A stretch of 64,000 bases of DNA from Escherichia phage CMS-2020a. This document shows, piece by piece, positions 1 to 64,000 of the stretch; position 1 is the stretch's first letter, and each line of letters begins with the position of its first letter. The notes below the pieces were generated by a model. The model searched no databases. It worked only from the letters and a program-made list of their open reading frames with translations, and had not been told where the DNA came from. Both the position numbers and the translations under genes were made by a program. The DNA lies in the sequence record CP054387.1; one strand, given 5' to 3'.

Positions 1-459
1 CTTTAACTTCTAGCGAATTACCTTTTCTTTCAACATCATCAATACAAACCAAATAATTATTAACAAATTTATACTCAAGAGATGACAGCAGGTTATCTGT
101 TTTGAACCCAAAAAAATCGTTCTTTCCGAAATGTATTAAAAATTTTGACAAGGAGTTGTATTTCAACCATCCCCAAAACCCATTTCTATAACGAATCATA
201 GTTCGATCCGTTTCAGATAAAATTAGTTCTTTATATTTCTTTTCATTAATTGGTGTGGCACAATGATAAAGAGCTTTTTTAATATCACCAATAGAGTTAA
301 CCCCAAACAAAGAAACATACGAATATGCATTAAAATCTAATCCTTCAGAATGCTTAGTATAAAAACTATTCCAATAATGAGTTTTACCAACGCCCCAATC
401 TCCTTTTATGACGGCAACCCGATGATCTGAAACTAGAAAATTTTTTAGAAATGATTCTA
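1..459 (-). CDS. KAP-family-like P-loop NTPase, N-terminal fragment (gene continues beyond window start)
   Basis: Absent from ORF track because there is no stop inside the window. Minus-strand ATG at 459..457 preceded by AAGGA. My translation MESIESFLKNFLVSDHRVAVIKGDWGVGKTHYW... contains Walker A GDWGVGKT and a later hhhhDD (LVCIDDVER) Walker-B-like segment. Visibly AT-rich. Confidence 0.5.
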
Positions 460-520
460 TCGATTCCATTAGTATCAATCCTTTAATTCATATATTGGGC
501 GTAACAAACGCCCAATATAA

Positions 521-880
521 TCAACCTTTCTTCATCAACTCTCGTTTGATTTCATCGGTACGCATCGTGACATCGGCAGCTGTGATCGCCTCGTTCAGTT
601 TCACGATGTCCTCGATTTCCTGCGGTGACTTCTCTGCCAGATGGAAAATAGCAGCACGAATCACATCAGAGCGGGTGAATTTCTCGAAGCGAGGGATGAA
701 CTTCATCATCTCCAGCAGTTCGAAGTATTCGTCCTCCAGTGACATTGTGCGGCTTTTAATTTTCTCTTTGCCACGAGTCGGGCGTCCCTGTGGTCTGACT
801 GGTTGGCGCAAAGGAGTTGTGTTCTTAGCCGGTGCATCAGGCTCTTTGCGCTTTGCTAGGTCACCCATTTTCATGGACAT
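521..880 (-). CDS. small partition-associated protein (ParG/RHH-like centromere-binding candidate)
   Basis: 119 aa ORF immediately downstream of and start/stop-overlapping the ParA-like gene; basic N-terminus; position typical of the small partner in type Ib partition loci. Confidence 0.4.
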   Translation of the reverse strand: MSMKMGDLAKRKEPDAPAKNTTPLRQPVRPQGRPTRGKEKIKSRTMSLEDEYFELLEMMKFIPRFEKFTRSDVIRAAIFHLAEKSPQEIEDIVKLNEAITAADVTMRTDEIKRELMKKG

Positions 881-1548
881 TATTCTTCTTCCTCCAGACT
901 CAACAGATAATCTACAAATTCTTCAAACTCGGCTTCCGCCTTTTTGTCGCGCTCGCTACCGGTCATTTCAAAGATAGAACGACCAGACTCTTCCGCATCA
1001 TCATAGACGTTGCGGTTATATAGATTGACTGGCGCAGACTCGATGCCAAACGTCTCAACAATCTCTTTAGCCGCCAGAATGCGAGACACTTGTGATGGCA
1101 AAGCCGGGCACTGGTTCATGACCGCGCGGACCTTCACTTTATCGTTTACATTGCGAACATTGTCGATAATAGGATCGATGTCACGTAAAGATTTCAAATC
1201 ACGACGCTTAGGACGCAGCGGGATAATGATAACGTCAGCCATCAGCATCGCTTGTCGCTGAATTTCGGAGTCGAAGCCACCAGCATCTACCACTACAAAC
1301 TCAGCTCTACCCTGAAGCGATTTTAGGTGCTTAATGATGTCATCCTGAACGTATGCAAAAGGAATCAGCTCAAGGTCTTCGTTCTGTCGACGGTCTTCAC
1401 ACCAGCTCGTTGTCGTGCGCTGAATATCTATATCGGTAATATAAACCTTCTTCTTCTTTTTGACTTTCAGGCAAACGGCAATTTGCTGGGCAACGGTGGA
1501 TTTGCCAGGCCCGCCCTTTGTGCCGCCAACCACAAAGATCTTGGTCAT
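880..1548 (-). CDS. ParA/ParF-type partition ATPase
   Basis: 222 aa; deviant Walker A GGTKGGPGKST near N-terminus (MTKIFVVGGTKGGPGKSTVAQ), small ParA/MinD-like size. Confidence 0.85.
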   Translation of the reverse strand: MTKIFVVGGTKGGPGKSTVAQQIAVCLKVKKKKKVYITDIDIQRTTTSWCEDRRQNEDLELIPFAYVQDDIIKHLKSLQGRAEFVVVDAGGFDSEIQRQAMLMADVIIIPLRPKRRDLKSLRDIDPIIDNVRNVNDKVKVRAVMNQCPALPSQVSRILAAKEIVETFGIESAPVNLYNRNVYDDAEESGRSIFEMTGSERDKKAEAEFEEFVDYLLSLEEEE

Positions 1549-1866
1549 TGGAGAGTTCCCTTTGCGTATATAATTATCGTCTGAAACAACTTGTTTTCTT
1601 ATATGTGATATAGCCTAAATGCCTACGGCTGCGGTGTAAAGGTTAAATGGCAGGTTGTGATTAACAATTGGCAAACATAGCTTGTATTTGTCTGTTGAAA
1701 AAAGTAACAATGACCTCTATATTACAAGTACGGTGATATGCTGTACACAATTTGATAATGCACACGTAATGGGCTATAGCCTTTTAAAGTAATTTTTGAG
1801 TCGAAAACTCAGTTTGAACAGAGGAGATTGATGGCCTTCCTACATCACGGCCATCAGGAGGAATAC

Positions 1867-2136
1867 ATGTCAGCACTAAAAAAGCAGCGCATCGATTTGA
1901 GATTAACCGATGACGATAAAAGCATCATCGAGGAAGCTGCCGCAATGTCTAACCAGAGCATTACTCAGTTTATGGTTAGCAGTGCATCTGAACGTGCCGT
2001 GAAAGTTATAGAGCAACACCGTAGACTGGTTCTGAATGAAGAATCCTGGAATCTGGTTATGGACGCTATAAGCAATCCTCCGGCACCGAACGACAAGCTG
2101 AAACGAGCTGCTGATCGTCTGAAAAGCATGGAGTAG
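1867..2136 (+). CDS. DUF1778-type antitoxin (AtaR/TacA/KacA-like) of GNAT toxin
   Basis: ORF track starts at TTG 1828; ATG at 1867 has AGGAGG 6 nt upstream; MSALKKQRIDLRLTDDDKSIIEEAA... closely resembles the AtaR/KacA antitoxin family as I recall it; stop 8 nt before toxin start. Confidence 0.8.
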   Translation: MSALKKQRIDLRLTDDDKSIIEEAAAMSNQSITQFMVSSASERAVKVIEQHRRLVLNEESWNLVMDAISNPPAPNDKLKRAADRLKSME

Positions 2137-2143
2137 TTTACTC

Positions 2144-2665
2144 GTGGATAATATAAAGATAGAAATTTTCTCTGGAGAGAAAGATTATGATTTGAATGGT
2201 TTTGATTGCGGTGAAGAATCACTAAATACCTTTTTAACCAACCACTTAAAAAGGCAGCATGAGGGAAAAATTCTTCGCGCTTATGTGCTTTGCACGAAAA
2301 AAGGCAGACCAAAAGTGTTAGGGTATTACACTTTGTCAGGTAGCTGCTTTGAAAAGGAGTCCTTACCTTCAAGAAGCCAGCAAAAGAAGGTACCTTATCG
2401 GAATGTTCCAAGTGTTACTTTGGGTAGGCTGGCTTTGGACAAGTCCCTTCAAGGTCAAGGATTTGGCTCAATGCTTGTAACACATGCAATGCGCGTTGTG
2501 TACAATGCATCTCTTGCTGTAGGCATTCATGGACTTTTCGTTGAGGCGTTAAATGACAAAGCCAAGGCGTTTTATAAAAGTTTAGACTTTATCCAGCTGG
2601 TTGGTAACAACGAGCGTTCTTTGTTCTATCCTACAAAATCTATCGAAAAATTGTTCGAAGAATAA
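2144..2665 (+). CDS. GNAT-family acetyltransferase toxin (AtaT/TacT/KacT-like)
   Basis: 173 aa, GTG start; GNAT motif A region RLALDKSLQGQGFGSMLV, C-terminal KAFYKSLDFI; directly follows DUF1778 antitoxin. Confidence 0.8.
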   Translation: MDNIKIEIFSGEKDYDLNGFDCGEESLNTFLTNHLKRQHEGKILRAYVLCTKKGRPKVLGYYTLSGSCFEKESLPSRSQQKKVPYRNVPSVTLGRLALDKSLQGQGFGSMLVTHAMRVVYNASLAVGIHGLFVEALNDKAKAFYKSLDFIQLVGNNERSLFYPTKSIEKLFEE

Positions 2666-2696
2666 TGTACTCCCCTCAAGTGAGGGGAACTTCGCA

Positions 2697-2882
2697 TCAC
2701 CAACCGCAAACTCTCTCTCCCATCGTATTGTGAAAAAGGATTTGGCGTTCGGTTTCTTCGGTCATCACATCATTATTGCTGATATAGATAGGCCCAGCTC
2801 CATCGCAGAACAATACGCTGGCGGTTTGTGGTTTAATGACGCACCCACTTATCATACAACTCACGATGAACGGCAGAAGCAT
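2697..2882 (-). CDS. o-spanin (Rz1-like outer-membrane lipoprotein) candidate
   Basis: Internal ATG at 2882..2880 of ORF 2697..2912; MLLPFIVSCMISGC has lipobox ISGC; overlaps the 3' end of the Rz-like ORF in another frame at the end of the lysis cassette. Confidence 0.45.
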   Translation of the reverse strand: MLLPFIVSCMISGCVIKPQTASVLFCDGAGPIYISNNDVMTEETERQILFHNTMGERVCGW

Positions 2883-3084
2883 CTTTCTGACGTATTTTAT
2901 TGCTCGTCTCATTCACCACTTCCACTGTGCTTTGAAGTCGTTTTCTGTCTTCCTGTTTTGCCTTCTCTTCCATTGCTCGTCGCGCCGCATTCCCGCCCAT
3001 CGTGTAAGCGCCGACAAGAACGAAAAGAACGGCAGCCAGCGTAATCAAAGCAACTTTTAGCTTTGTCATCAGGCTGCCTAGCAT
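2833..3084 (-). CDS. i-spanin (Rz-like) candidate
   Basis: 83 aa, N-terminal hydrophobic TM segment (LKVALITLAAVLFVLVGAY) then charged helical region; immediately downstream of the endolysin-like gene; unusually short for Rz. Confidence 0.4.
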   Translation of the reverse strand: MLGSLMTKLKVALITLAAVLFVLVGAYTMGGNAARRAMEEKAKQEDRKRLQSTVEVVNETSNKIRQKDASAVHRELYDKWVRH

Positions 3085-3085
3085 A

Positions 3086-3778
3086 TTAGACCATCCCTTT
3101 CTGGTGTCTTCTTACCTGCGACCAGGCAATGAATCCTGCCACAACAATAGTGGCAATACCGAAGATGATGCGTACTGTATCCCCACTAGAGATATGACCT
3201 TGTGCTTTATCCATAGCAGCGGAAACCTGCGGCATAACATCGGCCAGCTGCGCCAGACCAATACCTGCTGTAACAGTTGCGCCTGCTGTTTCTTTAGTTA
3301 CAGGAACAGCCTTCACGGTTTTCACCGGCTTAACGACTCCAGCTCGACGCAGACCTTCCTCAATAACTTCTGCCGCATACCAGGTGTTCAGCGTTTTTAG
3401 CGGACCTCGCCCATTCTCATGGCGAATGATTGCCTCAACCAAAGGTCGAAGGATGTCGTAATCATGCAGATCGATGATCATGTCTGCGGTTACACCAACG
3501 GCTTTAGACACCTCATTAATGTAGGCGTCAGTATTGTTTTCATTCGGCGGTGCCCAACGTTCAATAACTTCACGAATGGTATCGATACTTGAGCCGTCTT
3601 TTGCGCGACGTTTGTCGTGGTAGGTAATTAGAGTCACCGCCAGCGCACGAATCCCCCAAACAGGGTCTTTAAACGTGCAAAAGCGCGGTTCGTCTGGATT
3701 CGCAACCAGACCTTGCCACGGTGATCCTTTATCAAGATTACCGGGGTTATTATTACGAATGCCTCTCGGAGTCTTCAT
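3086..3778 (-). CDS. lysis-cassette protein, putative peptidoglycan hydrolase (endolysin-like) with C-terminal transmembrane segment
   Basis: ATG at 3778 with AGGAG 8 nt upstream (ORF track starts further upstream at 3805); sits between holin-like and spanin-like genes; C-terminal hydrophobic stretch IIFGIATIVVAGFIAW; catalytic family not identified. Confidence 0.4.
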   Translation of the reverse strand: MKTPRGIRNNNPGNLDKGSPWQGLVANPDEPRFCTFKDPVWGIRALAVTLITYHDKRRAKDGSSIDTIREVIERWAPPNENNTDAYINEVSKAVGVTADMIIDLHDYDILRPLVEAIIRHENGRGPLKTLNTWYAAEVIEEGLRRAGVVKPVKTVKAVPVTKETAGATVTAGIGLAQLADVMPQVSAAMDKAQGHISSGDTVRIIFGIATIVVAGFIAWSQVRRHQKGMV

Positions 3779-3791
3779 CCTTGTTCTCCTG

Positions 3792-4115
3792 TTATTGCAG
3801 TCCATTTTTTACGCCATATGCGGCTAATCCTAAAATTAGTGCGGTTATAATAAACGACGTCACTTTAGAAATAATGCCTCCAAAGAAGCCGCTTGAGATC
3901 GAATCTAACCTATTAAGTAGTTTATCCAGATTGGAATGTTGAATACTGTGTTGAGCCGGAGTCATGTCACCAAAATAGTTTTTCAACTGCTCATGAACCT
4001 CATGAACTATCTCCTCTCTGATTTCTTTTCCTAATTTACCAACAACTTCTCTGGCGACAATTTTAGCTATTCTCTCAACCTGATCATGAGTGACGCCTCC
4101 TACGTCATTAGCCAT
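3792..4115 (-). CDS. holin-like small membrane protein (candidate)
   Basis: 107 aa with a single C-terminal TM (FFGGIISKVTSFIITALILGLAAYGV); first gene of the putative lysis cassette; AT-rich upstream region. Confidence 0.3.
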   Translation of the reverse strand: MANDVGGVTHDQVERIAKIVAREVVGKLGKEIREEIVHEVHEQLKNYFGDMTPAQHSIQHSNLDKLLNRLDSISSGFFGGIISKVTSFIITALILGLAAYGVKNGLQ

Positions 4116-4212
4116 GCTTCCTCCATGAGCAATCTATTTTAATATCCCCTTACATAATTTTATGTAATTTAAATATCAACTGAAATTTAAATAATATATA
4201 ACCTTTTATATT

Positions 4213-4725
4213 TTAACTAATTTTCAAATCTTGTGTAACCCCCGTCCTTTTCATTGCCGTTATAAAGGCCGAACTAGGTGTTCCTTGCCAGTAATAGTGA
4301 AAACCGTTAATAACACTATTGTAAGTAAAAACTTGTGAGACTCCACCAACTGTTACTGTAATATTGCTTGCCCTTCCCCCTGCGATGTATAAACCCCCAG
4401 TGGGCGGTAAACCAGGAACGTAGTGAGCTTGCGTAAGCACGATCCCCACTAAACGACCTAAACCACAGCTCGAAGCACCAGCAATTGTACCTTGGTTCTT
4501 TTCAGCCAATGGCCAATCTGAACCTACAGCCCCCCAGTTTTCGACTTTATCAGGAGGATTCCCTTTATAGTAAGCGGTTGCAATTTTACAGCCCATAGAT
4601 CTTCCCACCATTTGACTCATCATAAAAGGTTTACCCAGTCCTAATTTACTACCTGCGGCGCTCATCCATTGTTCGCCCGTTTCGTTCTTGGCCGAAGAAC
4701 CGACCCATCCCGATGTTACCCCCAT
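4213..4725 (-). CDS. hypothetical Gly-rich protein between tail fibre and lysis genes
   Basis: 170 aa ORF, no recognisable motif; position suggests moron or fibre-associated protein. Confidence 0.4.
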   Translation of the reverse strand: MGVTSGWVGSSAKNETGEQWMSAAGSKLGLGKPFMMSQMVGRSMGCKIATAYYKGNPPDKVENWGAVGSDWPLAEKNQGTIAGASSCGLGRLVGIVLTQAHYVPGLPPTGGLYIAGGRASNITVTVGGVSQVFTYNSVINGFHYYWQGTPSSAFITAMKRTGVTQDLKIS

Positions 4726-4810
4726 ATCATCTCCCCTTCTGAATGCGTGGGGTGAGTATCACCCCCACAATTTAAATTCAGTAGAAACCAGAAACTCCAA
4801 CAGCTGTCGT

Positions 4811-7800
4811 TTACTTCTCCCGAAGTTCTTTAATCTCATGACGAAGTGTTTTAAAGCCCTCGACTAACAATGCAATTATGCCGTTGTAGTTAAGACACAG
4901 ACGTTTTTCACCAGATATAACGTCTGTGTCTTCAGTTACCAGTTCAGACAATGCTTTTTGTGCATCCTGAGCAATTAAACCAACTGACGTTTTCCAACTA
5001 TCATCAGAGAGTTGGATTTCATAAAGATAACCAGTAAGTGCCTCCAAACGATCTAACGCATTATCTAGCTTTACCAGATTACGCTTGTTACGCTTATCTG
5101 AGCGGATCTGAACATCATTAAATGAGCCATTTCCATTTACAGTCAAATTACCTGTTATCGTACCCCCACCGATAGGCAAAGCACCAATTTGAGCGGCACT
5201 TATACTAATATTTTTTGTTCCGTCGAAACTTACTCCATTTATAGTACGTGCTGTTTGTAGCTTAGTTGCTGATGCTGCGTTACCAGATGTATTCTGATTT
5301 CCTGACGTATTCACACCTGGAAGATTAATGTTTGCGCTACCATCAAATGATACTCCACCTATTGTTCTTGATGTTTTTAATTTAGTAGCTGTTGCAGCAT
5401 TACCTGATGTGTTCTGATTTCCAGCTTTGTTAACGCCTGGTAAATCTATATTCGCTGTACCATCAAACGATACCCCCCCTATATTTCTCGCTGTTTTCAG
5501 TTTCGTAGCCGAAACTGCATTTCCATTTGAGGCAAGGGCGCCTATCTCTGAAGCCGTTGGTTTATTTTGAGAACTGTAATTACGACGCCATGTTGGGCTA
5601 TAGTTATCGCCGTTGTATGTATAAATAAACTCACTATTAAGAACAGCACCAGATGCACCTCCAGATGTTGAAGGTGTTGTAATGCGTATAGTGTAATTAC
5701 TTGTACCGGTTGAAAACACCTCAATAACAGAACCAGCAAGAGGTATAACTCCACATCCCGTTGATGCATTTCCTATATAACAGTTACTACCATAAGACCA
5801 GCTACAACGTGTGCTCCACTGAGTTGCATCAAATGCCCCTTGTGAATTTAACCATGCGACAAATTGTGCAGTTGTCCACTCTTGAGTATTCCCCGTAGCA
5901 AGATTAGCAACATATTTTGCTGCACCTAGTTGTTTTGGCGTGATGCTTATATTCTTTGAGCCATCAAAACTGACCCCATTTATTTTTCGTGCCGTTGCAA
6001 GTTTTGTCGCCGTTGCAGCATTACCTGACGTGTTCTGATTTCCAGCTTTATTGACACCAGGTAAGTCAATATTTGCAGTGCCATTAAACGATACCCCACC
6101 TATTGTTCTTGCCGTTTGCAGTCTCGTTGCGCTCCCTGCATTACCTGTTGTACTCTGATTTCCAACCTTGTTAACGCCTGGTAAGTCAATATTTGCAGTG
6201 CCGTCAAATAACATTCCACCAATTGAACGAGGTGTTGCTAACTTAGTGGCAGAGGCAGCGTTTCCACTAGTACTCTGAGTTCCTGTTGAGTTTACACCTG
6301 GTAGATTTATATCTGATGAACCATCAAACGGTACTCCGCCAATTTTTCGTGCTGCTTTTAATTTTGTTGCAGTATCGGAATTTCCGTTAAGTGAGCCTGC
6401 AAGACCATTACTAAATGTTTGCTTTGCACTCCATGTATTGGCTGTACTCAATAAAGGTATTTTATCGCCACTTGTTCCATTTTCCTTCAATCCAAGATAC
6501 TGAATAATCGCCTGTACACTTGCTTTAGAAAGAATATCTCGACCAACAGAAGTTATTGTTGCTAATCCAGCTGTATCATTCCCTGTAAAATAAGGAAGTT
6601 TATTAGCGGCTGTTGTTAGTCCAGCCAGTGCAGTCAGCGTAGCATCAAGAGGTTGTTTTGTGGCCAACTTGTTCGTCATTGTTGTGGCAAAATCGGGATC
6701 ATCACCCAAAGCCCTTGCCAACTCATTAAGAGTATCAAGCGCTTCAGGTGATGATCCTACAAGACCTGAGATCGCTTCTCTTACATAAGCAGTTGTGGCA
6801 ATTTGCGTATTATTAGTGCCTTGAGTCGCCGTTGGTGCCGTTGGTGTGCCAGTAAATGCTGGGCTGTTGATTGCTGCTTTTCTATCAGCAAGATCCTTTA
6901 CACTTTTAACCGCTTTTGTTGTTGCGGCCAATGATTCAGAGGCGTTATTTGTATCGCTACTTAATTGAACCAGCCCTTTTTGTGAAGTTGTCGCGTCATT
7001 TGCAGTATATTTTGATTTAGCAAGATCAAACGCAGCCTTTACTGCTTTTGGTGTTGCTGCAAATTCTTCTGACGAACTGCTCGTCTCACTGCTTAATTTG
7101 ACAATACCCTTCATAGTCAAACTGGCATCATGTAATGATATCGCTGACAAAGCTCTTTCTGCTCTAGTAGCAGCTATCTCTGCACGCTCTGCCGATGCAA
7201 GTGCTGATGTTTGGCTTTGCTTTGCTTCTTCTGCTTTAGCCGCAGATTCAGCTGATTTCGATGATGCGTTACTAGCACTAGTTGAGGCTTCAGCAGACTT
7301 TCGGCTAGCTTCATCCTTCGAAGCTCTAGCAGCAGACGCATAAGTTGAAGCCTGATTAGCGGATGTCTTCGCAGACCTTGCCGACTCTCTAGCCTGATTT
7401 GCAGAAGTTGATGCACTGCCAGCACCAGAAGCAGCATTCATTTCAGATAATTTTGCAGCCTCTTTAGAGACCAACGCAGCATTAGCCGAACTTGTGGCTT
7501 CTGTTGCCTTAGTGGAAGCTGTTGATGCAGAAATTGCAGCTGCGTTCTTCGCCTCTAAAGCACTTGTTTCTGATGCTTTAGCACTTGATGCACTTTTATT
7601 TGCTGCATTTTTAGACGCTGTAGCATCCAACGCACTATTAGATGCCTGAGTAGCCTTACTGCTTGCTAGATTCGCACTCTTCGCCGCAGCCGACGCACTG
7701 GCCGCAGCCTGTTTTGCTTTATCTCCTGCGGAATTAATTGCGTTAGTATTATTTTCATACCATTCTACGTGCTTATTATGCTCCGCGATAATCTTAGAAA

Positions 7801-8182
7801 GAGGTTTTACATTAACATTAGTGCCATCTTCTCGCTCAAGAGTAACTTCATCTACGGCAGTTAACCAATTTCGAACTGTTTTTGCATCACCAGACATTCG
7901 TGATAAAAGAGCCGTAAATCTCGCACTAAACTGTGTCAAATCTCCTTCGTAGGTAGTGATGATCCTACATGGTATATCACTTTGCGTTTCACCAGTATAG
8001 TTTTCAACCAACGTTAAGGTTGTGTCATTTGTTACGCTTTTAATTTCATACAATTTATTATCAGGTGCGACGACAATCATGCCAGGCAACACACCATTGG
8101 CCGTAACGTTCCATGCTGTCCCAGCACCAACCAGAGTATTGCTGCCTTGTGTAAATGTGATAGTACCTTCCCTGTACCACAT
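4811..8182 (-). CDS. tail fibre protein with tandem fibre repeats and C-terminal S74-type intramolecular chaperone domain
   Basis: 1123 aa; ~7 tandem ~38-aa repeats (GGVSFDGTANIDLPGVNKAGNQNTSGNAATATKL...) encoded by ~115 bp DNA repeats at roughly 5.2-6.5 kb; Ala/Ser-rich coiled region; C-terminal LDNALDRLEALTGYLYEIQLSDDSWKTSVGLIAQDAQKALSELV resembles endosialidase/T5-fibre autoproteolytic chaperone. Confidence 0.85.
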   Translation of the reverse strand: MWYREGTITFTQGSNTLVGAGTAWNVTANGVLPGMIVVAPDNKLYEIKSVTNDTTLTLVENYTGETQSDIPCRIITTYEGDLTQFSARFTALLSRMSGDAKTVRNWLTAVDEVTLEREDGTNVNVKPLSKIIAEHNKHVEWYENNTNAINSAGDKAKQAAASASAAAKSANLASSKATQASNSALDATASKNAANKSASSAKASETSALEAKNAAAISASTASTKATEATSSANAALVSKEAAKLSEMNAASGAGSASTSANQARESARSAKTSANQASTYASAARASKDEASRKSAEASTSASNASSKSAESAAKAEEAKQSQTSALASAERAEIAATRAERALSAISLHDASLTMKGIVKLSSETSSSSEEFAATPKAVKAAFDLAKSKYTANDATTSQKGLVQLSSDTNNASESLAATTKAVKSVKDLADRKAAINSPAFTGTPTAPTATQGTNNTQIATTAYVREAISGLVGSSPEALDTLNELARALGDDPDFATTMTNKLATKQPLDATLTALAGLTTAANKLPYFTGNDTAGLATITSVGRDILSKASVQAIIQYLGLKENGTSGDKIPLLSTANTWSAKQTFSNGLAGSLNGNSDTATKLKAARKIGGVPFDGSSDINLPGVNSTGTQSTSGNAASATKLATPRSIGGMLFDGTANIDLPGVNKVGNQSTTGNAGSATRLQTARTIGGVSFNGTANIDLPGVNKAGNQNTSGNAATATKLATARKINGVSFDGSKNISITPKQLGAAKYVANLATGNTQEWTTAQFVAWLNSQGAFDATQWSTRCSWSYGSNCYIGNASTGCGVIPLAGSVIEVFSTGTSNYTIRITTPSTSGGASGAVLNSEFIYTYNGDNYSPTWRRNYSSQNKPTASEIGALASNGNAVSATKLKTARNIGGVSFDGTANIDLPGVNKAGNQNTSGNAATATKLKTSRTIGGVSFDGSANINLPGVNTSGNQNTSGNAASATKLQTARTINGVSFDGTKNISISAAQIGALPIGGGTITGNLTVNGNGSFNDVQIRSDKRNKRNLVKLDNALDRLEALTGYLYEIQLSDDSWKTSVGLIAQDAQKALSELVTEDTDVISGEKRLCLNYNGIIALLVEGFKTLRHEIKELREK

Positions 8183-8276
8183 GTTGAATCTGCTCCTTTA
8201 ATCAGGTGGGCTATCCTTGCCCACCATTAAGTATGTAACTACCTATTATTATCGATAAAAATATTTTTTTCCATAA

Positions 8277-11200
8277 TCAAAGTCGACCAATTCTTACCCT
8301 GAGTACATTATTGTCGTCGTAAACGTCGATTCTCTGCCCATTGATAACTAATCTCCCATTTCCTCCACTGTTACCGTTAATCTCAAGCGTTCCGTTTTTG
8401 CCAAATCTCCATCCGGCTCGTCCTCTTACGAAGTTTGTTGATTGTAAGTCACCTACCTTTGCGTTTGTGATAGTGCCATCTTTGATATAAGCACCGTTCA
8501 TATACGCAACGCTGTTTTCGATAACAAATGGCGTTGTGATCTTCCCATTAACATTGTTGACCAAACCAAATCGATCTGCCCGCACCAAAAACTGAGAAAG
8601 CCCCGTTGTATCAATACCCAGCGCAATGCCCGCTACATACTTCTGCCCACCACTCGTTGAAGTTTCCATCTTCAATGTGTACGAGGTTGATACTTTTCTA
8701 TTAGCGTCAGCTATAGCAGAAGCCTGCTGCTGAATAACGGCAACATTTCCATCTACAGACGCTTTCAGTGTATCAATTCGTTTTCCTAGAGCGTTGTCTG
8801 CACTTGTTCTGGCCTTTGACTCTGACGTAATCGCTGCATTGATATAATTTGTTGTTTGCGACTGGAGATTAGTTACCCTTGTCGAAAGCGCTGCATCAGC
8901 ATCAGTTCTGGCTTTCGTCTCTTCTGCTACAGCAGCCTTTATATCTTTACCTGTTTGTGTCTTTAGTGAGTTAATCTGCGACGTCAATGCGGTATCAGCG
9001 GCAGCTCTTGCTTGAGTTTCAACCGCAACAGCTGCACTTATATCCTTAGCAGTTTTTGTTTTAAAACTTGCCAAGTCTTTTGCAATGGCAGAATCCTGAC
9101 TTGTACGAGATGTCGATTCTCGCTCTATCGAGGACTGAAGATTATTAGCCCTCGTAGTAAGAGAAGAAATTTGTCTGGATAATGCATCGTTAGCGTCAGT
9201 TCTTGCTTTGGTTTCAACTGCTACCGCCGCTGCAATGTCTTTACCTGTTTTTGTTTTTAAACTACTAACTTCTCTTGATAGTGCACTATCGCCTGATGCT
9301 CTGGCTTCTCTTTCCTCATTAATAGCAGCTGATATGTCATCATCTACTTTTGCCTGCAATTGATTAATTTGTGTGGATAACGCTGAATCGCCGCTAACTC
9401 GCGCTTGTTGCTCACTTTTAATAGCAGCAGATATATCGTTATTAACTTTTGTTTGAAGTTGAGTTATTTGCCTTGATAATGCTTCATCTTGCGTTGCTCT
9501 TGTTTGTTGCTCTTCTCTAATAGCGGTTGAAATATCAGTATTTACTTTAGACTCCAGTTGTGTGATCTGCTTTGAAAGAGTCTCATTGGCCGATGCTCTT
9601 GCAGATTGTTCGGTCCTTATTGCGGCACTGATATCACCTTCAAATTTACTCTGTAATTGTGTCACACGATTGGCTAACGCATTATCACCATCAGTTCTGG
9701 CTGTCGCTTCTTCGAGAATAGATGCTCGAATGTTGTCACCAATCTCGGCTCGTATCTCTTCAACCTTAGACGCCATTGCTGACACATCATCGACAAGAAT
9801 CTTTTGAGTCGTGGCAATTTTCGCGTTATTTACCAGCTGCCTGTGCTGATCTTCGTCCTGCCGCAACGCAAGATCGATATTTGTCTTAGAAATGGCTTCA
9901 AGATTAGTTGTGATTTCTGAACTTACTCTTCCTACCTCAGCAACCGTTCTCCGCATTTCTTCTACAGCCGCAACACTTTCATCAACCGATGATCTCATCG
10001 TTTCTATCTTTTTAGCATTCGCTAGATCTGCTTGTGCACGAACTTTACGCTCTTCGGCAATTAAAGATGATGCATTTTCAAGTGCCGCATTTGCTGCTTC
10101 TACGACACCAGCAACAGAATCACCTTGTTTTGATACTGTATTACGTAGTTCAATAAGTGCTGCATTTGAATTTTCAACTTGTCGTAATGCATCATCTACT
10201 TTTTCCCGAGTGCTAGAAACTTCCGTTCTAAGCTCGCTTTGCGCATTCTCCAGTGTCTCGCTGCGTTCAGTAAACGATGTTTTGAACTCATCGATACTAC
10301 TCGTTAGCTCCTTATTTAATGCGGAAATTTCACCTTCCAGAGATTCGACACTCTGATCGATATGATTATTGATTTCATCAACAGCTTGTTGAGAAGCCTT
10401 ACTGTCAATTTCCTCATTTAAAGCCTGGCCAAGTTCTGACGAGGTAATTTTATTGGCTAAAAATGAAAGAACATCTCGCGTTGTGGCCTCTGTACCAAGA
10501 TTTGAGTTTGGGCGACTCAACATGCCACGCTTATTTGCTGATCTAACCCAGTAATACCAAGTTTCACTATCCCCAAGACCAGCATGTGTAAAGGTGGTGC
10601 TTGCAGACTCTGCGATCAGTTTCGCCGTATCCAGATTGTTGGTCTGGGATGCGTAAACATTAATGTGATCAAGGTCTACCGAATCTGGATTGACCCAATT
10701 CAGTATCACATTACGATAGTCCCCAACTGCCGTTAATGACGTTGGTGCATCCGGCGGTGTCATTGTGCCCAGCACCTGATAAACGGTACTGATAATCTCT
10801 GTTTTTTTACCGTTGAATGAAACCGCATACAGTTGGAAGTCGTAGCGTCCATTCTCCGCGACATTAACGATTTCGTATTGCTCTTCGGTTACACGTGCCG
10901 ATTGCCAGTTCGATACATTGTTTTCATCAGAACGTCGCCAACTGATCCAATACTCTGGAGATTTCCCTTCCCATGTTGCAGTCAGTTTTACTGACAGGTT
11001 GCCAGGGCTTGAGAGATAAGTCCCTTCAGTGATTTGCAAATTAGATGGCTTGGAGTAAGTCGGGTCCAATACCGTCGTATTCTGCGGGATAAGCGTTGCA
11101 CCATTGTCGATTGCCTCATATTTAGACGGATTGTTCTCAACAGCGGTGATGTCAAAGCTACCCGACGTTTCCCCCTGAGCGATGTTAACGATGCGAACGC

Positions 11201-12989
11201 GCATAGGTTCGAGATCTGGTTCTGTGATTGTCCATACACCGTTCAAAACAGGCGTTTCCGCTGACGACAGAGCTTTTGAAAACGTAACCTTTGTTATGTT
11301 TTCGCCAGTTTCAAGAACATCGCGTTCAACGATTTTGCCTTCCTGATTCAATATCCGAATAAAGCTGCCGCTTTTAGCTAACGACACAGGCGCATCGAGA
11401 GTGATGCTGTTTTTGGTAAACTCCACAATTCGACCGGAGTTACGTTTACCTGCACGATATTTGTTCTGAATCAGAACGGTTTCACCGGGCATCAGAAATG
11501 AGGCGTCTAAACCGGCAGTAAATGTAATTACATCCGACTCCATTCTGGCGGTATACAAAAGCCACAAACCAACTCGGTGAGCTTGGCCTCGACTTGTACA
11601 TCCAAATGCTACGACTTCTGTTTTACGCTCACCATAACGGCGCATTGCGTCCTGATCTTCAACGTACTCAATGTTTTGCTTATAACCGTCCTCCTTGTTG
11701 TTGTAGGTCACGAGCGCAACGGATGGGCGATCTTTACGCGCAGAACCTTTATAGGTAAACAATCCATCTTTGACGTTCGAGTTGGTAAACATCATTACTG
11801 GATCTGATGGGCTATCCTGCATGATGTTAACCATGCCACCAGCCCAAAACACCATGCCGCGGAATGCACCGGCAATATCCTGAATTAGTCGGTATGCATC
11901 CTGTCTACTGGTGATCTGCGTATTGATTGCAAAGCGTTTCTCTTTACCACCAAAGCCATCATCAACCTCTTCGTCACAATATCGACCGATCTGGTACAGT
12001 TGGCCGAGATCAATCATAGATTCCGACACATACTGACCAAGCCCATATCGAGAATTGGTAAGCAAGTCGAAGAGAATCCACGCAGGGTTTGAAGATGACA
12101 ACAGCTTAAAAGAGCCATCCCATACGCCATCATAAGTGTTACTAGCCTCGTTGTAGTTTGATGGTACGCGAATTTTTAATCCCCGCACCAGATAGGAACG
12201 AGAAGGCATAGAGCCGCCAAACTGCTCAGAATTAACCTTCAGTCCCACCAACACAGAGTTTGGGTAGTTCATCGGTGTATCAACGATCTCACCGATTGAG
12301 TCCACCCATGTATCGTTATAAAGATACTGACCGCTGTTATCATCAGTAATACGAACTACTCGAACACTGTATGCCCGACCTGGCTTGGGTAACTTCAGCT
12401 CATAACTACGATAATAAGCACCGGTTTTCTTCGCTGTTAACTTAATACCAACGTTTTTTTCACCTTCTGCGACCACATCTACAAATGTTGAATCTCCATT
12501 TGAGATCTGGAACTTATACTCAACGGTAGTGCCGTTTGTATCACCCGTTTTTTGGTCTATTCTTCGCAGAGAAGGGAACTTCATGATGACTCGAACACGA
12601 TCGGCCTCATCGTTATCTATTGAAACCGTCACATAATGCGATTTCTTTAGTTGGATATTGATCGATTTAGGTGTTTCGACGAAATCAAAGCCAGACATTG
12701 GTGTCTGGTCTTGCGAGCCGTCTCGAAAATCCCATGAAATTCCGCTAAAGTTTGAAGAGCCGTCTTCATTTACTATGGGCAAATCGTCGACAAAAATAGA
12801 TCTTGCGCCATTTACCAAGCCGCCAATTACGCCTTCTCCAAGAAGATCGAGAATAGAGGCCATAGCACGAGAATTTACGGTATCGTCTGCTTCAACTGGT
12901 GTGCGACTAGAGCTTTTGCTACTTTTTTTGCCACCAGAACCTGCAATTAATAGAGGTAACTTTTTCTTCTTGAACTGTTCCATGCCCAA
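8277..12989 (-). CDS. central tail fibre / host specificity protein J-like, with long coiled-coil repeat insertion
   Basis: 1570 aa; N-terminal half alignable by eye to lambda J (e.g. NYPNSVLVGLKVNSEQFGG...VPSNYN...YDGVWDGSFK vs lambda CYPNTALVGVQVDSEQFGS...VPSNYN...YSGIWDGTFK); at least 8 tandem ~33-aa heptad-like repeats (DISAAIRTEQSARASANETLSKQITQLESKVNT...) about 8.8-9.85 kb. Confidence 0.9.
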   Translation of the reverse strand: MGMEQFKKKKLPLLIAGSGGKKSSKSSSRTPVEADDTVNSRAMASILDLLGEGVIGGLVNGARSIFVDDLPIVNEDGSSNFSGISWDFRDGSQDQTPMSGFDFVETPKSINIQLKKSHYVTVSIDNDEADRVRVIMKFPSLRRIDQKTGDTNGTTVEYKFQISNGDSTFVDVVAEGEKNVGIKLTAKKTGAYYRSYELKLPKPGRAYSVRVVRITDDNSGQYLYNDTWVDSIGEIVDTPMNYPNSVLVGLKVNSEQFGGSMPSRSYLVRGLKIRVPSNYNEASNTYDGVWDGSFKLLSSSNPAWILFDLLTNSRYGLGQYVSESMIDLGQLYQIGRYCDEEVDDGFGGKEKRFAINTQITSRQDAYRLIQDIAGAFRGMVFWAGGMVNIMQDSPSDPVMMFTNSNVKDGLFTYKGSARKDRPSVALVTYNNKEDGYKQNIEYVEDQDAMRRYGERKTEVVAFGCTSRGQAHRVGLWLLYTARMESDVITFTAGLDASFLMPGETVLIQNKYRAGKRNSGRIVEFTKNSITLDAPVSLAKSGSFIRILNQEGKIVERDVLETGENITKVTFSKALSSAETPVLNGVWTITEPDLEPMRVRIVNIAQGETSGSFDITAVENNPSKYEAIDNGATLIPQNTTVLDPTYSKPSNLQITEGTYLSSPGNLSVKLTATWEGKSPEYWISWRRSDENNVSNWQSARVTEEQYEIVNVAENGRYDFQLYAVSFNGKKTEIISTVYQVLGTMTPPDAPTSLTAVGDYRNVILNWVNPDSVDLDHINVYASQTNNLDTAKLIAESASTTFTHAGLGDSETWYYWVRSANKRGMLSRPNSNLGTEATTRDVLSFLANKITSSELGQALNEEIDSKASQQAVDEINNHIDQSVESLEGEISALNKELTSSIDEFKTSFTERSETLENAQSELRTEVSSTREKVDDALRQVENSNAALIELRNTVSKQGDSVAGVVEAANAALENASSLIAEERKVRAQADLANAKKIETMRSSVDESVAAVEEMRRTVAEVGRVSSEITTNLEAISKTNIDLALRQDEDQHRQLVNNAKIATTQKILVDDVSAMASKVEEIRAEIGDNIRASILEEATARTDGDNALANRVTQLQSKFEGDISAAIRTEQSARASANETLSKQITQLESKVNTDISTAIREEQQTRATQDEALSRQITQLQTKVNNDISAAIKSEQQARVSGDSALSTQINQLQAKVDDDISAAINEEREARASGDSALSREVSSLKTKTGKDIAAAVAVETKARTDANDALSRQISSLTTRANNLQSSIERESTSRTSQDSAIAKDLASFKTKTAKDISAAVAVETQARAAADTALTSQINSLKTQTGKDIKAAVAEETKARTDADAALSTRVTNLQSQTTNYINAAITSESKARTSADNALGKRIDTLKASVDGNVAVIQQQASAIADANRKVSTSYTLKMETSTSGGQKYVAGIALGIDTTGLSQFLVRADRFGLVNNVNGKITTPFVIENSVAYMNGAYIKDGTITNAKVGDLQSTNFVRGRAGWRFGKNGTLEINGNSGGNGRLVINGQRIDVYDDNNVLRVRIGRL

Positions 12990-12999
12990 AAATCCTTGA

Positions 13000-13590
13000 T
13001 TACATAAGCTGGTCGATGGTGATAGAAGAACTCACGACCTGTGAGCCAACCAAAATTTCCTCACCATAGATAAGCTGTACAGGGTTGCCCTGGTTTGTTG
13101 TATTTTGAGGCCCATCAAAGTAAAAAGAGTTCGAATTATCAGCCTGTCTCACACTTTCGTTAGTGGCTTGTGGAGATATGATTTGCGCTATACCGCCCAT
13201 CATCAGTGACAAACCGAGAGGCGCAAGAGCGGGCACCCATATCGAGGCAACCATTAACACTGCTCCAACAACCGTCTGAAACCACCCAAAAGCAGATCCA
13301 CCGCTTCCTCGCGGAACAGGGGTAATGCGGATTTTGGCAATGTTGTCAGACTGCCCCATCATCTGATATTCACTCTCGTCCACAGACCACTTGTGGCCCT
13401 GTTTATTGGTGATCTGGATGTGGTATCTGTCATAGGTTTTGATATTGCGCTTCATCCATGCTTTAAAACCAGGCTTATTGGCCTCAATTAAATCCAGAGC
13501 CTGTTTTGTATTGCGCACCTTTAGATGCCAGTGGCGGCCAAAATGTTTGGCCATAGGGCCGCCAAGCTGCACATGAACTAACTCAGACAC
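13000..13590 (-). CDS. tail assembly protein I-like
   Basis: 196 aa; C-terminal YGEEILVGSQVVSSSITIDQ resembles lambda I YGEMRVGSRVVSQEIS; position between K-like and J-like genes. Confidence 0.8.
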   Translation of the reverse strand: MSELVHVQLGGPMAKHFGRHWHLKVRNTKQALDLIEANKPGFKAWMKRNIKTYDRYHIQITNKQGHKWSVDESEYQMMGQSDNIAKIRITPVPRGSGGSAFGWFQTVVGAVLMVASIWVPALAPLGLSLMMGGIAQIISPQATNESVRQADNSNSFYFDGPQNTTNQGNPVQLIYGEEILVGSQVVSSSITIDQLM

Positions 13591-14402
13591 GCCTCATCTC
13601 CCTTGAGCAAGTCTCTGTGACGCAAGTGATGCGTCGTATGTTTCTGATACATCCCGCCGTAATAAGCACGACAACTAAGGCGGTCGATCTGGTGATGAAG
13701 AATCATTCCATCGCCGATATAAACCGCGCAGTGGTCAGGCATTTTTCCGTATTGGATAAAGAAGACGTCCCCACGTTGAGGTTCTGTTCCGGGCGCAAGC
13801 CGTACCAATCCTTCGTTTCGGTAGTTCTGGTCGAGAATGTCGTTATCGCCGGTGTACCACGATGGAATATGCAGGTGTGCGTTCGGGTTTAGTTCGACGT
13901 TAAACTCACGCTTCAAATAGTCCCGACACAACATCCAGCAATCGAATACGCCAAATACATACGGTCTACCCAGGTATGGCATTTCGAAACCATCAGGTGT
14001 GATCACATTCATCTCGCTAAAATGGAAAGGGGCATCTCCCTCAACATTCTTGCGAATAGCCAGAATCATCCACGGAACTTCCGTCGCTTCGCAGCCTGCA
14101 CGATCGGCATCAGATGCTTCTGCTGATTCATCAGTATGTGAATGCCAGATTGCGATAACATCACCCGCATCCTCAGCCGCCATAATGTCGTCAACGTGCA
14201 TTACAAAAGTGTTCTGCGGGTTCTCCGAAACATTCCGCGCTTCCATAAAGCGATATTTGTCGCCATTAGTTCTAACCAGAAAGCCACACGCTTCATTAGG
14301 GTAGCGATTTATGGCGCAGAGATAGATTTGCTGCATAACGTCAGAGCCAAGCTCAGGGATTGCTTTATTACCCATACCGCGTAGCTCCAATAAATCCGCC
14401 AA
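13578..14402 (-). CDS. tail assembly protein K-like (JAB/MPN + NlpC/P60)
   Basis: 274 aa; JAMM motif HSHTDESAEASDAD (HxHx7Sx2D); downstream Cys and His consistent with NlpC/P60 (FDCWMLC ... DHCAVYIG). Confidence 0.8.
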   Translation of the reverse strand: MADLLELRGMGNKAIPELGSDVMQQIYLCAINRYPNEACGFLVRTNGDKYRFMEARNVSENPQNTFVMHVDDIMAAEDAGDVIAIWHSHTDESAEASDADRAGCEATEVPWMILAIRKNVEGDAPFHFSEMNVITPDGFEMPYLGRPYVFGVFDCWMLCRDYLKREFNVELNPNAHLHIPSWYTGDNDILDQNYRNEGLVRLAPGTEPQRGDVFFIQYGKMPDHCAVYIGDGMILHHQIDRLSCRAYYGGMYQKHTTHHLRHRDLLKGDEACLS

Positions 14403-15066
14403 AATGGATCACACCGTCGGCAAAATAATTCCGACGCGCATTACAGGCGTCATAACGTTTTGTGCAGTAGTCCGCACCAGACATAGACGTCTGCTGGTTA
14501 TTTTTGTCGAAATATGGACCGGTATAGCCGCATTCTGGCCCTCGATATTTCCACGGGCAGGTGTTTTTAATGATCTGACGATACGGCAGTTGCACCCCCA
14601 TCAAATCGAACACACTGGACAATTCAAACTCGACAACCTGATGAGTTTCGAGAGTTTTCTGTTCGATAAACCACATTTCATCGGGGAAATGTTGGTTTGG
14701 ATCTGCTGTTGGGTTGCCGTCTTTAAAATTAACGGCATCGAGGAAGCGAGCCAGCGTCATCTTGCGAATAATGCGGCAGCCAACAAGATCGTCGTTTGCC
14801 TGAACTTCCGCAGAGACGGTTCCGGCAAAGTTCGATACCTGAATTTTTGGACGTGGCAACGTTCCCTGGCCCGTTTTGTCAAAACCTGATGCTTTGATTG
14901 GCCACGGCTCGTATGTCACTCCTTGCCAGACGACCGGTTGCATCAGTTCGTTTGTTCCGGCGTGGAAGAATAGCTTCCCCCCTGAAGTTGTATTCGACAT
15001 ATCCAGTACGAACAACTCAATGAGTGCAGAGGGAGATAAGCTCTGAATATCAGCTTTAATTCCCAT
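14368..15066 (-). CDS. minor tail protein L-like
   Basis: Start moved to ATG at 15066 (AAGGA 8 nt upstream); MGIKADIQSLSPSALIELFVLDM...VVWQGVTYEPWPIKASGF and C-terminal Cys cluster CPWKYRGPECGY...C...C parallel lambda L. Confidence 0.85.
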   Translation of the reverse strand: MGIKADIQSLSPSALIELFVLDMSNTTSGGKLFFHAGTNELMQPVVWQGVTYEPWPIKASGFDKTGQGTLPRPKIQVSNFAGTVSAEVQANDDLVGCRIIRKMTLARFLDAVNFKDGNPTADPNQHFPDEMWFIEQKTLETHQVVEFELSSVFDLMGVQLPYRQIIKNTCPWKYRGPECGYTGPYFDKNNQQTSMSGADYCTKRYDACNARRNYFADGVIHFGGFIGATRYG

Positions 15067-15148
15067 TGTTTCATCCTTGAAATAAGTAGGCGCTGACATC
15101 CTGTCAGCGCCACAATAATAGTAAATTAGCACTTACTTATCCAGATGC

Positions 15149-15484
15149 TTAAACCTCAAATACTTGTCTGAATGTAGCAGTTAAGACACAGTACCCCTGA
15201 TATCGCTTGACCGTATGACTGTCACATACAACTACAATCTGCTTGCCTCTTGGATTAACCCAATAGAACGATTCAACGCCTGATCGCTCAGTCAGGAAGT
15301 CATCGATTGCATTAATTTCGTTGTATGATCTGGTAAAGGTTAACGACCATTCTTCTTTAATACGATTAAGACCTTGAGCCTGTCGCTGCTCGTAGTCATC
15401 ACCAAAATTAAGTACCGTTACATTCGGTTTTACGCTTTTTTCAGATTCGTAATCTGGATACCAATTAAACGTTTGTCTTTCCAT
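15149..15484 (-). CDS. minor tail protein M-like
   Basis: 111 aa, size and position between tape measure and L, lambda M-like. Confidence 0.75.
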   Translation of the reverse strand: MERQTFNWYPDYESEKSVKPNVTVLNFGDDYEQRQAQGLNRIKEEWSLTFTRSYNEINAIDDFLTERSGVESFYWVNPRGKQIVVVCDSHTVKRYQGYCVLTATFRQVFEV

Positions 15485-15526
15485 CTCACATCCTTGTGAG
15501 ACTACCCCGGTCGGGGCAGTCGATAG

Positions 15527-18500
15527 TTAGTTACGTTGAGTGTTTGGGTTGAGTGATCCGCCAGGGCGTTTCTCTTGAGCGATAGTCTCAAGCGCGATTG
15601 CTTTCATCCGTTGAGCGGCATTGTTCCATATGCTTTCTGTATCGCCGGATTCAGTTGTGCTACCGTCACTATGGACGTTGATCTCAATTGATACCGGAGA
15701 AAGAACATTTCCTCCTCCACTCATACCATCGGTACTGAGCGTTACAGGGATTGTTCGACCATCAGGCAATGGAACATACGCCTCATTCATATCGCCTTCC
15801 CCAAACAACGCCAATTGAGGTGAGTTGGCGATACCGCCTTTTTGGTATGCCCGGAGCGGGATCACGCCGTCTTTTCCGAATATTCCTCCATTTGCAAACT
15901 TCGGGATTGCAGGAATGCCTTTAGTTCCGTCAGCCACACTGCTGGTTGCGGTTTTAGCAGAGCTTGATGTCACGCTGTCGAAACCACCGCCAGCCCAAGC
16001 TGAAACAAGACCAGATGCAACCGTTGCTCCAAAACTCAACCACTTATTACCAGAGCCGGAAGCATTAGCTCCAAGCATTGCAAACGCGGCAGACAGCGCG
16101 CCGGTAACAGAGCTGAGGTTCTGCATCGAGAAGATGGAGTCCTTCACGGCTTTTGTCTCGGCATCTTTGGCTTCAGTGCTATCAAATAGCCCTGATACCC
16201 AGCTACCAATCGCATTTGTTGCAGTGCCAATTGCGCTGGTGGTCTGCTGTGTTGTTTGCCCCAATCCAGTTACCGAACTGGACGTCTCCTTCGTGGCTTC
16301 TCCTACAGACTTGTCGCCGTTAACAGTGTTGCCCATTCGTACCCCTTGATTGGCAACGGCGGAAGCAACCCCGGTCAGCAAATTACCACTCTGTGAACTA
16401 CCAGCTGCGGTGGTTCCCATCCCCAACATGTTCATTAGAGGCAGCGTGATCTGCGACTTCACGACCATATTGGTGATATCTTTCAAAATAGACTGAGATA
16501 GGCTGGAGAAACTCATCTTCCCGTTAATAACGAAATCAGTCAGGACATCAGTTAAGCCACTAAACAAATCAGTCCAGGTGCTTTCGATCTGCTCTGCCAG
16601 GTTTTCGTATTCCAGTGCCAACTTCTGCGTCGCAGTCCCCGTCTCTTTAATAAGCGCGGTATTGCCAGCAGCAATCAGTTGATTGATTTTCTTTGTATAA
16701 AGCGCCACAACTTTAGGATCAGACGCCTTATCACGAAGTTCTATCAACGCTTTGAGATTGCGGTTGTAGGTGTCTTCGAAATCAGCAACTTTCTCTTCAC
16801 GAGACGGCGTATAGCCAGCACTAATAATGGAATCCGACTCCGGTGCCCAGGTGGAGATCATCTGCTCAACATTGCGGCGATTAAACATCTCGCGATATTC
16901 AGGTGTCGCATTTTTGAGGTCTTCAAGACGTTTTTTCGCCTTGTCGATCATCTCTTGAGTGATGAACTCGTTAGGAACCGCATTAGCCAAATCTGTCAGC
17001 GATTTCGTTGTATCGCGAAGAGACTGATCAAACGATACCGTAGCCTTAGAGCTTTCACCCATTTGCCCCATAAGCTGATCGGCTTTGTCCAGAGCCTTCT
17101 GGTATCCGGCTGCCAGTTTCTGTTGCGCTGCCTGTTCTTTCTTGGCCGCACGCTGCGAGGCATTAGCTGATCGTTGGGCTGCTTTTTCGGCGGCTGCTGC
17201 ATCCTGTTCACGAGCTTTAGTCAGTGCAGCAATGGCTGCGGCACGCTCTTCATCGCTCATTTTCTCCAGAGAGCTGGCACTGGATGCTTTCTGCAAATTA
17301 AGCTGCGTCTTGAGTTGTTTAGGCCCAATAATCGGCTTACCTTCGAAGTCCATCATCGGAGTGCCGTCAGGCAAAGTACGCTGATAAGTCGCAGAATCCA
17401 TCTGGTTTCGCATATATTGCGCCAACGCCTTCTGGGCAGCTTTATCAGTTGTACCTAACCCAAGAACAGTCCCCTGGTTTGACATTACGCCCTTACCAGT
17501 TTTGGCAGCGTTATCTCTCTCGAACTCTGCCTGAGTCAGTTCCTGAGCGACGACTTCCAAATTCTCCTGATAACCACGAATACTTCCTTGCAGTTTCTTG
17601 ATCTGCTCGGTGTTTCCTTCCTTTTTCGCTTTTTCAAGCTGATCATTAAGAGTGGCTATTTGCCCCTCGACAGCATTCTTACGAGAAGAAAGTGAATCAA
17701 CCAGTTTTTGCGCAGGCTCCAGATAGCTTTTGTTTACCGTTTCACGTAACGGTGCCAATAGCTTGTTCTTTTCGTCATCTGAAAGTGAACCGTCATCATT
17801 GATTTTCTGGATCTTATCCAGAGCCTCCTGCCGGGCTTTCACGAATGTTGCCGCAAAGTCTCTATTCTCTTCCCGTATTTTCTCTATCTGTGATTCTGCC
17901 GCATCTTTTGCAAGACGTTTGGCTACAGCAATGTCTCCGCGTTCAATTGCCCCAGTAGTTTTATCGCGTTTCTTACGAAGGTCATTTAGCTCATTTTCTA
18001 TACGCTTACGTTCATCCTGATTAATCTTTACTGTAGTTCCGGCCATACCCGGCCCATAAACCACCTTTTCGCCAGATTTTAACTCTTGTTCCTTTTGCGT
18101 GATTTGTTGCTCAAGACGCGCTTTATACTCCGCCATCTGTGCACGTTTGGCCGCCGTCATCGCCTCTGGTATTTTCCTAATCTCGTCAACGACCTTTGAA
18201 GTTTCGCTGCGGAGCATGGTCATGTACGTGATTAGGCCAGCAACAGCTACAGTGGCAACTGTAAATGCTGCCCCTATAGGATTTGCTGCAATGAACGCCG
18301 TTAATCCAGCAAAAGCGCCTTTAAGCCCCGTAATCGCCCCACGGATGGCGAAAATAAGAGAGGGGATCGGAGCCAGCCCCATACGTGCCGCACGATTGAA
18401 TCGAGTTACTGCTGTAGCGCCGAGGTTAAATGGAGTCTGTATGGCGGTCGCCATCGTGGCAAAGGTGCTAACCATCTGGCTGCCTGCGCCAACTACCCCC

Positions 18501-20110
18501 ATGATCCCTGCTCGCATCAGTTTGAACGCAACCATCGCGGCCACGACCTTACCGAGATTAATTACCAGCTCTTGGTTCTTTGCTAACCATTGAGCAAGCT
18601 GACGCAACCCATCGATTGCCGTTGTTAACCCCGAACCTAAAGAATTGGCAAACGAAATCCCTTCGGCGCTATTCATGATTGAAGCCAGTTCTTTCATCCC
18701 CTTCGATAGAGAATCCAGATATCCGGCCTGACCAACCCGATCAGCAAATAACGTGAATGACGTCTGAAGTTGCGCCAGCGCACCTGTGTAGGTTTGCATC
18801 ATGTCTTTCGCTGCGTTCTCATTCTCCGCACGCAGACCAACAAACATCAGAGACAACGCCTGTTTTGCCTCAACCGTACCGCTGGCAACGGCTTTAGTCA
18901 GTTCCCCCATAGTGATGCCTGCTGCGTCCGCCATTGCCTGCATCGCGTTAGGAACGGCTTCACCTAATTGCTGACGTAGCTCTTCCATTGACACGACGCC
19001 CTTACCGGACATCTGCTGAACGGCCACAGCCGCACGTTTCAACAGCTCACTATTACCACCAAAACGAGCAACGGAGTCCACCAGCGCCTTCAGAGAACCA
19101 TCGGTTGGATCTAAGCCAGCAGAACGAAACTTCACGAAGGAGTCTGTTAACGCCTGCATCGCGAACGGCGCATTTTGAGCCATGTCTACGATGTACTTCA
19201 TATCATCAGCGGCAGCCTGGCCCGGGTTGGACTTCTCCTTATTCAACCCTCGAAGCATCACCCGCATACGTTCCATTTCGGCCGCAGCTTCAATAATAGG
19301 CTTCTGCCAACCAAACATGATACTGGTGACGGTTCTTGCAGCATCTCCGATCTCACCAAGCAGGAAAATGTTGCCACGAAGGCCAGAGAACATACTGCCT
19401 TCGTTATTTTTACCGATATGCCAAGAGTAACCACCACGTCCACCGCTACCCCCACCATTTCCGCTTCCTGATGTGCGAACGCGTACAGGCTTGTTAATCA
19501 GTTGCTGACGTCCGATAACTTCGTCCATCTGCTCACGAACTTTTTTTAGTCCCTCGGCAGCCTGGCTTGTTGTCACACCCCAATTACTGAGTCGCTTCGT
19601 CGTGGTATTAAGGCGCGTATTCATGCCACTCACGGACGCAGAGGCTTCTTTGACCTCCGTACCAAAACGGCTTGCGCTTTTGCTTGCATAGGTCGCCCAA
19701 TCAGAGAAATCATTTAGCTCTGATTGCACTTTACGTAATGACGCGGTGAGTTTATCTACTGAAGAAGTTGTCGTATCGACGCGCTCAATCAGGGCTTTAA
19801 GACCAGAATTGAGGCTGGTGATGTTGCCACGCATTTTACGCGTAGCATCTGAAGCAAGCTCAAAACCGGCAGCTACATCCTGTAGTTTATCTGCCGTAGA
19901 ATCGAGCTTGCTTTCCAGAACGCCAATGATACGGGCGACCGAACCCAAAGAGCGTTCAAAGGTTTGGATTTTTTGAGCAGGCTTTGTTACCTGCTCACCA
20001 AATCGAGTAAGCAGTTTTCCCGCACGATCGATTGACGCTGTAAACTGTTTGTCTTCCAGCGACAGGATAAACTCTACGTTTTGTGACATTCCCTTGTCAT
20101 CCTCTGCCAA
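15527..20110 (-). CDS. tail tape measure protein
   Basis: 1527 aa, long helical/coiled-coil low-complexity protein with Gly-rich segment, located between G/T chaperone and M/L/K/I/J. Confidence 0.85.
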   Translation of the reverse strand: MAEDDKGMSQNVEFILSLEDKQFTASIDRAGKLLTRFGEQVTKPAQKIQTFERSLGSVARIIGVLESKLDSTADKLQDVAAGFELASDATRKMRGNITSLNSGLKALIERVDTTTSSVDKLTASLRKVQSELNDFSDWATYASKSASRFGTEVKEASASVSGMNTRLNTTTKRLSNWGVTTSQAAEGLKKVREQMDEVIGRQQLINKPVRVRTSGSGNGGGSGGRGGYSWHIGKNNEGSMFSGLRGNIFLLGEIGDAARTVTSIMFGWQKPIIEAAAEMERMRVMLRGLNKEKSNPGQAAADDMKYIVDMAQNAPFAMQALTDSFVKFRSAGLDPTDGSLKALVDSVARFGGNSELLKRAAVAVQQMSGKGVVSMEELRQQLGEAVPNAMQAMADAAGITMGELTKAVASGTVEAKQALSLMFVGLRAENENAAKDMMQTYTGALAQLQTSFTLFADRVGQAGYLDSLSKGMKELASIMNSAEGISFANSLGSGLTTAIDGLRQLAQWLAKNQELVINLGKVVAAMVAFKLMRAGIMGVVGAGSQMVSTFATMATAIQTPFNLGATAVTRFNRAARMGLAPIPSLIFAIRGAITGLKGAFAGLTAFIAANPIGAAFTVATVAVAGLITYMTMLRSETSKVVDEIRKIPEAMTAAKRAQMAEYKARLEQQITQKEQELKSGEKVVYGPGMAGTTVKINQDERKRIENELNDLRKKRDKTTGAIERGDIAVAKRLAKDAAESQIEKIREENRDFAATFVKARQEALDKIQKINDDGSLSDDEKNKLLAPLRETVNKSYLEPAQKLVDSLSSRKNAVEGQIATLNDQLEKAKKEGNTEQIKKLQGSIRGYQENLEVVAQELTQAEFERDNAAKTGKGVMSNQGTVLGLGTTDKAAQKALAQYMRNQMDSATYQRTLPDGTPMMDFEGKPIIGPKQLKTQLNLQKASSASSLEKMSDEERAAAIAALTKAREQDAAAAEKAAQRSANASQRAAKKEQAAQQKLAAGYQKALDKADQLMGQMGESSKATVSFDQSLRDTTKSLTDLANAVPNEFITQEMIDKAKKRLEDLKNATPEYREMFNRRNVEQMISTWAPESDSIISAGYTPSREEKVADFEDTYNRNLKALIELRDKASDPKVVALYTKKINQLIAAGNTALIKETGTATQKLALEYENLAEQIESTWTDLFSGLTDVLTDFVINGKMSFSSLSQSILKDITNMVVKSQITLPLMNMLGMGTTAAGSSQSGNLLTGVASAVANQGVRMGNTVNGDKSVGEATKETSSSVTGLGQTTQQTTSAIGTATNAIGSWVSGLFDSTEAKDAETKAVKDSIFSMQNLSSVTGALSAAFAMLGANASGSGNKWLSFGATVASGLVSAWAGGGFDSVTSSSAKTATSSVADGTKGIPAIPKFANGGIFGKDGVIPLRAYQKGGIANSPQLALFGEGDMNEAYVPLPDGRTIPVTLSTDGMSGGGNVLSPVSIEINVHSDGSTTESGDTESIWNNAAQRMKAIALETIAQEKRPGGSLNPNTQRN

Positions 20111-20462
20111 ATATTTGCATCAGTTGCTCTTTGGCGTCAGGGTCTGCCCTATCCTGGCTTGGATCGTAGACTTTATCTGTTACGACTGGTCTTCCAATCC
20201 TGAGTTGCAAACCCTCCATGAACGCCTTCACGCTCTCGCCATCTGCCTGAGCAGCGAGAGCGACTTGCAGGTTGCGGACATCCTCTTCCGCACGTAGACG
20301 GTCGATGTTGCGACTGAGCATCCAGAACATCGTGAGAGGGATGTTCAGTAGTTCTAACGGCGACACGGCGTAGTGAGCAACTACACGACTGAAATAGAAT
20401 CCGAGATCTATTGAGACGGTCCTTGTCCCGGATTCATCGCGGGAAATTACTTTGCCCCTTCG
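20097..20462 (-). CDS. tail assembly chaperone frameshift extension (gpT-like segment of G-T fusion)
   Basis: Reading frame -1 relative to G is open across the G stop (hand translation ...RRGKVISRDESGTRTVSIDLGFYFSRVVAHYAVSPLELLN...) and continues to 20097, overlapping the tape measure start; a -1 shift near the 3' end of G would produce a G-T fusion. No canonical GGGAAAG heptamer seen. Confidence 0.45.
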   Translation of the reverse strand, partial: RRGKVISRDESGTRTVSIDLGFYFSRVVAHYAVSPLELLNIPLTMFWMLSRNIDRLRAEEDVRNLQVALAAQADGESVKAFMEGLQLRIGRPVVTDKVYDPSQDRADPDAKEQLMQIFGRG

Positions 20463-20764
20463 CCAGCCGCTTTTTCGTTTTCTTCATCAATCACTTCCAT
20501 AGCGAAGGTGAAGATCTGCTGAAGTTGCGGAACAGTCAGTTTTTCAAGAACTTCGTCGGGCACTGAAGGGATAACCTTGCGAACCAGATCTGCATAAGCT
20601 GTCACTTGCTCAACAGGAGACATATTGGTCAGATCTTTACCTTCCATCTGCTTAATGGAAACGAACAGACCTACCGTCATTTCAACGATGGGATATTCCT
20701 GGCCGCCAAATTTGACACTTTTTTTAGGAGGTAGGATGGAGTCGAGATCGAGTAATTTTGTCAT
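20447..20764 (-). CDS. tail assembly chaperone G-like
   Basis: 105 aa acidic protein immediately upstream of tape measure, with open -1 frame extension. Confidence 0.6.
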   Translation of the reverse strand: MTKLLDLDSILPPKKSVKFGGQEYPIVEMTVGLFVSIKQMEGKDLTNMSPVEQVTAYADLVRKVIPSVPDEVLEKLTVPQLQQIFTFAMEVIDEENEKAAGEGAK

Positions 20765-20831
20765 TTGTTAAAATCCTTTTAAAAGAGAGGCCCATCATGA
20801 GCCTCAATTTATAGATTAATAAGTTGCTTGA

Positions 20832-21569
20832 TTATTGATTAACCGTCACTAATTTGGTTACTTTCTTGCTACCGCTATTGCTGGTGAATGATATGTTTGC
20901 AGAACCTTGTTCCACACCACGCACAAGACCAGTCTGATCAACAGTGGCTTTTTTATTATCAGATGACCATACGCCTGTTTTATCAACTACATCATCTGGG
21001 GTGAAATTAGCAGTCAGTTGAACTGTCGCCCCGACCTTTACACTCGGAGATTCAGGTGTAATCGTCACGTTTTTCACCGGTTTTGGGCCACTCATTTTGC
21101 CAAGAACCCCCTCATCATCAGGGTACGCGTTGAACTGAACAGAGAACACACGTACATCATCAGACTGGTAGGACATAGTGAAGTTGCCAGCGGTTGCCGC
21201 TTTCGGGAGCGTCAACACATAGTCGGTGGTGTCCTGCGGTGTCAGGACGAGTTCCTTCGCCACGTTGATCAGATTTACGCCCTGTGCAGATGTGATGGTG
21301 ACGGAGTTGTCATCTTCGCTCAAAGTAGAACCAGGCATAAGATCGACCATGTTTTTGAGCACAGACTCGGCCAGAGGTGCGGTAATGGTAATGTTACGCC
21401 CCTGAACCAATTCAGAGATTACAGTCTGACCTTGTTGATCGACTGTAACTTTAAGCGTTTCAGTGGCTACTTCAACCTGAACACCACCTTTGGTGTAACC
21501 CAGATCCACACCACCAAATGATACCTTGCAGGCACCAAGCTTGATGTTTTTTACATGGGTATTAGACAT
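20832..21569 (-). CDS. major tail protein (V-like) with C-terminal Ig-like domain
   Basis: 245 aa; position upstream of G; C-terminal ~80 aa (VTITPESPSVKVGATVQLTANFTPDDVVDKTGVWSSDNKKATVDQTGLV...) looks like a Big_2 Ig-like domain. Confidence 0.7.
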   Translation of the reverse strand: MSNTHVKNIKLGACKVSFGGVDLGYTKGGVQVEVATETLKVTVDQQGQTVISELVQGRNITITAPLAESVLKNMVDLMPGSTLSEDDNSVTITSAQGVNLINVAKELVLTPQDTTDYVLTLPKAATAGNFTMSYQSDDVRVFSVQFNAYPDDEGVLGKMSGPKPVKNVTITPESPSVKVGATVQLTANFTPDDVVDKTGVWSSDNKKATVDQTGLVRGVEQGSANISFTSNSGSKKVTKLVTVNQ

Positions 21570-21642
21570 TGATGGAAACTCCTTTTTCCGTTAATTTCAC
21601 GCATTCATTGCGCTATATTTAAGTATATACTTACCTATTTAT

Positions 21643-22026
21643 TTAATTCAATAAATAGCCAGCAAATTCAACTGGAATACCGGCTTCTATTAACGATCCA
21701 TCATTTTTCGGATAAACGACAGGCATAGCCATAGGCCGTACAAGTCGAAAATAGACCTCTCCAGATTCCGTTTCCTCTACGGGAAACATATCAATGATCT
21801 TACGCGCTTTCTCAATAGTCGTTGTAATTGACGAGCCACGCACAATGATTGTGAACGACTCATGATAAAAGCCCTGTAACTCATGATCGATACTGATACC
21901 GGTATTTGGGTTAATAAGCAGGACACCGGATTTGACATAGGCAGGTAAGTAATGACAGAAAATGTCTGTCCCTACCGTGCCAATCTTTGCCTTCTGCATC
22001 AAATTTGCAAATGCTTCAATAAACAC
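21643..22026 (-). CDS. tail terminator / tail completion protein (U-like) candidate
   Basis: Start set to GTG at 22026 just after the stop of the upstream gene, with GAGAGG upstream; longer ORF-track start overlaps upstream gene by >100 nt. Confidence 0.45.
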   Translation of the reverse strand: MFIEAFANLMQKAKIGTVGTDIFCHYLPAYVKSGVLLINPNTGISIDHELQGFYHESFTIIVRGSSITTTIEKARKIIDMFPVEETESGEVYFRLVRPMAMPVVYPKNDGSLIEAGIPVEFAGYLLN

Positions 22027-22027
22027 A

Positions 22028-22501
22028 TTAACCTCTCGTAAACCCGGCTTTTTTGGCAGCCTCAAGAATCGCTTCGGAGAACTGCTTCTCGCTAATTTCC
22101 ACCGCTCTTTCCAGAAAGTGTGGACCAACACGAGGTTTTACACCTTCAATTGGTGGGTTTGTCACGTTCTTCATTCGAGAAAGATAACCGAGACGGTATT
22201 TGCCCAGCTCCATGTACTTAGCATAGTCACCTACTTCTACGCCAGGATGCCCCTGACGTGGCTTTGCCCCAGACACAGAAAGCTCAATGCGCAGCCCTGA
22301 ATAACCTTCTTTAATCACCCTAGCAAAGATGGCTGTCTCCAGAGATCCGGTTTCCAGCGGGGCCATTGCACGGCTGAGGCGCTCAACCAAACGCGCCAGC
22401 TTTTCCATGTCCCGAATAAGATATCGCTTAAATGCTTTCTGGCTGTTGTTGAGTCTATTCCCCGCACGTTTGAACTGATGCGCATCGTATTTCAGACCCA
22501 T
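22028..22501 (-). CDS. head-tail connector protein (HK97 gp10-like candidate)
   Basis: 157 aa; position between head-closure and tail-terminator genes. Confidence 0.45.
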   Translation of the reverse strand: MGLKYDAHQFKRAGNRLNNSQKAFKRYLIRDMEKLARLVERLSRAMAPLETGSLETAIFARVIKEGYSGLRIELSVSGAKPRQGHPGVEVGDYAKYMELGKYRLGYLSRMKNVTNPPIEGVKPRVGPHFLERAVEISEKQFSEAILEAAKKAGFTRG

Positions 22502-22836
22502 ATATTCGCCCCTACTTCAAGATGCCCAGGTCTTCCTCGTAGCCCCCAGCGGCGATGAACACTGGACACCTTTAATTTTTGACCTTCAAGGATCAGTACA
22601 TCATCAAGTTCTACAGCCGATTCCAAAGGAACAACTAACACAGCATCAAACAGCTCCAGACTCGCCTTGCCACGACTACCAGAGCTATCAGCACGAACTG
22701 ACGATTTCTCATTACTCTGTTCGAATTTAACTACACCTACATTCGTCTTCCTGACGAACTGCAATTGCGCTTCACCGTAGACGTTCTTTGTGCCAAAGCG
22801 GTAGATCGCAATTTCTGTTTGCCATGAAATATTCAC
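22492..22836 (-). CDS. head-tail adaptor / head closure protein candidate
   Basis: 114 aa ORF, position in head-tail joining block. Confidence 0.4.
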   Translation of the reverse strand: MNISWQTEIAIYRFGTKNVYGEAQLQFVRKTNVGVVKFEQSNEKSSVRADSSGSRGKASLELFDAVLVVPLESAVELDDVLILEGQKLKVSSVHRRWGLRGRPGHLEVGANIWV

Positions 22837-22907
22837 GCTCTCTCCCTGTTGTCGATCTCATTGCCAGCCAAAACTATTGCTTCCAAAACCAAATAATGAG
22901 AAAGACA

Positions 22908-23741
22908 TTACGAACGTCGGACAATCATACGATTGTCTATATAACGGATCAGTAAACGCCAGGTGCTGCGAGCAACATGCACGTTTGCTGATTTACCGGT
23001 ACGATACATGTTGGTAGTTTCACCGATAGATTCTGACAAAATGCCATCCTCTCGTGCTGCGACGATATCATTGCCATTTGCTATCTCACACGCTTCATTA
23101 ACAACGGCTAGCATTAACGCTTCTTTGAAGTAGTCAGGGAACTCTTCAAACTTCTCCTGAGTAATCTTTTCCCAATCGACTAAATCATGCCGGTACGCTC
23201 CATCTGCTCCCCACGGAATGTCATACACATTCAGCATATTTTGAGGGCGATCGTATCGGTCAAAGTCGATACGTAGAATTTTGCGGATTGAGAACGGTAA
23301 AGTTTTAATACGTCTTGTAGCCTCAATGAGACGCTTGCGCATTAAGCCTTCACCATCCGACAGCAAAGTGTCCCCATTCAGCATATCGATCGCCTGCATT
23401 TGAGCATCAGCGACAGTTGCAAACGACTGTTCTGGTATCGACAGTTCAAAAGTATTCAGCAGAACATACATTTGACGCTCTTCATGCGTCAGGCCCGATG
23501 CAACAGCCTTCACAATGACGTACCGCAGATCTCGCTCTTTCTCAGAGAGCTGGTTATATTCAGCCGACACGACAACCGGAATCGACATTTGACCGCTGGT
23601 AATTTCTAGCGGCTCGCCATCAACGAGAATAGCCCCGGTGCTGTCCTTTACTGTGTAGGTGGCAGATTCGATATCCAGCACGTTGAAGGCAAATGAAAGA
23701 GAAACAGCTTCACCGCTACGATACGAGTCGATCTGCGCCAT
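22908..23741 (-). CDS. hypothetical structural protein
   Basis: 277 aa ORF in head module, contiguous with neighbours. Confidence 0.4.
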   Translation of the reverse strand: MAQIDSYRSGEAVSLSFAFNVLDIESATYTVKDSTGAILVDGEPLEITSGQMSIPVVVSAEYNQLSEKERDLRYVIVKAVASGLTHEERQMYVLLNTFELSIPEQSFATVADAQMQAIDMLNGDTLLSDGEGLMRKRLIEATRRIKTLPFSIRKILRIDFDRYDRPQNMLNVYDIPWGADGAYRHDLVDWEKITQEKFEEFPDYFKEALMLAVVNEACEIANGNDIVAAREDGILSESIGETTNMYRTGKSANVHVARSTWRLLIRYIDNRMIVRRS

Positions 23742-24175
23742 TACTCACCGCCTTGTGCTTTCAGGATGCCGTCAATCATTTCGACAATTCCTTTCGCCTT
23801 AACACCAATCTTATTCCCAATTGAACGTAAACCGGCAATACCCTCACTATCAGCAATTGACTCCAGTTCTTCCCGTGTGAAAGTTTGAATTGGTTTAGCT
23901 GGTTCATCTGCCGTTCCGCGCTTCATTGGAACAATGTCAGGTGCTGATGGCTCAACAATCTGATCTACGTTCAGATCATTACGTTCGCCATATGCAGCAG
24001 ATGGAGAAACGTTTTTACCCTCAACAGTTGATGCGCGCATTGATGCACAAATCCTCTGCTGGTCGATAAAAGGTAACTCGGAAACGGATACCCCATTCTC
24101 AAACTTAACTCCACACAACATTCCCGAATAATCAGAAAATTGCGGTTCCAATAAACGAATTTTTGCTGGTTTCAT
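23741..24175 (-). CDS. hypothetical head protein (possible decoration/connector)
   Basis: 144 aa ORF immediately downstream of the capsid terminator hairpin. Confidence 0.4.
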   Translation of the reverse strand: MKPAKIRLLEPQFSDYSGMLCGVKFENGVSVSELPFIDQQRICASMRASTVEGKNVSPSAAYGERNDLNVDQIVEPSAPDIVPMKRGTADEPAKPIQTFTREELESIADSEGIAGLRSIGNKIGVKAKGIVEMIDGILKAQGGE

Positions 24176-24204
24176 TACGCTTTCTCGCTATACAGGCATA
24201 TTTA

Positions 24205-24240
24205 AAACCTACAAAAAGGGTGGGCGTATAGCCCACCCTT
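24205..24240 (-). terminator. rho-independent terminator after major capsid gene
   Basis: Perfect hairpin aagggtgggc-gtat-agcccaccctt (plus 24216..24240) followed on the minus strand by TTTTTGTAGGTTTT. Confidence 0.7.
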
Positions 24241-24272
24241 AAGCATAGGTAATTACATACCTATTGTTTTAG

Positions 24273-25193
24273 TTAAATTTTTACATTGTTCAGTGCAGCG
24301 ATAGCCTTATCGTGCTTATTCGCCAGAGAGCAGTACCATTTCACACGAGTACGTACTGCATCTTTATTCTGTACCGTGCCAATGTTCTCCACAACGATAC
24401 CAGCATTGTCACCGCCATACAGACCGGTAAGACCATTTTCTTCTGACAAATGCAGACAATAAATGTTAGCAGTACCTTCCTGGCCTTCCGTTTTCTGCTC
24501 TGAACCTTCAGTAACTTTAACCCCATTTTTAGGAATGAAGTCGTTAACAATAAATGGAATACCATTATGGCACAGCATAGGACGACCGAAGTTCTCCATC
24601 ATGATTTCAGACGGGCCTACGTTTACTGTACGCAGCAGCGCACGGTAAGCACGCAGGTGCTCTGAACGCATCATGATGCAGTCAGCGCCCAAATCTTTCA
24701 CCGCATCGACCAGCTCGTCGAACATAGAGAAAGTCATAGATGCACCAGCAATGTCGATCTTCTGATCTTTGTGCATCAGACGCGGAATACCATCAAACGC
24801 TTTGGTATTAGTTTCAGAATTACCCAAGATCAGATTTCGACGGAATGCACGAGCCAGACCTTTCACTTTCTGGCGAACCTGAACAGCCAACTGATTGTTA
24901 GTATCGGACATAGTTGTTGCCAAGAATTTATCAACGTCAACGTCACCAGCCAGAATACGCAGTTTTGCAACATGTTCGCTGAATGTTGCTGCGCCTTCCG
25001 CAATAGTATCGTTTACATCAATAAAGGTCGCTTCACTAAGCGTTGCTTCGCGATTATAAAGATATGCCTTCGAGTTAATCTTCATAAAAGGCAGAATCGC
25101 AAACAGGTCATCGCGATCGATGATAGTTTCGATCACACCCTGTTCAAGTTCATTATTGGATAGCTTTTCAGCTTCTTCACGCAGTAATGGCAT
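24273..25193 (-). CDS. major capsid protein (HK97-fold candidate)
   Basis: 306 aa; downstream of scaffold-like gene and followed by a strong terminator. Confidence 0.7.
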   Translation of the reverse strand: MPLLREEAEKLSNNELEQGVIETIIDRDDLFAILPFMKINSKAYLYNREATLSEATFIDVNDTIAEGAATFSEHVAKLRILAGDVDVDKFLATTMSDTNNQLAVQVRQKVKGLARAFRRNLILGNSETNTKAFDGIPRLMHKDQKIDIAGASMTFSMFDELVDAVKDLGADCIMMRSEHLRAYRALLRTVNVGPSEIMMENFGRPMLCHNGIPFIVNDFIPKNGVKVTEGSEQKTEGQEGTANIYCLHLSEENGLTGLYGGDNAGIVVENIGTVQNKDAVRTRVKWYCSLANKHDKAIAALNNVKI

Positions 25194-25218
25194 CTATCAA
25201 TTCCCTTTGATTTAGATG

Positions 25219-26106
25219 TTACTTAAGTCCAATTTTCCCAAGACCAGAGGTCAACTTATCCATAGTCGACTTGTTCTTCGGTTGGGATATTGTGTAGGTC
25301 GATTTGGAATGTGAGCCTACACCCTGCTTGGCTTCGCTACGCATCAATGCGTCAGCTTCCGGATCTGCCCGCACAATGCGTTCAATCGCGGATTCAAACG
25401 GCAACGGCTTACCTTCACCGTCAACCAGAACAGCTCGTTCTTTATGACCTGCCGGTTTGTCATAACCCACTACGCTACCGTCTTCACCCACTTCAAAATG
25501 AGAACCGTAGATCACGCGGGCTTTTGCCGGGGTCATCAGAACTTTGTCACGTAGGAAGAGAGAGTTACTGAAGGAAGCGCCCACGGTCATCTCGACTAAT
25601 TGAGATTTCAGTGATGCGTTTTCACTTTCCAGTGCTGTATAACGTTCGTCACGCTGTGCCAGCTCTGCCTGGTGTGCTTCGATCATCTGTTTTTTAACAG
25701 CATCGAACTCACCACGACGCTCCAGTTCAGCTTGCTCCGCCTCACGACGTGCATTTTCTGCGGCCTGTTCAGCTTCTAAAAGCTGGCGAGCACGCGCCGG
25801 GTCGATATCACCGTACTGAGCAAGCTGATCGGCCAATGTGCGCTCTTTCTCTTTGCGCTTCATGTTCTCCTTCAGCAGTTCAGCACCAGCTTTCTTGGTT
25901 TTACGAAGTTCGGCCAGTAACTCTTCCTGAGTCATGCCAGCGTATTCGTCATCGCCCTTCGGCTGCTCTTTTTGTTCACCCTGTTTGTCAGGATCTTGTG
26001 TGCTCTGCTCATTATCAGCAGCTACACCGCCAGCGCCTCCACGCTCATGCGCTTCAGCGACATCCATCAGACCACGACGGGCCAAAAGCATTTGCCACAG
26101 ATTCAT
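25219..26106 (-). CDS. scaffolding protein candidate
   Basis: 295 aa, charged helical/coiled-coil middle region (EAEQAAENARREAEQAELERR...), between portal and capsid genes. Confidence 0.45.
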   Translation of the reverse strand: MNLWQMLLARRGLMDVAEAHERGGAGGVAADNEQSTQDPDKQGEQKEQPKGDDEYAGMTQEELLAELRKTKKAGAELLKENMKRKEKERTLADQLAQYGDIDPARARQLLEAEQAAENARREAEQAELERRGEFDAVKKQMIEAHQAELAQRDERYTALESENASLKSQLVEMTVGASFSNSLFLRDKVLMTPAKARVIYGSHFEVGEDGSVVGYDKPAGHKERAVLVDGEGKPLPFESAIERIVRADPEADALMRSEAKQGVGSHSKSTYTISQPKNKSTMDKLTSGLGKIGLK

Positions 26107-26127
26107 AAAAATTCCTTTTGTTACTTA

Positions 26128-27702
26128 TCACTCGTTCTCTTGAGTAGATGAGTCCCCATTCCCTCGGGGTTGATCTTGCCCGCTTTCTTGGGCTGCACCA
26201 CGATCATAAGTAAGTACTGACTTATTTTCAAGGGTATTTAGATCATTTTTTGGAGGAAAATTCAAGAGATCTTTATCAAATTCCTTTTTCATCGCCTCAG
26301 TAATGTTCGGGAAAATCTTCTCAATAAGCATTTCCATCTGGTGACGACGTACAGAGTCCGGTGCCTGAAGTAATGACAGTTTCTCGGCAACAGAAAATTC
26401 ATCAGTAAGGCCACGAATATCGAAACTTTCTGGATACGCAATTAAAGAGTGGTCTTCGTCCAGATCTACCCCCATCCATTTCGCAACCAGTAGCATGATT
26501 TGGCGTTCAGCCCTTTCCAGACGCTCTGCTTTTGTGACAAGCAAGCTATTTACACGCTGGAAGTCATACATTTTTGCGGCACCAGATGAATTATCGATTC
26601 CCTGTGCGTTGTCCTGCTTCGTTCGCTCACCAGCTACACCAACTGAATGGTAGATTTCGTTAATCACCGTCTTAATCGTAGTGATGATCATCTGAGCTTG
26701 TTTCGGGTCTGGTGACAGATAAAACGGCTGGTTTCCACCTTCAGAATCGTAGGTGAAGACTCGCTTTGTGCCCATTTCAAGCACTTTAGTGTGGTTTTCA
26801 TCACCAGGTAAAAGCGACTGTACCGGTATAGCCAACTGGCTAAATGTCTGATCCTGAATAATGGCATCAAGGTTTGACAGATAGTTTGCAACCGCACGAT
26901 CAAGATAAGCGATATCATCGATCAACGATGGGCTGAAATACGGTGATTCACTTTCTCCAATACAATCAACAGGAAACACAGGAACTACGCCGAGATTATG
27001 CTCACCGCTATCCTCTAAAATAACTTTTGCCTGACGGCGACCTGCTCCACCAGCGCCCTTCTTCACTTCCTCACGGAACAGATACCACTCGTTTTGTGTC
27101 CACAGACGATAACGTTGGTATTCCTGACCTGTAGAAGTAAAAGGATCTGCGTCATCACGAGCGACTTCCACAATTAACGCCCACAACATATTCCCGTCGT
27201 CGTCCCATGCCACATCCAGCATTTGCTGAGGTGAAATCCAGTAGGCGTAGGCGCGAGCATCTTTCTTTTTCTCGTCAGCTACTGACTCAACATCACCACT
27301 CATCGTGCTATCGACAACAACCCATATGCGACCGTAAATAGACGACTGCAAATCAATGGCGGCCATAAATGAGTCAATAGAGGCATTCTGGCGAGTCGCA
27401 CGTTTCCAGAAATTGCGGATCTGCTCTGGTGCCTCTTCGATATTTCTATGAATGTCTTCTTTAAAGAGATATTTGTTGATGAGGTTTACCACCTCACGAG
27501 TGTGGTTGAAGCGATAGGCACGCTCAACACGCTCCTTAAACTCCTGATCTCCCTCTTTAAAGTAACGAAAGATATTGTCTGTAAACCAACCACGCCCGCC
27601 AGCGTAAGTGCTGGCGAGGAAGTCCCAATGTTCTTTTTTCTTTTCGTATTCCGGGTGGCGTCGCGCCACCAGATCCTTAATTTGTTTGTCGTTCAAATCC
27701 AT
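26128..27702 (-). CDS. portal protein
   Basis: 524 aa, immediately downstream of terminase large subunit. Confidence 0.7.
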   Translation of the reverse strand: MDLNDKQIKDLVARRHPEYEKKKEHWDFLASTYAGGRGWFTDNIFRYFKEGDQEFKERVERAYRFNHTREVVNLINKYLFKEDIHRNIEEAPEQIRNFWKRATRQNASIDSFMAAIDLQSSIYGRIWVVVDSTMSGDVESVADEKKKDARAYAYWISPQQMLDVAWDDDGNMLWALIVEVARDDADPFTSTGQEYQRYRLWTQNEWYLFREEVKKGAGGAGRRQAKVILEDSGEHNLGVVPVFPVDCIGESESPYFSPSLIDDIAYLDRAVANYLSNLDAIIQDQTFSQLAIPVQSLLPGDENHTKVLEMGTKRVFTYDSEGGNQPFYLSPDPKQAQMIITTIKTVINEIYHSVGVAGERTKQDNAQGIDNSSGAAKMYDFQRVNSLLVTKAERLERAERQIMLLVAKWMGVDLDEDHSLIAYPESFDIRGLTDEFSVAEKLSLLQAPDSVRRHQMEMLIEKIFPNITEAMKKEFDKDLLNFPPKNDLNTLENKSVLTYDRGAAQESGQDQPRGNGDSSTQENE

Positions 27703-27728
27703 TTGAATAACCTTAGATAATTACTTAC

Positions 27729-28985
27729 CTATCGAGAACCACCAAGAATAACACGGTTTTTGACTGGATACCTACGATGTACTGGATAGCCCAATGCGTC
27801 TGCACTATGCTCAATGCCACCTGTCTTATCCATATCTCGTGTTCCAGGCTTGTAGATGACTTTTTCCAGTGAATCAATCAAATGCTTGCACTTCGGATCG
27901 ATATACAGCCGGATATCTCCAGATGCGGACATCAGCATTCGGTTAACAGCATTAACACGATCCGCAATTGGCGGGTGCTTTTTCGAATAATCGACACGTA
28001 AGAATCCCTTCTCTTTGAATATGTCTACGTCAGACTCCCCACGAGCATGTTGGCGATAAGCACCTGCCGGATCTGGAAATACCGTTACCTGTGATTTCCA
28101 GCGCCAGAAGCGTCTCTCAAGCTCATCACAAACTTCTGCCGTGTTAGAGGAAAAGAGCACCAATTCATCAATTGCCCATAGCTCACCATTTGGCTGAGGT
28201 TGCAAAATTACTGAAGACATCGGGTCAATGTTGAAGTCCTGCCCTACCCATATAGGCAACCGAGGGTTGAACTGAAGCGGTTTTACATGCACGTTACGAT
28301 CGAACGGGTAGTAAACGCGCCCGGACATGTTCTCAAAGCTGGCCAGGTACTCCTGAGCGAACGATTTGGGGTCCATATCGTTCTTAGCAGCTTCAATTTC
28401 CGCCGTAGGTACAAACGGAGAATCGGCAGTTACAAACTGCCAGCTCTTCCACTGTCCCTTTCTTTGCAGCTCTACGTTCTGGCCTATAGTCCACAGTTTG
28501 TGAAATTCCGAGAAGCCTTTTGGCGTACCAATGATCAGTGCACCGCCGCGTGTCGATGAAAGAGTAGGTCGTAACACCTTGTACCAGGTGTCAGCCTTCA
28601 TATCCTGAAATTCATCAAGCACTACAAAATGCAACGCTACGCCGCGCAGAGTGTCAGGCTTATCAGCACCTTTGAGGGCGATCTCCGAACCGTTCTTCAA
28701 CACGATTGTCATCGTGGTGTCGTTCTTTTTCCTAACCCACTTACGAGGCAGAACTTCCTGTAGATCGTCCCACAAAATCTGGCGAGCCATCTGGTAAGTA
28801 GGAGCGACATACCAGACCCTTTGCTTTTTTTCCTTTGCCGCCGCACGAATAATAGTGGAGATCGACAACCGGGATTTTCCCCAGCGTCGACCAGCACAAA
28901 CAACTTTAAATCGATGCGGAGACTGGAAGACTTTCATCTGTCCAGAATGCAGTTGCACAAGACTGAGCGAGGACGGGATTGCCAT
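27729..28985 (-). CDS. terminase large subunit
   Basis: 418 aa; Walker A VVCAGRRWGKS, Walker B HFVVLDEFQD, acidic residues in C-terminal nuclease-like half. Confidence 0.8.
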   Translation of the reverse strand: MAIPSSLSLVQLHSGQMKVFQSPHRFKVVCAGRRWGKSRLSISTIIRAAAKEKKQRVWYVAPTYQMARQILWDDLQEVLPRKWVRKKNDTTMTIVLKNGSEIALKGADKPDTLRGVALHFVVLDEFQDMKADTWYKVLRPTLSSTRGGALIIGTPKGFSEFHKLWTIGQNVELQRKGQWKSWQFVTADSPFVPTAEIEAAKNDMDPKSFAQEYLASFENMSGRVYYPFDRNVHVKPLQFNPRLPIWVGQDFNIDPMSSVILQPQPNGELWAIDELVLFSSNTAEVCDELERRFWRWKSQVTVFPDPAGAYRQHARGESDVDIFKEKGFLRVDYSKKHPPIADRVNAVNRMLMSASGDIRLYIDPKCKHLIDSLEKVIYKPGTRDMDKTGGIEHSADALGYPVHRRYPVKNRVILGGSR

Positions 28986-29617
28986 TATTTGTCCTCCCCT
29001 TCACTTCCATCATCTGTCGCATCAAATTCGCTTAGAGCTTCTTCTTCCAACGTCTCAAGCAATTCGTCATCGATGATTTCAGGCTCGTCGTCTTCCTGAC
29101 GTAATTTCGCCACCTGGGAAGGCGTAAGCTCACCAAATACCAGGTTCGGAATTTCTTCCTCGTCATTTTCCGCATGATCCATGCCCAATGCTTTGGACGA
29201 AACTTCAAAGCATTTTGCAAGGGTATTACTGGCTCTCTGTAAGCTCTTGAGAGAATCCTCAATCGCCCCTAAAGGCTTACCCTCACGTTTGGCCGTAGTG
29301 ACTTCGACCATCACCATCTGCCCCAACGCATACGCCCAGCCGTCATAACGTGTACGACGTTCTTCTATCTTTTCCGCACGGGCTTTAGCGCGAAGCTCTG
29401 CGTCAGATTTAAGAGACTCACGAACCATCTTCCCAACAGAGTCCGCGCCTTTCTCTAATCCTCGCTTTTTGAAATGTCTGGAGAGTGTTTCACGACGAAT
29501 GCCGTACTCTTCCTCCAGCTTTGAGAGTGTATATTCGCCTGACGTCCATTTGGCTTCAGCTTCGGCCCACTCCGCTGGTGTCAGGCGAGTTTTTACCTCG
29601 TCTTTTTCGACCGTCAT
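28985..29617 (-). CDS. terminase small subunit candidate (HTH N-terminus, acidic C-terminus)
   Basis: 210 aa, start/stop-overlapped with TerL; N-terminal HTH-like segment (LSKLEEEYGIRRETLSRHFKKRGL). Confidence 0.5.
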   Translation of the reverse strand: MTVEKDEVKTRLTPAEWAEAEAKWTSGEYTLSKLEEEYGIRRETLSRHFKKRGLEKGADSVGKMVRESLKSDAELRAKARAEKIEERRTRYDGWAYALGQMVMVEVTTAKREGKPLGAIEDSLKSLQRASNTLAKCFEVSSKALGMDHAENDEEEIPNLVFGELTPSQVAKLRQEDDEPEIIDDELLETLEEEALSEFDATDDGSEGEDK

Positions 29618-29710
29618 AGATCCCTCTAAAACACACAGAGCGCGTCCATGCGCTCTAAAACAACTTGTTTACTGCATCTGCTAACCAACTTGTTTTCTGG
29701 GGTGTTTAAT

Positions 29711-29812
29711 TAGGTCTGGCATGTCTTACGAAGCCTGCTTCCGTATATATTTAATAAGTTACTTATTATTTATATATACAGATGCAGGTCTTTAAATAAG
29801 CTCCCAGACCGA
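29711..29812. promoter_or_regulatory. conserved palindromic intergenic element, copy 1 (upstream of terminase genes)
   Basis: aggtctggc...gcctgcttccgtatatatttaataagttacttattatttatatatacagatgcaggtc...cccagacc; inverted arms cctgcttccgtatata / tatatacagatgcagg around an AT-rich palindromic centre; second copy at 61221..61306. Confidence 0.5.
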
Positions 29813-30079
29813 TTACATCACCAGTAACTTCGCTTTGGCTCGACCTAAAGTGGTTAACCCAAGAGTTCGGCGGTGATAGCGATTGTCACTGCGTTGGCGC
29901 GTATGCCCTTTCTCCACCAGCCCCTTTTTTATCAGAGCGCGAATTGAGAACTGGATACTTTGCTTGGTTGTCTTGTACGGCAAAACTTCAAGCAATTCGT
30001 CCAGGTCAAGTAGATGACCTCGCTCATAACCGAGATTGAGCGTTTTGATGATGTCCTTTTGTTTATCGGTTAACGTCAT
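29813..30079 (-). CDS. winged-helix DNA-binding protein (putative regulator)
   Basis: 88 aa, basic C-terminus, directly upstream of palindromic element and terminase. Confidence 0.5.
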   Translation of the reverse strand: MTLTDKQKDIIKTLNLGYERGHLLDLDELLEVLPYKTTKQSIQFSIRALIKKGLVEKGHTRQRSDNRYHRRTLGLTTLGRAKAKLLVM

Positions 30080-30088
30080 GGCAAATCC

Positions 30089-30979
30089 TTATGCCGGTAA
30101 AGCAATTTCTAACGGTTTATCCAAAGGTTGTTTGTCGAATGCCAGCAATGGCAGCGTGTCAGGCAGTCGACGACCAAAGTCAGGGTTTCGATACACACCA
30201 TACAACGGAGACGTAAAGCTCAGGTTGTGAATGTCCTTGAGCAGCTTCACAATGCTGGCCTCGTCCACCAGACTGTCGGCAATGTCCTGAATCGTCGTGC
30301 CACGATTCCGCCCAGCTTTTGCCAGGGAACTGTTCTTGTGGTAGTCCGCCACCAGATCACGCAGTGCACGGCGACGACGAGACTCGCTCATTGCGAACAA
30401 CTCTTTGACGATCGCCTCGTTATCACCCGTGTCGGAACGGAAATGGCGCTGGAATACACGCAGTGCACTTTCATAGCTCTTCGGTCGCTCAGGGCGGATG
30501 AACTTAAACCCTGCTTTCATGGCGAAGGGATTGTATTTGCTCATCGAGGACTGGATCTCAATGATTGGCCGGTCATGCATCCTGCTAACCAGGTTAATCA
30601 TTCGATAAGAGACGCCTACGCCACGATACTGAGTATCCACAACTGAGCGACTGATCACCGCAAAGTTGTTATTCACGTACCGACCCCAGTACTGGTTAGC
30701 CACGGTGGTATTAGTGGTTGGTTTCAACTTAGGAAACATGCGGTGGCGAGGTGCCAACAGTAGTTTCGGGTAAGCCATAACCACGACGCCCACCAGACGA
30801 TCATCAAGTTCGCAGCGATAGTAAGTTGGCGCGAAAGGTTTGCCGTCTGTTTTGTAGTGAAGCGACTTAAGAGCGTGCCAGTCCTCTACAGTTCCCTTTG
30901 TAACAGTCATTCGCTCCAGAAAGTCCAGATGACGCGGAAACTCTTCAGGGCGGTAGCGTTTAATGATGATGTCCGTCAT
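30089..30979 (-). CDS. GNAT-fold acetyltransferase-like protein with C-terminal extension
   Basis: 296 aa; VVDTQYRGVGVSYRMINLV fits GNAT motif A (R/Q-x-x-G-x-G); YNPFAMKAGFKFI fits motif B; overlaps ABC ATPase gene by 4 nt. Confidence 0.5.
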   Translation of the reverse strand: MTDIIIKRYRPEEFPRHLDFLERMTVTKGTVEDWHALKSLHYKTDGKPFAPTYYRCELDDRLVGVVVMAYPKLLLAPRHRMFPKLKPTTNTTVANQYWGRYVNNNFAVISRSVVDTQYRGVGVSYRMINLVSRMHDRPIIEIQSSMSKYNPFAMKAGFKFIRPERPKSYESALRVFQRHFRSDTGDNEAIVKELFAMSESRRRRALRDLVADYHKNSSLAKAGRNRGTTIQDIADSLVDEASIVKLLKDIHNLSFTSPLYGVYRNPDFGRRLPDTLPLLAFDKQPLDKPLEIALPA

Positions 30980-31641
30980 AAATGGACCTCATCATGACTA
31001 CCATTGTGATATTCCACCTTCACGCGTTCTTTGTAGTGCTTGGTGATCTGCATATCCGGGCGCAGCGCGTTCTTCAGGTCTTCGTGAGTCGTCGCCACCA
31101 TTACCGTCGCACCAACCTTTCGAGCGGCACGCTGGAGGTTAGATGCCACAACCTGAGCGGTTACACGGTCTAGAACAGCACCGAACTCGTCAGCAGCCCA
31201 CACTTTAGCGCCTGACTCAATCAGTTTGGCAATCTTGAGACGATATTTCTGGCCGTCTGACATTTCAGAAGGCTTGCGAACAAACAGATATGCATCGTTC
31301 AGACCAGCCATAGATAACAACCCAAGCGCATCGCTGGTCGTTTTGCCCAACTGATCGATGACGTTAACCTCATTATCGAAGGTAAAATCATCGATGGAGG
31401 CTACAGACAGCCCTTCATCCTTCATCTGTCGTTGCAACTCGCGCAGCACAACGGATTTGCCGGAACCGGATTGGCCGGTGATGTACACCACATCGCCCTG
31501 CTTCACTTCCAGCTCCAGATTGTCGTAAAGCGTCCACTCTTTTTCGTCCAGGCCAAGCCCGAACGACTCAGCGATTTCCAACGTGCGCGTGGTTTTATTT
31601 ACGCGTGTCTGAAACGATACGTTGATGTTGTATTTGCTCAT
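30976..31641 (-). CDS. ABC-type ATPase (stand-alone nucleotide-binding domain)
   Basis: 221 aa; Walker A GQSGSGKS, signature-like SDGQKYRL, Walker B VWAADEFG, H-loop ATTHE. Confidence 0.8.
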   Translation of the reverse strand: MSKYNINVSFQTRVNKTTRTLEIAESFGLGLDEKEWTLYDNLELEVKQGDVVYITGQSGSGKSVVLRELQRQMKDEGLSVASIDDFTFDNEVNVIDQLGKTTSDALGLLSMAGLNDAYLFVRKPSEMSDGQKYRLKIAKLIESGAKVWAADEFGAVLDRVTAQVVASNLQRAARKVGATVMVATTHEDLKNALRPDMQITKHYKERVKVEYHNGSHDEVHL

Positions 31642-32306
31642 GCAGCCATCTCCCCGGAAGAGATCTTCTCCGCATATGCCACAAATGCGTCTACCCCGCT
31701 TTCTCCCGTCATTTCTTCCATATGGGCAAGCAAATCACCAACAACAATGGCAGAGCCAGCAGGGAGAGTTTTAAAGCCCAATACGTCGACAACACGTACT
31801 TCTTCCGCTGCAACTTCACGACTGATCTCGGTGTGTTCATCCTTCTGTCGTTTAGTTTCTTCGCTAAGATCGATAACTAGCGAGTCGGTGTCCATTTCTT
31901 CTGTCATACTGCCAACGAGAACATTCAACTCACGCTCTTCAAAGCCGAAAACCTCGATATCGTCCAGAACAAGCGACTCAAGCTCTTTCTGTAGCTTAAT
32001 TGCATCGTAATCAATGCTGGCAAGTCGGTTATCTTCAAGGCGCTTCGCACGAACCTCGTCATCACTGAGATCATCGCGAACAATAACCGGTACACGCTCA
32101 AGTCCAGCAAAAATTGCAGCCTCACGGCGGCCGTGGCCAGTAATAATTACGTCGTTCTTATCGACCGTAATTGGCTGGTCAAATCCGCGCTTTTTAATGG
32201 CTGCGGCCAGATCTCTGATCTGCTGTTCATCATGCTTTTTGGCATTCATCTCATAGGGAATAAGATCTGCCGGGTCGCGATATACGATTTCAAACTTTTT
32301 GGTCAT
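31638..32306 (-). CDS. ParB-like nuclease domain protein 1
   Basis: Start at ATG 32306 (AAGGAG upstream, TAATG overlap with upstream stop); IITGHGRREAAIFAGLERVPVIVRD matches ParB/Srx GxxRxxAA box. Confidence 0.7.
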   Translation of the reverse strand: MTKKFEIVYRDPADLIPYEMNAKKHDEQQIRDLAAAIKKRGFDQPITVDKNDVIITGHGRREAAIFAGLERVPVIVRDDLSDDEVRAKRLEDNRLASIDYDAIKLQKELESLVLDDIEVFGFEERELNVLVGSMTEEMDTDSLVIDLSEETKRQKDEHTEISREVAAEEVRVVDVLGFKTLPAGSAIVVGDLLAHMEEMTGESGVDAFVAYAEKISSGEMAA

Positions 32307-33004
32307 TACATACGCTCCTTGTAGTAGTCGACCAGCCACACTAGAGCCTCACCAGCGTTTTCCATTTCATTGCCAGTATTAATTGCCTGGTCTTTGATGA
32401 TGTTTTTTATGGTTTCTGCAACGCGATCTGACGCATCGAAGGTTACTTTGAAGCGCATGGTCTGATGTTCCGCACCGACACGTTCGGTTTTCTCTCGTTT
32501 GTCGGTATCGACAGGCTCATCACTACCACGAGACAACGCCTCCAGTGCTTCAAGGTCGATTGCCGCCTCTTTTGCTAAAACCATCGAGATTTCGTCGTCA
32601 TACGGGGCGATTTCAGACAGTTGATAGTCAAGTTCTGACTGAATTTCTTCAATGAAGCGTTGCAATGCGATTTGGTCGTCTTCACCGTATCGCTCGTTGT
32701 CCACCAGTGACATCTGTTTTGCCACGACATCGCTAATTTTGCCCACAGAAAGCACAGGAACCGTTGAAATTCCTTGCTCAATAGCAGCACGCCAGCGATG
32801 TTCGCCGCCGAGGATTTCAAAAAATCCATCTTCAAGCTCACGAGCCAAAATTGGCTTAAAAAAGCCCAATTTTTCGATAGAACCTTTCAGTTTTTCGAAA
32901 TTCTGCGCACCAACCGAATTGGTGTTCCAGGTATTCGGGCGAAGGTTGGCAACATCAACCTGCAAAATCGTGATTTTTACGTCCATTTTATTGCTACAAT
33001 CCAC
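32306..33004 (-). CDS. ParB-like nuclease domain protein 2
   Basis: 232 aa (start ambiguous, GTG 33004 or ATG 32986); ILGGEHRWRAAIEQGISTVPV is a ParB-type motif. Confidence 0.7.
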   Translation of the reverse strand: MDCSNKMDVKITILQVDVANLRPNTWNTNSVGAQNFEKLKGSIEKLGFFKPILARELEDGFFEILGGEHRWRAAIEQGISTVPVLSVGKISDVVAKQMSLVDNERYGEDDQIALQRFIEEIQSELDYQLSEIAPYDDEISMVLAKEAAIDLEALEALSRGSDEPVDTDKREKTERVGAEHQTMRFKVTFDASDRVAETIKNIIKDQAINTGNEMENAGEALVWLVDYYKERM

Positions 33005-33068
33005 TAAGTAATCACTTACTTATTATAATAGCCAAATAACATACAAAAGGCACTAAGGAAAGAGGTTT

Positions 33069-34628
33069 ATGACTGTTCGGATTGTATCTAACGCAGTAAA
33101 TGCGCTTATTTCTGGCGCAGATGACAAGGTAAAGCAACTGGTGCAGCAAATGTTGAGCTACGAAGTCGAGGCTGGCGACTGGAAGGGCACAAGCACAATG
33201 TTCAACTGGAGCAAAAACTCGTTCCCTGCTGGCTTTGCCAAGCCCGTGGCGGCTAATTTGAACAAGGCGGGCATCAAATGTGTTCATATCCGCAAAGACA
33301 AAGCCCCGGCGCTTGGTAAACCAAATCCGGCGGTTAACCCATTCCCATACAATCCTGATTATGCGTATCAGGATCAGACTGTGGAAACACTGGTTCGAGA
33401 GGGAATGATGATTGCGCAGATCGCTACTGGTGGCGGGAAATCTAACGTTGCCTGCAAAGCAGCTGCACGTATCGGTCGAATGACATTATTTTTAACAACC
33501 CGCTCTGTTCTGATGTTTCAAATGGCCGAAAACTTCCAGAGATCCATCGACTACCGCGCCGAAAATGGCGAACCGTGGTTAAAGGGCCAAAAGGTTGGAG
33601 TCATTGGCTCGGGTGAGTTCCAGGTATCACGACATATCAACGTCGCTACAGTTCAAACTCTGGCAAGTTTCCTTGAAGAACCACCACGCGATGCAACACC
33701 AGATAAAAAGAGCTACCACCTCAAACGTCGGGAGTTGGTGAAACGCTTCCTTTCAAGTGTGTCTCTGCTTATTCTGGAAGAAGCGCATGAGTCTTCAGGC
33801 TCTAATTTCTATGACATTGCTAGATTATGTGTGAACGCAGACTATCGTCTGGCGCTTACAGCCACGCCGTTCATGAAGGATTCGACGGAAGCCAACATGC
33901 GCCTGATGGCGATGGCCGGGCGAATTGAAATTAAAGTCACAGAAAAGTATCTGATTGATCGAGGCATTCTGGCAAAGCCGTACTTCCTTTATCATAAAGT
34001 TGCCTACAAGCCAGACGAGGCCAGAATCAAGGCCGAACTTGCCAACAAACACCTCAATTTTAGAGTTGGTATGAGCACCGCCTACCAAAAGGCTTATCAG
34101 TTGGGGATCGTGTATAATTTGGGACGTAACGAGGCCATTGTGCGCGAAGCATTGCTCTATAAGCAACATTCTCTCAATTGCATGACTCTGGTTCGTCTTA
34201 AACGCCACGGGCAAATCCTGATGGAGATGATGAAGGAGTCCGGCCTTATAGTTGACTTCATCTATGGGGAATCGAACCAGGCGACAAGGCAAGCAAAGCT
34301 GAACAGTTTAGCGTCTGGCGAAATAGATGTTTTAATAGGCTCGACTATTCTGGATGTCGGTGTTGATGTGCCAAGCGTTGGTGCGGTCATTCTGGCTGGT
34401 GGTGGGAAAGCAGAAGTTGAAATGAGACAGCGTGTCGGTCGTGGCTTACGAGCCAAGAAGAATCAGGCAAACGTGTGTTTTATCACTGATTTCATTGACA
34501 TTAGCAACAAATACCTGTTGTCTCACTCTTATGAGCGAAAACACATCATCGACACCACACCTGGCTTTGCAGAAGGTGTATTGCCTGTTGATGGCGCATT
34601 CGATTTTGGAGTTCTGAAACGAGATTAG
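33069..34628 (+). CDS. SF2 DEAD/DEAH-box-type helicase
   Basis: 519 aa; motif I ATGGGKS, motif II LILEEAHE, motif III LTATP, motif VI RQRVGRGLR; RBS AAGGAAAGAGG upstream. Confidence 0.85.
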   Translation: MTVRIVSNAVNALISGADDKVKQLVQQMLSYEVEAGDWKGTSTMFNWSKNSFPAGFAKPVAANLNKAGIKCVHIRKDKAPALGKPNPAVNPFPYNPDYAYQDQTVETLVREGMMIAQIATGGGKSNVACKAAARIGRMTLFLTTRSVLMFQMAENFQRSIDYRAENGEPWLKGQKVGVIGSGEFQVSRHINVATVQTLASFLEEPPRDATPDKKSYHLKRRELVKRFLSSVSLLILEEAHESSGSNFYDIARLCVNADYRLALTATPFMKDSTEANMRLMAMAGRIEIKVTEKYLIDRGILAKPYFLYHKVAYKPDEARIKAELANKHLNFRVGMSTAYQKAYQLGIVYNLGRNEAIVREALLYKQHSLNCMTLVRLKRHGQILMEMMKESGLIVDFIYGESNQATRQAKLNSLASGEIDVLIGSTILDVGVDVPSVGAVILAGGGKAEVEMRQRVGRGLRAKKNQANVCFITDFIDISNKYLLSHSYERKHIIDTTPGFAEGVLPVDGAFDFGVLKRD

Positions 34629-34630
34629 TT

Positions 34631-34909
34631 ATGAGTGAAAAGAAAACAACTTATTGCCAAGTGGCATTGTCTGATAAGGCCAATGAAAAACTTGGAAAAT
34701 TTCAAATAAAACTCAAAGAGAAAAAAATCAAGATGTCTAAGGCTGAAGTTATCAATGCCATTCTGGAGACGATGACTATGGCTGAATTTGACAAAGTCAC
34801 ATCTGCCGTTGGGGTTTCCGCTAAGACGCGTGAGAAAATCATGCGCATCTATGAAAACTCCAATATGACAAAAAAAGATTTAGAGGAAATACTGAGCAGG
34901 TTGCCGTAA
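34631..34909 (+). CDS. hypothetical small protein
   Basis: 92 aa ORF starting 3 nt after helicase stop, Lys-rich, AT-rich. Confidence 0.5.
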   Translation: MSEKKTTYCQVALSDKANEKLGKFQIKLKEKKIKMSKAEVINAILETMTMAEFDKVTSAVGVSAKTREKIMRIYENSNMTKKDLEEILSRLP

Positions 34910-34941
34910 CATTTCATATTTACCCCCTATCTACTAATTCT

Positions 34942-35541
34942 ATGATGTGCTCACTTGTTAGAAAGAAGCACATCATGAGTTGGTTAAAAGAATTATCATT
35001 TGTTGACACCACTGGCGCTAAGAAAAATCATTCTTTCTGGAAAGTCAGCGATCCTTCTGATTTTCTTGTTGGTGCTAATGCTGCTTTTGAATTGCTTAAC
35101 TTTTATCAACGTTATCCTGAAATGAAACACAGTCCACTCCTGTACAGAATAACAAACGATATGAATAGGTCTGGTTTATTATCAAGTGAGTCAGCGAAAG
35201 GCTTTTTTAGCAAAATAACGCCACACATATCATTCGATGCTGCAAACGAAATTGATTATCTATCCACGAAACCTCAAGAACAATTATCTGTACCACCTGA
35301 GAAAAAAGAAAGACGAATTGCCAGCATTGAAAATATATCGAAAGAGCTTCGCACAACAACGTTGAGGCTGCTGAACTTTCTTACGCTACTGAATTGGATA
35401 GATGATCAAACATTGATTCCATCAACCGAAGCGTTGGATAACAGAGTCCTTCGTCTAAACAAAAAATCGCAATTTGGTTTTGTGTTCACCAAAAAAGGTG
35501 AAGATTTAATCAAAAGAAAATATAGATTATTGAATAATTAA
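34942..35541 (+). CDS. hypothetical protein
   Basis: 199 aa ORF (alternative start at MSWLKEL), AT-rich codon usage, no recognised motif. Confidence 0.5.
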   Translation: MMCSLVRKKHIMSWLKELSFVDTTGAKKNHSFWKVSDPSDFLVGANAAFELLNFYQRYPEMKHSPLLYRITNDMNRSGLLSSESAKGFFSKITPHISFDAANEIDYLSTKPQEQLSVPPEKKERRIASIENISKELRTTTLRLLNFLTLLNWIDDQTLIPSTEALDNRVLRLNKKSQFGFVFTKKGEDLIKRKYRLLNN

Positions 35542-35686
35542 TAGTCTACATGCAGGTGTATGAGAGCACCTGTATGTGACATTCATCACATTTTTTGAAG
35601 TACACACCTCCGGCTGAAAAAATTTCTTGATTGGCTGAACGATATTTGTAGGCTTTTCAATTGATAACTAAGGTCGGATACTGTAG

Positions 35687-36175
35687 ATGAGTATTTCTAT
35701 AAACAAAATAATTAACTCTTTACGACATAAAATATCACATGGAAAAGATGTTCTTTTTAAAGACAAATATTATCTATTCAACTTAGAGCCGTACAAATGT
35801 ACAAAATTTTATATCACTCGCAACCGTAAATATTCAGTTTCAATCACAAAAGACATGAAGAAAATCTCTTCAGAAGAGTACTTCATATCACATATTTATA
35901 TCTACCCATTTAAATTAGAACCATTAAATATAATTCTTCCAACAATAAAAGGGGTTGAACTTGAAGGTTATACTTTAAGCTCTAACTTTAATGATATGGG
36001 TGTACAAAAACCAGGGACAAGGTCATACTACGCCTACAAAGTAAAATGCAATAACTACAACGCACTTAACATGCTAATCAGCAAACTTGAAACGGAGATA
36101 GTCGAAGGAAATCTAAATGACGATCATGAAAAATTAGAACAAATAGAAAGACTTAGAAAGTGTGATGTTAAATAA
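35687..36175 (+). CDS. hypothetical protein
   Basis: 162 aa ORF, AT-rich, no recognised motif. Confidence 0.5.
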   Translation: MSISINKIINSLRHKISHGKDVLFKDKYYLFNLEPYKCTKFYITRNRKYSVSITKDMKKISSEEYFISHIYIYPFKLEPLNIILPTIKGVELEGYTLSSNFNDMGVQKPGTRSYYAYKVKCNNYNALNMLISKLETEIVEGNLNDDHEKLEQIERLRKCDVK

Positions 36176-36790
36176 TTGGATTATCATGATATGAAAATGA
36201 AACTTTCGTTACTCCTTGCTTGCATATACCTCCCGGCGTTTTCCGCCAACGCATTATCAGATTTCGTCTCTGACATGCAAAAAACGTACAGCATGTTTAC
36301 CTCCGAAGACGTAGTAGAATACAAATCACGAGGTCTGAATCAGCCAGTTTGGTTCAGATTCTCAGACAACGCAGAAGAAACAATACTTAATGGAGGAAAA
36401 GAAAGATTACGGTTGCAAATTAACGGGACCGCTGTACCAGAAAACGTTAATGTAAGCTCTGACGAAGCCATGAAGCCATCTGGAATTGTTTTAGAAGTTC
36501 AAGACGGCACACTTTACTGTGATGAAATGGCTACAACAGGTTGCCAAGTAAACATTAGGGTTGGCAATGAAGACCCTATCGTTACTTACGCCAAGGCTGA
36601 AGGGAATACAAGTGGAAAGGTATTGTTTATCGATGAAAATACCTCAAAACGTATCGTTCGTGACATACAGAAAACAGCGAACTCTAAATCCGTCGATAAA
36701 AAAATCTATGTTGAGGTTCCCTTCTTTGTCGTTGGTAACAAAGAATTTAAATTTGGGTTGCTGAAAACACCTCTAAGAGTATCAGAATGA
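36176..36790 (+). CDS. hypothetical secreted/periplasmic protein
   Basis: N-terminus MKMKLSLLLACIYLPAFSANA looks like a Sec signal peptide with AxA-type cleavage region. Confidence 0.55.
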   Translation: MDYHDMKMKLSLLLACIYLPAFSANALSDFVSDMQKTYSMFTSEDVVEYKSRGLNQPVWFRFSDNAEETILNGGKERLRLQINGTAVPENVNVSSDEAMKPSGIVLEVQDGTLYCDEMATTGCQVNIRVGNEDPIVTYAKAEGNTSGKVLFIDENTSKRIVRDIQKTANSKSVDKKIYVEVPFFVVGNKEFKFGLLKTPLRVSE

Positions 36791-37311
36791 GAACATTGGA
36801 CATCACCTACGGCATACCGGCTGAAGTATGGCCGCGAGACTACGAACATGCTGAACGTACCTTGCTCTTCTGGCGGAAAGCTAAATTTCCTGTCAGAGTC
36901 ACACTTGAAGATGGTCAGGTGTTTTGCATGTATGTGCAGGGAACAATGTCTTCCCGCAACAAGCTAGATTTATGTCCAGCACCGCTTGATAATGACAATC
37001 GTATAAGACTCCCACTTGAGCGCATTAGTACAATTGAATCAGGTGTCATTGATGGCATTGCTTACGATTTCAAAGGGAGACTAACAATACATCCTGACTA
37101 TGTAGATAACCAGCCATCACGTCGTGACTTTTTTAAGATATGTCGTCAGGCTTACCAAAACGGCAAATCTATAAGGGTCTACATGGCAGACGGTCGCGAA
37201 ATTGAGGGAACGTCAGATGGTGTTGACGCCTGTCTAGTCACACTTAAGTTGGAGGACGGTAGAAAAATACTTATTTTCTTCGATTGGGTTGAACGAATCC
37301 TTCCGTTCTAA
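36787..37311 (+). CDS. hypothetical protein with two similar beta-rich halves
   Basis: 174 aa; internal duplication-like segments VRVTLEDGQVFCMYVQG and IRVYMADGREIEGTSDG; overlaps upstream stop by 4 nt. Confidence 0.5.
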   Translation: MRTLDITYGIPAEVWPRDYEHAERTLLFWRKAKFPVRVTLEDGQVFCMYVQGTMSSRNKLDLCPAPLDNDNRIRLPLERISTIESGVIDGIAYDFKGRLTIHPDYVDNQPSRRDFFKICRQAYQNGKSIRVYMADGREIEGTSDGVDACLVTLKLEDGRKILIFFDWVERILPF

Positions 37312-37326
37312 TTTCTATAAGGGCAA

Positions 37327-37356
37327 TAACCGGCTAAGTCCGGTTATTATTTTACA
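37327..37356 (+). terminator. rho-independent terminator
   Basis: Hairpin aataaccgg-ctaagt-ccggttatt followed by ATTTTAC after the 36787..37311 gene. Confidence 0.6.
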
Positions 37357-37599
37357 TGTCATTCATTTAATACCTTTTCAATTCTACCCCGTATAAATAT
37401 ATAAGGTCGAAAGCCGGAATCAATTATTTATTTAGGGAACACCTTCGACGATCTCGCTTTTATTTCTAGGACTTTCATCCCTGCAAAAATTTTAAAAAAA
37501 TCGCTTGCAATCTTTTTTCGCATATCGATAATTGAACTCGTCGAAAGCAAACAAGCTAACGACAAATAAATTTAAATATTTACATTAAGGAATAAAATC

Positions 37600-38250
37600 A
37601 TGGCTAACATTATCATTTCTAAAAAGTCTATCATTGAAGCTGCATCTATTGTATCCGACGAGCTGCGCGAAAAAGCAGATCTGGCAACTCAAACATATAA
37701 CGAACATTATAAAAATGGCACGCACACTAAAGCAGACAAAGCAAATATGCAAGCTGCGACCACTAAACTTGCTTACTTCATCAACAACGTCGTAAACGCA
37801 GTAGAAGACGAAAAATTATGCTCTGTTTTCTACTATGCGATTAAAGCAAGCAAACAAGCGCCAGAAGTATTTTTCCGTGATGCAATGACTAATAGTTATT
37901 CACTGGAAAAACTGGTTTATCTGGTTAAATCAATTAAATCTGGTAAATGCGTTTATTCCATCGCTGATATGTCTGGATCTCGTGTATTTGCTTTAATCGA
38001 TATGATTAACGACGAGATCGACACGTTCACCAATGGCGCTGTTTTCGATTTAATGAATGAAGCTAAAAAAGCGTGTGAGATTAAATTGGACGCTGGCTAT
38101 ACTCAAGCCAACCAGTTGATCAATCTTTGCGAACGTCTTGGACTTGTTGAAAAAGTCAAAGGAGCTGGGATCGCAAAAGCTGGTACTCAGCAATATCGCT
38201 TCATTAAAAATGATTTCTACAATTATTTAGCTGACGCTTTCAAAGCGTAA
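37600..38250 (+). CDS. hypothetical protein
   Basis: 216 aa ORF with AT-rich promoter-like region upstream, no recognised motif. Confidence 0.5.
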   Translation: MANIIISKKSIIEAASIVSDELREKADLATQTYNEHYKNGTHTKADKANMQAATTKLAYFINNVVNAVEDEKLCSVFYYAIKASKQAPEVFFRDAMTNSYSLEKLVYLVKSIKSGKCVYSIADMSGSRVFALIDMINDEIDTFTNGAVFDLMNEAKKACEIKLDAGYTQANQLINLCERLGLVEKVKGAGIAKAGTQQYRFIKNDFYNYLADAFKA

Positions 38251-38298
38251 TTAATGGAATTAAGCGCCCATAGTGGGCGCTTTAAAGGAGCTTTAAAG

Positions 38299-38502
38299 AT
38301 GGTCAGCTATGACAAGATCCGCGCGGAATATCGCGCAAAGTATCGCGCTTATAAACTAGAATTAATCGATGATTTGATCGCGCAACGCGACCAATTAAAT
38401 TTTACGTTTTCTGATTTGCTTAACAGCAAGCGAGATTGCAAGCGCAAACGTGAATACTTACGTTTAAGCGCATTAATCGGAAAACTTCAAAATTCTATTT
38501 AA
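38299..38502 (+). CDS. hypothetical small basic protein
   Basis: ATG 38299 with AAAGGAG upstream; ORF-track start 38254 would include the hairpin 38263..38280. Confidence 0.4.
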   Translation: MVSYDKIRAEYRAKYRAYKLELIDDLIAQRDQLNFTFSDLLNSKRDCKRKREYLRLSALIGKLQNSI

Positions 38503-38523
38503 TTTTTTTTAAGGAGCTTAATC

Positions 38524-38754
38524 ATGTTTGTTCTTATCGCTGGCGTTAACGTCCATAATGAATATTATGTTAATCGCATCGCTGGGATCGCTGGTTACGC
38601 TGGGCGCGCAGTCGAGCTTATAGATGAAACGACGCGCAAAATTGACTTATTGAGCGACCAGGAGCGAAAAAAAGCAGACGTGAACGACGCTGATATATTT
38701 TTAATGTTAAAAGCGTTTGTCGAAATGGGATTTAAAATCAGTTTACACAAATAA
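38524..38754 (+). CDS. hypothetical small protein
   Basis: 76 aa, AAGGAG RBS, followed by strong terminator. Confidence 0.45.
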   Translation: MFVLIAGVNVHNEYYVNRIAGIAGYAGRAVELIDETTRKIDLLSDQERKKADVNDADIFLMLKAFVEMGFKISLHK

Positions 38755-38760
38755 AATCGA

Positions 38761-38785
38761 GCGCCCACTATGGGCGCTTTTTTCG
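38761..38785 (+). terminator. rho-independent terminator
   Basis: gcgccca-cta-tgggcgc hairpin followed by TTTTTT; the same palindrome occurs at 38264..38280; a second hairpin plus T-run follows at 38805..38830 (acgcgcc-aatgat-ggcgcgt TTTTTA). Confidence 0.75.
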
Positions 38786-39369
38786 TTTCCAATACACCTA
38801 CCATAACGCGCCAATGATGGCGCGTTTTTATTGTCTTTAACTCACTCCAACAACATAAAAATAAGCGCCAAAATAACGCCATAGACGCGCTTTTATATCC
38901 TTGTCAGTACATACCCATTACTTAACACATTAACGCGCTTAAAACACGTTATATTGCGCTATAGAGTATGGTTAATCATTGGCTTTTAGTCTTGCTATGT
39001 GATCCGCGTTTATTTGTCGGCGCGGATCGGCATTTTGTTTTGTTCCGTATCCGCTCGCGTATTATGTGCGCGTGATTTTTCACATAATCACACCACTTAA
39101 TCACGTATGCGATTACGCTACGAAAGAAATCTGGATGTCTCAGGCGACGAAAGTCATCATAATTTTCCCCGCTCACCTGTCCGACAACCGCTGGTTGGAT
39201 TCCACCAGCTTCCCGATGTTTTTTCTACATAAAGGCGAATGCAGCCGTTTCCCGAAAAAATCCTGGCCGTTCCCCGTCGGTTCATGAATACGTTCCTCGC
39301 CGTTTCTGAAAATTTCCCTGCGGCATCTGGTGGCTATAGAGAAAGGGCCGTTACTGGCCCTCTTCTCAG

Positions 39370-39852
39370 TTACACGCCATCAAGGATGTGGATGCGGTTG
39401 CTTGCGTATACATTCAGCATAAAGTTAGCGCAAAACAGTTTCCATGTATCAACGCCAGCGGTATACGTAATGTTTTTGCATTTAATTGCATTGTTGGCGA
39501 TCCGCATCCCCTGCGATACTGCTTCATCGTCGGAAAATTTGAACGACGATTGAGTTTTAATCCAGACAGAAATCTGCGTAGCGAACTCAATCAGCTTGGA
39601 CTGGCAGAATCGCCCGGAGCGCACCGGAAAGACGAACGTTCCGAATCCAGAATTTACCACATACGCTTTCTCAAATACCCGCGAGTAACGACGATTGCCA
39701 ATGATGTCGCGTGCAATAATGCATTTTTCTTGTGCTGACAGTTCTACCGTCTCATTGTCGCGCCATGCACCAAGTACTCGTTTTTCAATGTCAGAGAACG
39801 TTACAGCGATATTGCCATGTGCGGGTGCGTTTACAGTAGCGATAAAATTCAT
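39370..39852 (-). CDS. hypothetical protein
   Basis: 160 aa ORF, no recognised motif. Confidence 0.45.
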   Translation of the reverse strand: MNFIATVNAPAHGNIAVTFSDIEKRVLGAWRDNETVELSAQEKCIIARDIIGNRRYSRVFEKAYVVNSGFGTFVFPVRSGRFCQSKLIEFATQISVWIKTQSSFKFSDDEAVSQGMRIANNAIKCKNITYTAGVDTWKLFCANFMLNVYASNRIHILDGV

Positions 39853-39938
39853 GATTAATTCCTTATCGTAAATAACAAATTGTTTTCTTGTTGGCGTTAA
39901 TTATCGTTGTACGAATAAGGCGTCAAAGTGGAAAGTTG

Positions 39939-40027
39939 CGGTAGCCGGACGGGAACAGGTGGGTTTGTCGGTTGCCTGGAGGTAAGAGGTTGGTGTTTTT
40001 AGCCTGCGGGAAACAGGATGGTCATTT
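39939..40027. repeat. iteron-like tandem direct repeats (about 31 bp, 3 units)
   Basis: cggtagccggacgggaacaggtgggtttgt / cggttgcctggaggtaagaggttggtgttttt / agcctgcgggaaacaggatggtcattt; related units at 43454..43517. Confidence 0.55.
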
Positions 40028-40202
40028 AAGGCCACCAGCAGTGGTGGCCTTAATAATTATCGACCGATTACGCTAAGGATCTTTTCCTCAACTGATTTGT
40101 TGTTGCGACTAAACTGCCTTGCGTATCTGATGACAGAAGAGGCGTTTTGCTTTCTGACTATCTCGGCTCTTTCCTTCAGGCGTTTCTTGAAATCGCCCAT
40201 AT

Positions 40203-40577
40203 TTACCACCAGGCGCAGAAGGTCAGTCTGTTATTGTGAAAGTCGTGGTTCTTAATCAGCTCTTCCACAAGTTTTTTCAACTCCCCCACGTCATGCCAGT
40301 ACCCTTCATCGTACTCCTGACTGCCGAAGAAAAAACCTTCACAGGTAGGTAAGTACTCTTCGCAGTTACTTTCGTTCATGTGCATCAAATGAGCTTTCAG
40401 AGCACAAATGTCATTCATCGTTAATTCTAAAAGCTCACAATTTTTGACTTCACCTACGTTGCGTTCCATCCACCCAAAGAGAGCATTGAACTTACGGAAG
40501 TAAGCAACCTTCTTTCTGGATGCATCGTTATTCAGATCGTTTTTTGGTTGCGTCTCAATGTAGATATCAAGTCCCAT
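40203..40577 (-). CDS. hypothetical protein
   Basis: 124 aa ORF. Confidence 0.45.
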   Translation of the reverse strand: MGLDIYIETQPKNDLNNDASRKKVAYFRKFNALFGWMERNVGEVKNCELLELTMNDICALKAHLMHMNESNCEEYLPTCEGFFFGSQEYDEGYWHDVGELKKLVEELIKNHDFHNNRLTFCAWW

Positions 40578-40695
40578 GATGGTTTCCTTATCAAGTTGCT
40601 TTCAGTGAAAGCATTTTCACAAATCAGATAAGGCAGAAAACAAATTGTTATCGGGCATAAGAAAATGGCGCGGTTTACGCGCCATTCAAAGAGGA

Positions 40696-41091
40696 TTAAG
40701 CGAATACGCTTTCAGGGATTAAGGTGTCAGCAGGAATGCCGGAGGTAATGCGCAGACCATACTGACCAATCCAGGTAGTGTTAGTGTTCAGACTGGAAGC
40801 GAATACGGTGTTAACCATATTCATCATGGTTTCAAACACCTCTTTATTCACCTTACGGAAGTAACTTTCAATTTTCAACAACAACGGGTCCGTTGCATCA
40901 AAAATGGACTGATATTGCGCCTCATATTCCCCGCCTGATGTATCTCCTTTACGCACAATAGTACTTGCCTGAACTTCAGTTCCAGTTTCGGTGTTGTACG
41001 TAACGACGGTGATTTTAGCTACATTCTTACCTTCGGCGCTTTCTGAAGCATAGTAGACATCAACTGTCAGGTTTTCTCGTTTAACGCTCAT
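40696..41091 (-). CDS. hypothetical protein
   Basis: ORF 40696..41103 with probable start at internal Met (MSVKRENL). Confidence 0.45.
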   Translation of the reverse strand: MSVKRENLTVDVYYASESAEGKNVAKITVVTYNTETGTEVQASTIVRKGDTSGGEYEAQYQSIFDATDPLLLKIESYFRKVNKEVFETMMNMVNTVFASSLNTNTTWIGQYGLRITSGIPADTLIPESVFA

Positions 41092-41216
41092 ATCACTCTC
41101 CATAGTGTCTTGGTTATTTTTCTATTTTATAGACATAGGTATGTACTTACAATACAAAAAACCCCGTAAGGATGGCGGGGCTGTCGTACTGTCGACTAAT
41201 TACCACTTGCACATTA

Positions 41217-41528
41217 TCAGGCTATTGCCATCACTGATGCTCTCTGAATCTCTTGCTGGGCCACGCGGTTAACTTCCATCAAAGCCAGTTCGAGCTGATG
41301 TTCCGGCCACATTCTTTGAAATGCCATCCAGCCTTTTCCACGCTGGCGACGAACATTCATTACATAACGAGTAAAGGTGTTTTTATCGAAAGACACCGCT
41401 GTTTCACGGAACAGACGAATAGAGGTTCCATTGGCAACGATGTCCAGCAAAGTTAATTGAGCAACCAGTGCAGGCTTCTCTTTTCTCTTCTGGTCTTTGT
41501 CCAGACCAAGAACCAATGATTTTTTCAT
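41217..41528 (-). CDS. hypothetical protein
   Basis: ORF 41217..41558, probable start MKKSLVLGL; palindromic motif and 30-bp repeat directly upstream. Confidence 0.45.
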   Translation of the reverse strand: MKKSLVLGLDKDQKRKEKPALVAQLTLLDIVANGTSIRLFRETAVSFDKNTFTRYVMNVRRQRGKGWMAFQRMWPEHQLELALMEVNRVAQQEIQRASVMAIA

Positions 41529-41682
41529 CACAACTCCGTAAACAACTTGTTTTCTCAATGGCGTAAATAATACCAGTAAGAAAACGGCTACAAAGCATAT
41601 TGATCAGGCGCATGAGCGATATGCAGGTTCTTCCCTGCGGCTACAGATGAAGTTAAGCCAGCAATGCTGGCTTTGGTTGGGC

Positions 41683-42012
41683 TTACGCGAATATCGCAAG
41701 GAAGTCCTGAACGTCCCAATGCTGGACGAGGTGAAGATAGACCTTAGAAATCACGTCATTTTCGCTATCGCATGTGAAGTAGTACTTCTGGCTGCGGTTG
41801 TATGTGTCCACACAAAATTCGCTCATATCCATAAAGTCAGCATCTTCACCCATGTCGCAAATCATCAAAGCAGGTGCGTCATCACGAGTCATCAGCTCCA
41901 GCACCCATCTTGAATTAATCAGAGTGGAAGACCAACCTTCCAGCTCATAAAACTGGTCAAACTCTTTTTGAGTCAATTTCTTAATTTGGTTGATGTCGAT
42001 ATTTGCAAACAT
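41683..42012 (-). CDS. hypothetical protein
   Basis: Start ATG 42012 with AAGGA 8 nt upstream (MFANIDINQ...). Confidence 0.45.
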   Translation of the reverse strand: MFANIDINQIKKLTQKEFDQFYELEGWSSTLINSRWVLELMTRDDAPALMICDMGEDADFMDMSEFCVDTYNRSQKYYFTCDSENDVISKVYLHLVQHWDVQDFLAIFA

Positions 42013-42122
42013 AAAGCAATCCTTAAACATGTTGTTTTCTGAATTACGTAAACAATACCAGTAAGAAAACGGCCACAAAGTATATCGTTACGGTGCTACG
42101 CTGCCCCGAGGTTAATAGCGAC

Positions 42123-42147
42123 AAAAGCCACCGTGCTGGTGGCCTCA
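42123..42147 (-). terminator. rho-independent terminator candidate
   Basis: Hairpin gccacc-gtgct-ggtggc followed on minus strand by TTTTGT, just after stop of 42151..42369. Confidence 0.5.
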
Positions 42148-42150
42148 CTC

Positions 42151-42369
42151 TTAATCTTGGTCGTCCGGGAACTCGCTGTGTACCGCGCCCACCAGCTCCC
42201 GCTTTTCATCTTCACTCAGCAGGTGCCAGATATCCTTCCCTTTGGGCGATTCCCCTTCTGCCGGGACGAACGACCACAACTTGCGGTACAACTCCGGCCC
42301 CACTGCATCCAGACACTCAGCCAGGGAATCCACGCCCCACACCTCAACCGTCACAGGCATCTTAATCAT
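42151..42369 (-). CDS. hypothetical small acidic protein
   Basis: 72 aa, GAGGA RBS upstream, visibly higher GC than neighbours. Confidence 0.45.
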   Translation of the reverse strand: MIKMPVTVEVWGVDSLAECLDAVGPELYRKLWSFVPAEGESPKGKDIWHLLSEDEKRELVGAVHSEFPDDQD

Positions 42370-43020
42370 CTCTTCATCCTCACTTCGTTTCTATAACGTC
42401 TAAATATGCTGTTTACTTGTTGGTGTTATTATCGCAATAAGATAAAGGCGAAAAAGGATTTTATGTCGGGAAAGCCAGGCTGGGCAGTGAATATCCGGGA
42501 ACGACACGAGAGCCAGTATTTACGATATTCTGCTCTACGCGCGCCGCGGGGCTGGTGGGTAGAATAATCCTCTCCCCGAAAACCTACTGAAATCGATTGT
42601 GACCCGCTGGCTGTCTGGCACAATTACGCTGTATCTGGCATTCAGAGGGAATCCAGCGGTAAGCAAGTCAGCCTGCACGTGAGCGCCTCTCTTCTTCCCG
42701 CACATTACAGGTGGGTAGCTGCAACTCTCTCGCTATACCGGTACGCCGCCGTTCCTGAACCGGCATCGAGCCTTTTCCCGAAATCCACACAGGCAACTCG
42801 ACCGTTTCCCTGAAAATCCCCAGCCGTTTCTGTAGCGTATGCAACCTTTTCTCTGTATGGACCGAAGGCTGACCGTAGGGGTGTTACGGGGGGTGATGGT
42901 AAGATGTTGAATAAATACGAAAAAGGAGGCGACACACCTCCTTCCCTCTCCACTTATACATACCTGGCTTCTTCGCTATACATGTTGTGTTTTATCTGTC
43001 TCAACCTCTCTATAGGCGTT

Positions 43021-43760
43021 AATGCTCACTCCTTCCAGAATGTTCTATACGGCGACTATTTCTGTTGGTGAATTGGGTGTGTTGTTTTCTCTGTCGGTGT
43101 ATGTGGTTTCGTTAGTTTTGCGGTGGTTCTTCTATGGGGGTGTTCTCGTCGTTTTGGTGATTGTTCTTCTCCGTGTATGGAGTAATGGCAGGTGGGCGAT
43201 TGCTTTCGTTATTGTGTTTGAGTTGTTTGTCTGGAGTGTGTGAAGGCTTTTGTAGTTATTCGTGTATTGGGTAATGGCGTTTCCCGTGATTGTTATGTTT
43301 CGTGTCTTTTGGGATTGAGAGAAACCTTGCGGTTACAGGCTTCGTTAGGGTTTCAGCGGTTCAGGTGTTTCTTCGCTGTTTGGGTAATGGCGTGTCGTGG
43401 GTATCGCGCGTATGAATGTTTTCGGATTGCCTGTGAAAGTTAGGTTGGTTGTCCGGTAGCCTGGGGAGAAGAGGTGGGTCTTTTCGGTAGCCTGCCATAA
43501 AGAGGTTGGTTGTTTTGGGTAATGGCATATGTGTTATTTGGTTGTTTTGTTATGCCTGAAAATAAGTTGTTTATATGGTTGTGTAACGCAACGGGAGCGA
43601 TTTTGAGCGTGTGTTTTTGTTGGTAGTGTGTTGAGTCGTCTGTGGTGAAATTTGGACGCTGTGGCGCTATCTGCTGCGTAGAATTACGGGTATAAGAAGT
43701 GATGTGTGATAACGTCAATTTTTTAGACCAAATCGGGAGAAAGCGTTGATGTTTCGTTGA
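43021..43760 (+). other. strand-asymmetric GT-rich non-coding tract with short repeats
   Basis: Plus strand strongly enriched in G and T; GGGTAATGGC at 43269, 43382, 43517 and a variant at 43180; only low-complexity ORFs. Confidence 0.5.
43454..43517. repeat. iteron-like tandem direct repeats (2 units of ~32 bp)
   Basis: ccggtagcctggggagaagaggtgggtctttt / cggtagcctgccataaagaggttggttgtttt; same family as 39939..40027. Confidence 0.55.
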
Positions 43761-43910
43761 TCTGTTATTTAGTTGTTTTCTTATTGGTATAAACAACCAT
43801 AACCTATTGATATTTAATGATGTGATTGCTGGTATGGGAGGGTAGTAGTGGCGATCAACGGGTTCTTATAGAAAAGAATCAAATTGTGACCGCCATTATC
43901 AACGGTTTGA

Positions 43911-44096
43911 TTAGATGAGATGGTCTAATTCATCATCTATCATGGCTTTGACGCTGGAGTCGTTCACTCCATATTTATTTATGAGCTGTTTCAGCTCTGT
44001 CGAAAACTGAAGGTAGATATCGTGAGCGTTTTTCACTGTAGGTTCAACGCCACTCATTTCAAGCGCCTTTAGTAGATATGAGTCTTCTTTAAGCAT
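43911..44096 (-). CDS. hypothetical small protein (uncertain)
   Basis: 61 aa ORF downstream of 44133..44432. Confidence 0.3.
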   Translation of the reverse strand: MLKEDSYLLKALEMSGVEPTVKNAHDIYLQFSTELKQLINKYGVNDSSVKAMIDDELDHLI

Positions 44097-44132
44097 AAAT
44101 TCTCCGTTATCTAGTATGAAGCGATTGCCGGA

Positions 44133-44432
44133 TTACCATTGCCAGCACTCAAGCCCTTCAACGACCGGTGCGCCACAATCAAAATGTACAGAGTTAAAGC
44201 CTACATCAAGTACTTTCTGAATGTTCGCAATCGCACCCTCGGATATACCATATCGACGCAACTCATCTTTCCAGTCATCGTCCTGTAACCCGGCGTGGAC
44301 AATGCAACCGTACTCAATTTGTGAAACCCAATCCAGCTCATTGCTTGCGATCATGAATCGGCGAGCATCTTCCTCTGATGTATGAGATGAACTGATCAAT
44401 GCCACCTGGTAGGCTTGGGTAATGTTCAACAT
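44133..44432 (-). CDS. hypothetical protein
   Basis: 99 aa ORF; palindromic motif 14 nt upstream of its start. Confidence 0.4.
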   Translation of the reverse strand: MLNITQAYQVALISSSHTSEEDARRFMIASNELDWVSQIEYGCIVHAGLQDDDWKDELRRYGISEGAIANIQKVLDVGFNSVHFDCGAPVVEGLECWQW

Positions 44433-44544
44433 TTCAACTACTCCAAAACAAGTTGTTTTCTTATGTGGCTTATTATCTCAATCAACAAAAGGTAGAAAAC
44501 AAATTGTTTTAGGGATTGTGTAAATCAGGAGGGATTGTGTCTAT

Positions 44545-44575
44545 ATGAAAATGCCCGGCGTGTTGCCGGGCATTG
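44545..44575 (-). terminator. rho-independent terminator of metG
   Basis: Hairpin aatgcccggc-gtgtt-gccgggcatt followed on minus strand by TTTTCAT, about 20 nt after metG stop. Confidence 0.7.
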
Positions 44576-44593
44576 CGAAGAGAGGTTGTTTAA

Positions 44594-46627
44594 TTACTTA
44601 ACCTGGTGGCCAGGTTTAGCACCAGCATCCGGGCTTAACAGGAAGATATCTTTCCCGCCAGGACCGGCAGCCATCACCATGCCTTCAGAGATACCGAAGC
44701 GCATTTTACGTGGTGCCAGGTTAGCCACCATAATGGTGTGACGACCAATCAGTGCCTGTGGATCTGGATAAGCGGAACGGATGCCTGAGAAGACATTACG
44801 CTTTTCACCACCGAGATCCAGCGTCAGGCGAAGCAGTTTGTCAGAACCTTCGACAAACTCCGCGTTTTCAATCAGCGCCACACGCAGGTCAACTTTGGCG
44901 AAGTCGTCAAAGGTGATGGTTTCCTGAATCGGTTCGTCAGCCAGTGGGCCAGTTACCGGTGCAGCTGTGGCTTTCACTTCTTCTTTGGATGCTTCCACCA
45001 GTGCTTCCACCTGTTTCATATCGATACGGTTATACAGTGCCTTGAACGGATTCACTTTATGGCCCAGAAGCGGTTGCTGGATACCATCCCAGGTCAGTTC
45101 TGTATTCAGGAATGCTTCTGCACGTTCAGTCAGTTTCGGCAGTACCGGTTTCAGGTACGTCATCAGCACGCGGAACAGGTTAATGCCCATAGAGCAAATC
45201 GCCTGCAGATCTGCATCGCGACCTTCCTGCTTCGCCACCACCCACGGAGCCTGTTCATCGACATAGCGATTAGCCAGGTCAGCCAATGCCATGATTTCAC
45301 GGATAGCTTTACCAAATTCGCGGCTTTCCCATGCTTCGCCAATCACTTCAGCGGCATCAGTAAAGGTTTTGTACAGTTGCGGGTCAGCCAGTTCGCTTGT
45401 CAGCACGCCGTCAAAACGCTTGTTGATAAAGCCTGCATTACGGGAGGCCAGGTTAACCACTTTGTTCACGATATCGGCATTCACGCGCTGAACGAAATCT
45501 TCCAGGTTGAGATCGATATCATCAATGCGCGAAGAGAGTTTCGCAGTGTAGTAGTAACGCAGGCTGTCAGCGTCAAAATGATTCAGCCAGGTGCTGGCTT
45601 TAATAAAGGTGCCGCGAGACTTGGACATCTTCGCGCCGTTCACCGTCACATAGCCGTGAACAAACAGGTTGGTCGGCTTGCGGAAGTTGCTGCCTTCCAG
45701 CATGGCAGGCCAGAACAGACTGTGGAAGTAAACGATATCTTTGCCGATGAAGTGGTACAGCTCGGCGGTGGAGTCTTTCTTCCAGTATTCGTCGAAGCTT
45801 ACGCTGTCGCCGCGCTTGTCGCACAGATTCTTGAAAGAACCCATGTAGCCAATCGGCGCGTCCAGCCAGACGTAGAAATATTTGCCCGGCGCGTTCGGAA
45901 TTTCAAAACCGAAGTAAGGGGCGTCGCGGGAGATATCCCACTGTTGCAGGCCAGATTCAAACCACTCCTGCATTTTATTTGCCACCTGCTCCTGCAACGC
46001 ACCGCTGCGGGTCCATGCCTGCAACATTTCGCTGAAAGAGGGCAGATCAAAGAAGAAGTGTTCAGAATCACGCATTACCGGCGTAGCGCCAGAAACCACC
46101 GATTTCGGCTCGATCAGTTCAGTCGGGCTGTAGGTCGCGCCGCAGACTTCGCAGTTATCGCCGTATTGATCCGGGGATTTACATTTCGGGCAGGTGCCTT
46201 TTACAAAACGGTCCGGCAGGAACATGCATTTTTCCGGATCGTACAGCTGTGAGATGGTGCGGTTTTTAATAAAACCGTTTTCTTTCAGGCGAGAGTAGAT
46301 AAGCTCGGACAACTGACGGTTCTCTTCGCTGTGCGTCGAGTGATAGTTGTCATAGCTGATGTTAAAGCCTGCGAAATCAGTCTGATGTTCCTGACTCATT
46401 TCGCCAATCATCTGTTCCGGTGTGATACCAAGCTGCTGTGCTTTCAGCATGATTGGCGTACCGTGGGCATCGTCGGCACAGATGAAATTAACCTCGTGGC
46501 CGCGCATTCGCTGGTAACGAACCCAGACATCAGCCTGGATGTGCTCCAGCATATGGCCGAGGTGGATTGAGCCGTTAGCGTACGGCAGCGCGCACGTCAC
46601 CAGAATTTTCTTCGCGACTTGGGTCAT
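44594..46627 (-). CDS. metG: methionine--tRNA ligase
   Basis: Translation from internal Met ([48 protein letters not shown]...) matches enterobacterial MetRS as I recall it, including HLGH and KMSKS motifs and C-terminal tRNA-binding domain; ORF-track N-terminal extension rejected. Confidence 0.97.
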
Positions 46628-46784
46628 AGTAGGCATTACTTCTTTGTAGTGAAAAGGGGCTTGATAGTAACAAAATGGCCTTATGTCTGCCATGTGATAA
46701 CAGCATTTCTCATAAATGATTAAATGTCGTAGCTGGAGTACACTACAAGGCGACAATTGCGCAAATTAAAATAAAGGAGACGGG

Positions 46785-47885
46785 ATGAGCGAGTCCAAAT
46801 CGCCGGATGCCCTGAGAGCAATGGTAGCCGGTACGCTGGCTAATTTTCAGCACCCAACCCTGAAACACAACTTGACTACGCTTAAAGCGTTACACCATGT
46901 TGCGTTGATGGATGACACACTGCATGTCGAACTAATCATGCCTTTCGTGTGGAATAAGCCTTTTGAAGACCTGAAAGAGCAATGTAGTGGTGATCTGCTC
47001 CGTATCACTGGCGCAAAGGCTATTGACTGGAAGCTGTCGTACAACATTGCCACGCTTAAGCGCGTCAAAAACCAACCAGGCATTAATGGCGTTAAGAACA
47101 TTATCGCCGTCAGCTCAGGCAAGGGCGGCGTGGGTAAATCCTCCACAGCAGTAAACTTGGCACTGGCTTTGGCTGCTGAAGGTGCGAAAGTTGGTATTTT
47201 GGATGCCGATATCTATGGTCCATCAATTCCAACCATGCTGGGCGCGGAAAACCAACGTCCAACCTCACCGGACGGTACTCACATGGCACCTATCATGTCT
47301 CATGGCCTGGCAACCAACTCTATTGGTTATCTGGTCACCGATGACAATGCAATGGTGTGGCGTGGACCGATGGCGAGCAAGGCGCTGATGCAGATGTTGC
47401 AGGAAACACTGTGGCCTGATCTGGACTATCTCGTTCTCGATATGCCACCGGGCACTGGTGATATTCAATTGACGCTGGCGCAGAACATTCCTGTAACTGG
47501 TGCGGTTGTGGTAACTACGCCGCAAGACATCGCGCTGATCGATGCGAAGAAAGGCATTGTGATGTTCGAAAAAGTCGAAGTGCCGGTACTGGGTATCGTT
47601 GAAAACATGAGTGTGCATATTTGCAGTAACTGCGGTCATCACGAGCCAATTTTTGGCACCGGTGGAGCACAGAAACTGGCCGAGAAATACAACACGCAGT
47701 TGTTAGGCCAAATGCCACTTCATATCTCTCTTCGTGAAGATCTGGATAACGGAACACCAACCGTTATTAGTCGTCCAGATAGCGAATTTACGGCTATTTA
47801 TCGTGACCTCGCAGATCGCGTTGCTGCCCAAATGTATTGGCAAGGTGAAGTAATACCTGGCGAAATCGCATTCCGCGCAGTGTGA
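46785..47885 (+). CDS. apbC: Fe-S cluster carrier ATPase ApbC/Mrp
   Basis: 366 aa; P-loop SSGKGGVGKSSTAVNLA, CxxC motif HICSNCGH; divergent from metG as in enterobacterial chromosomes. Confidence 0.95.
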   Translation: MSESKSPDALRAMVAGTLANFQHPTLKHNLTTLKALHHVALMDDTLHVELIMPFVWNKPFEDLKEQCSGDLLRITGAKAIDWKLSYNIATLKRVKNQPGINGVKNIIAVSSGKGGVGKSSTAVNLALALAAEGAKVGILDADIYGPSIPTMLGAENQRPTSPDGTHMAPIMSHGLATNSIGYLVTDDNAMVWRGPMASKALMQMLQETLWPDLDYLVLDMPPGTGDIQLTLAQNIPVTGAVVVTTPQDIALIDAKKGIVMFEKVEVPVLGIVENMSVHICSNCGHHEPIFGTGGAQKLAEKYNTQLLGQMPLHISLREDLDNGTPTVISRPDSEFTAIYRDLADRVAAQMYWQGEVIPGEIAFRAV

Positions 47886-47910
47886 TAAAAAGGCGGTGCA
47901 TTGCACCGCC
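47886..47910. terminator. bidirectional hairpin terminator between apbC and the HumD-like gene
   Basis: ggcggtgca-tt-gcaccgcc hairpin; T-run on the minus-strand side. Confidence 0.55.
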
Positions 47911-47922
47911 TAATCAGTTCTC

Positions 47923-48312
47923 CTACATCACAGGACAATCATCAAACTCGCCACTTCTTGCGTCGTTGATAATGTGAGTGATCACACCAAACACGGCATT
48001 GCTGCCCGTGCATCCATCGTCATCCTTTGGCAATGCTTCCTTCTTACCGGTTCTTAAATCCTCCAGATGCTGACGTGGAGACTTCCGGTATCTTTTTACG
48101 CGATATTCCCCATCCAGAGCGCATACAAGCAGAGAACCATCAACCGGGGTAAGTGAGGAATCAACCACCAGCAATGCACCCTGTAATATTCCCTCACGAT
48201 GATGACTATCAGCTGCTCTCATGAAGTAGGTCGCTGAAGGATGTCTAATTATCTGCTGATCAAGAGAAATACGGCTCTCAGCATAATCCGCCGCAGGAGA
48301 AGGGAAGCCCAT
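47923..48312 (-). CDS. UmuD-prime/HumD-like S24-family protein (N-terminally short, resembles processed UmuD)
   Basis: [37 protein letters not shown]... parallels UmuD from about residue 25 ([37 protein letters not shown]); Ser in DSH and Lys in VKRY retained; in-frame stop 4 codons upstream of ATG so no N-terminal arm. Confidence 0.85.
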   Translation of the reverse strand: [129 protein letters not shown]

Positions 48313-48328
48313 AGCGTTTTGCCCTCAA

Positions 48329-48348
48329 TACTGTTCATTTACACAGTA
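48329..48348 (-). promoter_or_regulatory. LexA box (SOS operator)
   Basis: Minus-strand TACTGTGTAAATGAACAGTA fits CTGT-N8-ACAG, 16 nt upstream of the HumD-like start codon. Confidence 0.8.
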
Positions 48349-48484
48349 TACATGAAAGAAGCTCACTCAGTGCAACTGATCGGTACATAGCACCAGACAA
48401 AGGAACGTTATTTTCTCGAACAAGAAAAGGTAGAAAACAAATTGTTTAAGGCCACAACTAGTGGCCTTAATGGAGAAGGGATGC

Positions 48485-49009
48485 TTATTGGCTATGGCTA
48501 AAAATCAAATGAGACACTTCATTTGGTTGTAGCTCGTCAAGATCCGGGGCCACAAAACCTTTTCCGAAAGACTTCACAAGTGATTCACCAGCCGCATCAT
48601 TGTCACCTATTACGCGAAAGTCATACGGCAGCATTGCCAGTTGACGACGTAATCCTGCTGAGAAAGTCGAACCTAACAGCGCCCACGAATTTCCGCCCGC
48701 GTTGTGCACTGCTGCACTTTTAAAAATCGACTCAGTTATCCATATCGGTCCATCTTTTAAAGGAAGATAGGTTCCCCATAGTAGCTGTCTGCCGTGCGCT
48801 CGTGTGAAATACCGGGCCATCTTCGGATTGCTATGCTGCTTAGGAGCGCCTGGTCTGTATGTCTGATACCCGGCCAACATCCCATCAAACCTGTATAGAG
48901 GGAATGTAACAACTCCTTCGCTTTCATCGATCCACTGTCTATATGGATGCACATCATAGCGGTAGTTACGAGTTAGCAAATGAGCTTCCAGCTTTCCAAA
49001 TTTAGTCAT
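48485..49009 (-). CDS. hypothetical protein (possible TOPRIM-like acidic motif)
   Basis: Start at internal Met MTKFGKLEAH; segment RVIGDNDAAGE resembles a DxD TOPRIM motif, weak. Confidence 0.4.
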   Translation of the reverse strand: MTKFGKLEAHLLTRNYRYDVHPYRQWIDESEGVVTFPLYRFDGMLAGYQTYRPGAPKQHSNPKMARYFTRAHGRQLLWGTYLPLKDGPIWITESIFKSAAVHNAGGNSWALLGSTFSAGLRRQLAMLPYDFRVIGDNDAAGESLVKSFGKGFVAPDLDELQPNEVSHLIFSHSQ

Positions 49010-49022
49010 AACTTCGCATCCC

Positions 49023-49877
49023 TCATAACACTTCCCATTTATCACCATATTTCTCCATAGCTCTTAGCCAATAAACATGGCCACTAGGCATAGTGATGTG
49101 AGGCTCGCCAAACTCTTCTCCATGTACATCAAAGATGTCCCCAACAGAAAATTGGGGGATTTCTGTTCCGTTTTCACCTATATGTGTAATTCGTATACGT
49201 TTCGGTTGGGATTGTCCACCTTTGAGCGAGTTGTTCACTGCTCTGGCAATTTTCTCCCGCAATTGCTGCGTTCCGTGATACGTAACCGCAATATCCCGCA
49301 ACTCATTCACTAGTTCTCGAATTTGGTGATCTTTAAGCTCATTATTTGGGTGATTGGTAACAACTCTGGTTAATTCCCCATTGTCTTTTGCTCTTACGTA
49401 TGCAGCTCTTGTGCATTCGCCCCATGTATTACCGCCTACATTAACTTCGTAGATTAGGCTGGACTTATCTGTCAATTCGGAACAAATACGGGCCGTGGTC
49501 TGGCAACTAGAGCATTCGCAGTTATCGCGGAAACCGTGGTCTACTGGCTTCGGTTTAACATCATCAACTTTTTCTACCCTATTGGAATTTAAATACTTCG
49601 AAGCCTTGCTATGCCAATCGCTGGTTTTAGGATCTTGTCCATCCATCAAACGCCAGGCTTCAGCTATTAACTCATAACTAGTGACTGTAGCTTCCTGCGC
49701 ATCACCAATAAGTCGTGTAATCTCTCTTTCAAGCCGACCGCCTAACTCCGTTTTAGTGCAATGTTCTGACCAATCGCCAGTCTCAAGAAGCGCGAGAATG
49801 CTTAAAATATCGTCCAATAGAACGGTAGTATTATCGACTTCCTTCTGAAACTCACCGGCTACTGATTTATGCATCAT
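49023..49877 (-). CDS. hypothetical protein
   Basis: 284 aa ORF with Cys cluster CECSSC. Confidence 0.45.
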   Translation of the reverse strand: MMHKSVAGEFQKEVDNTTVLLDDILSILALLETGDWSEHCTKTELGGRLEREITRLIGDAQEATVTSYELIAEAWRLMDGQDPKTSDWHSKASKYLNSNRVEKVDDVKPKPVDHGFRDNCECSSCQTTARICSELTDKSSLIYEVNVGGNTWGECTRAAYVRAKDNGELTRVVTNHPNNELKDHQIRELVNELRDIAVTYHGTQQLREKIARAVNNSLKGGQSQPKRIRITHIGENGTEIPQFSVGDIFDVHGEEFGEPHITMPSGHVYWLRAMEKYGDKWEVL

Positions 49878-50155
49878 TCGTCATCCTCATCCGAGTCATC
49901 CTCATCACAGGATGAGAGTAGTGGGTTAGTCATTCGCCCTACTTGAGTGGCGTAGCCACGCCGACAGAGATTGCGCAGCACACTGTATATTTCGAACATC
50001 TCGGTTCGTTCATCGCCAACATCAAGCTCAGATGCTATAGCGTGGCATTCAGTCGCGAGAGCCGATATTTTCTGAAATAACTCTGCTTTATTCACTCTTC
50101 GACTCCTGCGGAGGTTCTGGTAGCGGCATCCAGTGAGTTGCTTGCTCAATACCAT
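49874..50155 (-). CDS. hypothetical small protein
   Basis: 93 aa ORF overlapping neighbours by 4 nt, acidic C-terminus. Confidence 0.35.
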   Translation of the reverse strand: MVLSKQLTGCRYQNLRRSRRVNKAELFQKISALATECHAIASELDVGDERTEMFEIYSVLRNLCRRGYATQVGRMTNPLLSSCDEDDSDEDDE

Positions 50156-50663
50156 TACCCGGCTTAATCGTTACATCTCCGCGCCGAAAGGTGATTCCGG
50201 TATAGCGTGCGGAGCATATTAGCGGTTCAACCAGAGAGCTATCGAAATTCACCGAAATAAGCACGTTCTGGCCCTTTTCAGGCATTCGCTCACTACAGCT
50301 TATCCAACCATCCGGAGTTACCGGATGGGGTCCAGCGAACTCGGGAATGTCAGGACCTTTTCTGATAGCTTTAGCCAGATCCAGCGGGTCATCGTAAAGC
50401 CAGTCGCCAGTTTGTGGGTGATTTGCTTCTGCAAGCTGCGCAGCCCATTCAAGACCATCTTTTTGACCTTGGAGATAATCAAGCGGCAACTCTTCATGAT
50501 TACTTGCAGGTTCTGCACTATCAGCTTCGCGCCGCTTCTGTAGCTCTGCTGCCATCGCTCTCACGACTTCAACTGGTGCCCTTGCAGCAAACTCTATGTT
50601 GGTGATCAGCTCATTAAGATATTGCTCGCCTGGATACTGTTTCTTATCGGTTATAGTGGTCAT
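50088..50663 (-). CDS. DUF551-like phage protein
   Basis: Start at internal MTTITDKKQ; segment GWISCSERMPEKGQNVLISV matches the W-I-S-x-x-x-x-LPE pattern I associate with DUF551. Confidence 0.5.
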   Translation of the reverse strand: MTTITDKKQYPGEQYLNELITNIEFAARAPVEVVRAMAAELQKRREADSAEPASNHEELPLDYLQGQKDGLEWAAQLAEANHPQTGDWLYDDPLDLAKAIRKGPDIPEFAGPHPVTPDGWISCSERMPEKGQNVLISVNFDSSLVEPLICSARYTGITFRRGDVTIKPGNGIEQATHWMPLPEPPQESKSE

Positions 50664-50664
50664 A

Positions 50665-51051
50665 TCACTCTCCTTTTCCCTGAAGCATAGCAGCGCGGCA
50701 GGCATTCCAGCCTCTCACCTCTGCAATAGCGGCAACAGCATCAACCGCGTACATGCTAAGAGGATTAGGCATTGGTTTTTCTTCCGGTACTACTGGAACG
50801 GGTGGAGCGGCGTAGACCTCAATAATTCCATTATCAATAGGCCATTCTCCATCCTTGAGGTAGTCACTTGTGCCGTCAACTTGCTGTTCTGCAATGTGGA
50901 ATGCACCTATTGGTTTTGCTTCCAGCGATGCCAGAGCAATTCGTGCCAGTTCTTCCGCTTCTTCTGCTGGCAGTACAACGTTGCTACCAGGTCCGTATGT
51001 TTCGCGCCACTGTTTGATTGTCAGTAGTCGCTCTTTGGTAATAGTGGTCAT
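50665..51051 (-). CDS. hypothetical protein
   Basis: 128 aa; shares MTTIT N-terminus with the neighbouring gene. Confidence 0.45.
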   Translation of the reverse strand: MTTITKERLLTIKQWRETYGPGSNVVLPAEEAEELARIALASLEAKPIGAFHIAEQQVDGTSDYLKDGEWPIDNGIIEVYAAPPVPVVPEEKPMPNPLSMYAVDAVAAIAEVRGWNACRAAMLQGKGE

Positions 51052-51061
51052 GTGTTACTCC

Positions 51062-51325
51062 TTAACCCGCAGTGCTTTCAACTGATGAGGGGAACAAAAT
51101 CCTTTCATCAAATCCGGCATTCATATCATGGACAGCAACACACCAATCCATCGACGAACGATTATCAAGAGCCTCCATGATTTCATCCATGCGGCGCAGG
51201 TCATACAGGTAAATGCTTTTATCGCCAATGGTGTAAAAACCAATTTTTTTCGGTGATGGGCAGCGATCAAGAACGTCCTGTAATTCGTTCAACCATGCCC
51301 GTTCTTTTTTTGTTAAAGTTGCCAT
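51062..51325 (-). CDS. hypothetical protein
   Basis: Start at internal MATLTKKERAW. Confidence 0.4.
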   Translation of the reverse strand: MATLTKKERAWLNELQDVLDRCPSPKKIGFYTIGDKSIYLYDLRRMDEIMEALDNRSSMDWCVAVHDMNAGFDERILFPSSVESTAG

Positions 51326-51326
51326 A

Positions 51327-51848
51327 TCACTCTCCTTTGATGCGAATGCCTGCTGCAATGCTGTTTATGATGCTGTCAGTGCATGGAGTAGAAAGCTGGG
51401 CATCTCCAGCAATTTTCATGACCTCAACATCCGCATATCGAATACCGAGGTGTATCAGACCGGCTATACCTGACTTAAGTCGAACATTTTCCATAAACAG
51501 ATCTTTTTCCCGCTGTTTAGCGGCTTCCAACTCCATCGACAATTTTTCCAACTGCTCTTTATGCTTCTTGTATTCCTGATACGCGTGCCAAGACTGACCT
51601 TTGCGCACACTATCAGTGATATCAGCAACCTGCTCCGGTGTTAGCGTGGTCAGTGGCTGTGCTGGAAAAATCATCACTTTCCCGGCATCCCAATCAAAAC
51701 CCGCCTGAATTGACTGAACCTCAACTGATGGTGTTGAACCGATGCGACCAGGCGAATGAACAACGATCGTTACATCCATATCGCGACGATGGCTGTGGTT
51801 GTTGGACAAAATACGATTCACCAACTCAGAAAATTTGGAAAATTTCAT
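51327..51848 (-). CDS. Ea22-like early protein
   Basis: Start at [10 protein letters not shown] (ATGA overlap); C-terminus ...[12 protein letters not shown] matches the Ea22-family ending as I recall it. Confidence 0.55.
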
Positions 51849-52168
51849 GCTGATCCCTCTTTCTCTCCCCGGATAATTCTGTTGCACACATCCACACACT
51901 CGTCGCAGATGAAAACGGCGTCCCCAGCAATTAACTTTTTGACGGCGTACTGGGATTTGTTGCAGAAGCTGCAACAAAGTGTTCGCCTGACTGATAAGGA
52001 TGGAGCGCCAGATGTCAGCCGCTCCATATCGTTCTTGCGACGCAATATCACACGGCTGAACTCAACCAGTTTCTCCGGGGATATCTCCTCCTCCGTAGCA
52101 AGCGCCTCTAATCGTTCGAGTATGTGGAAGGCTTTTTTCTGGGTAATTGCAGAATGCGATGTGGTCAT
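51845..52168 (-). CDS. ClpX-type C4 zinc-finger domain protein
   Basis: Start at [10 protein letters not shown]; [27 protein letters not shown] resembles ClpX N-terminal zinc-binding domain. Confidence 0.5.
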
Positions 52169-52169
52169 C

Positions 52170-52700
52170 TCACTCTCCTTTGATGCGAATGCCAGCGGCG
52201 CGGGAATCATTCCATCGCTTTACTTCTTCACGAATTACGTCAATGCATTCTTTCGAATCCATTAGGTAATCTTCATCAAAAAGACGTTCCTGTTCGTTTT
52301 CTATCGCAACAATGATTGCTTCAACTAACTTTTGTGCCTGAGAATCACTTTCTAACTCTGCTATGCGCTTACTTCCATCCGAGATAACGCCCTCGTAATA
52401 CTCACGCTGCTCGTTGAGTTTTGATTTTGCCAACTCCAGTTGTTTTGTTAGTTCCGCAATACGGCAAACATCGTTGATACGCGTTTCCTCTAATGCGTTG
52501 ATCTCATCCAGTAGTGCCAGCACGGTTTCTGGTCCGGCCAGAAATTTGAAGGCGTTGAGGGCATCAATATCAACACCGCTATCTTTAAGTTCCTGTTCAC
52601 TTAACAAGTCATCATCAGCTGGCAACATTAACAGGCGTTCCATTGCTGGAATTGCACGTTCCGCCACCTCACGCAGTGCCTGGTAATTAATTTCGCTCAC
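52170..52700 (-). CDS. Ea22-like early protein (paralog)
   Basis: 176 aa, coiled-coil middle, C-terminus ...[12 protein letters not shown]; DNA tail tcactctcctttgatgcgaatgcc repeated at ~51325 and ~52168. Confidence 0.55.
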
Positions 52701-52941
52701 TGGCTGCCTCCTGCTTTTCTGCCTTCAACACCATGCGAGAACCATCATCCAGCTCCCACACTATCTCACCACCTTCAGCCATGACCAGTTGCCACACCAA
52801 TTGAGCAGCCTCATTGGTAACATCACGACCTGGATCATTGCCAACGCGCATACGTCCACCTTCAACATCGCGCATTTTTGCCAGCATGATAGTTTTTGAT
52901 AGCGGTGAAAAACCAAGCTGTAGTCGTGCTGAATTACTCAC
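52687..52941 (-). CDS. hypothetical small protein
   Basis: 84 aa ORF. Confidence 0.4.
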   Translation of the reverse strand: MSNSARLQLGFSPLSKTIMLAKMRDVEGGRMRVGNDPGRDVTNEAAQLVWQLVMAEGGEIVWELDDGSRMVLKAEKQEAASERN

Positions 52942-53480
52942 TGGTTGCCTCCTTTGCGAAGCTGGGCAGCAAAGTCAACTAACCACTCAGTCATTTCAAC
53001 CTTCCCTACCAGGTCTGAACCAGGGTGCATACAGCAATCACTCTGCGCCGCTTTGAAATCCTTATACTCATATTCTTGGGCCACCAGATTTTTTGCAGCT
53101 TCTATAGCAGCATCCACCCCCTGCGCACGTACTTCAGCCAGAAAAGCATCGGTGGCTGGAGTCTCCGTTAATTCGCTAACCCAATTATCTCCGTGTTCCT
53201 CGGCACACATCGCATCGAATGCTCGCTCAGATTCTTTCAGGGCTGCATTCTCCGCCGCTAATGCGTCTCTCTGCGCCCGCAACTTCTCAATTTCGGCAGC
53301 CATGTAGTAACCAACCATAGCGAAGACGGCAAAAGAGTTGTCTGCCTCATCAGGCGACACTGAGGCCATTAGCAGACCATCGTAATAATCGTGACTCCCA
53401 TTGGTGATCGCCACCTCATAGGAGTCGTGGTTCTCACGCTTGTGAATGAGAACTACGGGGTTTTCGATTTTGTTACTCAT
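52938..53480 (-). CDS. hypothetical protein
   Basis: 180 aa ORF; preceded on minus strand by hairpin plus palindromic motif block. Confidence 0.45.
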   Translation of the reverse strand: MSNKIENPVVLIHKRENHDSYEVAITNGSHDYYDGLLMASVSPDEADNSFAVFAMVGYYMAAEIEKLRAQRDALAAENAALKESERAFDAMCAEEHGDNWVSELTETPATDAFLAEVRAQGVDAAIEAAKNLVAQEYEYKDFKAAQSDCCMHPGSDLVGKVEMTEWLVDFAAQLRKGGNQ

Positions 53481-53618
53481 GTGTTTTTCTCTTCTTTGCT
53501 GTTACATAAGCACTACCAAGTGCTGGTTTATTTTCACAAATAAGAAAATGTAGAAAACAATTTATTTAAGGCCACAACTTATGGCCTTTATTTATTCATG
53601 CCGAAGGATTTGTAGCGT

Positions 53619-53999
53619 CTAATTGCCGTATAAAATGGGGTGAGGTGCTTGCCAGTAGGCTCCACCGGTCCATGTGAACCCCATGCGAATAAGAGTGTTT
53701 ATTGCGGCTTTGGTAGACTCCGATTCGACACTGGCTTTACGAAACTCTTGAACCTCTTTCGCCAACCTGTATGTAATTGTGCAGGGGACGATTGCAGCCC
53801 AGCCTTTCTCATGACTGTTAATGACCATCTGGATGTGACCATCCAGAATAGGTTGATTAGACATGTTATTGAAAATGTCTGCCTGTTTTTGAATGTGAAG
53901 AAAAAGCCTTGCCAGCTCCATTTGCTCACTACGAGACAAGGGATTATCAAGAGGGCTTTTTGCAAAAGCGGCTATACGCTGTGCGTCAATGCCAAACAT
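53619..53999 (-). CDS. hypothetical protein
   Basis: 126 aa ORF. Confidence 0.4.
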   Translation of the reverse strand: MFGIDAQRIAAFAKSPLDNPLSRSEQMELARLFLHIQKQADIFNNMSNQPILDGHIQMVINSHEKGWAAIVPCTITYRLAKEVQEFRKASVESESTKAAINTLIRMGFTWTGGAYWQAPHPILYGN

Positions 54000-54703
54000 C
54001 AGCGCACCTCACCATCTTTATGGCTGGAGTTAACTTCCGCCATTAAATGTCTGACGTAATCGACAAGAGAGCCACCTGGTGGAATCTGGCATTCCTCAAC
54101 TAACTGGAAGTAGATATCCGCAGCATTACGTGTATTGCTACCCGCGCATATTCTTTCTTCCCGAAGTGCATGAAGCTCGTTGATCAAACGGTCACACTCT
54201 CCGTTACGCTGATCCACAACAGCCTCAAGTTCTGCGACGCGTTCACCTGGCGTCTTACCTTCTTCGCGTTGGATGGTAACGACGAAATCGCCAATTGCAG
54301 GGACGTTGTAATCCAGCTCAAGGTAGTTTTTGGCACCGCTGCGGACGAACTCACCCGCGAACATGGTGGCGAACATCTCAGAGGCCATTGTGCTGTTGAA
54401 AAGTGACTCCAGATCTAACGGAGTCCCGGCAGCCAGAGCCTCTTTTGCTGTATCCATTGTATCCATGAACCGATCAAACTCATTAGCGCGCTTTTCCAGG
54501 TCTTTCCATTGCTCGCTCCAACGTTTGGCAATGAAGTCTATGAATGTTTTCGCGGATTCATCAAAATCCCCCTCAAACTTAACGATGCCTTTATCAATAA
54601 TGATCTGGCCTACCGCATCCTCTGCATAACCTTTCAATGTAAACTTGAAAGGAAAATCAGAATGGCCTGTGACGTTAAAATGCTCTAACTGGAGGTTGTT
54701 CAT
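53999..54703 (-). CDS. hypothetical protein
   Basis: 234 aa ORF. Confidence 0.45.
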   Translation of the reverse strand: MNNLQLEHFNVTGHSDFPFKFTLKGYAEDAVGQIIIDKGIVKFEGDFDESAKTFIDFIAKRWSEQWKDLEKRANEFDRFMDTMDTAKEALAAGTPLDLESLFNSTMASEMFATMFAGEFVRSGAKNYLELDYNVPAIGDFVVTIQREEGKTPGERVAELEAVVDQRNGECDRLINELHALREERICAGSNTRNAADIYFQLVEECQIPPGGSLVDYVRHLMAEVNSSHKDGEVR

Positions 54704-54764
54704 ATGTTTTTCTCTTATCGTTTAGTTATTACATTCTTACACAAATTAAGTAAGTATTTACCTA

Positions 54765-64000: not shown

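What the first reader, a model, noticed from the sequence alone, without database searches (positions are those of the whole stretch)
47923..48348. Stand-alone UmuD-prime-like (HumD-like) gene under a near-consensus LexA box, with no umuC partner
Seen in sequence: the protein begins at the position equivalent to the start of processed UmuD ([10 protein letters not shown]...), an in-frame stop lies 4 codons upstream, and the Ser and Lys of the S24 dyad appear retained. A CTGT-N8-ACAG box (TACTGTGTAAATGAACAGTA) sits 16 nt upstream. Established knowledge: phage P1 HumD is a UmuD-prime analogue that supports SOS mutagenesis with host UmuC. Inference: this element supplies a pre-activated mutagenesis subunit during SOS; the gene sits directly beside host apbC at the junction of host and phage DNA.
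Basis: partly seen in the sequence, partly recalled or inferred. Interest (0 to 1): 0.55.

Follow-up and report, generated by a model that had tools for sequence, protein, structure and literature searches.

The report
LexA-controlled humD gene on a phage-plasmid
This is an ordinary, already catalogued copy of humD, a phage gene for a ready-made ("pre-cut") helper subunit of the host's error-prone DNA polymerase V. It is switched on by DNA damage and sits on a 109-kb phage-plasmid, not at a prophage/chromosome junction.

Summary
The sequence observation holds. Window 47923..48312 (-) encodes a 129-aa protein that starts exactly at the UmuD Cys24|Gly25 cleavage point. A TGA stop lies five codons upstream of the ATG. 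A LexA box, TACTGTGTAAATGAACAGTA (48329..48348), ends 16 nt before the ATG.

The protein matches NCBIfam's HumD equivalog over its full length (218.7 bits, cut-off 120) and is 90.7% identical to phage P1 HumD. UmuD' is its best solved-structure match by both sequence and fold. dN/dS against P1 is 0.06. The LexA box is kept in P1, N15, phiKO2, HK639 and the SSU5-like phages, even where the flanking DNA is unrelated.

Neither the window nor the whole related replicon contains a umuC homologue. Chromosomal umuC is present in 5423 of 5426 complete E. coli genomes.

The whole window is 99.7-99.99% colinear with plasmid p09EL50 of E. coli O104:H4, an SSU5/pHCM2-like phage-plasmid. Its metG-apbC is a captured chromosomal block that bona fide phage genomes also carry.

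Verdict: already known, low interest.

Side observations: truncated HumD-type proteins have mostly lost the Ser/Lys dyad, and many carry a conserved acidic C-terminal tail (EFDDCPVM) that resembles the SSB C-peptide.

The parts
47923..48312 (-). humD coding sequence (129 aa plus TAG stop). It encodes a pre-truncated UmuD'-type subunit.
   Evidence: ORF list and translation. NCBIfam NF051876 HumD equivalog, 218.7 bits, positions 1-129 of 129. Pfam Peptidase_S24. PHROG 811 UmuD-like. 90.7% aa identity to P1 HumD. dN/dS 0.06 against P1.
48329..48348 (.). LexA operator (SOS box). It reads TACTGTGTAAATGAACAGTA on the gene strand, matches 16 of 20 positions of the TACTG(TA)5CAGTA palindrome, and both outer TACTG/CAGTA pentamers are perfect.
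   Evidence: Unique in the window. Conserved in register in P1 (annotated there as a LexA binding site), PhiR41_1, p48956_3 and Cyrano. In Cyrano the surrounding upstream DNA is unrelated. Equivalent boxes lie 14-21 nt before the start codon in N15, HK639, Hafnia and Aeromonas phages.
48345..48375 (-). Candidate sigma-70 promoter (inferred). The -35 TTGCAC is at 48375..48370 and the -10 TATACT at 48350..48345. The spacer is 19 nt, and the -10 overlaps the left half of the LexA box.
   Evidence: Read from the sequence. The TTGCAC/TGCAC and T(A/G)TACT elements are conserved in P1 and PhiR41_1. The consensus scanner, which allows 16-18 nt spacers, did not call it, so it is unproven.
48322..48326 (-). 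Shine-Dalgarno-like GAGGG, 9 nt before the ATG.
   Evidence: Read from the sequence. Conserved as GAGG in P1 and PhiR41_1.
47891..47911 (-). Intrinsic terminator of humD. It has a 9-bp stem with 7 G-C pairs and a 3-nt loop, followed by UUUUUA on the humD strand. It lies between the stop codons of humD and apbC.
   Evidence: Terminator scan. RNA fold gives -18.6 kcal/mol, z = -4.9, and 0 of 200 shuffles fold as well.
48446..48470 (-). Hairpin (10-bp stem) at the end of the upstream toprim/primase-like gene. It bounds the humD unit on its 5' side, so humD most likely has its own promoter.
   Evidence: Terminator scan. Conserved in p48956_3 and PhiR41_1.

Best explanation
The gene is humD, the phage-borne stand-alone homologue of UmuD', carried as a self-contained unit: promoter with LexA operator, then the coding sequence, then a terminator. 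It sits on an SSU5/pHCM2-like phage-plasmid of E. coli that is essentially p09EL50.

Proposed mechanism:
1. In undamaged cells, host LexA binds the box that overlaps the -10 region and keeps the gene off.
2. DNA damage activates RecA, LexA cleaves itself, and humD is transcribed.
3. HumD is made without the 24-residue N-terminal arm of UmuD, so it needs no RecA-mediated self-cleavage.
4. By analogy with P1 HumD (91% identical), it dimerises and binds the host's chromosomal UmuC and RecA filaments. The resulting Pol V-like translesion polymerase skips the slow UmuD-to-UmuD' checkpoint.
5. The likely benefit is lesion bypass, and so survival of the 109-kb replicon (and its host) during SOS, at the price of mutagenesis.

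Shown here: identity, family membership, truncation, operator presence and conservation, purifying selection, absence of umuC on the element, and near-universal presence of umuC in E. coli.

Inferred: LexA binding in vivo, the promoter position, partnership with UmuC, and the benefit to the element.
For: - Family and identity: HumD equivalog at 218.7 bits against a cut-off of 120, while the UmuD and LexA models fall below their cut-offs. 90.7% identity to P1 HumD, 69-71% to N15 gp26 and phiKO2 gp23.
- Structure: UmuD' 1umu matches at E=5e-23 by sequence. It is the top Foldseek hit at E=1e-7, against >=7e-4 for LexA/CI domains.
- N-terminus: the start is in register with UmuD Gly25, and a stop lies upstream.
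- Operator: conserved across lineages, including Cyrano where the flank has been replaced. The P1 record annotates the homologous site as a LexA site.
- Selection: dN/dS 0.05-0.07 at dS 0.77.
- Partner: no UmuC homologue on the window or the plasmid. umuC is in 5423 of 5426 complete E. coli genomes.
- Literature: P1 encodes an already activated, shorter UmuD called HumD (PMC7092418, citing McLenigan et al. 1999). humD is described as a LexA-regulated SOS gene (PMC9603915). UmuD cleavage is the rate-limiting switch that releases UmuC and allows Pol V to form (PMC4552617).
Against: - Nothing functional was tested for this copy. All biochemistry is transferred from P1 HumD, and I could not read the primary paper (PMC94175 is not held).
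- From my own memory of that paper, P1 HumD is poorly expressed and complemented well only from a high-copy vector, so its physiological weight is uncertain.
- The candidate promoter has a non-optimal 19-nt spacer, and the scanner did not call it.
- HumD-type proteins carry a conserved C-terminal extension that UmuD' lacks. They may therefore do something beyond substituting for UmuD'.
- The element has its own RecA, gp32-like SSB and DnaE. A partner other than host UmuC is not excluded.
Confidence: 0.82

Rival explanations
1. HumD is an enzyme, not only a subunit. This clade (P1 and SSU5-like) keeps the Ser/Lys dyad. HumD could therefore heterodimerise with host UmuD and cleave it in trans, speeding conversion of the host's UmuD pool to UmuD'.
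For: Ser36 and Lys73 are both retained here and in P1, whereas only 2 of 32 truncated-type representatives keep both. From my own knowledge of McDonald et al. 1998 (listed as reference 49 in PMC4552617), UmuD-like proteins cleave intermolecularly and UmuD' can act as the enzyme.
Against: Close, clearly orthologous relatives (N15, phiKO2, HK639, HK140) have Thr in place of the Ser, and HK639 has Met in place of the Lys. Catalysis is therefore not what the family is selected for. The GDSM motif here is ADSH with a one-residue deletion. The retention may simply reflect recent ancestry.
Confidence: 0.07
2. HumD mainly manages replication rather than mutagenesis. It may bind replisome or recombination proteins (host Pol III alpha/beta/epsilon, or the element's own DnaE, RecA and gp32-like SSB). 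That could lift or impose a damage checkpoint on the phage-plasmid's replication during induction.
For: umuD gene products bind Pol III alpha, beta and epsilon (abstract of PMC3384344). The element encodes DnaE, RecA and a gp32-like protein. In P1 and D6, humD lies near hot, a Pol III theta homologue. The family carries a conserved extra C-terminal tail that no N-extended UmuD has.
Against: No direct evidence. From memory of the P1 work, the effects were UmuC-dependent mutagenesis and UV survival. HumD also occurs in small integrating lambdoid and P22-like phages that have no replisome genes of their own.
Confidence: 0.08
3. It is a generic S24 (LexA/CI-type) repressor C-terminal domain, or a decaying remnant of a umuDC operon, with no function of its own.
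For: Older RefSeq annotation calls it 'S24 family peptidase', and the Cyrano record says 'LexA-like peptidase S24'.
Against: The LexA model scores 27.9 bits against a cut-off of 110.95. There is no DNA-binding domain and no room for one. UmuD' is far closer than LexA/CI in sequence and fold. dN/dS of 0.06 and an intact 129-aa frame across hundreds of plasmids argue against decay. No remnant of the UmuD N-terminus or of umuC is present.
Confidence: 0.02

Closest known systems
Bacteriophage P1 HumD (P1_gp103; McLenigan et al. 1999)
   Same: 129 aa and 90.7% identical. Same start at the UmuD' N-terminus and same C-terminal tail. Same LexA box, differing at one base (TACTGTATAAATGAACAGTA in P1). 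Stand-alone with no umuC. Carried on a phage-plasmid.
   Different: The replicon lineage differs (SSU5/pHCM2-like siphovirus phage-plasmid against P1-like myovirus). The neighbours differ: apbC and a toprim gene here, against lxr/hot and phd-doc in P1. Homology with P1 is confined to the box-plus-CDS cassette, 47924..48359. The gene here has its own intrinsic terminator.
E. coli UmuD / UmuD' (Pol V accessory subunit; PDB 1UMU, 1AY9)
   Same: Same fold. About 42-44% identity over UmuD residues 25-139. Ser/Lys positions are retained. Under LexA control.
   Different: No 24-residue N-terminal arm or cleavage site, so no RecA-dependent activation step. Not in an operon with umuC. It has an 11-residue acidic C-terminal extension and a short internal insertion. 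It scores below the curated cut-off of the UmuD model, 87.8 against 110.
N15 gp26, phiKO2 gp23 and lambdoid HK639/HK140 UmuD-like morons
   Same: Truncated and stand-alone, with a LexA box just upstream and the same C-terminal tail. Placed as a cargo gene at a module boundary.
   Different: 64-73% identical. The catalytic Ser is replaced by Thr, and in HK639 the Lys is replaced by Met. They are often paired divergently with dinI.
Phage- and plasmid-borne full umuDC-type operons (e.g. Salmonella phage Oslo, Cronobacter phage ENT39118; mucAB, rumAB, impCAB on plasmids)
   Same: Mobile-element-borne, LexA-controlled translesion functions (PMC11541004).
   Different: Those encode a full-length, cleavable UmuD with an intact GDSM/K dyad plus their own UmuC, and have no acidic tail.

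Membership tests
HumD family (NCBIfam NF051876, equivalog) | Scores above the curated whole-protein cut-off of the family model over its full length | tested here: met
   218.7 bits against a cut-off of 120; protein 1-129 matches profile 1-129 of 129.
HumD family (NCBIfam NF051876, equivalog) | The protein starts at the position of the UmuD' N-terminus (Gly25 of UmuD), with no cleavable N-terminal arm | tested here: met
   [10 protein letters not shown] aligns to UmuD G25-FPSPAADY. An in-frame TGA lies 5 codons upstream. tblastn finds no UmuD residues 1-24 nearby.
HumD family (NCBIfam NF051876, equivalog) | Stand-alone gene with no cognate umuC on the element | tested here: met
   Bounded by hairpins on both sides. 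No UmuC hit at E<=10 in the window or the full p09EL50. No Y-family polymerase among the 129 features. The two hypothetical ORFs over 300 aa that were scanned are gp32-like and primase-like.
HumD family (NCBIfam NF051876, equivalog) | LexA box immediately upstream (SOS regulation) | tested here: met
   The box lies at 48329..48348, 16 nt before the ATG. It is homologous to the annotated P1 LexA site. Actual LexA binding was not tested.
HumD family (NCBIfam NF051876, equivalog) | Substitutes for UmuD' in vivo and binds UmuC and RecA filaments | not testable with these tools
   Inferred only from 90.7% identity to P1 HumD and secondary citations (PMC7092418, PMC9603915).
UmuD, autoproteolytic Pol V subunit (NCBIfam NF007621 / PRK10276) | Meets the curated model cut-off | tested here: not met
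   87.8 bits against a cut-off of 110.
UmuD, autoproteolytic Pol V subunit (NCBIfam NF007621 / PRK10276) | N-terminal arm with a Cys/Ala-Gly self-cleavage site | tested here: not met
   Absent.
UmuD, autoproteolytic Pol V subunit (NCBIfam NF007621 / PRK10276) | Ser-Lys catalytic dyad | tested here: met
   Ser36 and Lys73 align with S60 and K97. In truncated relatives the dyad is mostly lost: both residues are kept in 2 of 32, against 41 of 45 N-extended homologues.
UmuD, autoproteolytic Pol V subunit (NCBIfam NF007621 / PRK10276) | First gene of a umuDC-type operon | tested here: not met
   No umuC downstream. A terminator and the convergent apbC follow instead.
LexA / lambda CI-type repressor | N-terminal DNA-binding domain plus S24 C-terminal domain; meets the LexA model | tested here: not met
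   TIGR00498 scores 27.9 bits against a cut-off of 110.95 and matches only the C-terminal domain. The protein consists of the S24 domain alone. LexA/CI structures match 3-4 orders of magnitude worse than UmuD'.
SSU5/pHCM2-like phage-plasmid (genomic context) | Colinear with a circular ~110-kb replicon that has siphovirus structural genes plus plasmid replication and partition genes | tested here: met
   The window equals p09EL50 92686..109274 plus 1..47410 at 99.7-99.99%. Tail, capsid, terminase, ParB, RepB, dnaE, nrdAB, thyA and tRNAs are annotated. The literature places p09EL50 with pLF82, pHCM2 and SSU5 (PMC3486847, PMC3999498).

The most novel reading that the evidence does not exclude
HumD-type proteins may be more than 'UmuD' without the cleavage step'.

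About a third of the truncated stand-alone lineage carries a conserved acidic C-terminal peptide, and none of the 45 N-extended UmuD homologues does. The consensus is ...ND(A/M)RSxE(F/W)DDxP(V/C)(M/I/L), with variants ending DDTPF or HDNLPF.

This peptide resembles the SSB C-peptide DFDDDIPF, through which SSB recruits its partner proteins. The last five residues are predicted to be disordered.

The tail could dock HumD(-UmuC) onto SSB-interacting replisome or repair proteins, or compete with SSB for them. That would give phages a way to steer the host's translesion polymerase that the host's own UmuD' lacks.
Probability: 0.1. Interest if true: 0.55.

Novelty: already known. Interest (0 to 1): 0.15.

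Why it matters
As a gene finding it adds little. HumD has been known since the 1990s and has a curated NCBIfam equivalog model. RefSeq already names a one-residue variant of this protein on sister plasmids.

Two practical points remain:
- SSU5-like phage-plasmids of E. coli, E. albertii and Shigella sometimes carry blaCTX-M-15 (PMC3999498). Like P1-like phage-plasmids, they bring an SOS-inducible, pre-activated Pol V cofactor into clinical strains. That could raise damage-induced mutagenesis, for example under fluoroquinolones.
- An apparent 'host gene next to phage gene' boundary can be internal cargo of an extrachromosomal phage-plasmid rather than an integration junction.

The family-level side observations (decay of the Ser/Lys dyad, and an SSB-tip-like acidic tail confined to truncated forms) are cheap to test. 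I did not find them discussed in the held literature.

Tried and rejected
- Prophage/chromosome junction at apbC: rejected. The window is wholly colinear with a circular plasmid, and phage genomes carry the same metG-apbC-humD block.
- Hidden umuC or other Y-family polymerase: none by tblastn at E<=10, by RefSeq annotation, or by a Pfam scan of two large hypothetical ORFs, which turned out gp32-like and primase-like.
- Defence-system membership: no PADLOC hit for HumD or its two upstream neighbours.
- Second SOS box in the window: the only other CTGT-N8-ACAG, at 41399, has a GC-rich spacer and lacks the TA/TA flanks. Two matches against 0.88 expected is unremarkable.
- Canonical promoter call: the scanner found none on the gene strand. 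The promoter I give is read by eye and has a 19-nt spacer.
- 'HumD is restricted to phage-plasmids': rejected. It also occurs in integrating lambdoid and P22-like phages such as HK639, HK140 and BTP1.
- Primary literature: McLenigan 1999 (PMC94175) and the P1 genome paper (PMC523184) are not held. No held paper combines SSU5 with UmuD. Two phage-plasmid surveys do not mention umuD, LexA or metG.

Full report
**What is at the coordinates**

The minus strand of window 47923..48312 holds a 129-codon ORF beginning [10 protein letters not shown]. Read upstream in frame, the sequence is ...Y-stop-G-Q-N-A-M. A TGA stop is separated from the ATG by four sense codons, so the protein cannot be longer at its N-terminus.

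The 20-mer TACTGTGTAAATGAACAGTA occupies 48348..48329 on the gene strand and ends 16 nt before the ATG. It matches the TACTG(TA)5CAGTA palindrome at 16 of 20 positions, and both outer pentamers are perfect. It is the only TACTGT-N8-ACAGTA in the 64 kb even when one mismatch is allowed. The shuffle expectation is 0.17, and 16 of 100 shuffles gave at least one match. The looser CTGT-N8-ACAG pattern occurs twice against 0.88 expected. Chance alone is therefore not excluded by counting. Position and conservation carry the argument (see "The operator is conserved" below).

A GAGGG lies 9 nt before the ATG.

A GC-rich hairpin followed by a U-run on the gene strand (47911..47891; -18.6 kcal/mol, z = -4.9) lies between the stop codons of this gene and of the convergent apbC. 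Another hairpin (48470..48446) ends the upstream toprim-like gene. The gene therefore looks like a self-contained transcription unit.

A plausible promoter has its -35 TTGCAC at 48375..48370 and its -10 TATACT at 48350..48345, overlapping the box. The elements are conserved in P1 and PhiR41_1. However, the spacer is 19 nt and the consensus scanner did not call it. I mark it as inferred.

**What the protein is**

- Pfam finds Peptidase_S24.
- NCBIfam places it in the equivalog 'HumD family translesion DNA polymerase' (NF051876) at 218.7 bits against a cut-off of 120, matching 1-129 of 129. The autoproteolytic UmuD model (87.8 against 110) and the LexA model (27.9 against 110.95) are not met.
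- PHROGs gives 'UmuD-like protein'.
- Against solved structures, the best sequence matches are UmuD' 1UMU (E = 5e-23) and UmuD, and LexA only reaches 1e-3.
- An AlphaFold2 model (mean pLDDT 75.7, core 84-88) finds UmuD' and UmuD as its top Foldseek hits (E about 1e-7). LexA and lambda CI C-terminal domains score 7e-4 or worse.
- An alignment with K-12 UmuD (sequence taken from NC_000913) puts Gly2 on UmuD Gly25, the residue after the Cys24|Gly25 cleavage site. Ser36 falls on Ser60 and Lys73 on Lys97.
- The protein is 90.7% identical to P1 HumD, 69% to N15 gp26, 71-73% to phiKO2 gp23 and 64-66% to the HK639 and HK140 proteins.
- Against P1 humD, the DNA is 85.5% identical with dS = 0.77 and dN/dS = 0.06. 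This indicates strong purifying selection.

**The operator is conserved**

The P1 record annotates the homologous 20-mer as 'LexA binding site in the regulatory region of lxr and humD'. The box is kept in register in P1, PhiR41_1 and plasmid p48956_3. It is also kept in phage Cyrano, where the rest of the upstream DNA is unrelated. LexA-type boxes also lie 14-21 nt before the start codon in N15, HK639, Hafnia phage Pocitis76, Aeromonas phage pAEv1818 and Pantoea phage G19. In phiKO2 the annotated LexA site sits between dinI and the gene. A published survey of P1-like phage-plasmids describes humD as a LexA-regulated SOS gene (PMC9603915).

- The 1.5 kb around the gene matches about 110-kb E. 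coli plasmids at 98.5-99.9%.
- The whole 64-kb window is colinear with plasmid p09EL50 of E. coli O104:H4 2009EL-2050. Window 1..16589 equals plasmid 92686..109274 at 99.99%, and window 16590..64000 equals plasmid 1..47410 at 99.65%.
- That replicon carries tail, capsid, portal and terminase genes. It also carries ParB and RepB, dnaE, a DnaB-like helicase, ligase, recA, nrdAB, thyA, dfrA51 and tRNAs. The literature groups it with pLF82, pHCM2 and phage SSU5 (PMC3486847, PMC3999498).
- The phage genomes Cyrano and PhiR41_1 (both about 108 kb) have the same metG - apbC - humD order.
- The metG-apbC block (window 44593..47881) is 88.9% identical in DNA to the divergent mrp-metG pair of K-12, with homology ending at the two stop codons. 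MetG is 99% and ApbC 94% identical in protein.

This is an old captured chromosomal segment carried as cargo, not the resident chromosome. There is no prophage attachment junction here.

**Is there a partner?**

tblastn with K-12 UmuC finds nothing at E <= 10 in the window or in the complete p09EL50. None of its 129 annotated features is a Y-family polymerase. Two large hypothetical ORFs proved to be a gp32-like ssDNA-binding protein and a primase-like protein. Chromosomal umuC is found in 5423 of 5426 complete E. coli genomes. The obvious partner is therefore the host's UmuC, as for P1.

**How common it is**

- In PLSDB, 687 plasmids encode a homologue at E <= 1e-30, and 626 of them are non-mobilizable. 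Identity is >=95% in 178 plasmids; those listed are about 107-115 kb (one of 218 kb) from E. coli, E. albertii and Shigella sonnei. It is 90-95% in 424; those listed are mostly 89-102 kb (range 70-187 kb), consistent with P1-like elements.
- In the phage collection, 91 records match. They include integrating lambdoid and P22-like phages, so the gene is not confined to phage-plasmids.
- Apart from Cyrano, PhiR41_1 and CMS-2020a, no SSU5-type phage record appears among the 60 rows listed. Only three records exceed 95% identity. humD therefore appears to belong to the variable cargo of the E. coli branch.
- RefSeq already names a one-residue variant (WP_000506720.1) 'HumD family translesion DNA polymerase'.

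**Mechanism**

Established knowledge: UmuD must be cleaved by RecA* to UmuD' before UmuD'2C (Pol V) can form. This inefficient step delays mutagenic bypass, and cleavage also releases UmuC from the membrane. UmuD/UmuD' heterodimers are degraded by ClpXP (PMC4552617). [quoted passage not shown] 1999). From my own memory of that paper, which I could not read here, HumD restored mutagenesis and UV survival in suitable mutants when over-expressed, dimerised, and bound UmuC and RecA filaments, but was poorly expressed.

For this 91%-identical orthologue I infer the following. LexA represses the gene. SOS induction derepresses it. HumD dimers then join host UmuC without waiting for UmuD processing, which aids lesion bypass on the 109-kb replicon and the host chromosome. 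No step after 'the box and the protein are there and conserved' was tested here.

**Family-level observations made along the way**

A search of 1.84 billion cluster representatives gave 3453 hits at E <= 1e-3. Among the best 150 hits, those complete enough to score fell into two groups:

| Group | n | Ser kept | Lys kept | Both kept | Acidic tail |
|---|---|---|---|---|---|
| Truncated type (start M-[GAS]-[FM], no arm) | 32 | 5 | 12 | 2 | 10 |
| N-extended type (arm of 15 aa or more) | 45 | 41 | 42 | 41 | 0 |

The same pattern shows in named phages. N15, phiKO2, HK639 and HK140 have Thr at the Ser position, and HK639 has Met at the Lys position. Aeromonas and Hafnia phages have lost both residues. 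Phage UmuDs that sit with a umuC (Oslo, ENT39118) keep GDSM and the Lys.

This fits a protein that never needs to cut itself.

Second, the truncated class often carries a conserved acidic C-terminal extension. Here it reads ...[15 protein letters not shown]. Variants end EWDDLPVI, EFDDTPF and EFHDNLPF. No N-extended homologue has it. Its last five residues are predicted to be disordered. It resembles the SSB C-peptide DFDDDIPF, which mediates SSB's protein contacts (PMC3936761). This is a resemblance, not a test. I give it as the most novel reading not excluded.

**Verdict**

The sequence observation is correct, and the main functional reading is right by close homology. The 'host/phage junction' context is wrong. 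The gene is a member of an already described and already annotated family. Interest is low.

Noticed in passing
window 44593..47881: The divergent metG-apbC pair is a captured chromosomal block on the phage-plasmid. It is 88.9% identical in DNA to K-12 mrp-metG over 3298 bp, with homology ending exactly at the two stop codons. MetG is 99% and ApbC 94% identical in protein. The same block is in phages Cyrano and PhiR41_1. Why a phage-plasmid keeps a near-perfect methionyl-tRNA synthetase and an Fe-S carrier is unexplained.
   Followed up: partly
window 47926..47970 (C-terminal residues of HumD); alignments A2, A3: The acidic C-terminal extension (...GEFDDCPVM) is nearly invariant in 6 HumD proteins of 64-91% identity. 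It is present in 10 of 32 truncated representatives and 0 of 45 N-extended UmuD homologues. It resembles the SSB C-peptide DFDDDIPF. The last 5 residues have pLDDT below 50 (PMC3936761).
   Followed up: partly
alignment columns of HumD Ser36 and Lys73 across 150 representatives: The Ser/Lys dyad has decayed in the truncated stand-alone class (both kept in 2 of 32) but is kept in the N-extended class (41 of 45). The window/P1 clade is among the few truncated forms that still have both.
   Followed up: yes
L006 30449..30468 (p09EL50 80449..80468; outside the window): A second LexA-like box, ACCTGTATAAGTAACCAGTA (14 of 20 matches to consensus), lies about 30 nt upstream of the tyrosine recombinase gene (79316..80419, minus strand). 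That gene is next to an HTH regulator. This may be an SOS input into the element's recombinase or lysogeny region.
   Followed up: no
window 51845..52210 (-): A small protein consists of little more than a ClpX-type C4 zinc finger (Pfam zf-C4_ClpX, E=1.7e-15; PHROG 6797). It lies in the ea22/eaa-like accessory region 3.5 kb upstream of humD. UmuD/UmuD' heterodimers are ClpXP substrates (PMC4552617). From memory, UmuD tethers to the ClpX N-domain, so a decoy domain might protect HumD. This is pure speculation.
   Followed up: no
L003 4424..5225 (phage Cyrano) compared with window 48313..48480: In Cyrano and CMS-2020a, homology to the window stops exactly at the humD start codon. The upstream region is replaced by unrelated DNA that nevertheless carries its own, more consensus-like LexA box (TACTGTATGTGTATACAGTA) at the same 16-nt distance.
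   Followed up: partly
window 48485..49048 (-): The gene upstream of humD matches only the central Toprim part of phage DNA primase profiles (PHROG 849, positions 142-333 of 435). It has no Pfam hit at E<=1e-3. It is a stand-alone Toprim fragment of unknown role.
   Followed up: partly
L006 17186..18259, 19533..20561 and 21236..24754 (p09EL50; outside the window): The phage-plasmid encodes its own RecA (Pfam RecA, E=2e-42), a T4 gp32-like ssDNA-binding protein (E=2e-66) and DnaE. The SOS-related partners available to HumD may therefore not be only the host's.
   Followed up: no
L009 1181..1884 (phiKO2) and L011 910..1890 (HK140): In phiKO2 and HK140 the truncated umuD'-like gene is paired divergently with a dinI homologue. 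In phiKO2 a LexA site is annotated between them. This looks like a recurrent two-gene SOS moron. The window copy has no dinI beside it.
   Followed up: no
window 41399..41414: The only other CTGT-N8-ACAG in the window is CTGTTTCACGGAACAG. It has a GC-rich spacer and no TA flanks, and is probably chance.
   Followed up: partly

Follow-up and report, generated by a model that had tools for sequence, protein, structure and literature searches.

A short conserved gene junction repeated in the ea-type accessory array of an SSU5-like phage-plasmid

Lambdoid early regions are mosaic, with exchange at gene boundaries. In the DNA analysed here (the window, i.e. the whole 64,000-nt stretch of sequence record CP054387.1), an initial annotation had pointed to a short DNA repeat at the ends of two genes, to two proteins sharing a C-terminal tail and to two genes sharing an N-terminus. 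The question raised by this locus is whether the repeat is a trace of paralogy, the by-product of a conserved peptide, a convergence of translation signals or a place where gene modules have been exchanged. We consider it quite probable that it is a conserved gene junction at which phage modules were swapped by homologous recombination, and not a remnant of paralogy.

The repeat and the anatomy of the three junctions

The 24-mer TCACTCTCCTTTGATGCGAATGCC, placed by the initial annotation near 51325 and 52168, has two exact copies in the window (51327-51350 and 52170-52193) and none in shuffled sequences (n = 100). In full, the repeat measures 39 nt (87% identity) and takes in the stop codon, the 1-nt spacer and the start codon ATG of the following gene. 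A third, diverged copy (50656-50694) ends the 128-aa protein (...CRAAMLQGKGE) and precedes the second MTTIT gene, which brings to three the direct copies (J1, J2 and the diverged J3) found in one operon-like array of the window (Table 1). This third copy, the 39-nt length and the presence of a ribosome-binding site, a stop and a start inside the repeat are additions to the initial annotation. J3 is 70% identical to J1 across 70 nt (50656-50725 vs. 52161-52230). The core AAAGGAGAGTGANATGRC occurs three times vs. 0.01 expected, while ATGACCACTATWACC, shared by both MTTIT genes, has two matches in the window and none in shuffles. All the repeat-bearing genes lie on the minus strand. A chance origin of the repeats was ruled out, since the shuffles give 0 expected matches.

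Table 1. Coordinates of the junctions, the array and its genes in the window
Feature	Coordinates	Strand	Remarks
J1	52161..52199	-	Ea22 / ClpX-zinc-finger gene junction; reads GCCGCTGGCATTCGCATCAAAGGAGAGTGAGATGACCAC
J1 parts	last codons incl. 52180-52175; TGA 52172-52170; 1-nt spacer; ATG 52168-52166	-	
J2	51318..51356	-	173-aa gene / 87-aa gene junction; reads GCAGCAGGCATTCGCATCAAAGGAGAGTGATATGGCAAC; carries the 24-mer of J1 (51327-51350)
J3	50656..50694	-	diverged copy, 128-aa gene / DUF551 gene; reads GCTGCTATGCTTCAGGGAAAAGGAGAGTGATATGACCAC; tail ...AAMLQGKGE
ea-type accessory array	48485..53480	-	tightly packed; stop/start overlap or 1-nt spacing at nearly every junction
Ea22-family gene, 176 aa	52170..52700	-	GTG start; ends AAGIRIKGE; Pfam PF13935 (Ead_Ea22)
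Stand-alone ClpX C4 zinc-finger gene, 107 aa	51845..52168	-	MTTSHS...; Pfam PF06689, E 1.3e-15
Chimeric gene, 173 aa	51327..51848	-	from MKFSKF; ends AAGIRIKGE; N-terminal ~110 aa match phrog_6026
87-aa gene	51062..51325	-	MATLTKKER...; phrog_1714
128-aa gene	50665..51051	-	MTTITKERLL...ELARIALASLEAKP...GWNACRAAMLQGKGE; phrog_60, phrog_660
DUF551 gene, 191 aa	50088..50663	-	MTTITDKKQY...; Pfam PF04448, E 6.8e-22

On the coding (minus) strand, the junction reads ...GGCATTCGCATC AAA GGA GAG TGA N ATG. The block covers the last 7-10 codons of the upstream gene, its stop, 1 nt and the next ATG, which places it at a gene boundary, the gene calls matching the RefSeq annotation. The K-G-E codons are also the Shine-Dalgarno (SD) sequence AAGGAG for the downstream gene, 6 nt from its ATG. 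With the SD inside the upstream coding sequence and the stop within a few nucleotides of the start (1 nt, TGA-N-ATG), the two flanking genes are probably translationally coupled, as far as the sequence indicates. Translationally coupled junctions (ATGA, TGAnATG or TAATG overlaps) occur in phage and bacterial operons. Like them, the present ones have the SD in the closing codons of the preceding gene, a stop-start distance of 1 nt and a packed array; conservation as a 24-39-nt block over dozens of unrelated gene pairs, however, is not a feature of ordinary coupled junctions.

An Rfam search of positions 47500-55000 gave no match at E ≤ 1 and J1-J3 folds are no stabler than those of shuffles (z of -0.69, 0.14 and 1.0), by which an RNA element was ruled out. 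Concerning the coding strand of the array, neither a consensus promoter nor a convincing terminator was found, only one weak hairpin; this hairpin apart, the search rules out autonomous cassettes with their own internal promoters or terminators.

Flanking genes and replicon

The two proteins ending in AAGIRIKGE, as well as the two adjacent genes starting with MTTIT, are present as first described, but their designation as paralogs does not hold. Only the 176-aa protein matches Ead_Ea22 (85.3 bits vs. a gathering cutoff of 27, E 7.6e-24), and its counterpart in p09EL50 is annotated as ead/Ea22-like. The 173-aa protein has no Pfam match at E ≤ 0.01 and is therefore not a Pfam Ea22 member; by BLASTP, the AAGIRIKGE pair shares only the 9-residue tail. 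As for the MTTIT pair, BLASTP finds no similarity past MTTIT itself. Intragenomic paralog pairs were thus rejected, full-length similarity being absent in BLASTP and the likeness coming down to the last 9 aa or to nothing significant. Similarity limited to a few residues, named at the outset as what would speak against shared module boundaries, is indeed what the proteins display, whereas at the DNA level the likeness is highly non-random. Three direct copies within 1.5 kb, next to genes of similar size, might suggest a recent tandem duplication within the replicon, leaving true paralogs that have since diverged; yet no similarity is detectable outside the junction, for every flank, separate near-identical homologues occur in different phages, and the protein comparisons refute this reading, to which we give practically no credence.

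The flanking genes are instead assembled from modules. The last ~65 aa of the 173-aa protein are a module that forms the C-terminus of some Ea22 variants; with the Ea22-like protein of VSe13, it has a nearly identical C-terminal stretch of ~70 aa in common, starting at residue ~100, and the full BLASTP alignment shows 60% identity over 126 aa. The 87-aa gene, with 95.9% DNA identity to VSe13, is one of the common cassettes downstream of this junction in other phages (class D4/Dn2). The 128-aa protein has, at its N-terminus, a module of the EaA type, and as a whole it corresponds to the first part of longer EaA-DUF551 proteins; its N-terminus is also found in the EaA protein of the P1-like phage JL22. 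In the DUF551 protein, the N-terminal 54 aa form a separate module, 91% shared with a protein of Stx phage P27, the rest being different. The MTTIT start is encoded by the conserved opening codons of the EaA-type N-terminal module, which precedes many different C-terminal domains. A side observation is that the gene directly after J1 encodes a stand-alone ClpX zinc-finger protein; its stop overlaps the following start (ATGA).

The locus had also been taken for a lambdoid early region. The window is part of an SSU5-like phage-plasmid of ~108 kb, although the gene families belong to the kind known from lambdoid ea/exo-xis regions: its sequence identity is 100% with Shigella sonnei plasmids of ~108 kb and 99.7% with p09EL50, its virion genes are SSU5-like, and the array has metG, apbC, an S24 peptidase, a toprim protein and DUF4942 as neighbours. 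The whole-window comparison rules out a lambdoid prophage context, and no exo, xis or int was found near the 176-aa Ea22 gene. Compared with ea22 of the lambda/Stx exo-xis region, the 176-aa protein has the shared N-terminus, the coiled coil, the variable C-terminal domain and the K-G-E end, but it lies in another replicon context, and the other protein ending in AAGIRIKGE falls outside the Ea22 family.

The junction in other phages

Lambda, HK620, Stx phages and a P1-like phage also have this junction, with identical copies in lambda ea22, HK620 hkaG/hkaF and the P1-like JL22. An exact 28-mer was found in at least 120 IMG/VR contigs, many of them near-duplicates; as the loci listed from these contigs were picked by the junction itself, frequencies are biased. 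Among the matches listed, 88 unique contexts were compared by mean pairwise identity, which is 1.0 within the block by construction and falls to 0.3-0.4 beyond about -30 and +8, i.e. near background within about 10 nt on either side of the block. Also among the matches listed, the upstream C-termini fall into 12 classes and the downstream genes into 21, in at least 49 combinations. The upstream classes are clusters of the last 60 residues, single linkage on full-length upstream proteins having been set aside because shared Ea22 N-termini and coiled coils lump nearly all of them; among them are an HNH endonuclease (PF13392) and the C-terminal domain of lambda Ea22, and the tail is also carried by a protein with a sub-threshold Mom-family match. 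The block thus lies at a gene boundary, with unrelated flanks on both sides and flanking modules that reassort.

Two further observations bear on how this came about. Firstly, among the matches listed, GIRIKGE* tails are encoded by an identical 24 nt in 132 of 146 cases, the others being one synonymous base off, which argues for common descent of the DNA and not for convergence. Secondly, variable sites upstream (-26, -24 and -22) are associated with the upstream class (Cramer's V 0.62-0.90, vs. 0.41-0.49 with the downstream class), while sites +3, +7 and +8 follow the downstream class (0.82-0.94, vs. 0.33-0.74 with the upstream class); linkage therefore switches across the 24-nt block.

These data have to be set against the model of Hendrix, in which illegitimate recombination occurs at random, selection retains intact genes and the likeness of the junctions would be convergent, imposed by the needs for an SD, a stop and a start. 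The bare core AAAGGAGAGTGANATG is indeed found in environmental phage contigs that are clearly unrelated and whose tails are unrelated too, so that the core alone can arise independently, and other junctions of the array, different in form (ATGA, GTGA, TAAGGAG), meet the same needs otherwise. The 12 nt 5' of the SD (GGCATTCGCATC), however, are dispensable for translation and yet identical at synonymous sites in ~90% of cases, and one 28-mer joins at least 49 flank combinations where independent illegitimate events would give differing joints. We hold this explanation to be very unlikely.

A second alternative places selection on the peptide: (R)AAGIRIKGE, or W-x-x-x-RAA...KGE, would be a functional, portable tail (a docking or degradation motif) and the DNA repeat its by-product. 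In lambda, the junction is kept although the downstream ORF is missing (ATG to ATC), so the tail may also have a protein-level or other role; J1 and J3 are only 70% identical in DNA, yet W-N-x-x-R-A-A...K-G-E is kept; and, among the matches listed, the tail is present on 12 unrelated C-terminal domains. All reported Ea22 proteins end with K-G-E, and the significance of this common '+GE' end is given as unknown (PMC7093339). Peptide selection alone, on the other hand, would not lead one to expect near-invariant synonymous sites (the 132 identical 24-mers), nor does it sit well with nonsynonymous variants in similar junctions (DIRIKGE, NIRIKGE, DIGIKGE, NTGIKGE and VICIKGE), with tails on the HNH endonuclease and on the protein with the Mom-family match, or with K-G-E codons that coincide exactly with the SD of the following gene. 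In an attempted dN/dS analysis, an unbiased core scan yielded few tail variants, and a literature text search for 'IRIKGE' gave no match. As a primary explanation, the functional tail appears rather unlikely; the two readings can nonetheless both hold, since a functional tail and a linker are not mutually exclusive. With the SD positioned within the conserved junction, the linker reading could also explain the Ea22 '+GE' motif, which would be the SD of the following gene.

Exchange at the junctions and known systems

The array is hypervariable among phage-plasmids that are otherwise 95-99% identical, and the proposed recombined module boundaries are borne out by the closest relatives, with which homology begins or ends at the junctions, just as the junction joins many unrelated flanks elsewhere. 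Homology with CMS-2020a begins precisely at ATG 52168 (J1), and that with CMS-2020a and Cyrano precisely at ATG 50663 (J3). At J2, homology with PhiR41_1, CMS-2020a and Cyrano ends inside the junction, at 51345 (PhiR41_1) or 51335 (CMS-2020a), and in these three the upstream protein ends with SIAAGIFTKEGAAR or SIAAGILTKEGSAR instead. Further exchange points are located inside genes, at domain borders. Many breakpoints are intragenic, e.g. 50320-50339 and 52420-52439, and exchange at the junction is therefore only a part of the mosaicism.

From these patterns we infer that crossovers probably took place by homology within the block. A block of ~24-39 nt that separates many unrelated pairs of genes, in phages of the lambdoid, P22-like and Stx types as well as in P1-like and SSU5-like phage-plasmids, would offer a patch of identity for homologous recombination, by which upstream or downstream cassettes could be swapped whole, reading frames and translation signals staying intact. 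Phage recombinases of the Red, RecT or Erf type, or the host RecA, may carry out the exchange. Efficient homologous recombination has a lower length limit, to which 24-39 nt comes close. In the modular theory, reportedly put forward by Susskind and Botstein in 1978, such a block would count as a 'linker' or 'short conserved boundary sequence', the boundary sequences being said to stem from the work of Clark et al. in 2001 on HK620. In PMC3029335, the concept of short conserved boundary sequences is attributed to Clark 2001 and to Susskind & Botstein 1978, and mosaicism of ea22 itself is described in PMC10834534. With the lambdoid boundary sequences, the present block shares its shortness and conservation, its location at gene boundaries between unrelated, reassorting flanks, and even the junction as such in HK620 (hkaG/hkaF) and lambda (the end of ea22). 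It differs in being found here in an SSU5-like phage-plasmid, plus a P1-like phage, so that exchange crosses phage families.

In outcome, this resembles integron attC cassettes: the accessory genes are small, lack promoters, share one orientation and can be exchanged at boundary sites that are repeated. The differences are that no integrase and no attC-like structure (by RNA folding) are found here, that the site lies in coding sequence and that the exchange is probably by general homologous recombination. The same points weigh on the idea that the repeats are sites of a dedicated enzyme, either a homing HNH endonuclease or a site-specific recombinase, moving integron-like cassettes. HNH genes do adjoin the junction, or are fused upstream of it, in some loci (VSe13; L147), but this association is sporadic, no recombinase or HNH gene is present in or beside the array in the window, the folds of J1-J3 do not exceed shuffles in stability (z -0.7 to +1.0) and the junction is within coding sequence, which makes such an enzyme highly improbable. 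A broader proposal, which we regard as quite unlikely, is that the junction is a selected, family-crossing 'cassette linker' and that ea-type arrays are a recombinase-agnostic shuffling platform, integron-like in function and common to lambdoid phages and to P1-like and SSU5-like phage-plasmids; the tail and the M-T-T-I-T start might then add protein-level signals, e.g. for regulated proteolysis.

It has long been debated whether phage mosaicism is due mainly to homologous exchange at short conserved linkers or to illegitimate recombination with subsequent selection. As a whole, the locus is a clear example of a known phenomenon and leaves current concepts unchanged. For the linker model, the junction offers an unusually clean case that lends itself to experiment, with one 24-39-nt block present in lambda itself, between dozens of unrelated gene pairs and in at least three temperate-phage backbones. 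The locus also shows that lambdoid-type accessory genes circulate in phage-plasmids of Shigella sonnei and E. coli O104:H4.

Anatomy of the repeated junction

The 24-mer TCACTCTCCTTTGATGCGAATGCC is present in exactly two copies in the 64-kb window and in none of 100 shuffled sequences; its coding-strand sequence is GGC ATT CGC ATC AAA GGA GAG TGA, i.e. G-I-R-I-K-G-E-stop. ORF prediction, the exact 24-mer search and the shuffles thus recovered all that the initial annotation had described, namely two adjacent genes starting with MTTIT, two proteins ending in AAGIRIKGE and the corresponding repeated DNA. The first 15 nt common to both MTTIT genes, ATGACCACTATWACC, have two matches in the window vs. 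none expected, and RefSeq places the genes of a 99.7% identical plasmid at corresponding coordinates.

Features of the ea-type accessory gene array and its surroundings (window positions)
Feature	Position	Strand	Remark
ea-type array	48485-53480	-	
176-aa ORF (Ea22)	52170-52700	-	C-terminal AAGIRIKGE
107-aa protein gene	51845-52168	-	
173-aa ORF from MKFSKF	51327-51848	-	C-terminal AAGIRIKGE
128-aa protein gene	50665-51051	-	starts MTTITKERLL; adjoins 50088-50663
191-aa protein gene (DUF551)	50088-50663	-	starts MTTITDKKQY; adjoins 50665-51051
Mechanical 93-aa ORF	49874-50155	-	ATG 50155; overlaps DUF551 gene by 68 nt
J1, junction copy	52161-52199	-	
J2, junction copy	51318-51356	-	
J3, diverged junction copy	50656-50694	-	
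24-mer copies	51327-51350; 52170-52193	-	
64-nt direct repeat copies	48408-48471; 53528-53591		flank the array on both sides
S24 peptidase gene	47923-48312		

The reading of the AAGIRIKGE pair as two Ea22-like paralogs did not hold: BLASTP alignment gave only the last 9 residues in common, and Pfam Ead_Ea22 matched the 176-aa protein only (E 7.6e-24), the 173-aa protein being without any Pfam match. The two MTTIT proteins have nothing further significant in common either, and a recent duplication as the origin of the repeats was refuted, since BLASTP similarity is confined to the termini. At the DNA level, the repeat runs past the stop codon as a 39-nt family of 87% identity (GC.GC.GGCATTCGCATCAAAGGAGAGTGA-N-ATG-RC.AC), and the third, diverged copy, J3, covers the C-terminal end of the 128-aa protein (...GWNACRAAMLQGKGE) followed by the second MTTIT gene, with 70% identity to J1 over 70 nt and 56% over the last 18 aa. 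Taken together, the shared termini, the crossing of the stop codon and the third copy indicate that the repeated object is a gene junction, whose core AAAGGAGAGTGANATGRC occurs three times vs. 0.01 expected.

The strong Shine-Dalgarno AAGGAG sits within the K-G-E codons AAA GGA GAG, 6 nt before the next ATG, and a single nucleotide separates the stop TGA from that ATG. The remaining array junctions are packed too (GTGA, ATGA, TAAGGAG-N7-ATG or 8-14 nt overlaps), and a search of the coding strand within the array gave no consensus promoter and, as its only terminator-like hairpin, a weak one. From the junction anatomy we infer that the array genes would be translationally coupled along one transcript. 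An RNA element or structured site as junction function found no support. As for the 93-aa ORF, its real start is likely GTG at 50095, behind an AGGAG, which gives 73 aa and fits a PHROG match (residues 21-93) and the annotations in PhiR41_1 and p09EL50.

Homology breakpoints and mosaic genes

The flanks are 95-99.5% identical to the closest relatives, and the array between them is mosaic. CMS-2020a homology begins exactly at ATG 52168 (J1), stops at 51335 (inside J2) and resumes exactly at ATG 50663 (J3), while that of PhiR41_1 stops at 51345, inside J2, and that of Cyrano stops at 51335 and resumes at 50663. In these three relatives, the 173-aa homologues end SIAAGIFTKEGAAR or SIAAGILTKEGSAR with an ATGA overlap, unlike the AAGIRIKGE tail of the window. 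As homology breaks at all three copies and their flanks reassort elsewhere, the recombined module boundaries proposed initially are borne out, and the junction is a real, non-random feature, a module boundary of the textbook type. In a biased sample, 27.6% of all HSP ends lie at most 20 nt from gene starts vs. 8.7% expected if uniform, and several hot spots of HSP ends are intragenic, e.g. the DUF551 domain start (~50325). Neither the array nor its immediate surroundings in this window contain a recombinase or HNH gene.

Mosaicism extends below the gene level. The Ea22-like protein of VSe13 (P22-like) matches the window Ea22 at 97% over its first 66 residues, and its last ~65-70 residues are near-identical to the C-terminal part of the window 173-aa protein; residues 1-54 of the DUF551 protein are 91% identical in a Stx-phage P27 protein that otherwise differs. 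ATGACCACTATWACC is the gene start in 72 of the 226 loci examined, behind at least 8 upstream junction types, and opens an EaA-type N-terminal module (...ELARIALASLxAEP) ahead of varied C-terminal domains. Since the motif GWNACRAAMLHG is internal to long EaA-DUF551 proteins of other phages, the 128-aa and 191-aa genes look like a split version of such a protein, parted by J3. Downstream of the junction in P27, the protein MTTITDKKQYP... (P27 record 3596-4102) reads ...RSDAMLQGKGGGYGYCRKLHHASLL; it crosses a degenerate MLQGKGE junction copy and continues into a short tail foreign to the context, as though an earlier junction at this place had lost its stop codon.

The junction in other phages

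In lambda, ea22 terminates with ...GCTGGCATTCGCATCAAAGGAGAGTGAGATCGG, a junction copy in which ATC has replaced ATG; ~190 nt of non-coding sequence then separate it from ea8.5, an arrangement suggesting that ea22 was formerly followed by a cassette, since lost. In NC_001416 (~29847) this 'orphan' junction reads ...AAAGGAGAGTGAGATC, its start codon now being ATC. The exact junction lies between hkaG and hkaF in HK620, where hkaE starts MTTITKER, and after the Ea22 of the P1-like JL22 (Punavirus), whose EaA protein is identical to the window 128-aa protein over residues 1-30. Together with the window, these occurrences indicate that the junction and its modules move between temperate backbones of at least three unrelated kinds.

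The exact 28-mer GGCATTCGCATCAAAGGAGAGTGANATG was found in at least 120 IMG/VR contigs, picked by the junction itself and many of them near-duplicates. Across their 88 unique 300-nt contexts, anchored on the stop codon, mean pairwise identity is 0.3-0.4 outside about -30 to +8, that inside the 28-mer pattern being 1.0 by construction. Clustering of the downstream proteins and of the 60 residues preceding the tail gave, among the matches listed, at least 12 upstream and 21 downstream classes in at least 49 combinations; among the upstream ones are the lambda Ea22 CTD, an HNH endonuclease (PF13392, E 3e-18) and a protein with a weak, sub-threshold Mom family match.

Among the matches listed, a degenerate scan (any codons for GIRIKGE-stop) gave 146 tails, with identical 24 nt in 132 and a single synonymous change in each of the other 14, which indicates a block common by DNA descent rather than peptide convergence. 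Convergent translation signals account for the 16-nt core alone, which also occurs in unrelated environmental phages, but leaves the extra conserved 12+ nt unexplained. The tail may also be a functional C-terminal peptide, as lambda has kept it despite lacking the downstream gene and diverged junction copies preserve W..RAA..KGE; however, its synonymous sites are near-invariant, nonsynonymous variants occur (DIRIKGE, NIRIKGE, DIGIKGE, NTGIKGE, VICIKGE) and it is found on unrelated enzymes. We would therefore argue that the peptide is mainly a hitch-hiker of the DNA junction.

Among the matches listed, sites -26, -24 and -22 follow the upstream class (Cramer's V 0.62-0.90 vs. 0.41-0.49 with the downstream class) and sites +3, +7 and +8 the downstream class (0.82-0.94 vs. 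0.33-0.74 with the upstream class), all values being inflated by sparse classes. Linkage thus changes from the upstream to the downstream class across the invariant 24 nt, the pattern that would be expected from crossovers inside this block.

Replicon context and significance

The assignment to a lambdoid early region was not upheld. The window at 44-64 kb is 100% identical to the ~108-kb Shigella sonnei plasmids LR213459.1 and CP104415.1 and 99.7% to the non-mobilizable plasmid p09EL50 (E. coli O104:H4 2009EL-2050, an outbreak-lineage host), and at 20-44 kb it matches the ~108-kb phages PhiR41_1 and CMS-2020a at 95-98% and Salmonella phage SSU5 at 81% across virion genes, which makes it an SSU5-like phage-plasmid. 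The array neighbours are metG (methionyl-tRNA synthetase), apbC, an S24 peptidase, a toprim protein, DUF4942, rnhA and a methyltransferase, and the gene families of the array itself (Ea22, EaA-like, DUF551, DUF7446) are those of lambdoid ea/exo-xis regions. Array pieces occur in 471 phage records, mostly Stx, lambdoid and P22-like, none covering at least 80%, and in 808 plasmids, only 6 of which hold at least 80% of the 5.2-kb array vs. 60 for the surrounding 20 kb. By these sequence comparisons, the array is a hypervariable spot.

The two 64-nt flanking repeats are 86% identical and hold a hairpin (AAGGCCAC-loop-GTGGCCTT), with another copy elsewhere in PhiR41_1 (record 14437-14480); they may be an intergenic terminator/promoter element recurring in SSU5-like phage-plasmids and delimiting the variable array. 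The 107-aa protein combines an N-terminal half without known family and a ClpX C4 zinc finger (PF06689, E 1.3e-15), stands alone without an AAA+ module and could, as a decoy or competitor, interfere with the binding of adaptors or substrates to ClpX; the S24 (UmuD/LexA-like) peptidase gene lies ~3.5 kb downstream. The 128-aa MTTITKER gene (p09EL50 6666-7052) is absent from the PLSDB gene table, where the flanking genes are present, and may be unannotated or labelled a pseudogene in RefSeq.

PMC3029335 cites Clark et al. on short conserved boundary sequences, and ea22 genes are described in PMC10834534 as mosaic, with variable C-terminal domains. A literature text search for 'IRIKGE', with Clark 2001 outside its scope, returned no paper. 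Dydecka et al. 2020 (PMC7093339) reported a '+GE' tripeptide at the end of every Ea22 protein, whose significance they gave as unknown; our reading would explain this motif as AA(A/G) GGA GAG, which serves the following gene as Shine-Dalgarno and belongs to the conserved junction. The junction type being known, the added value is minor and consists of this explanation of '+GE' and of evidence that lambdoid phages and phage-plasmids have exchanged sequences.
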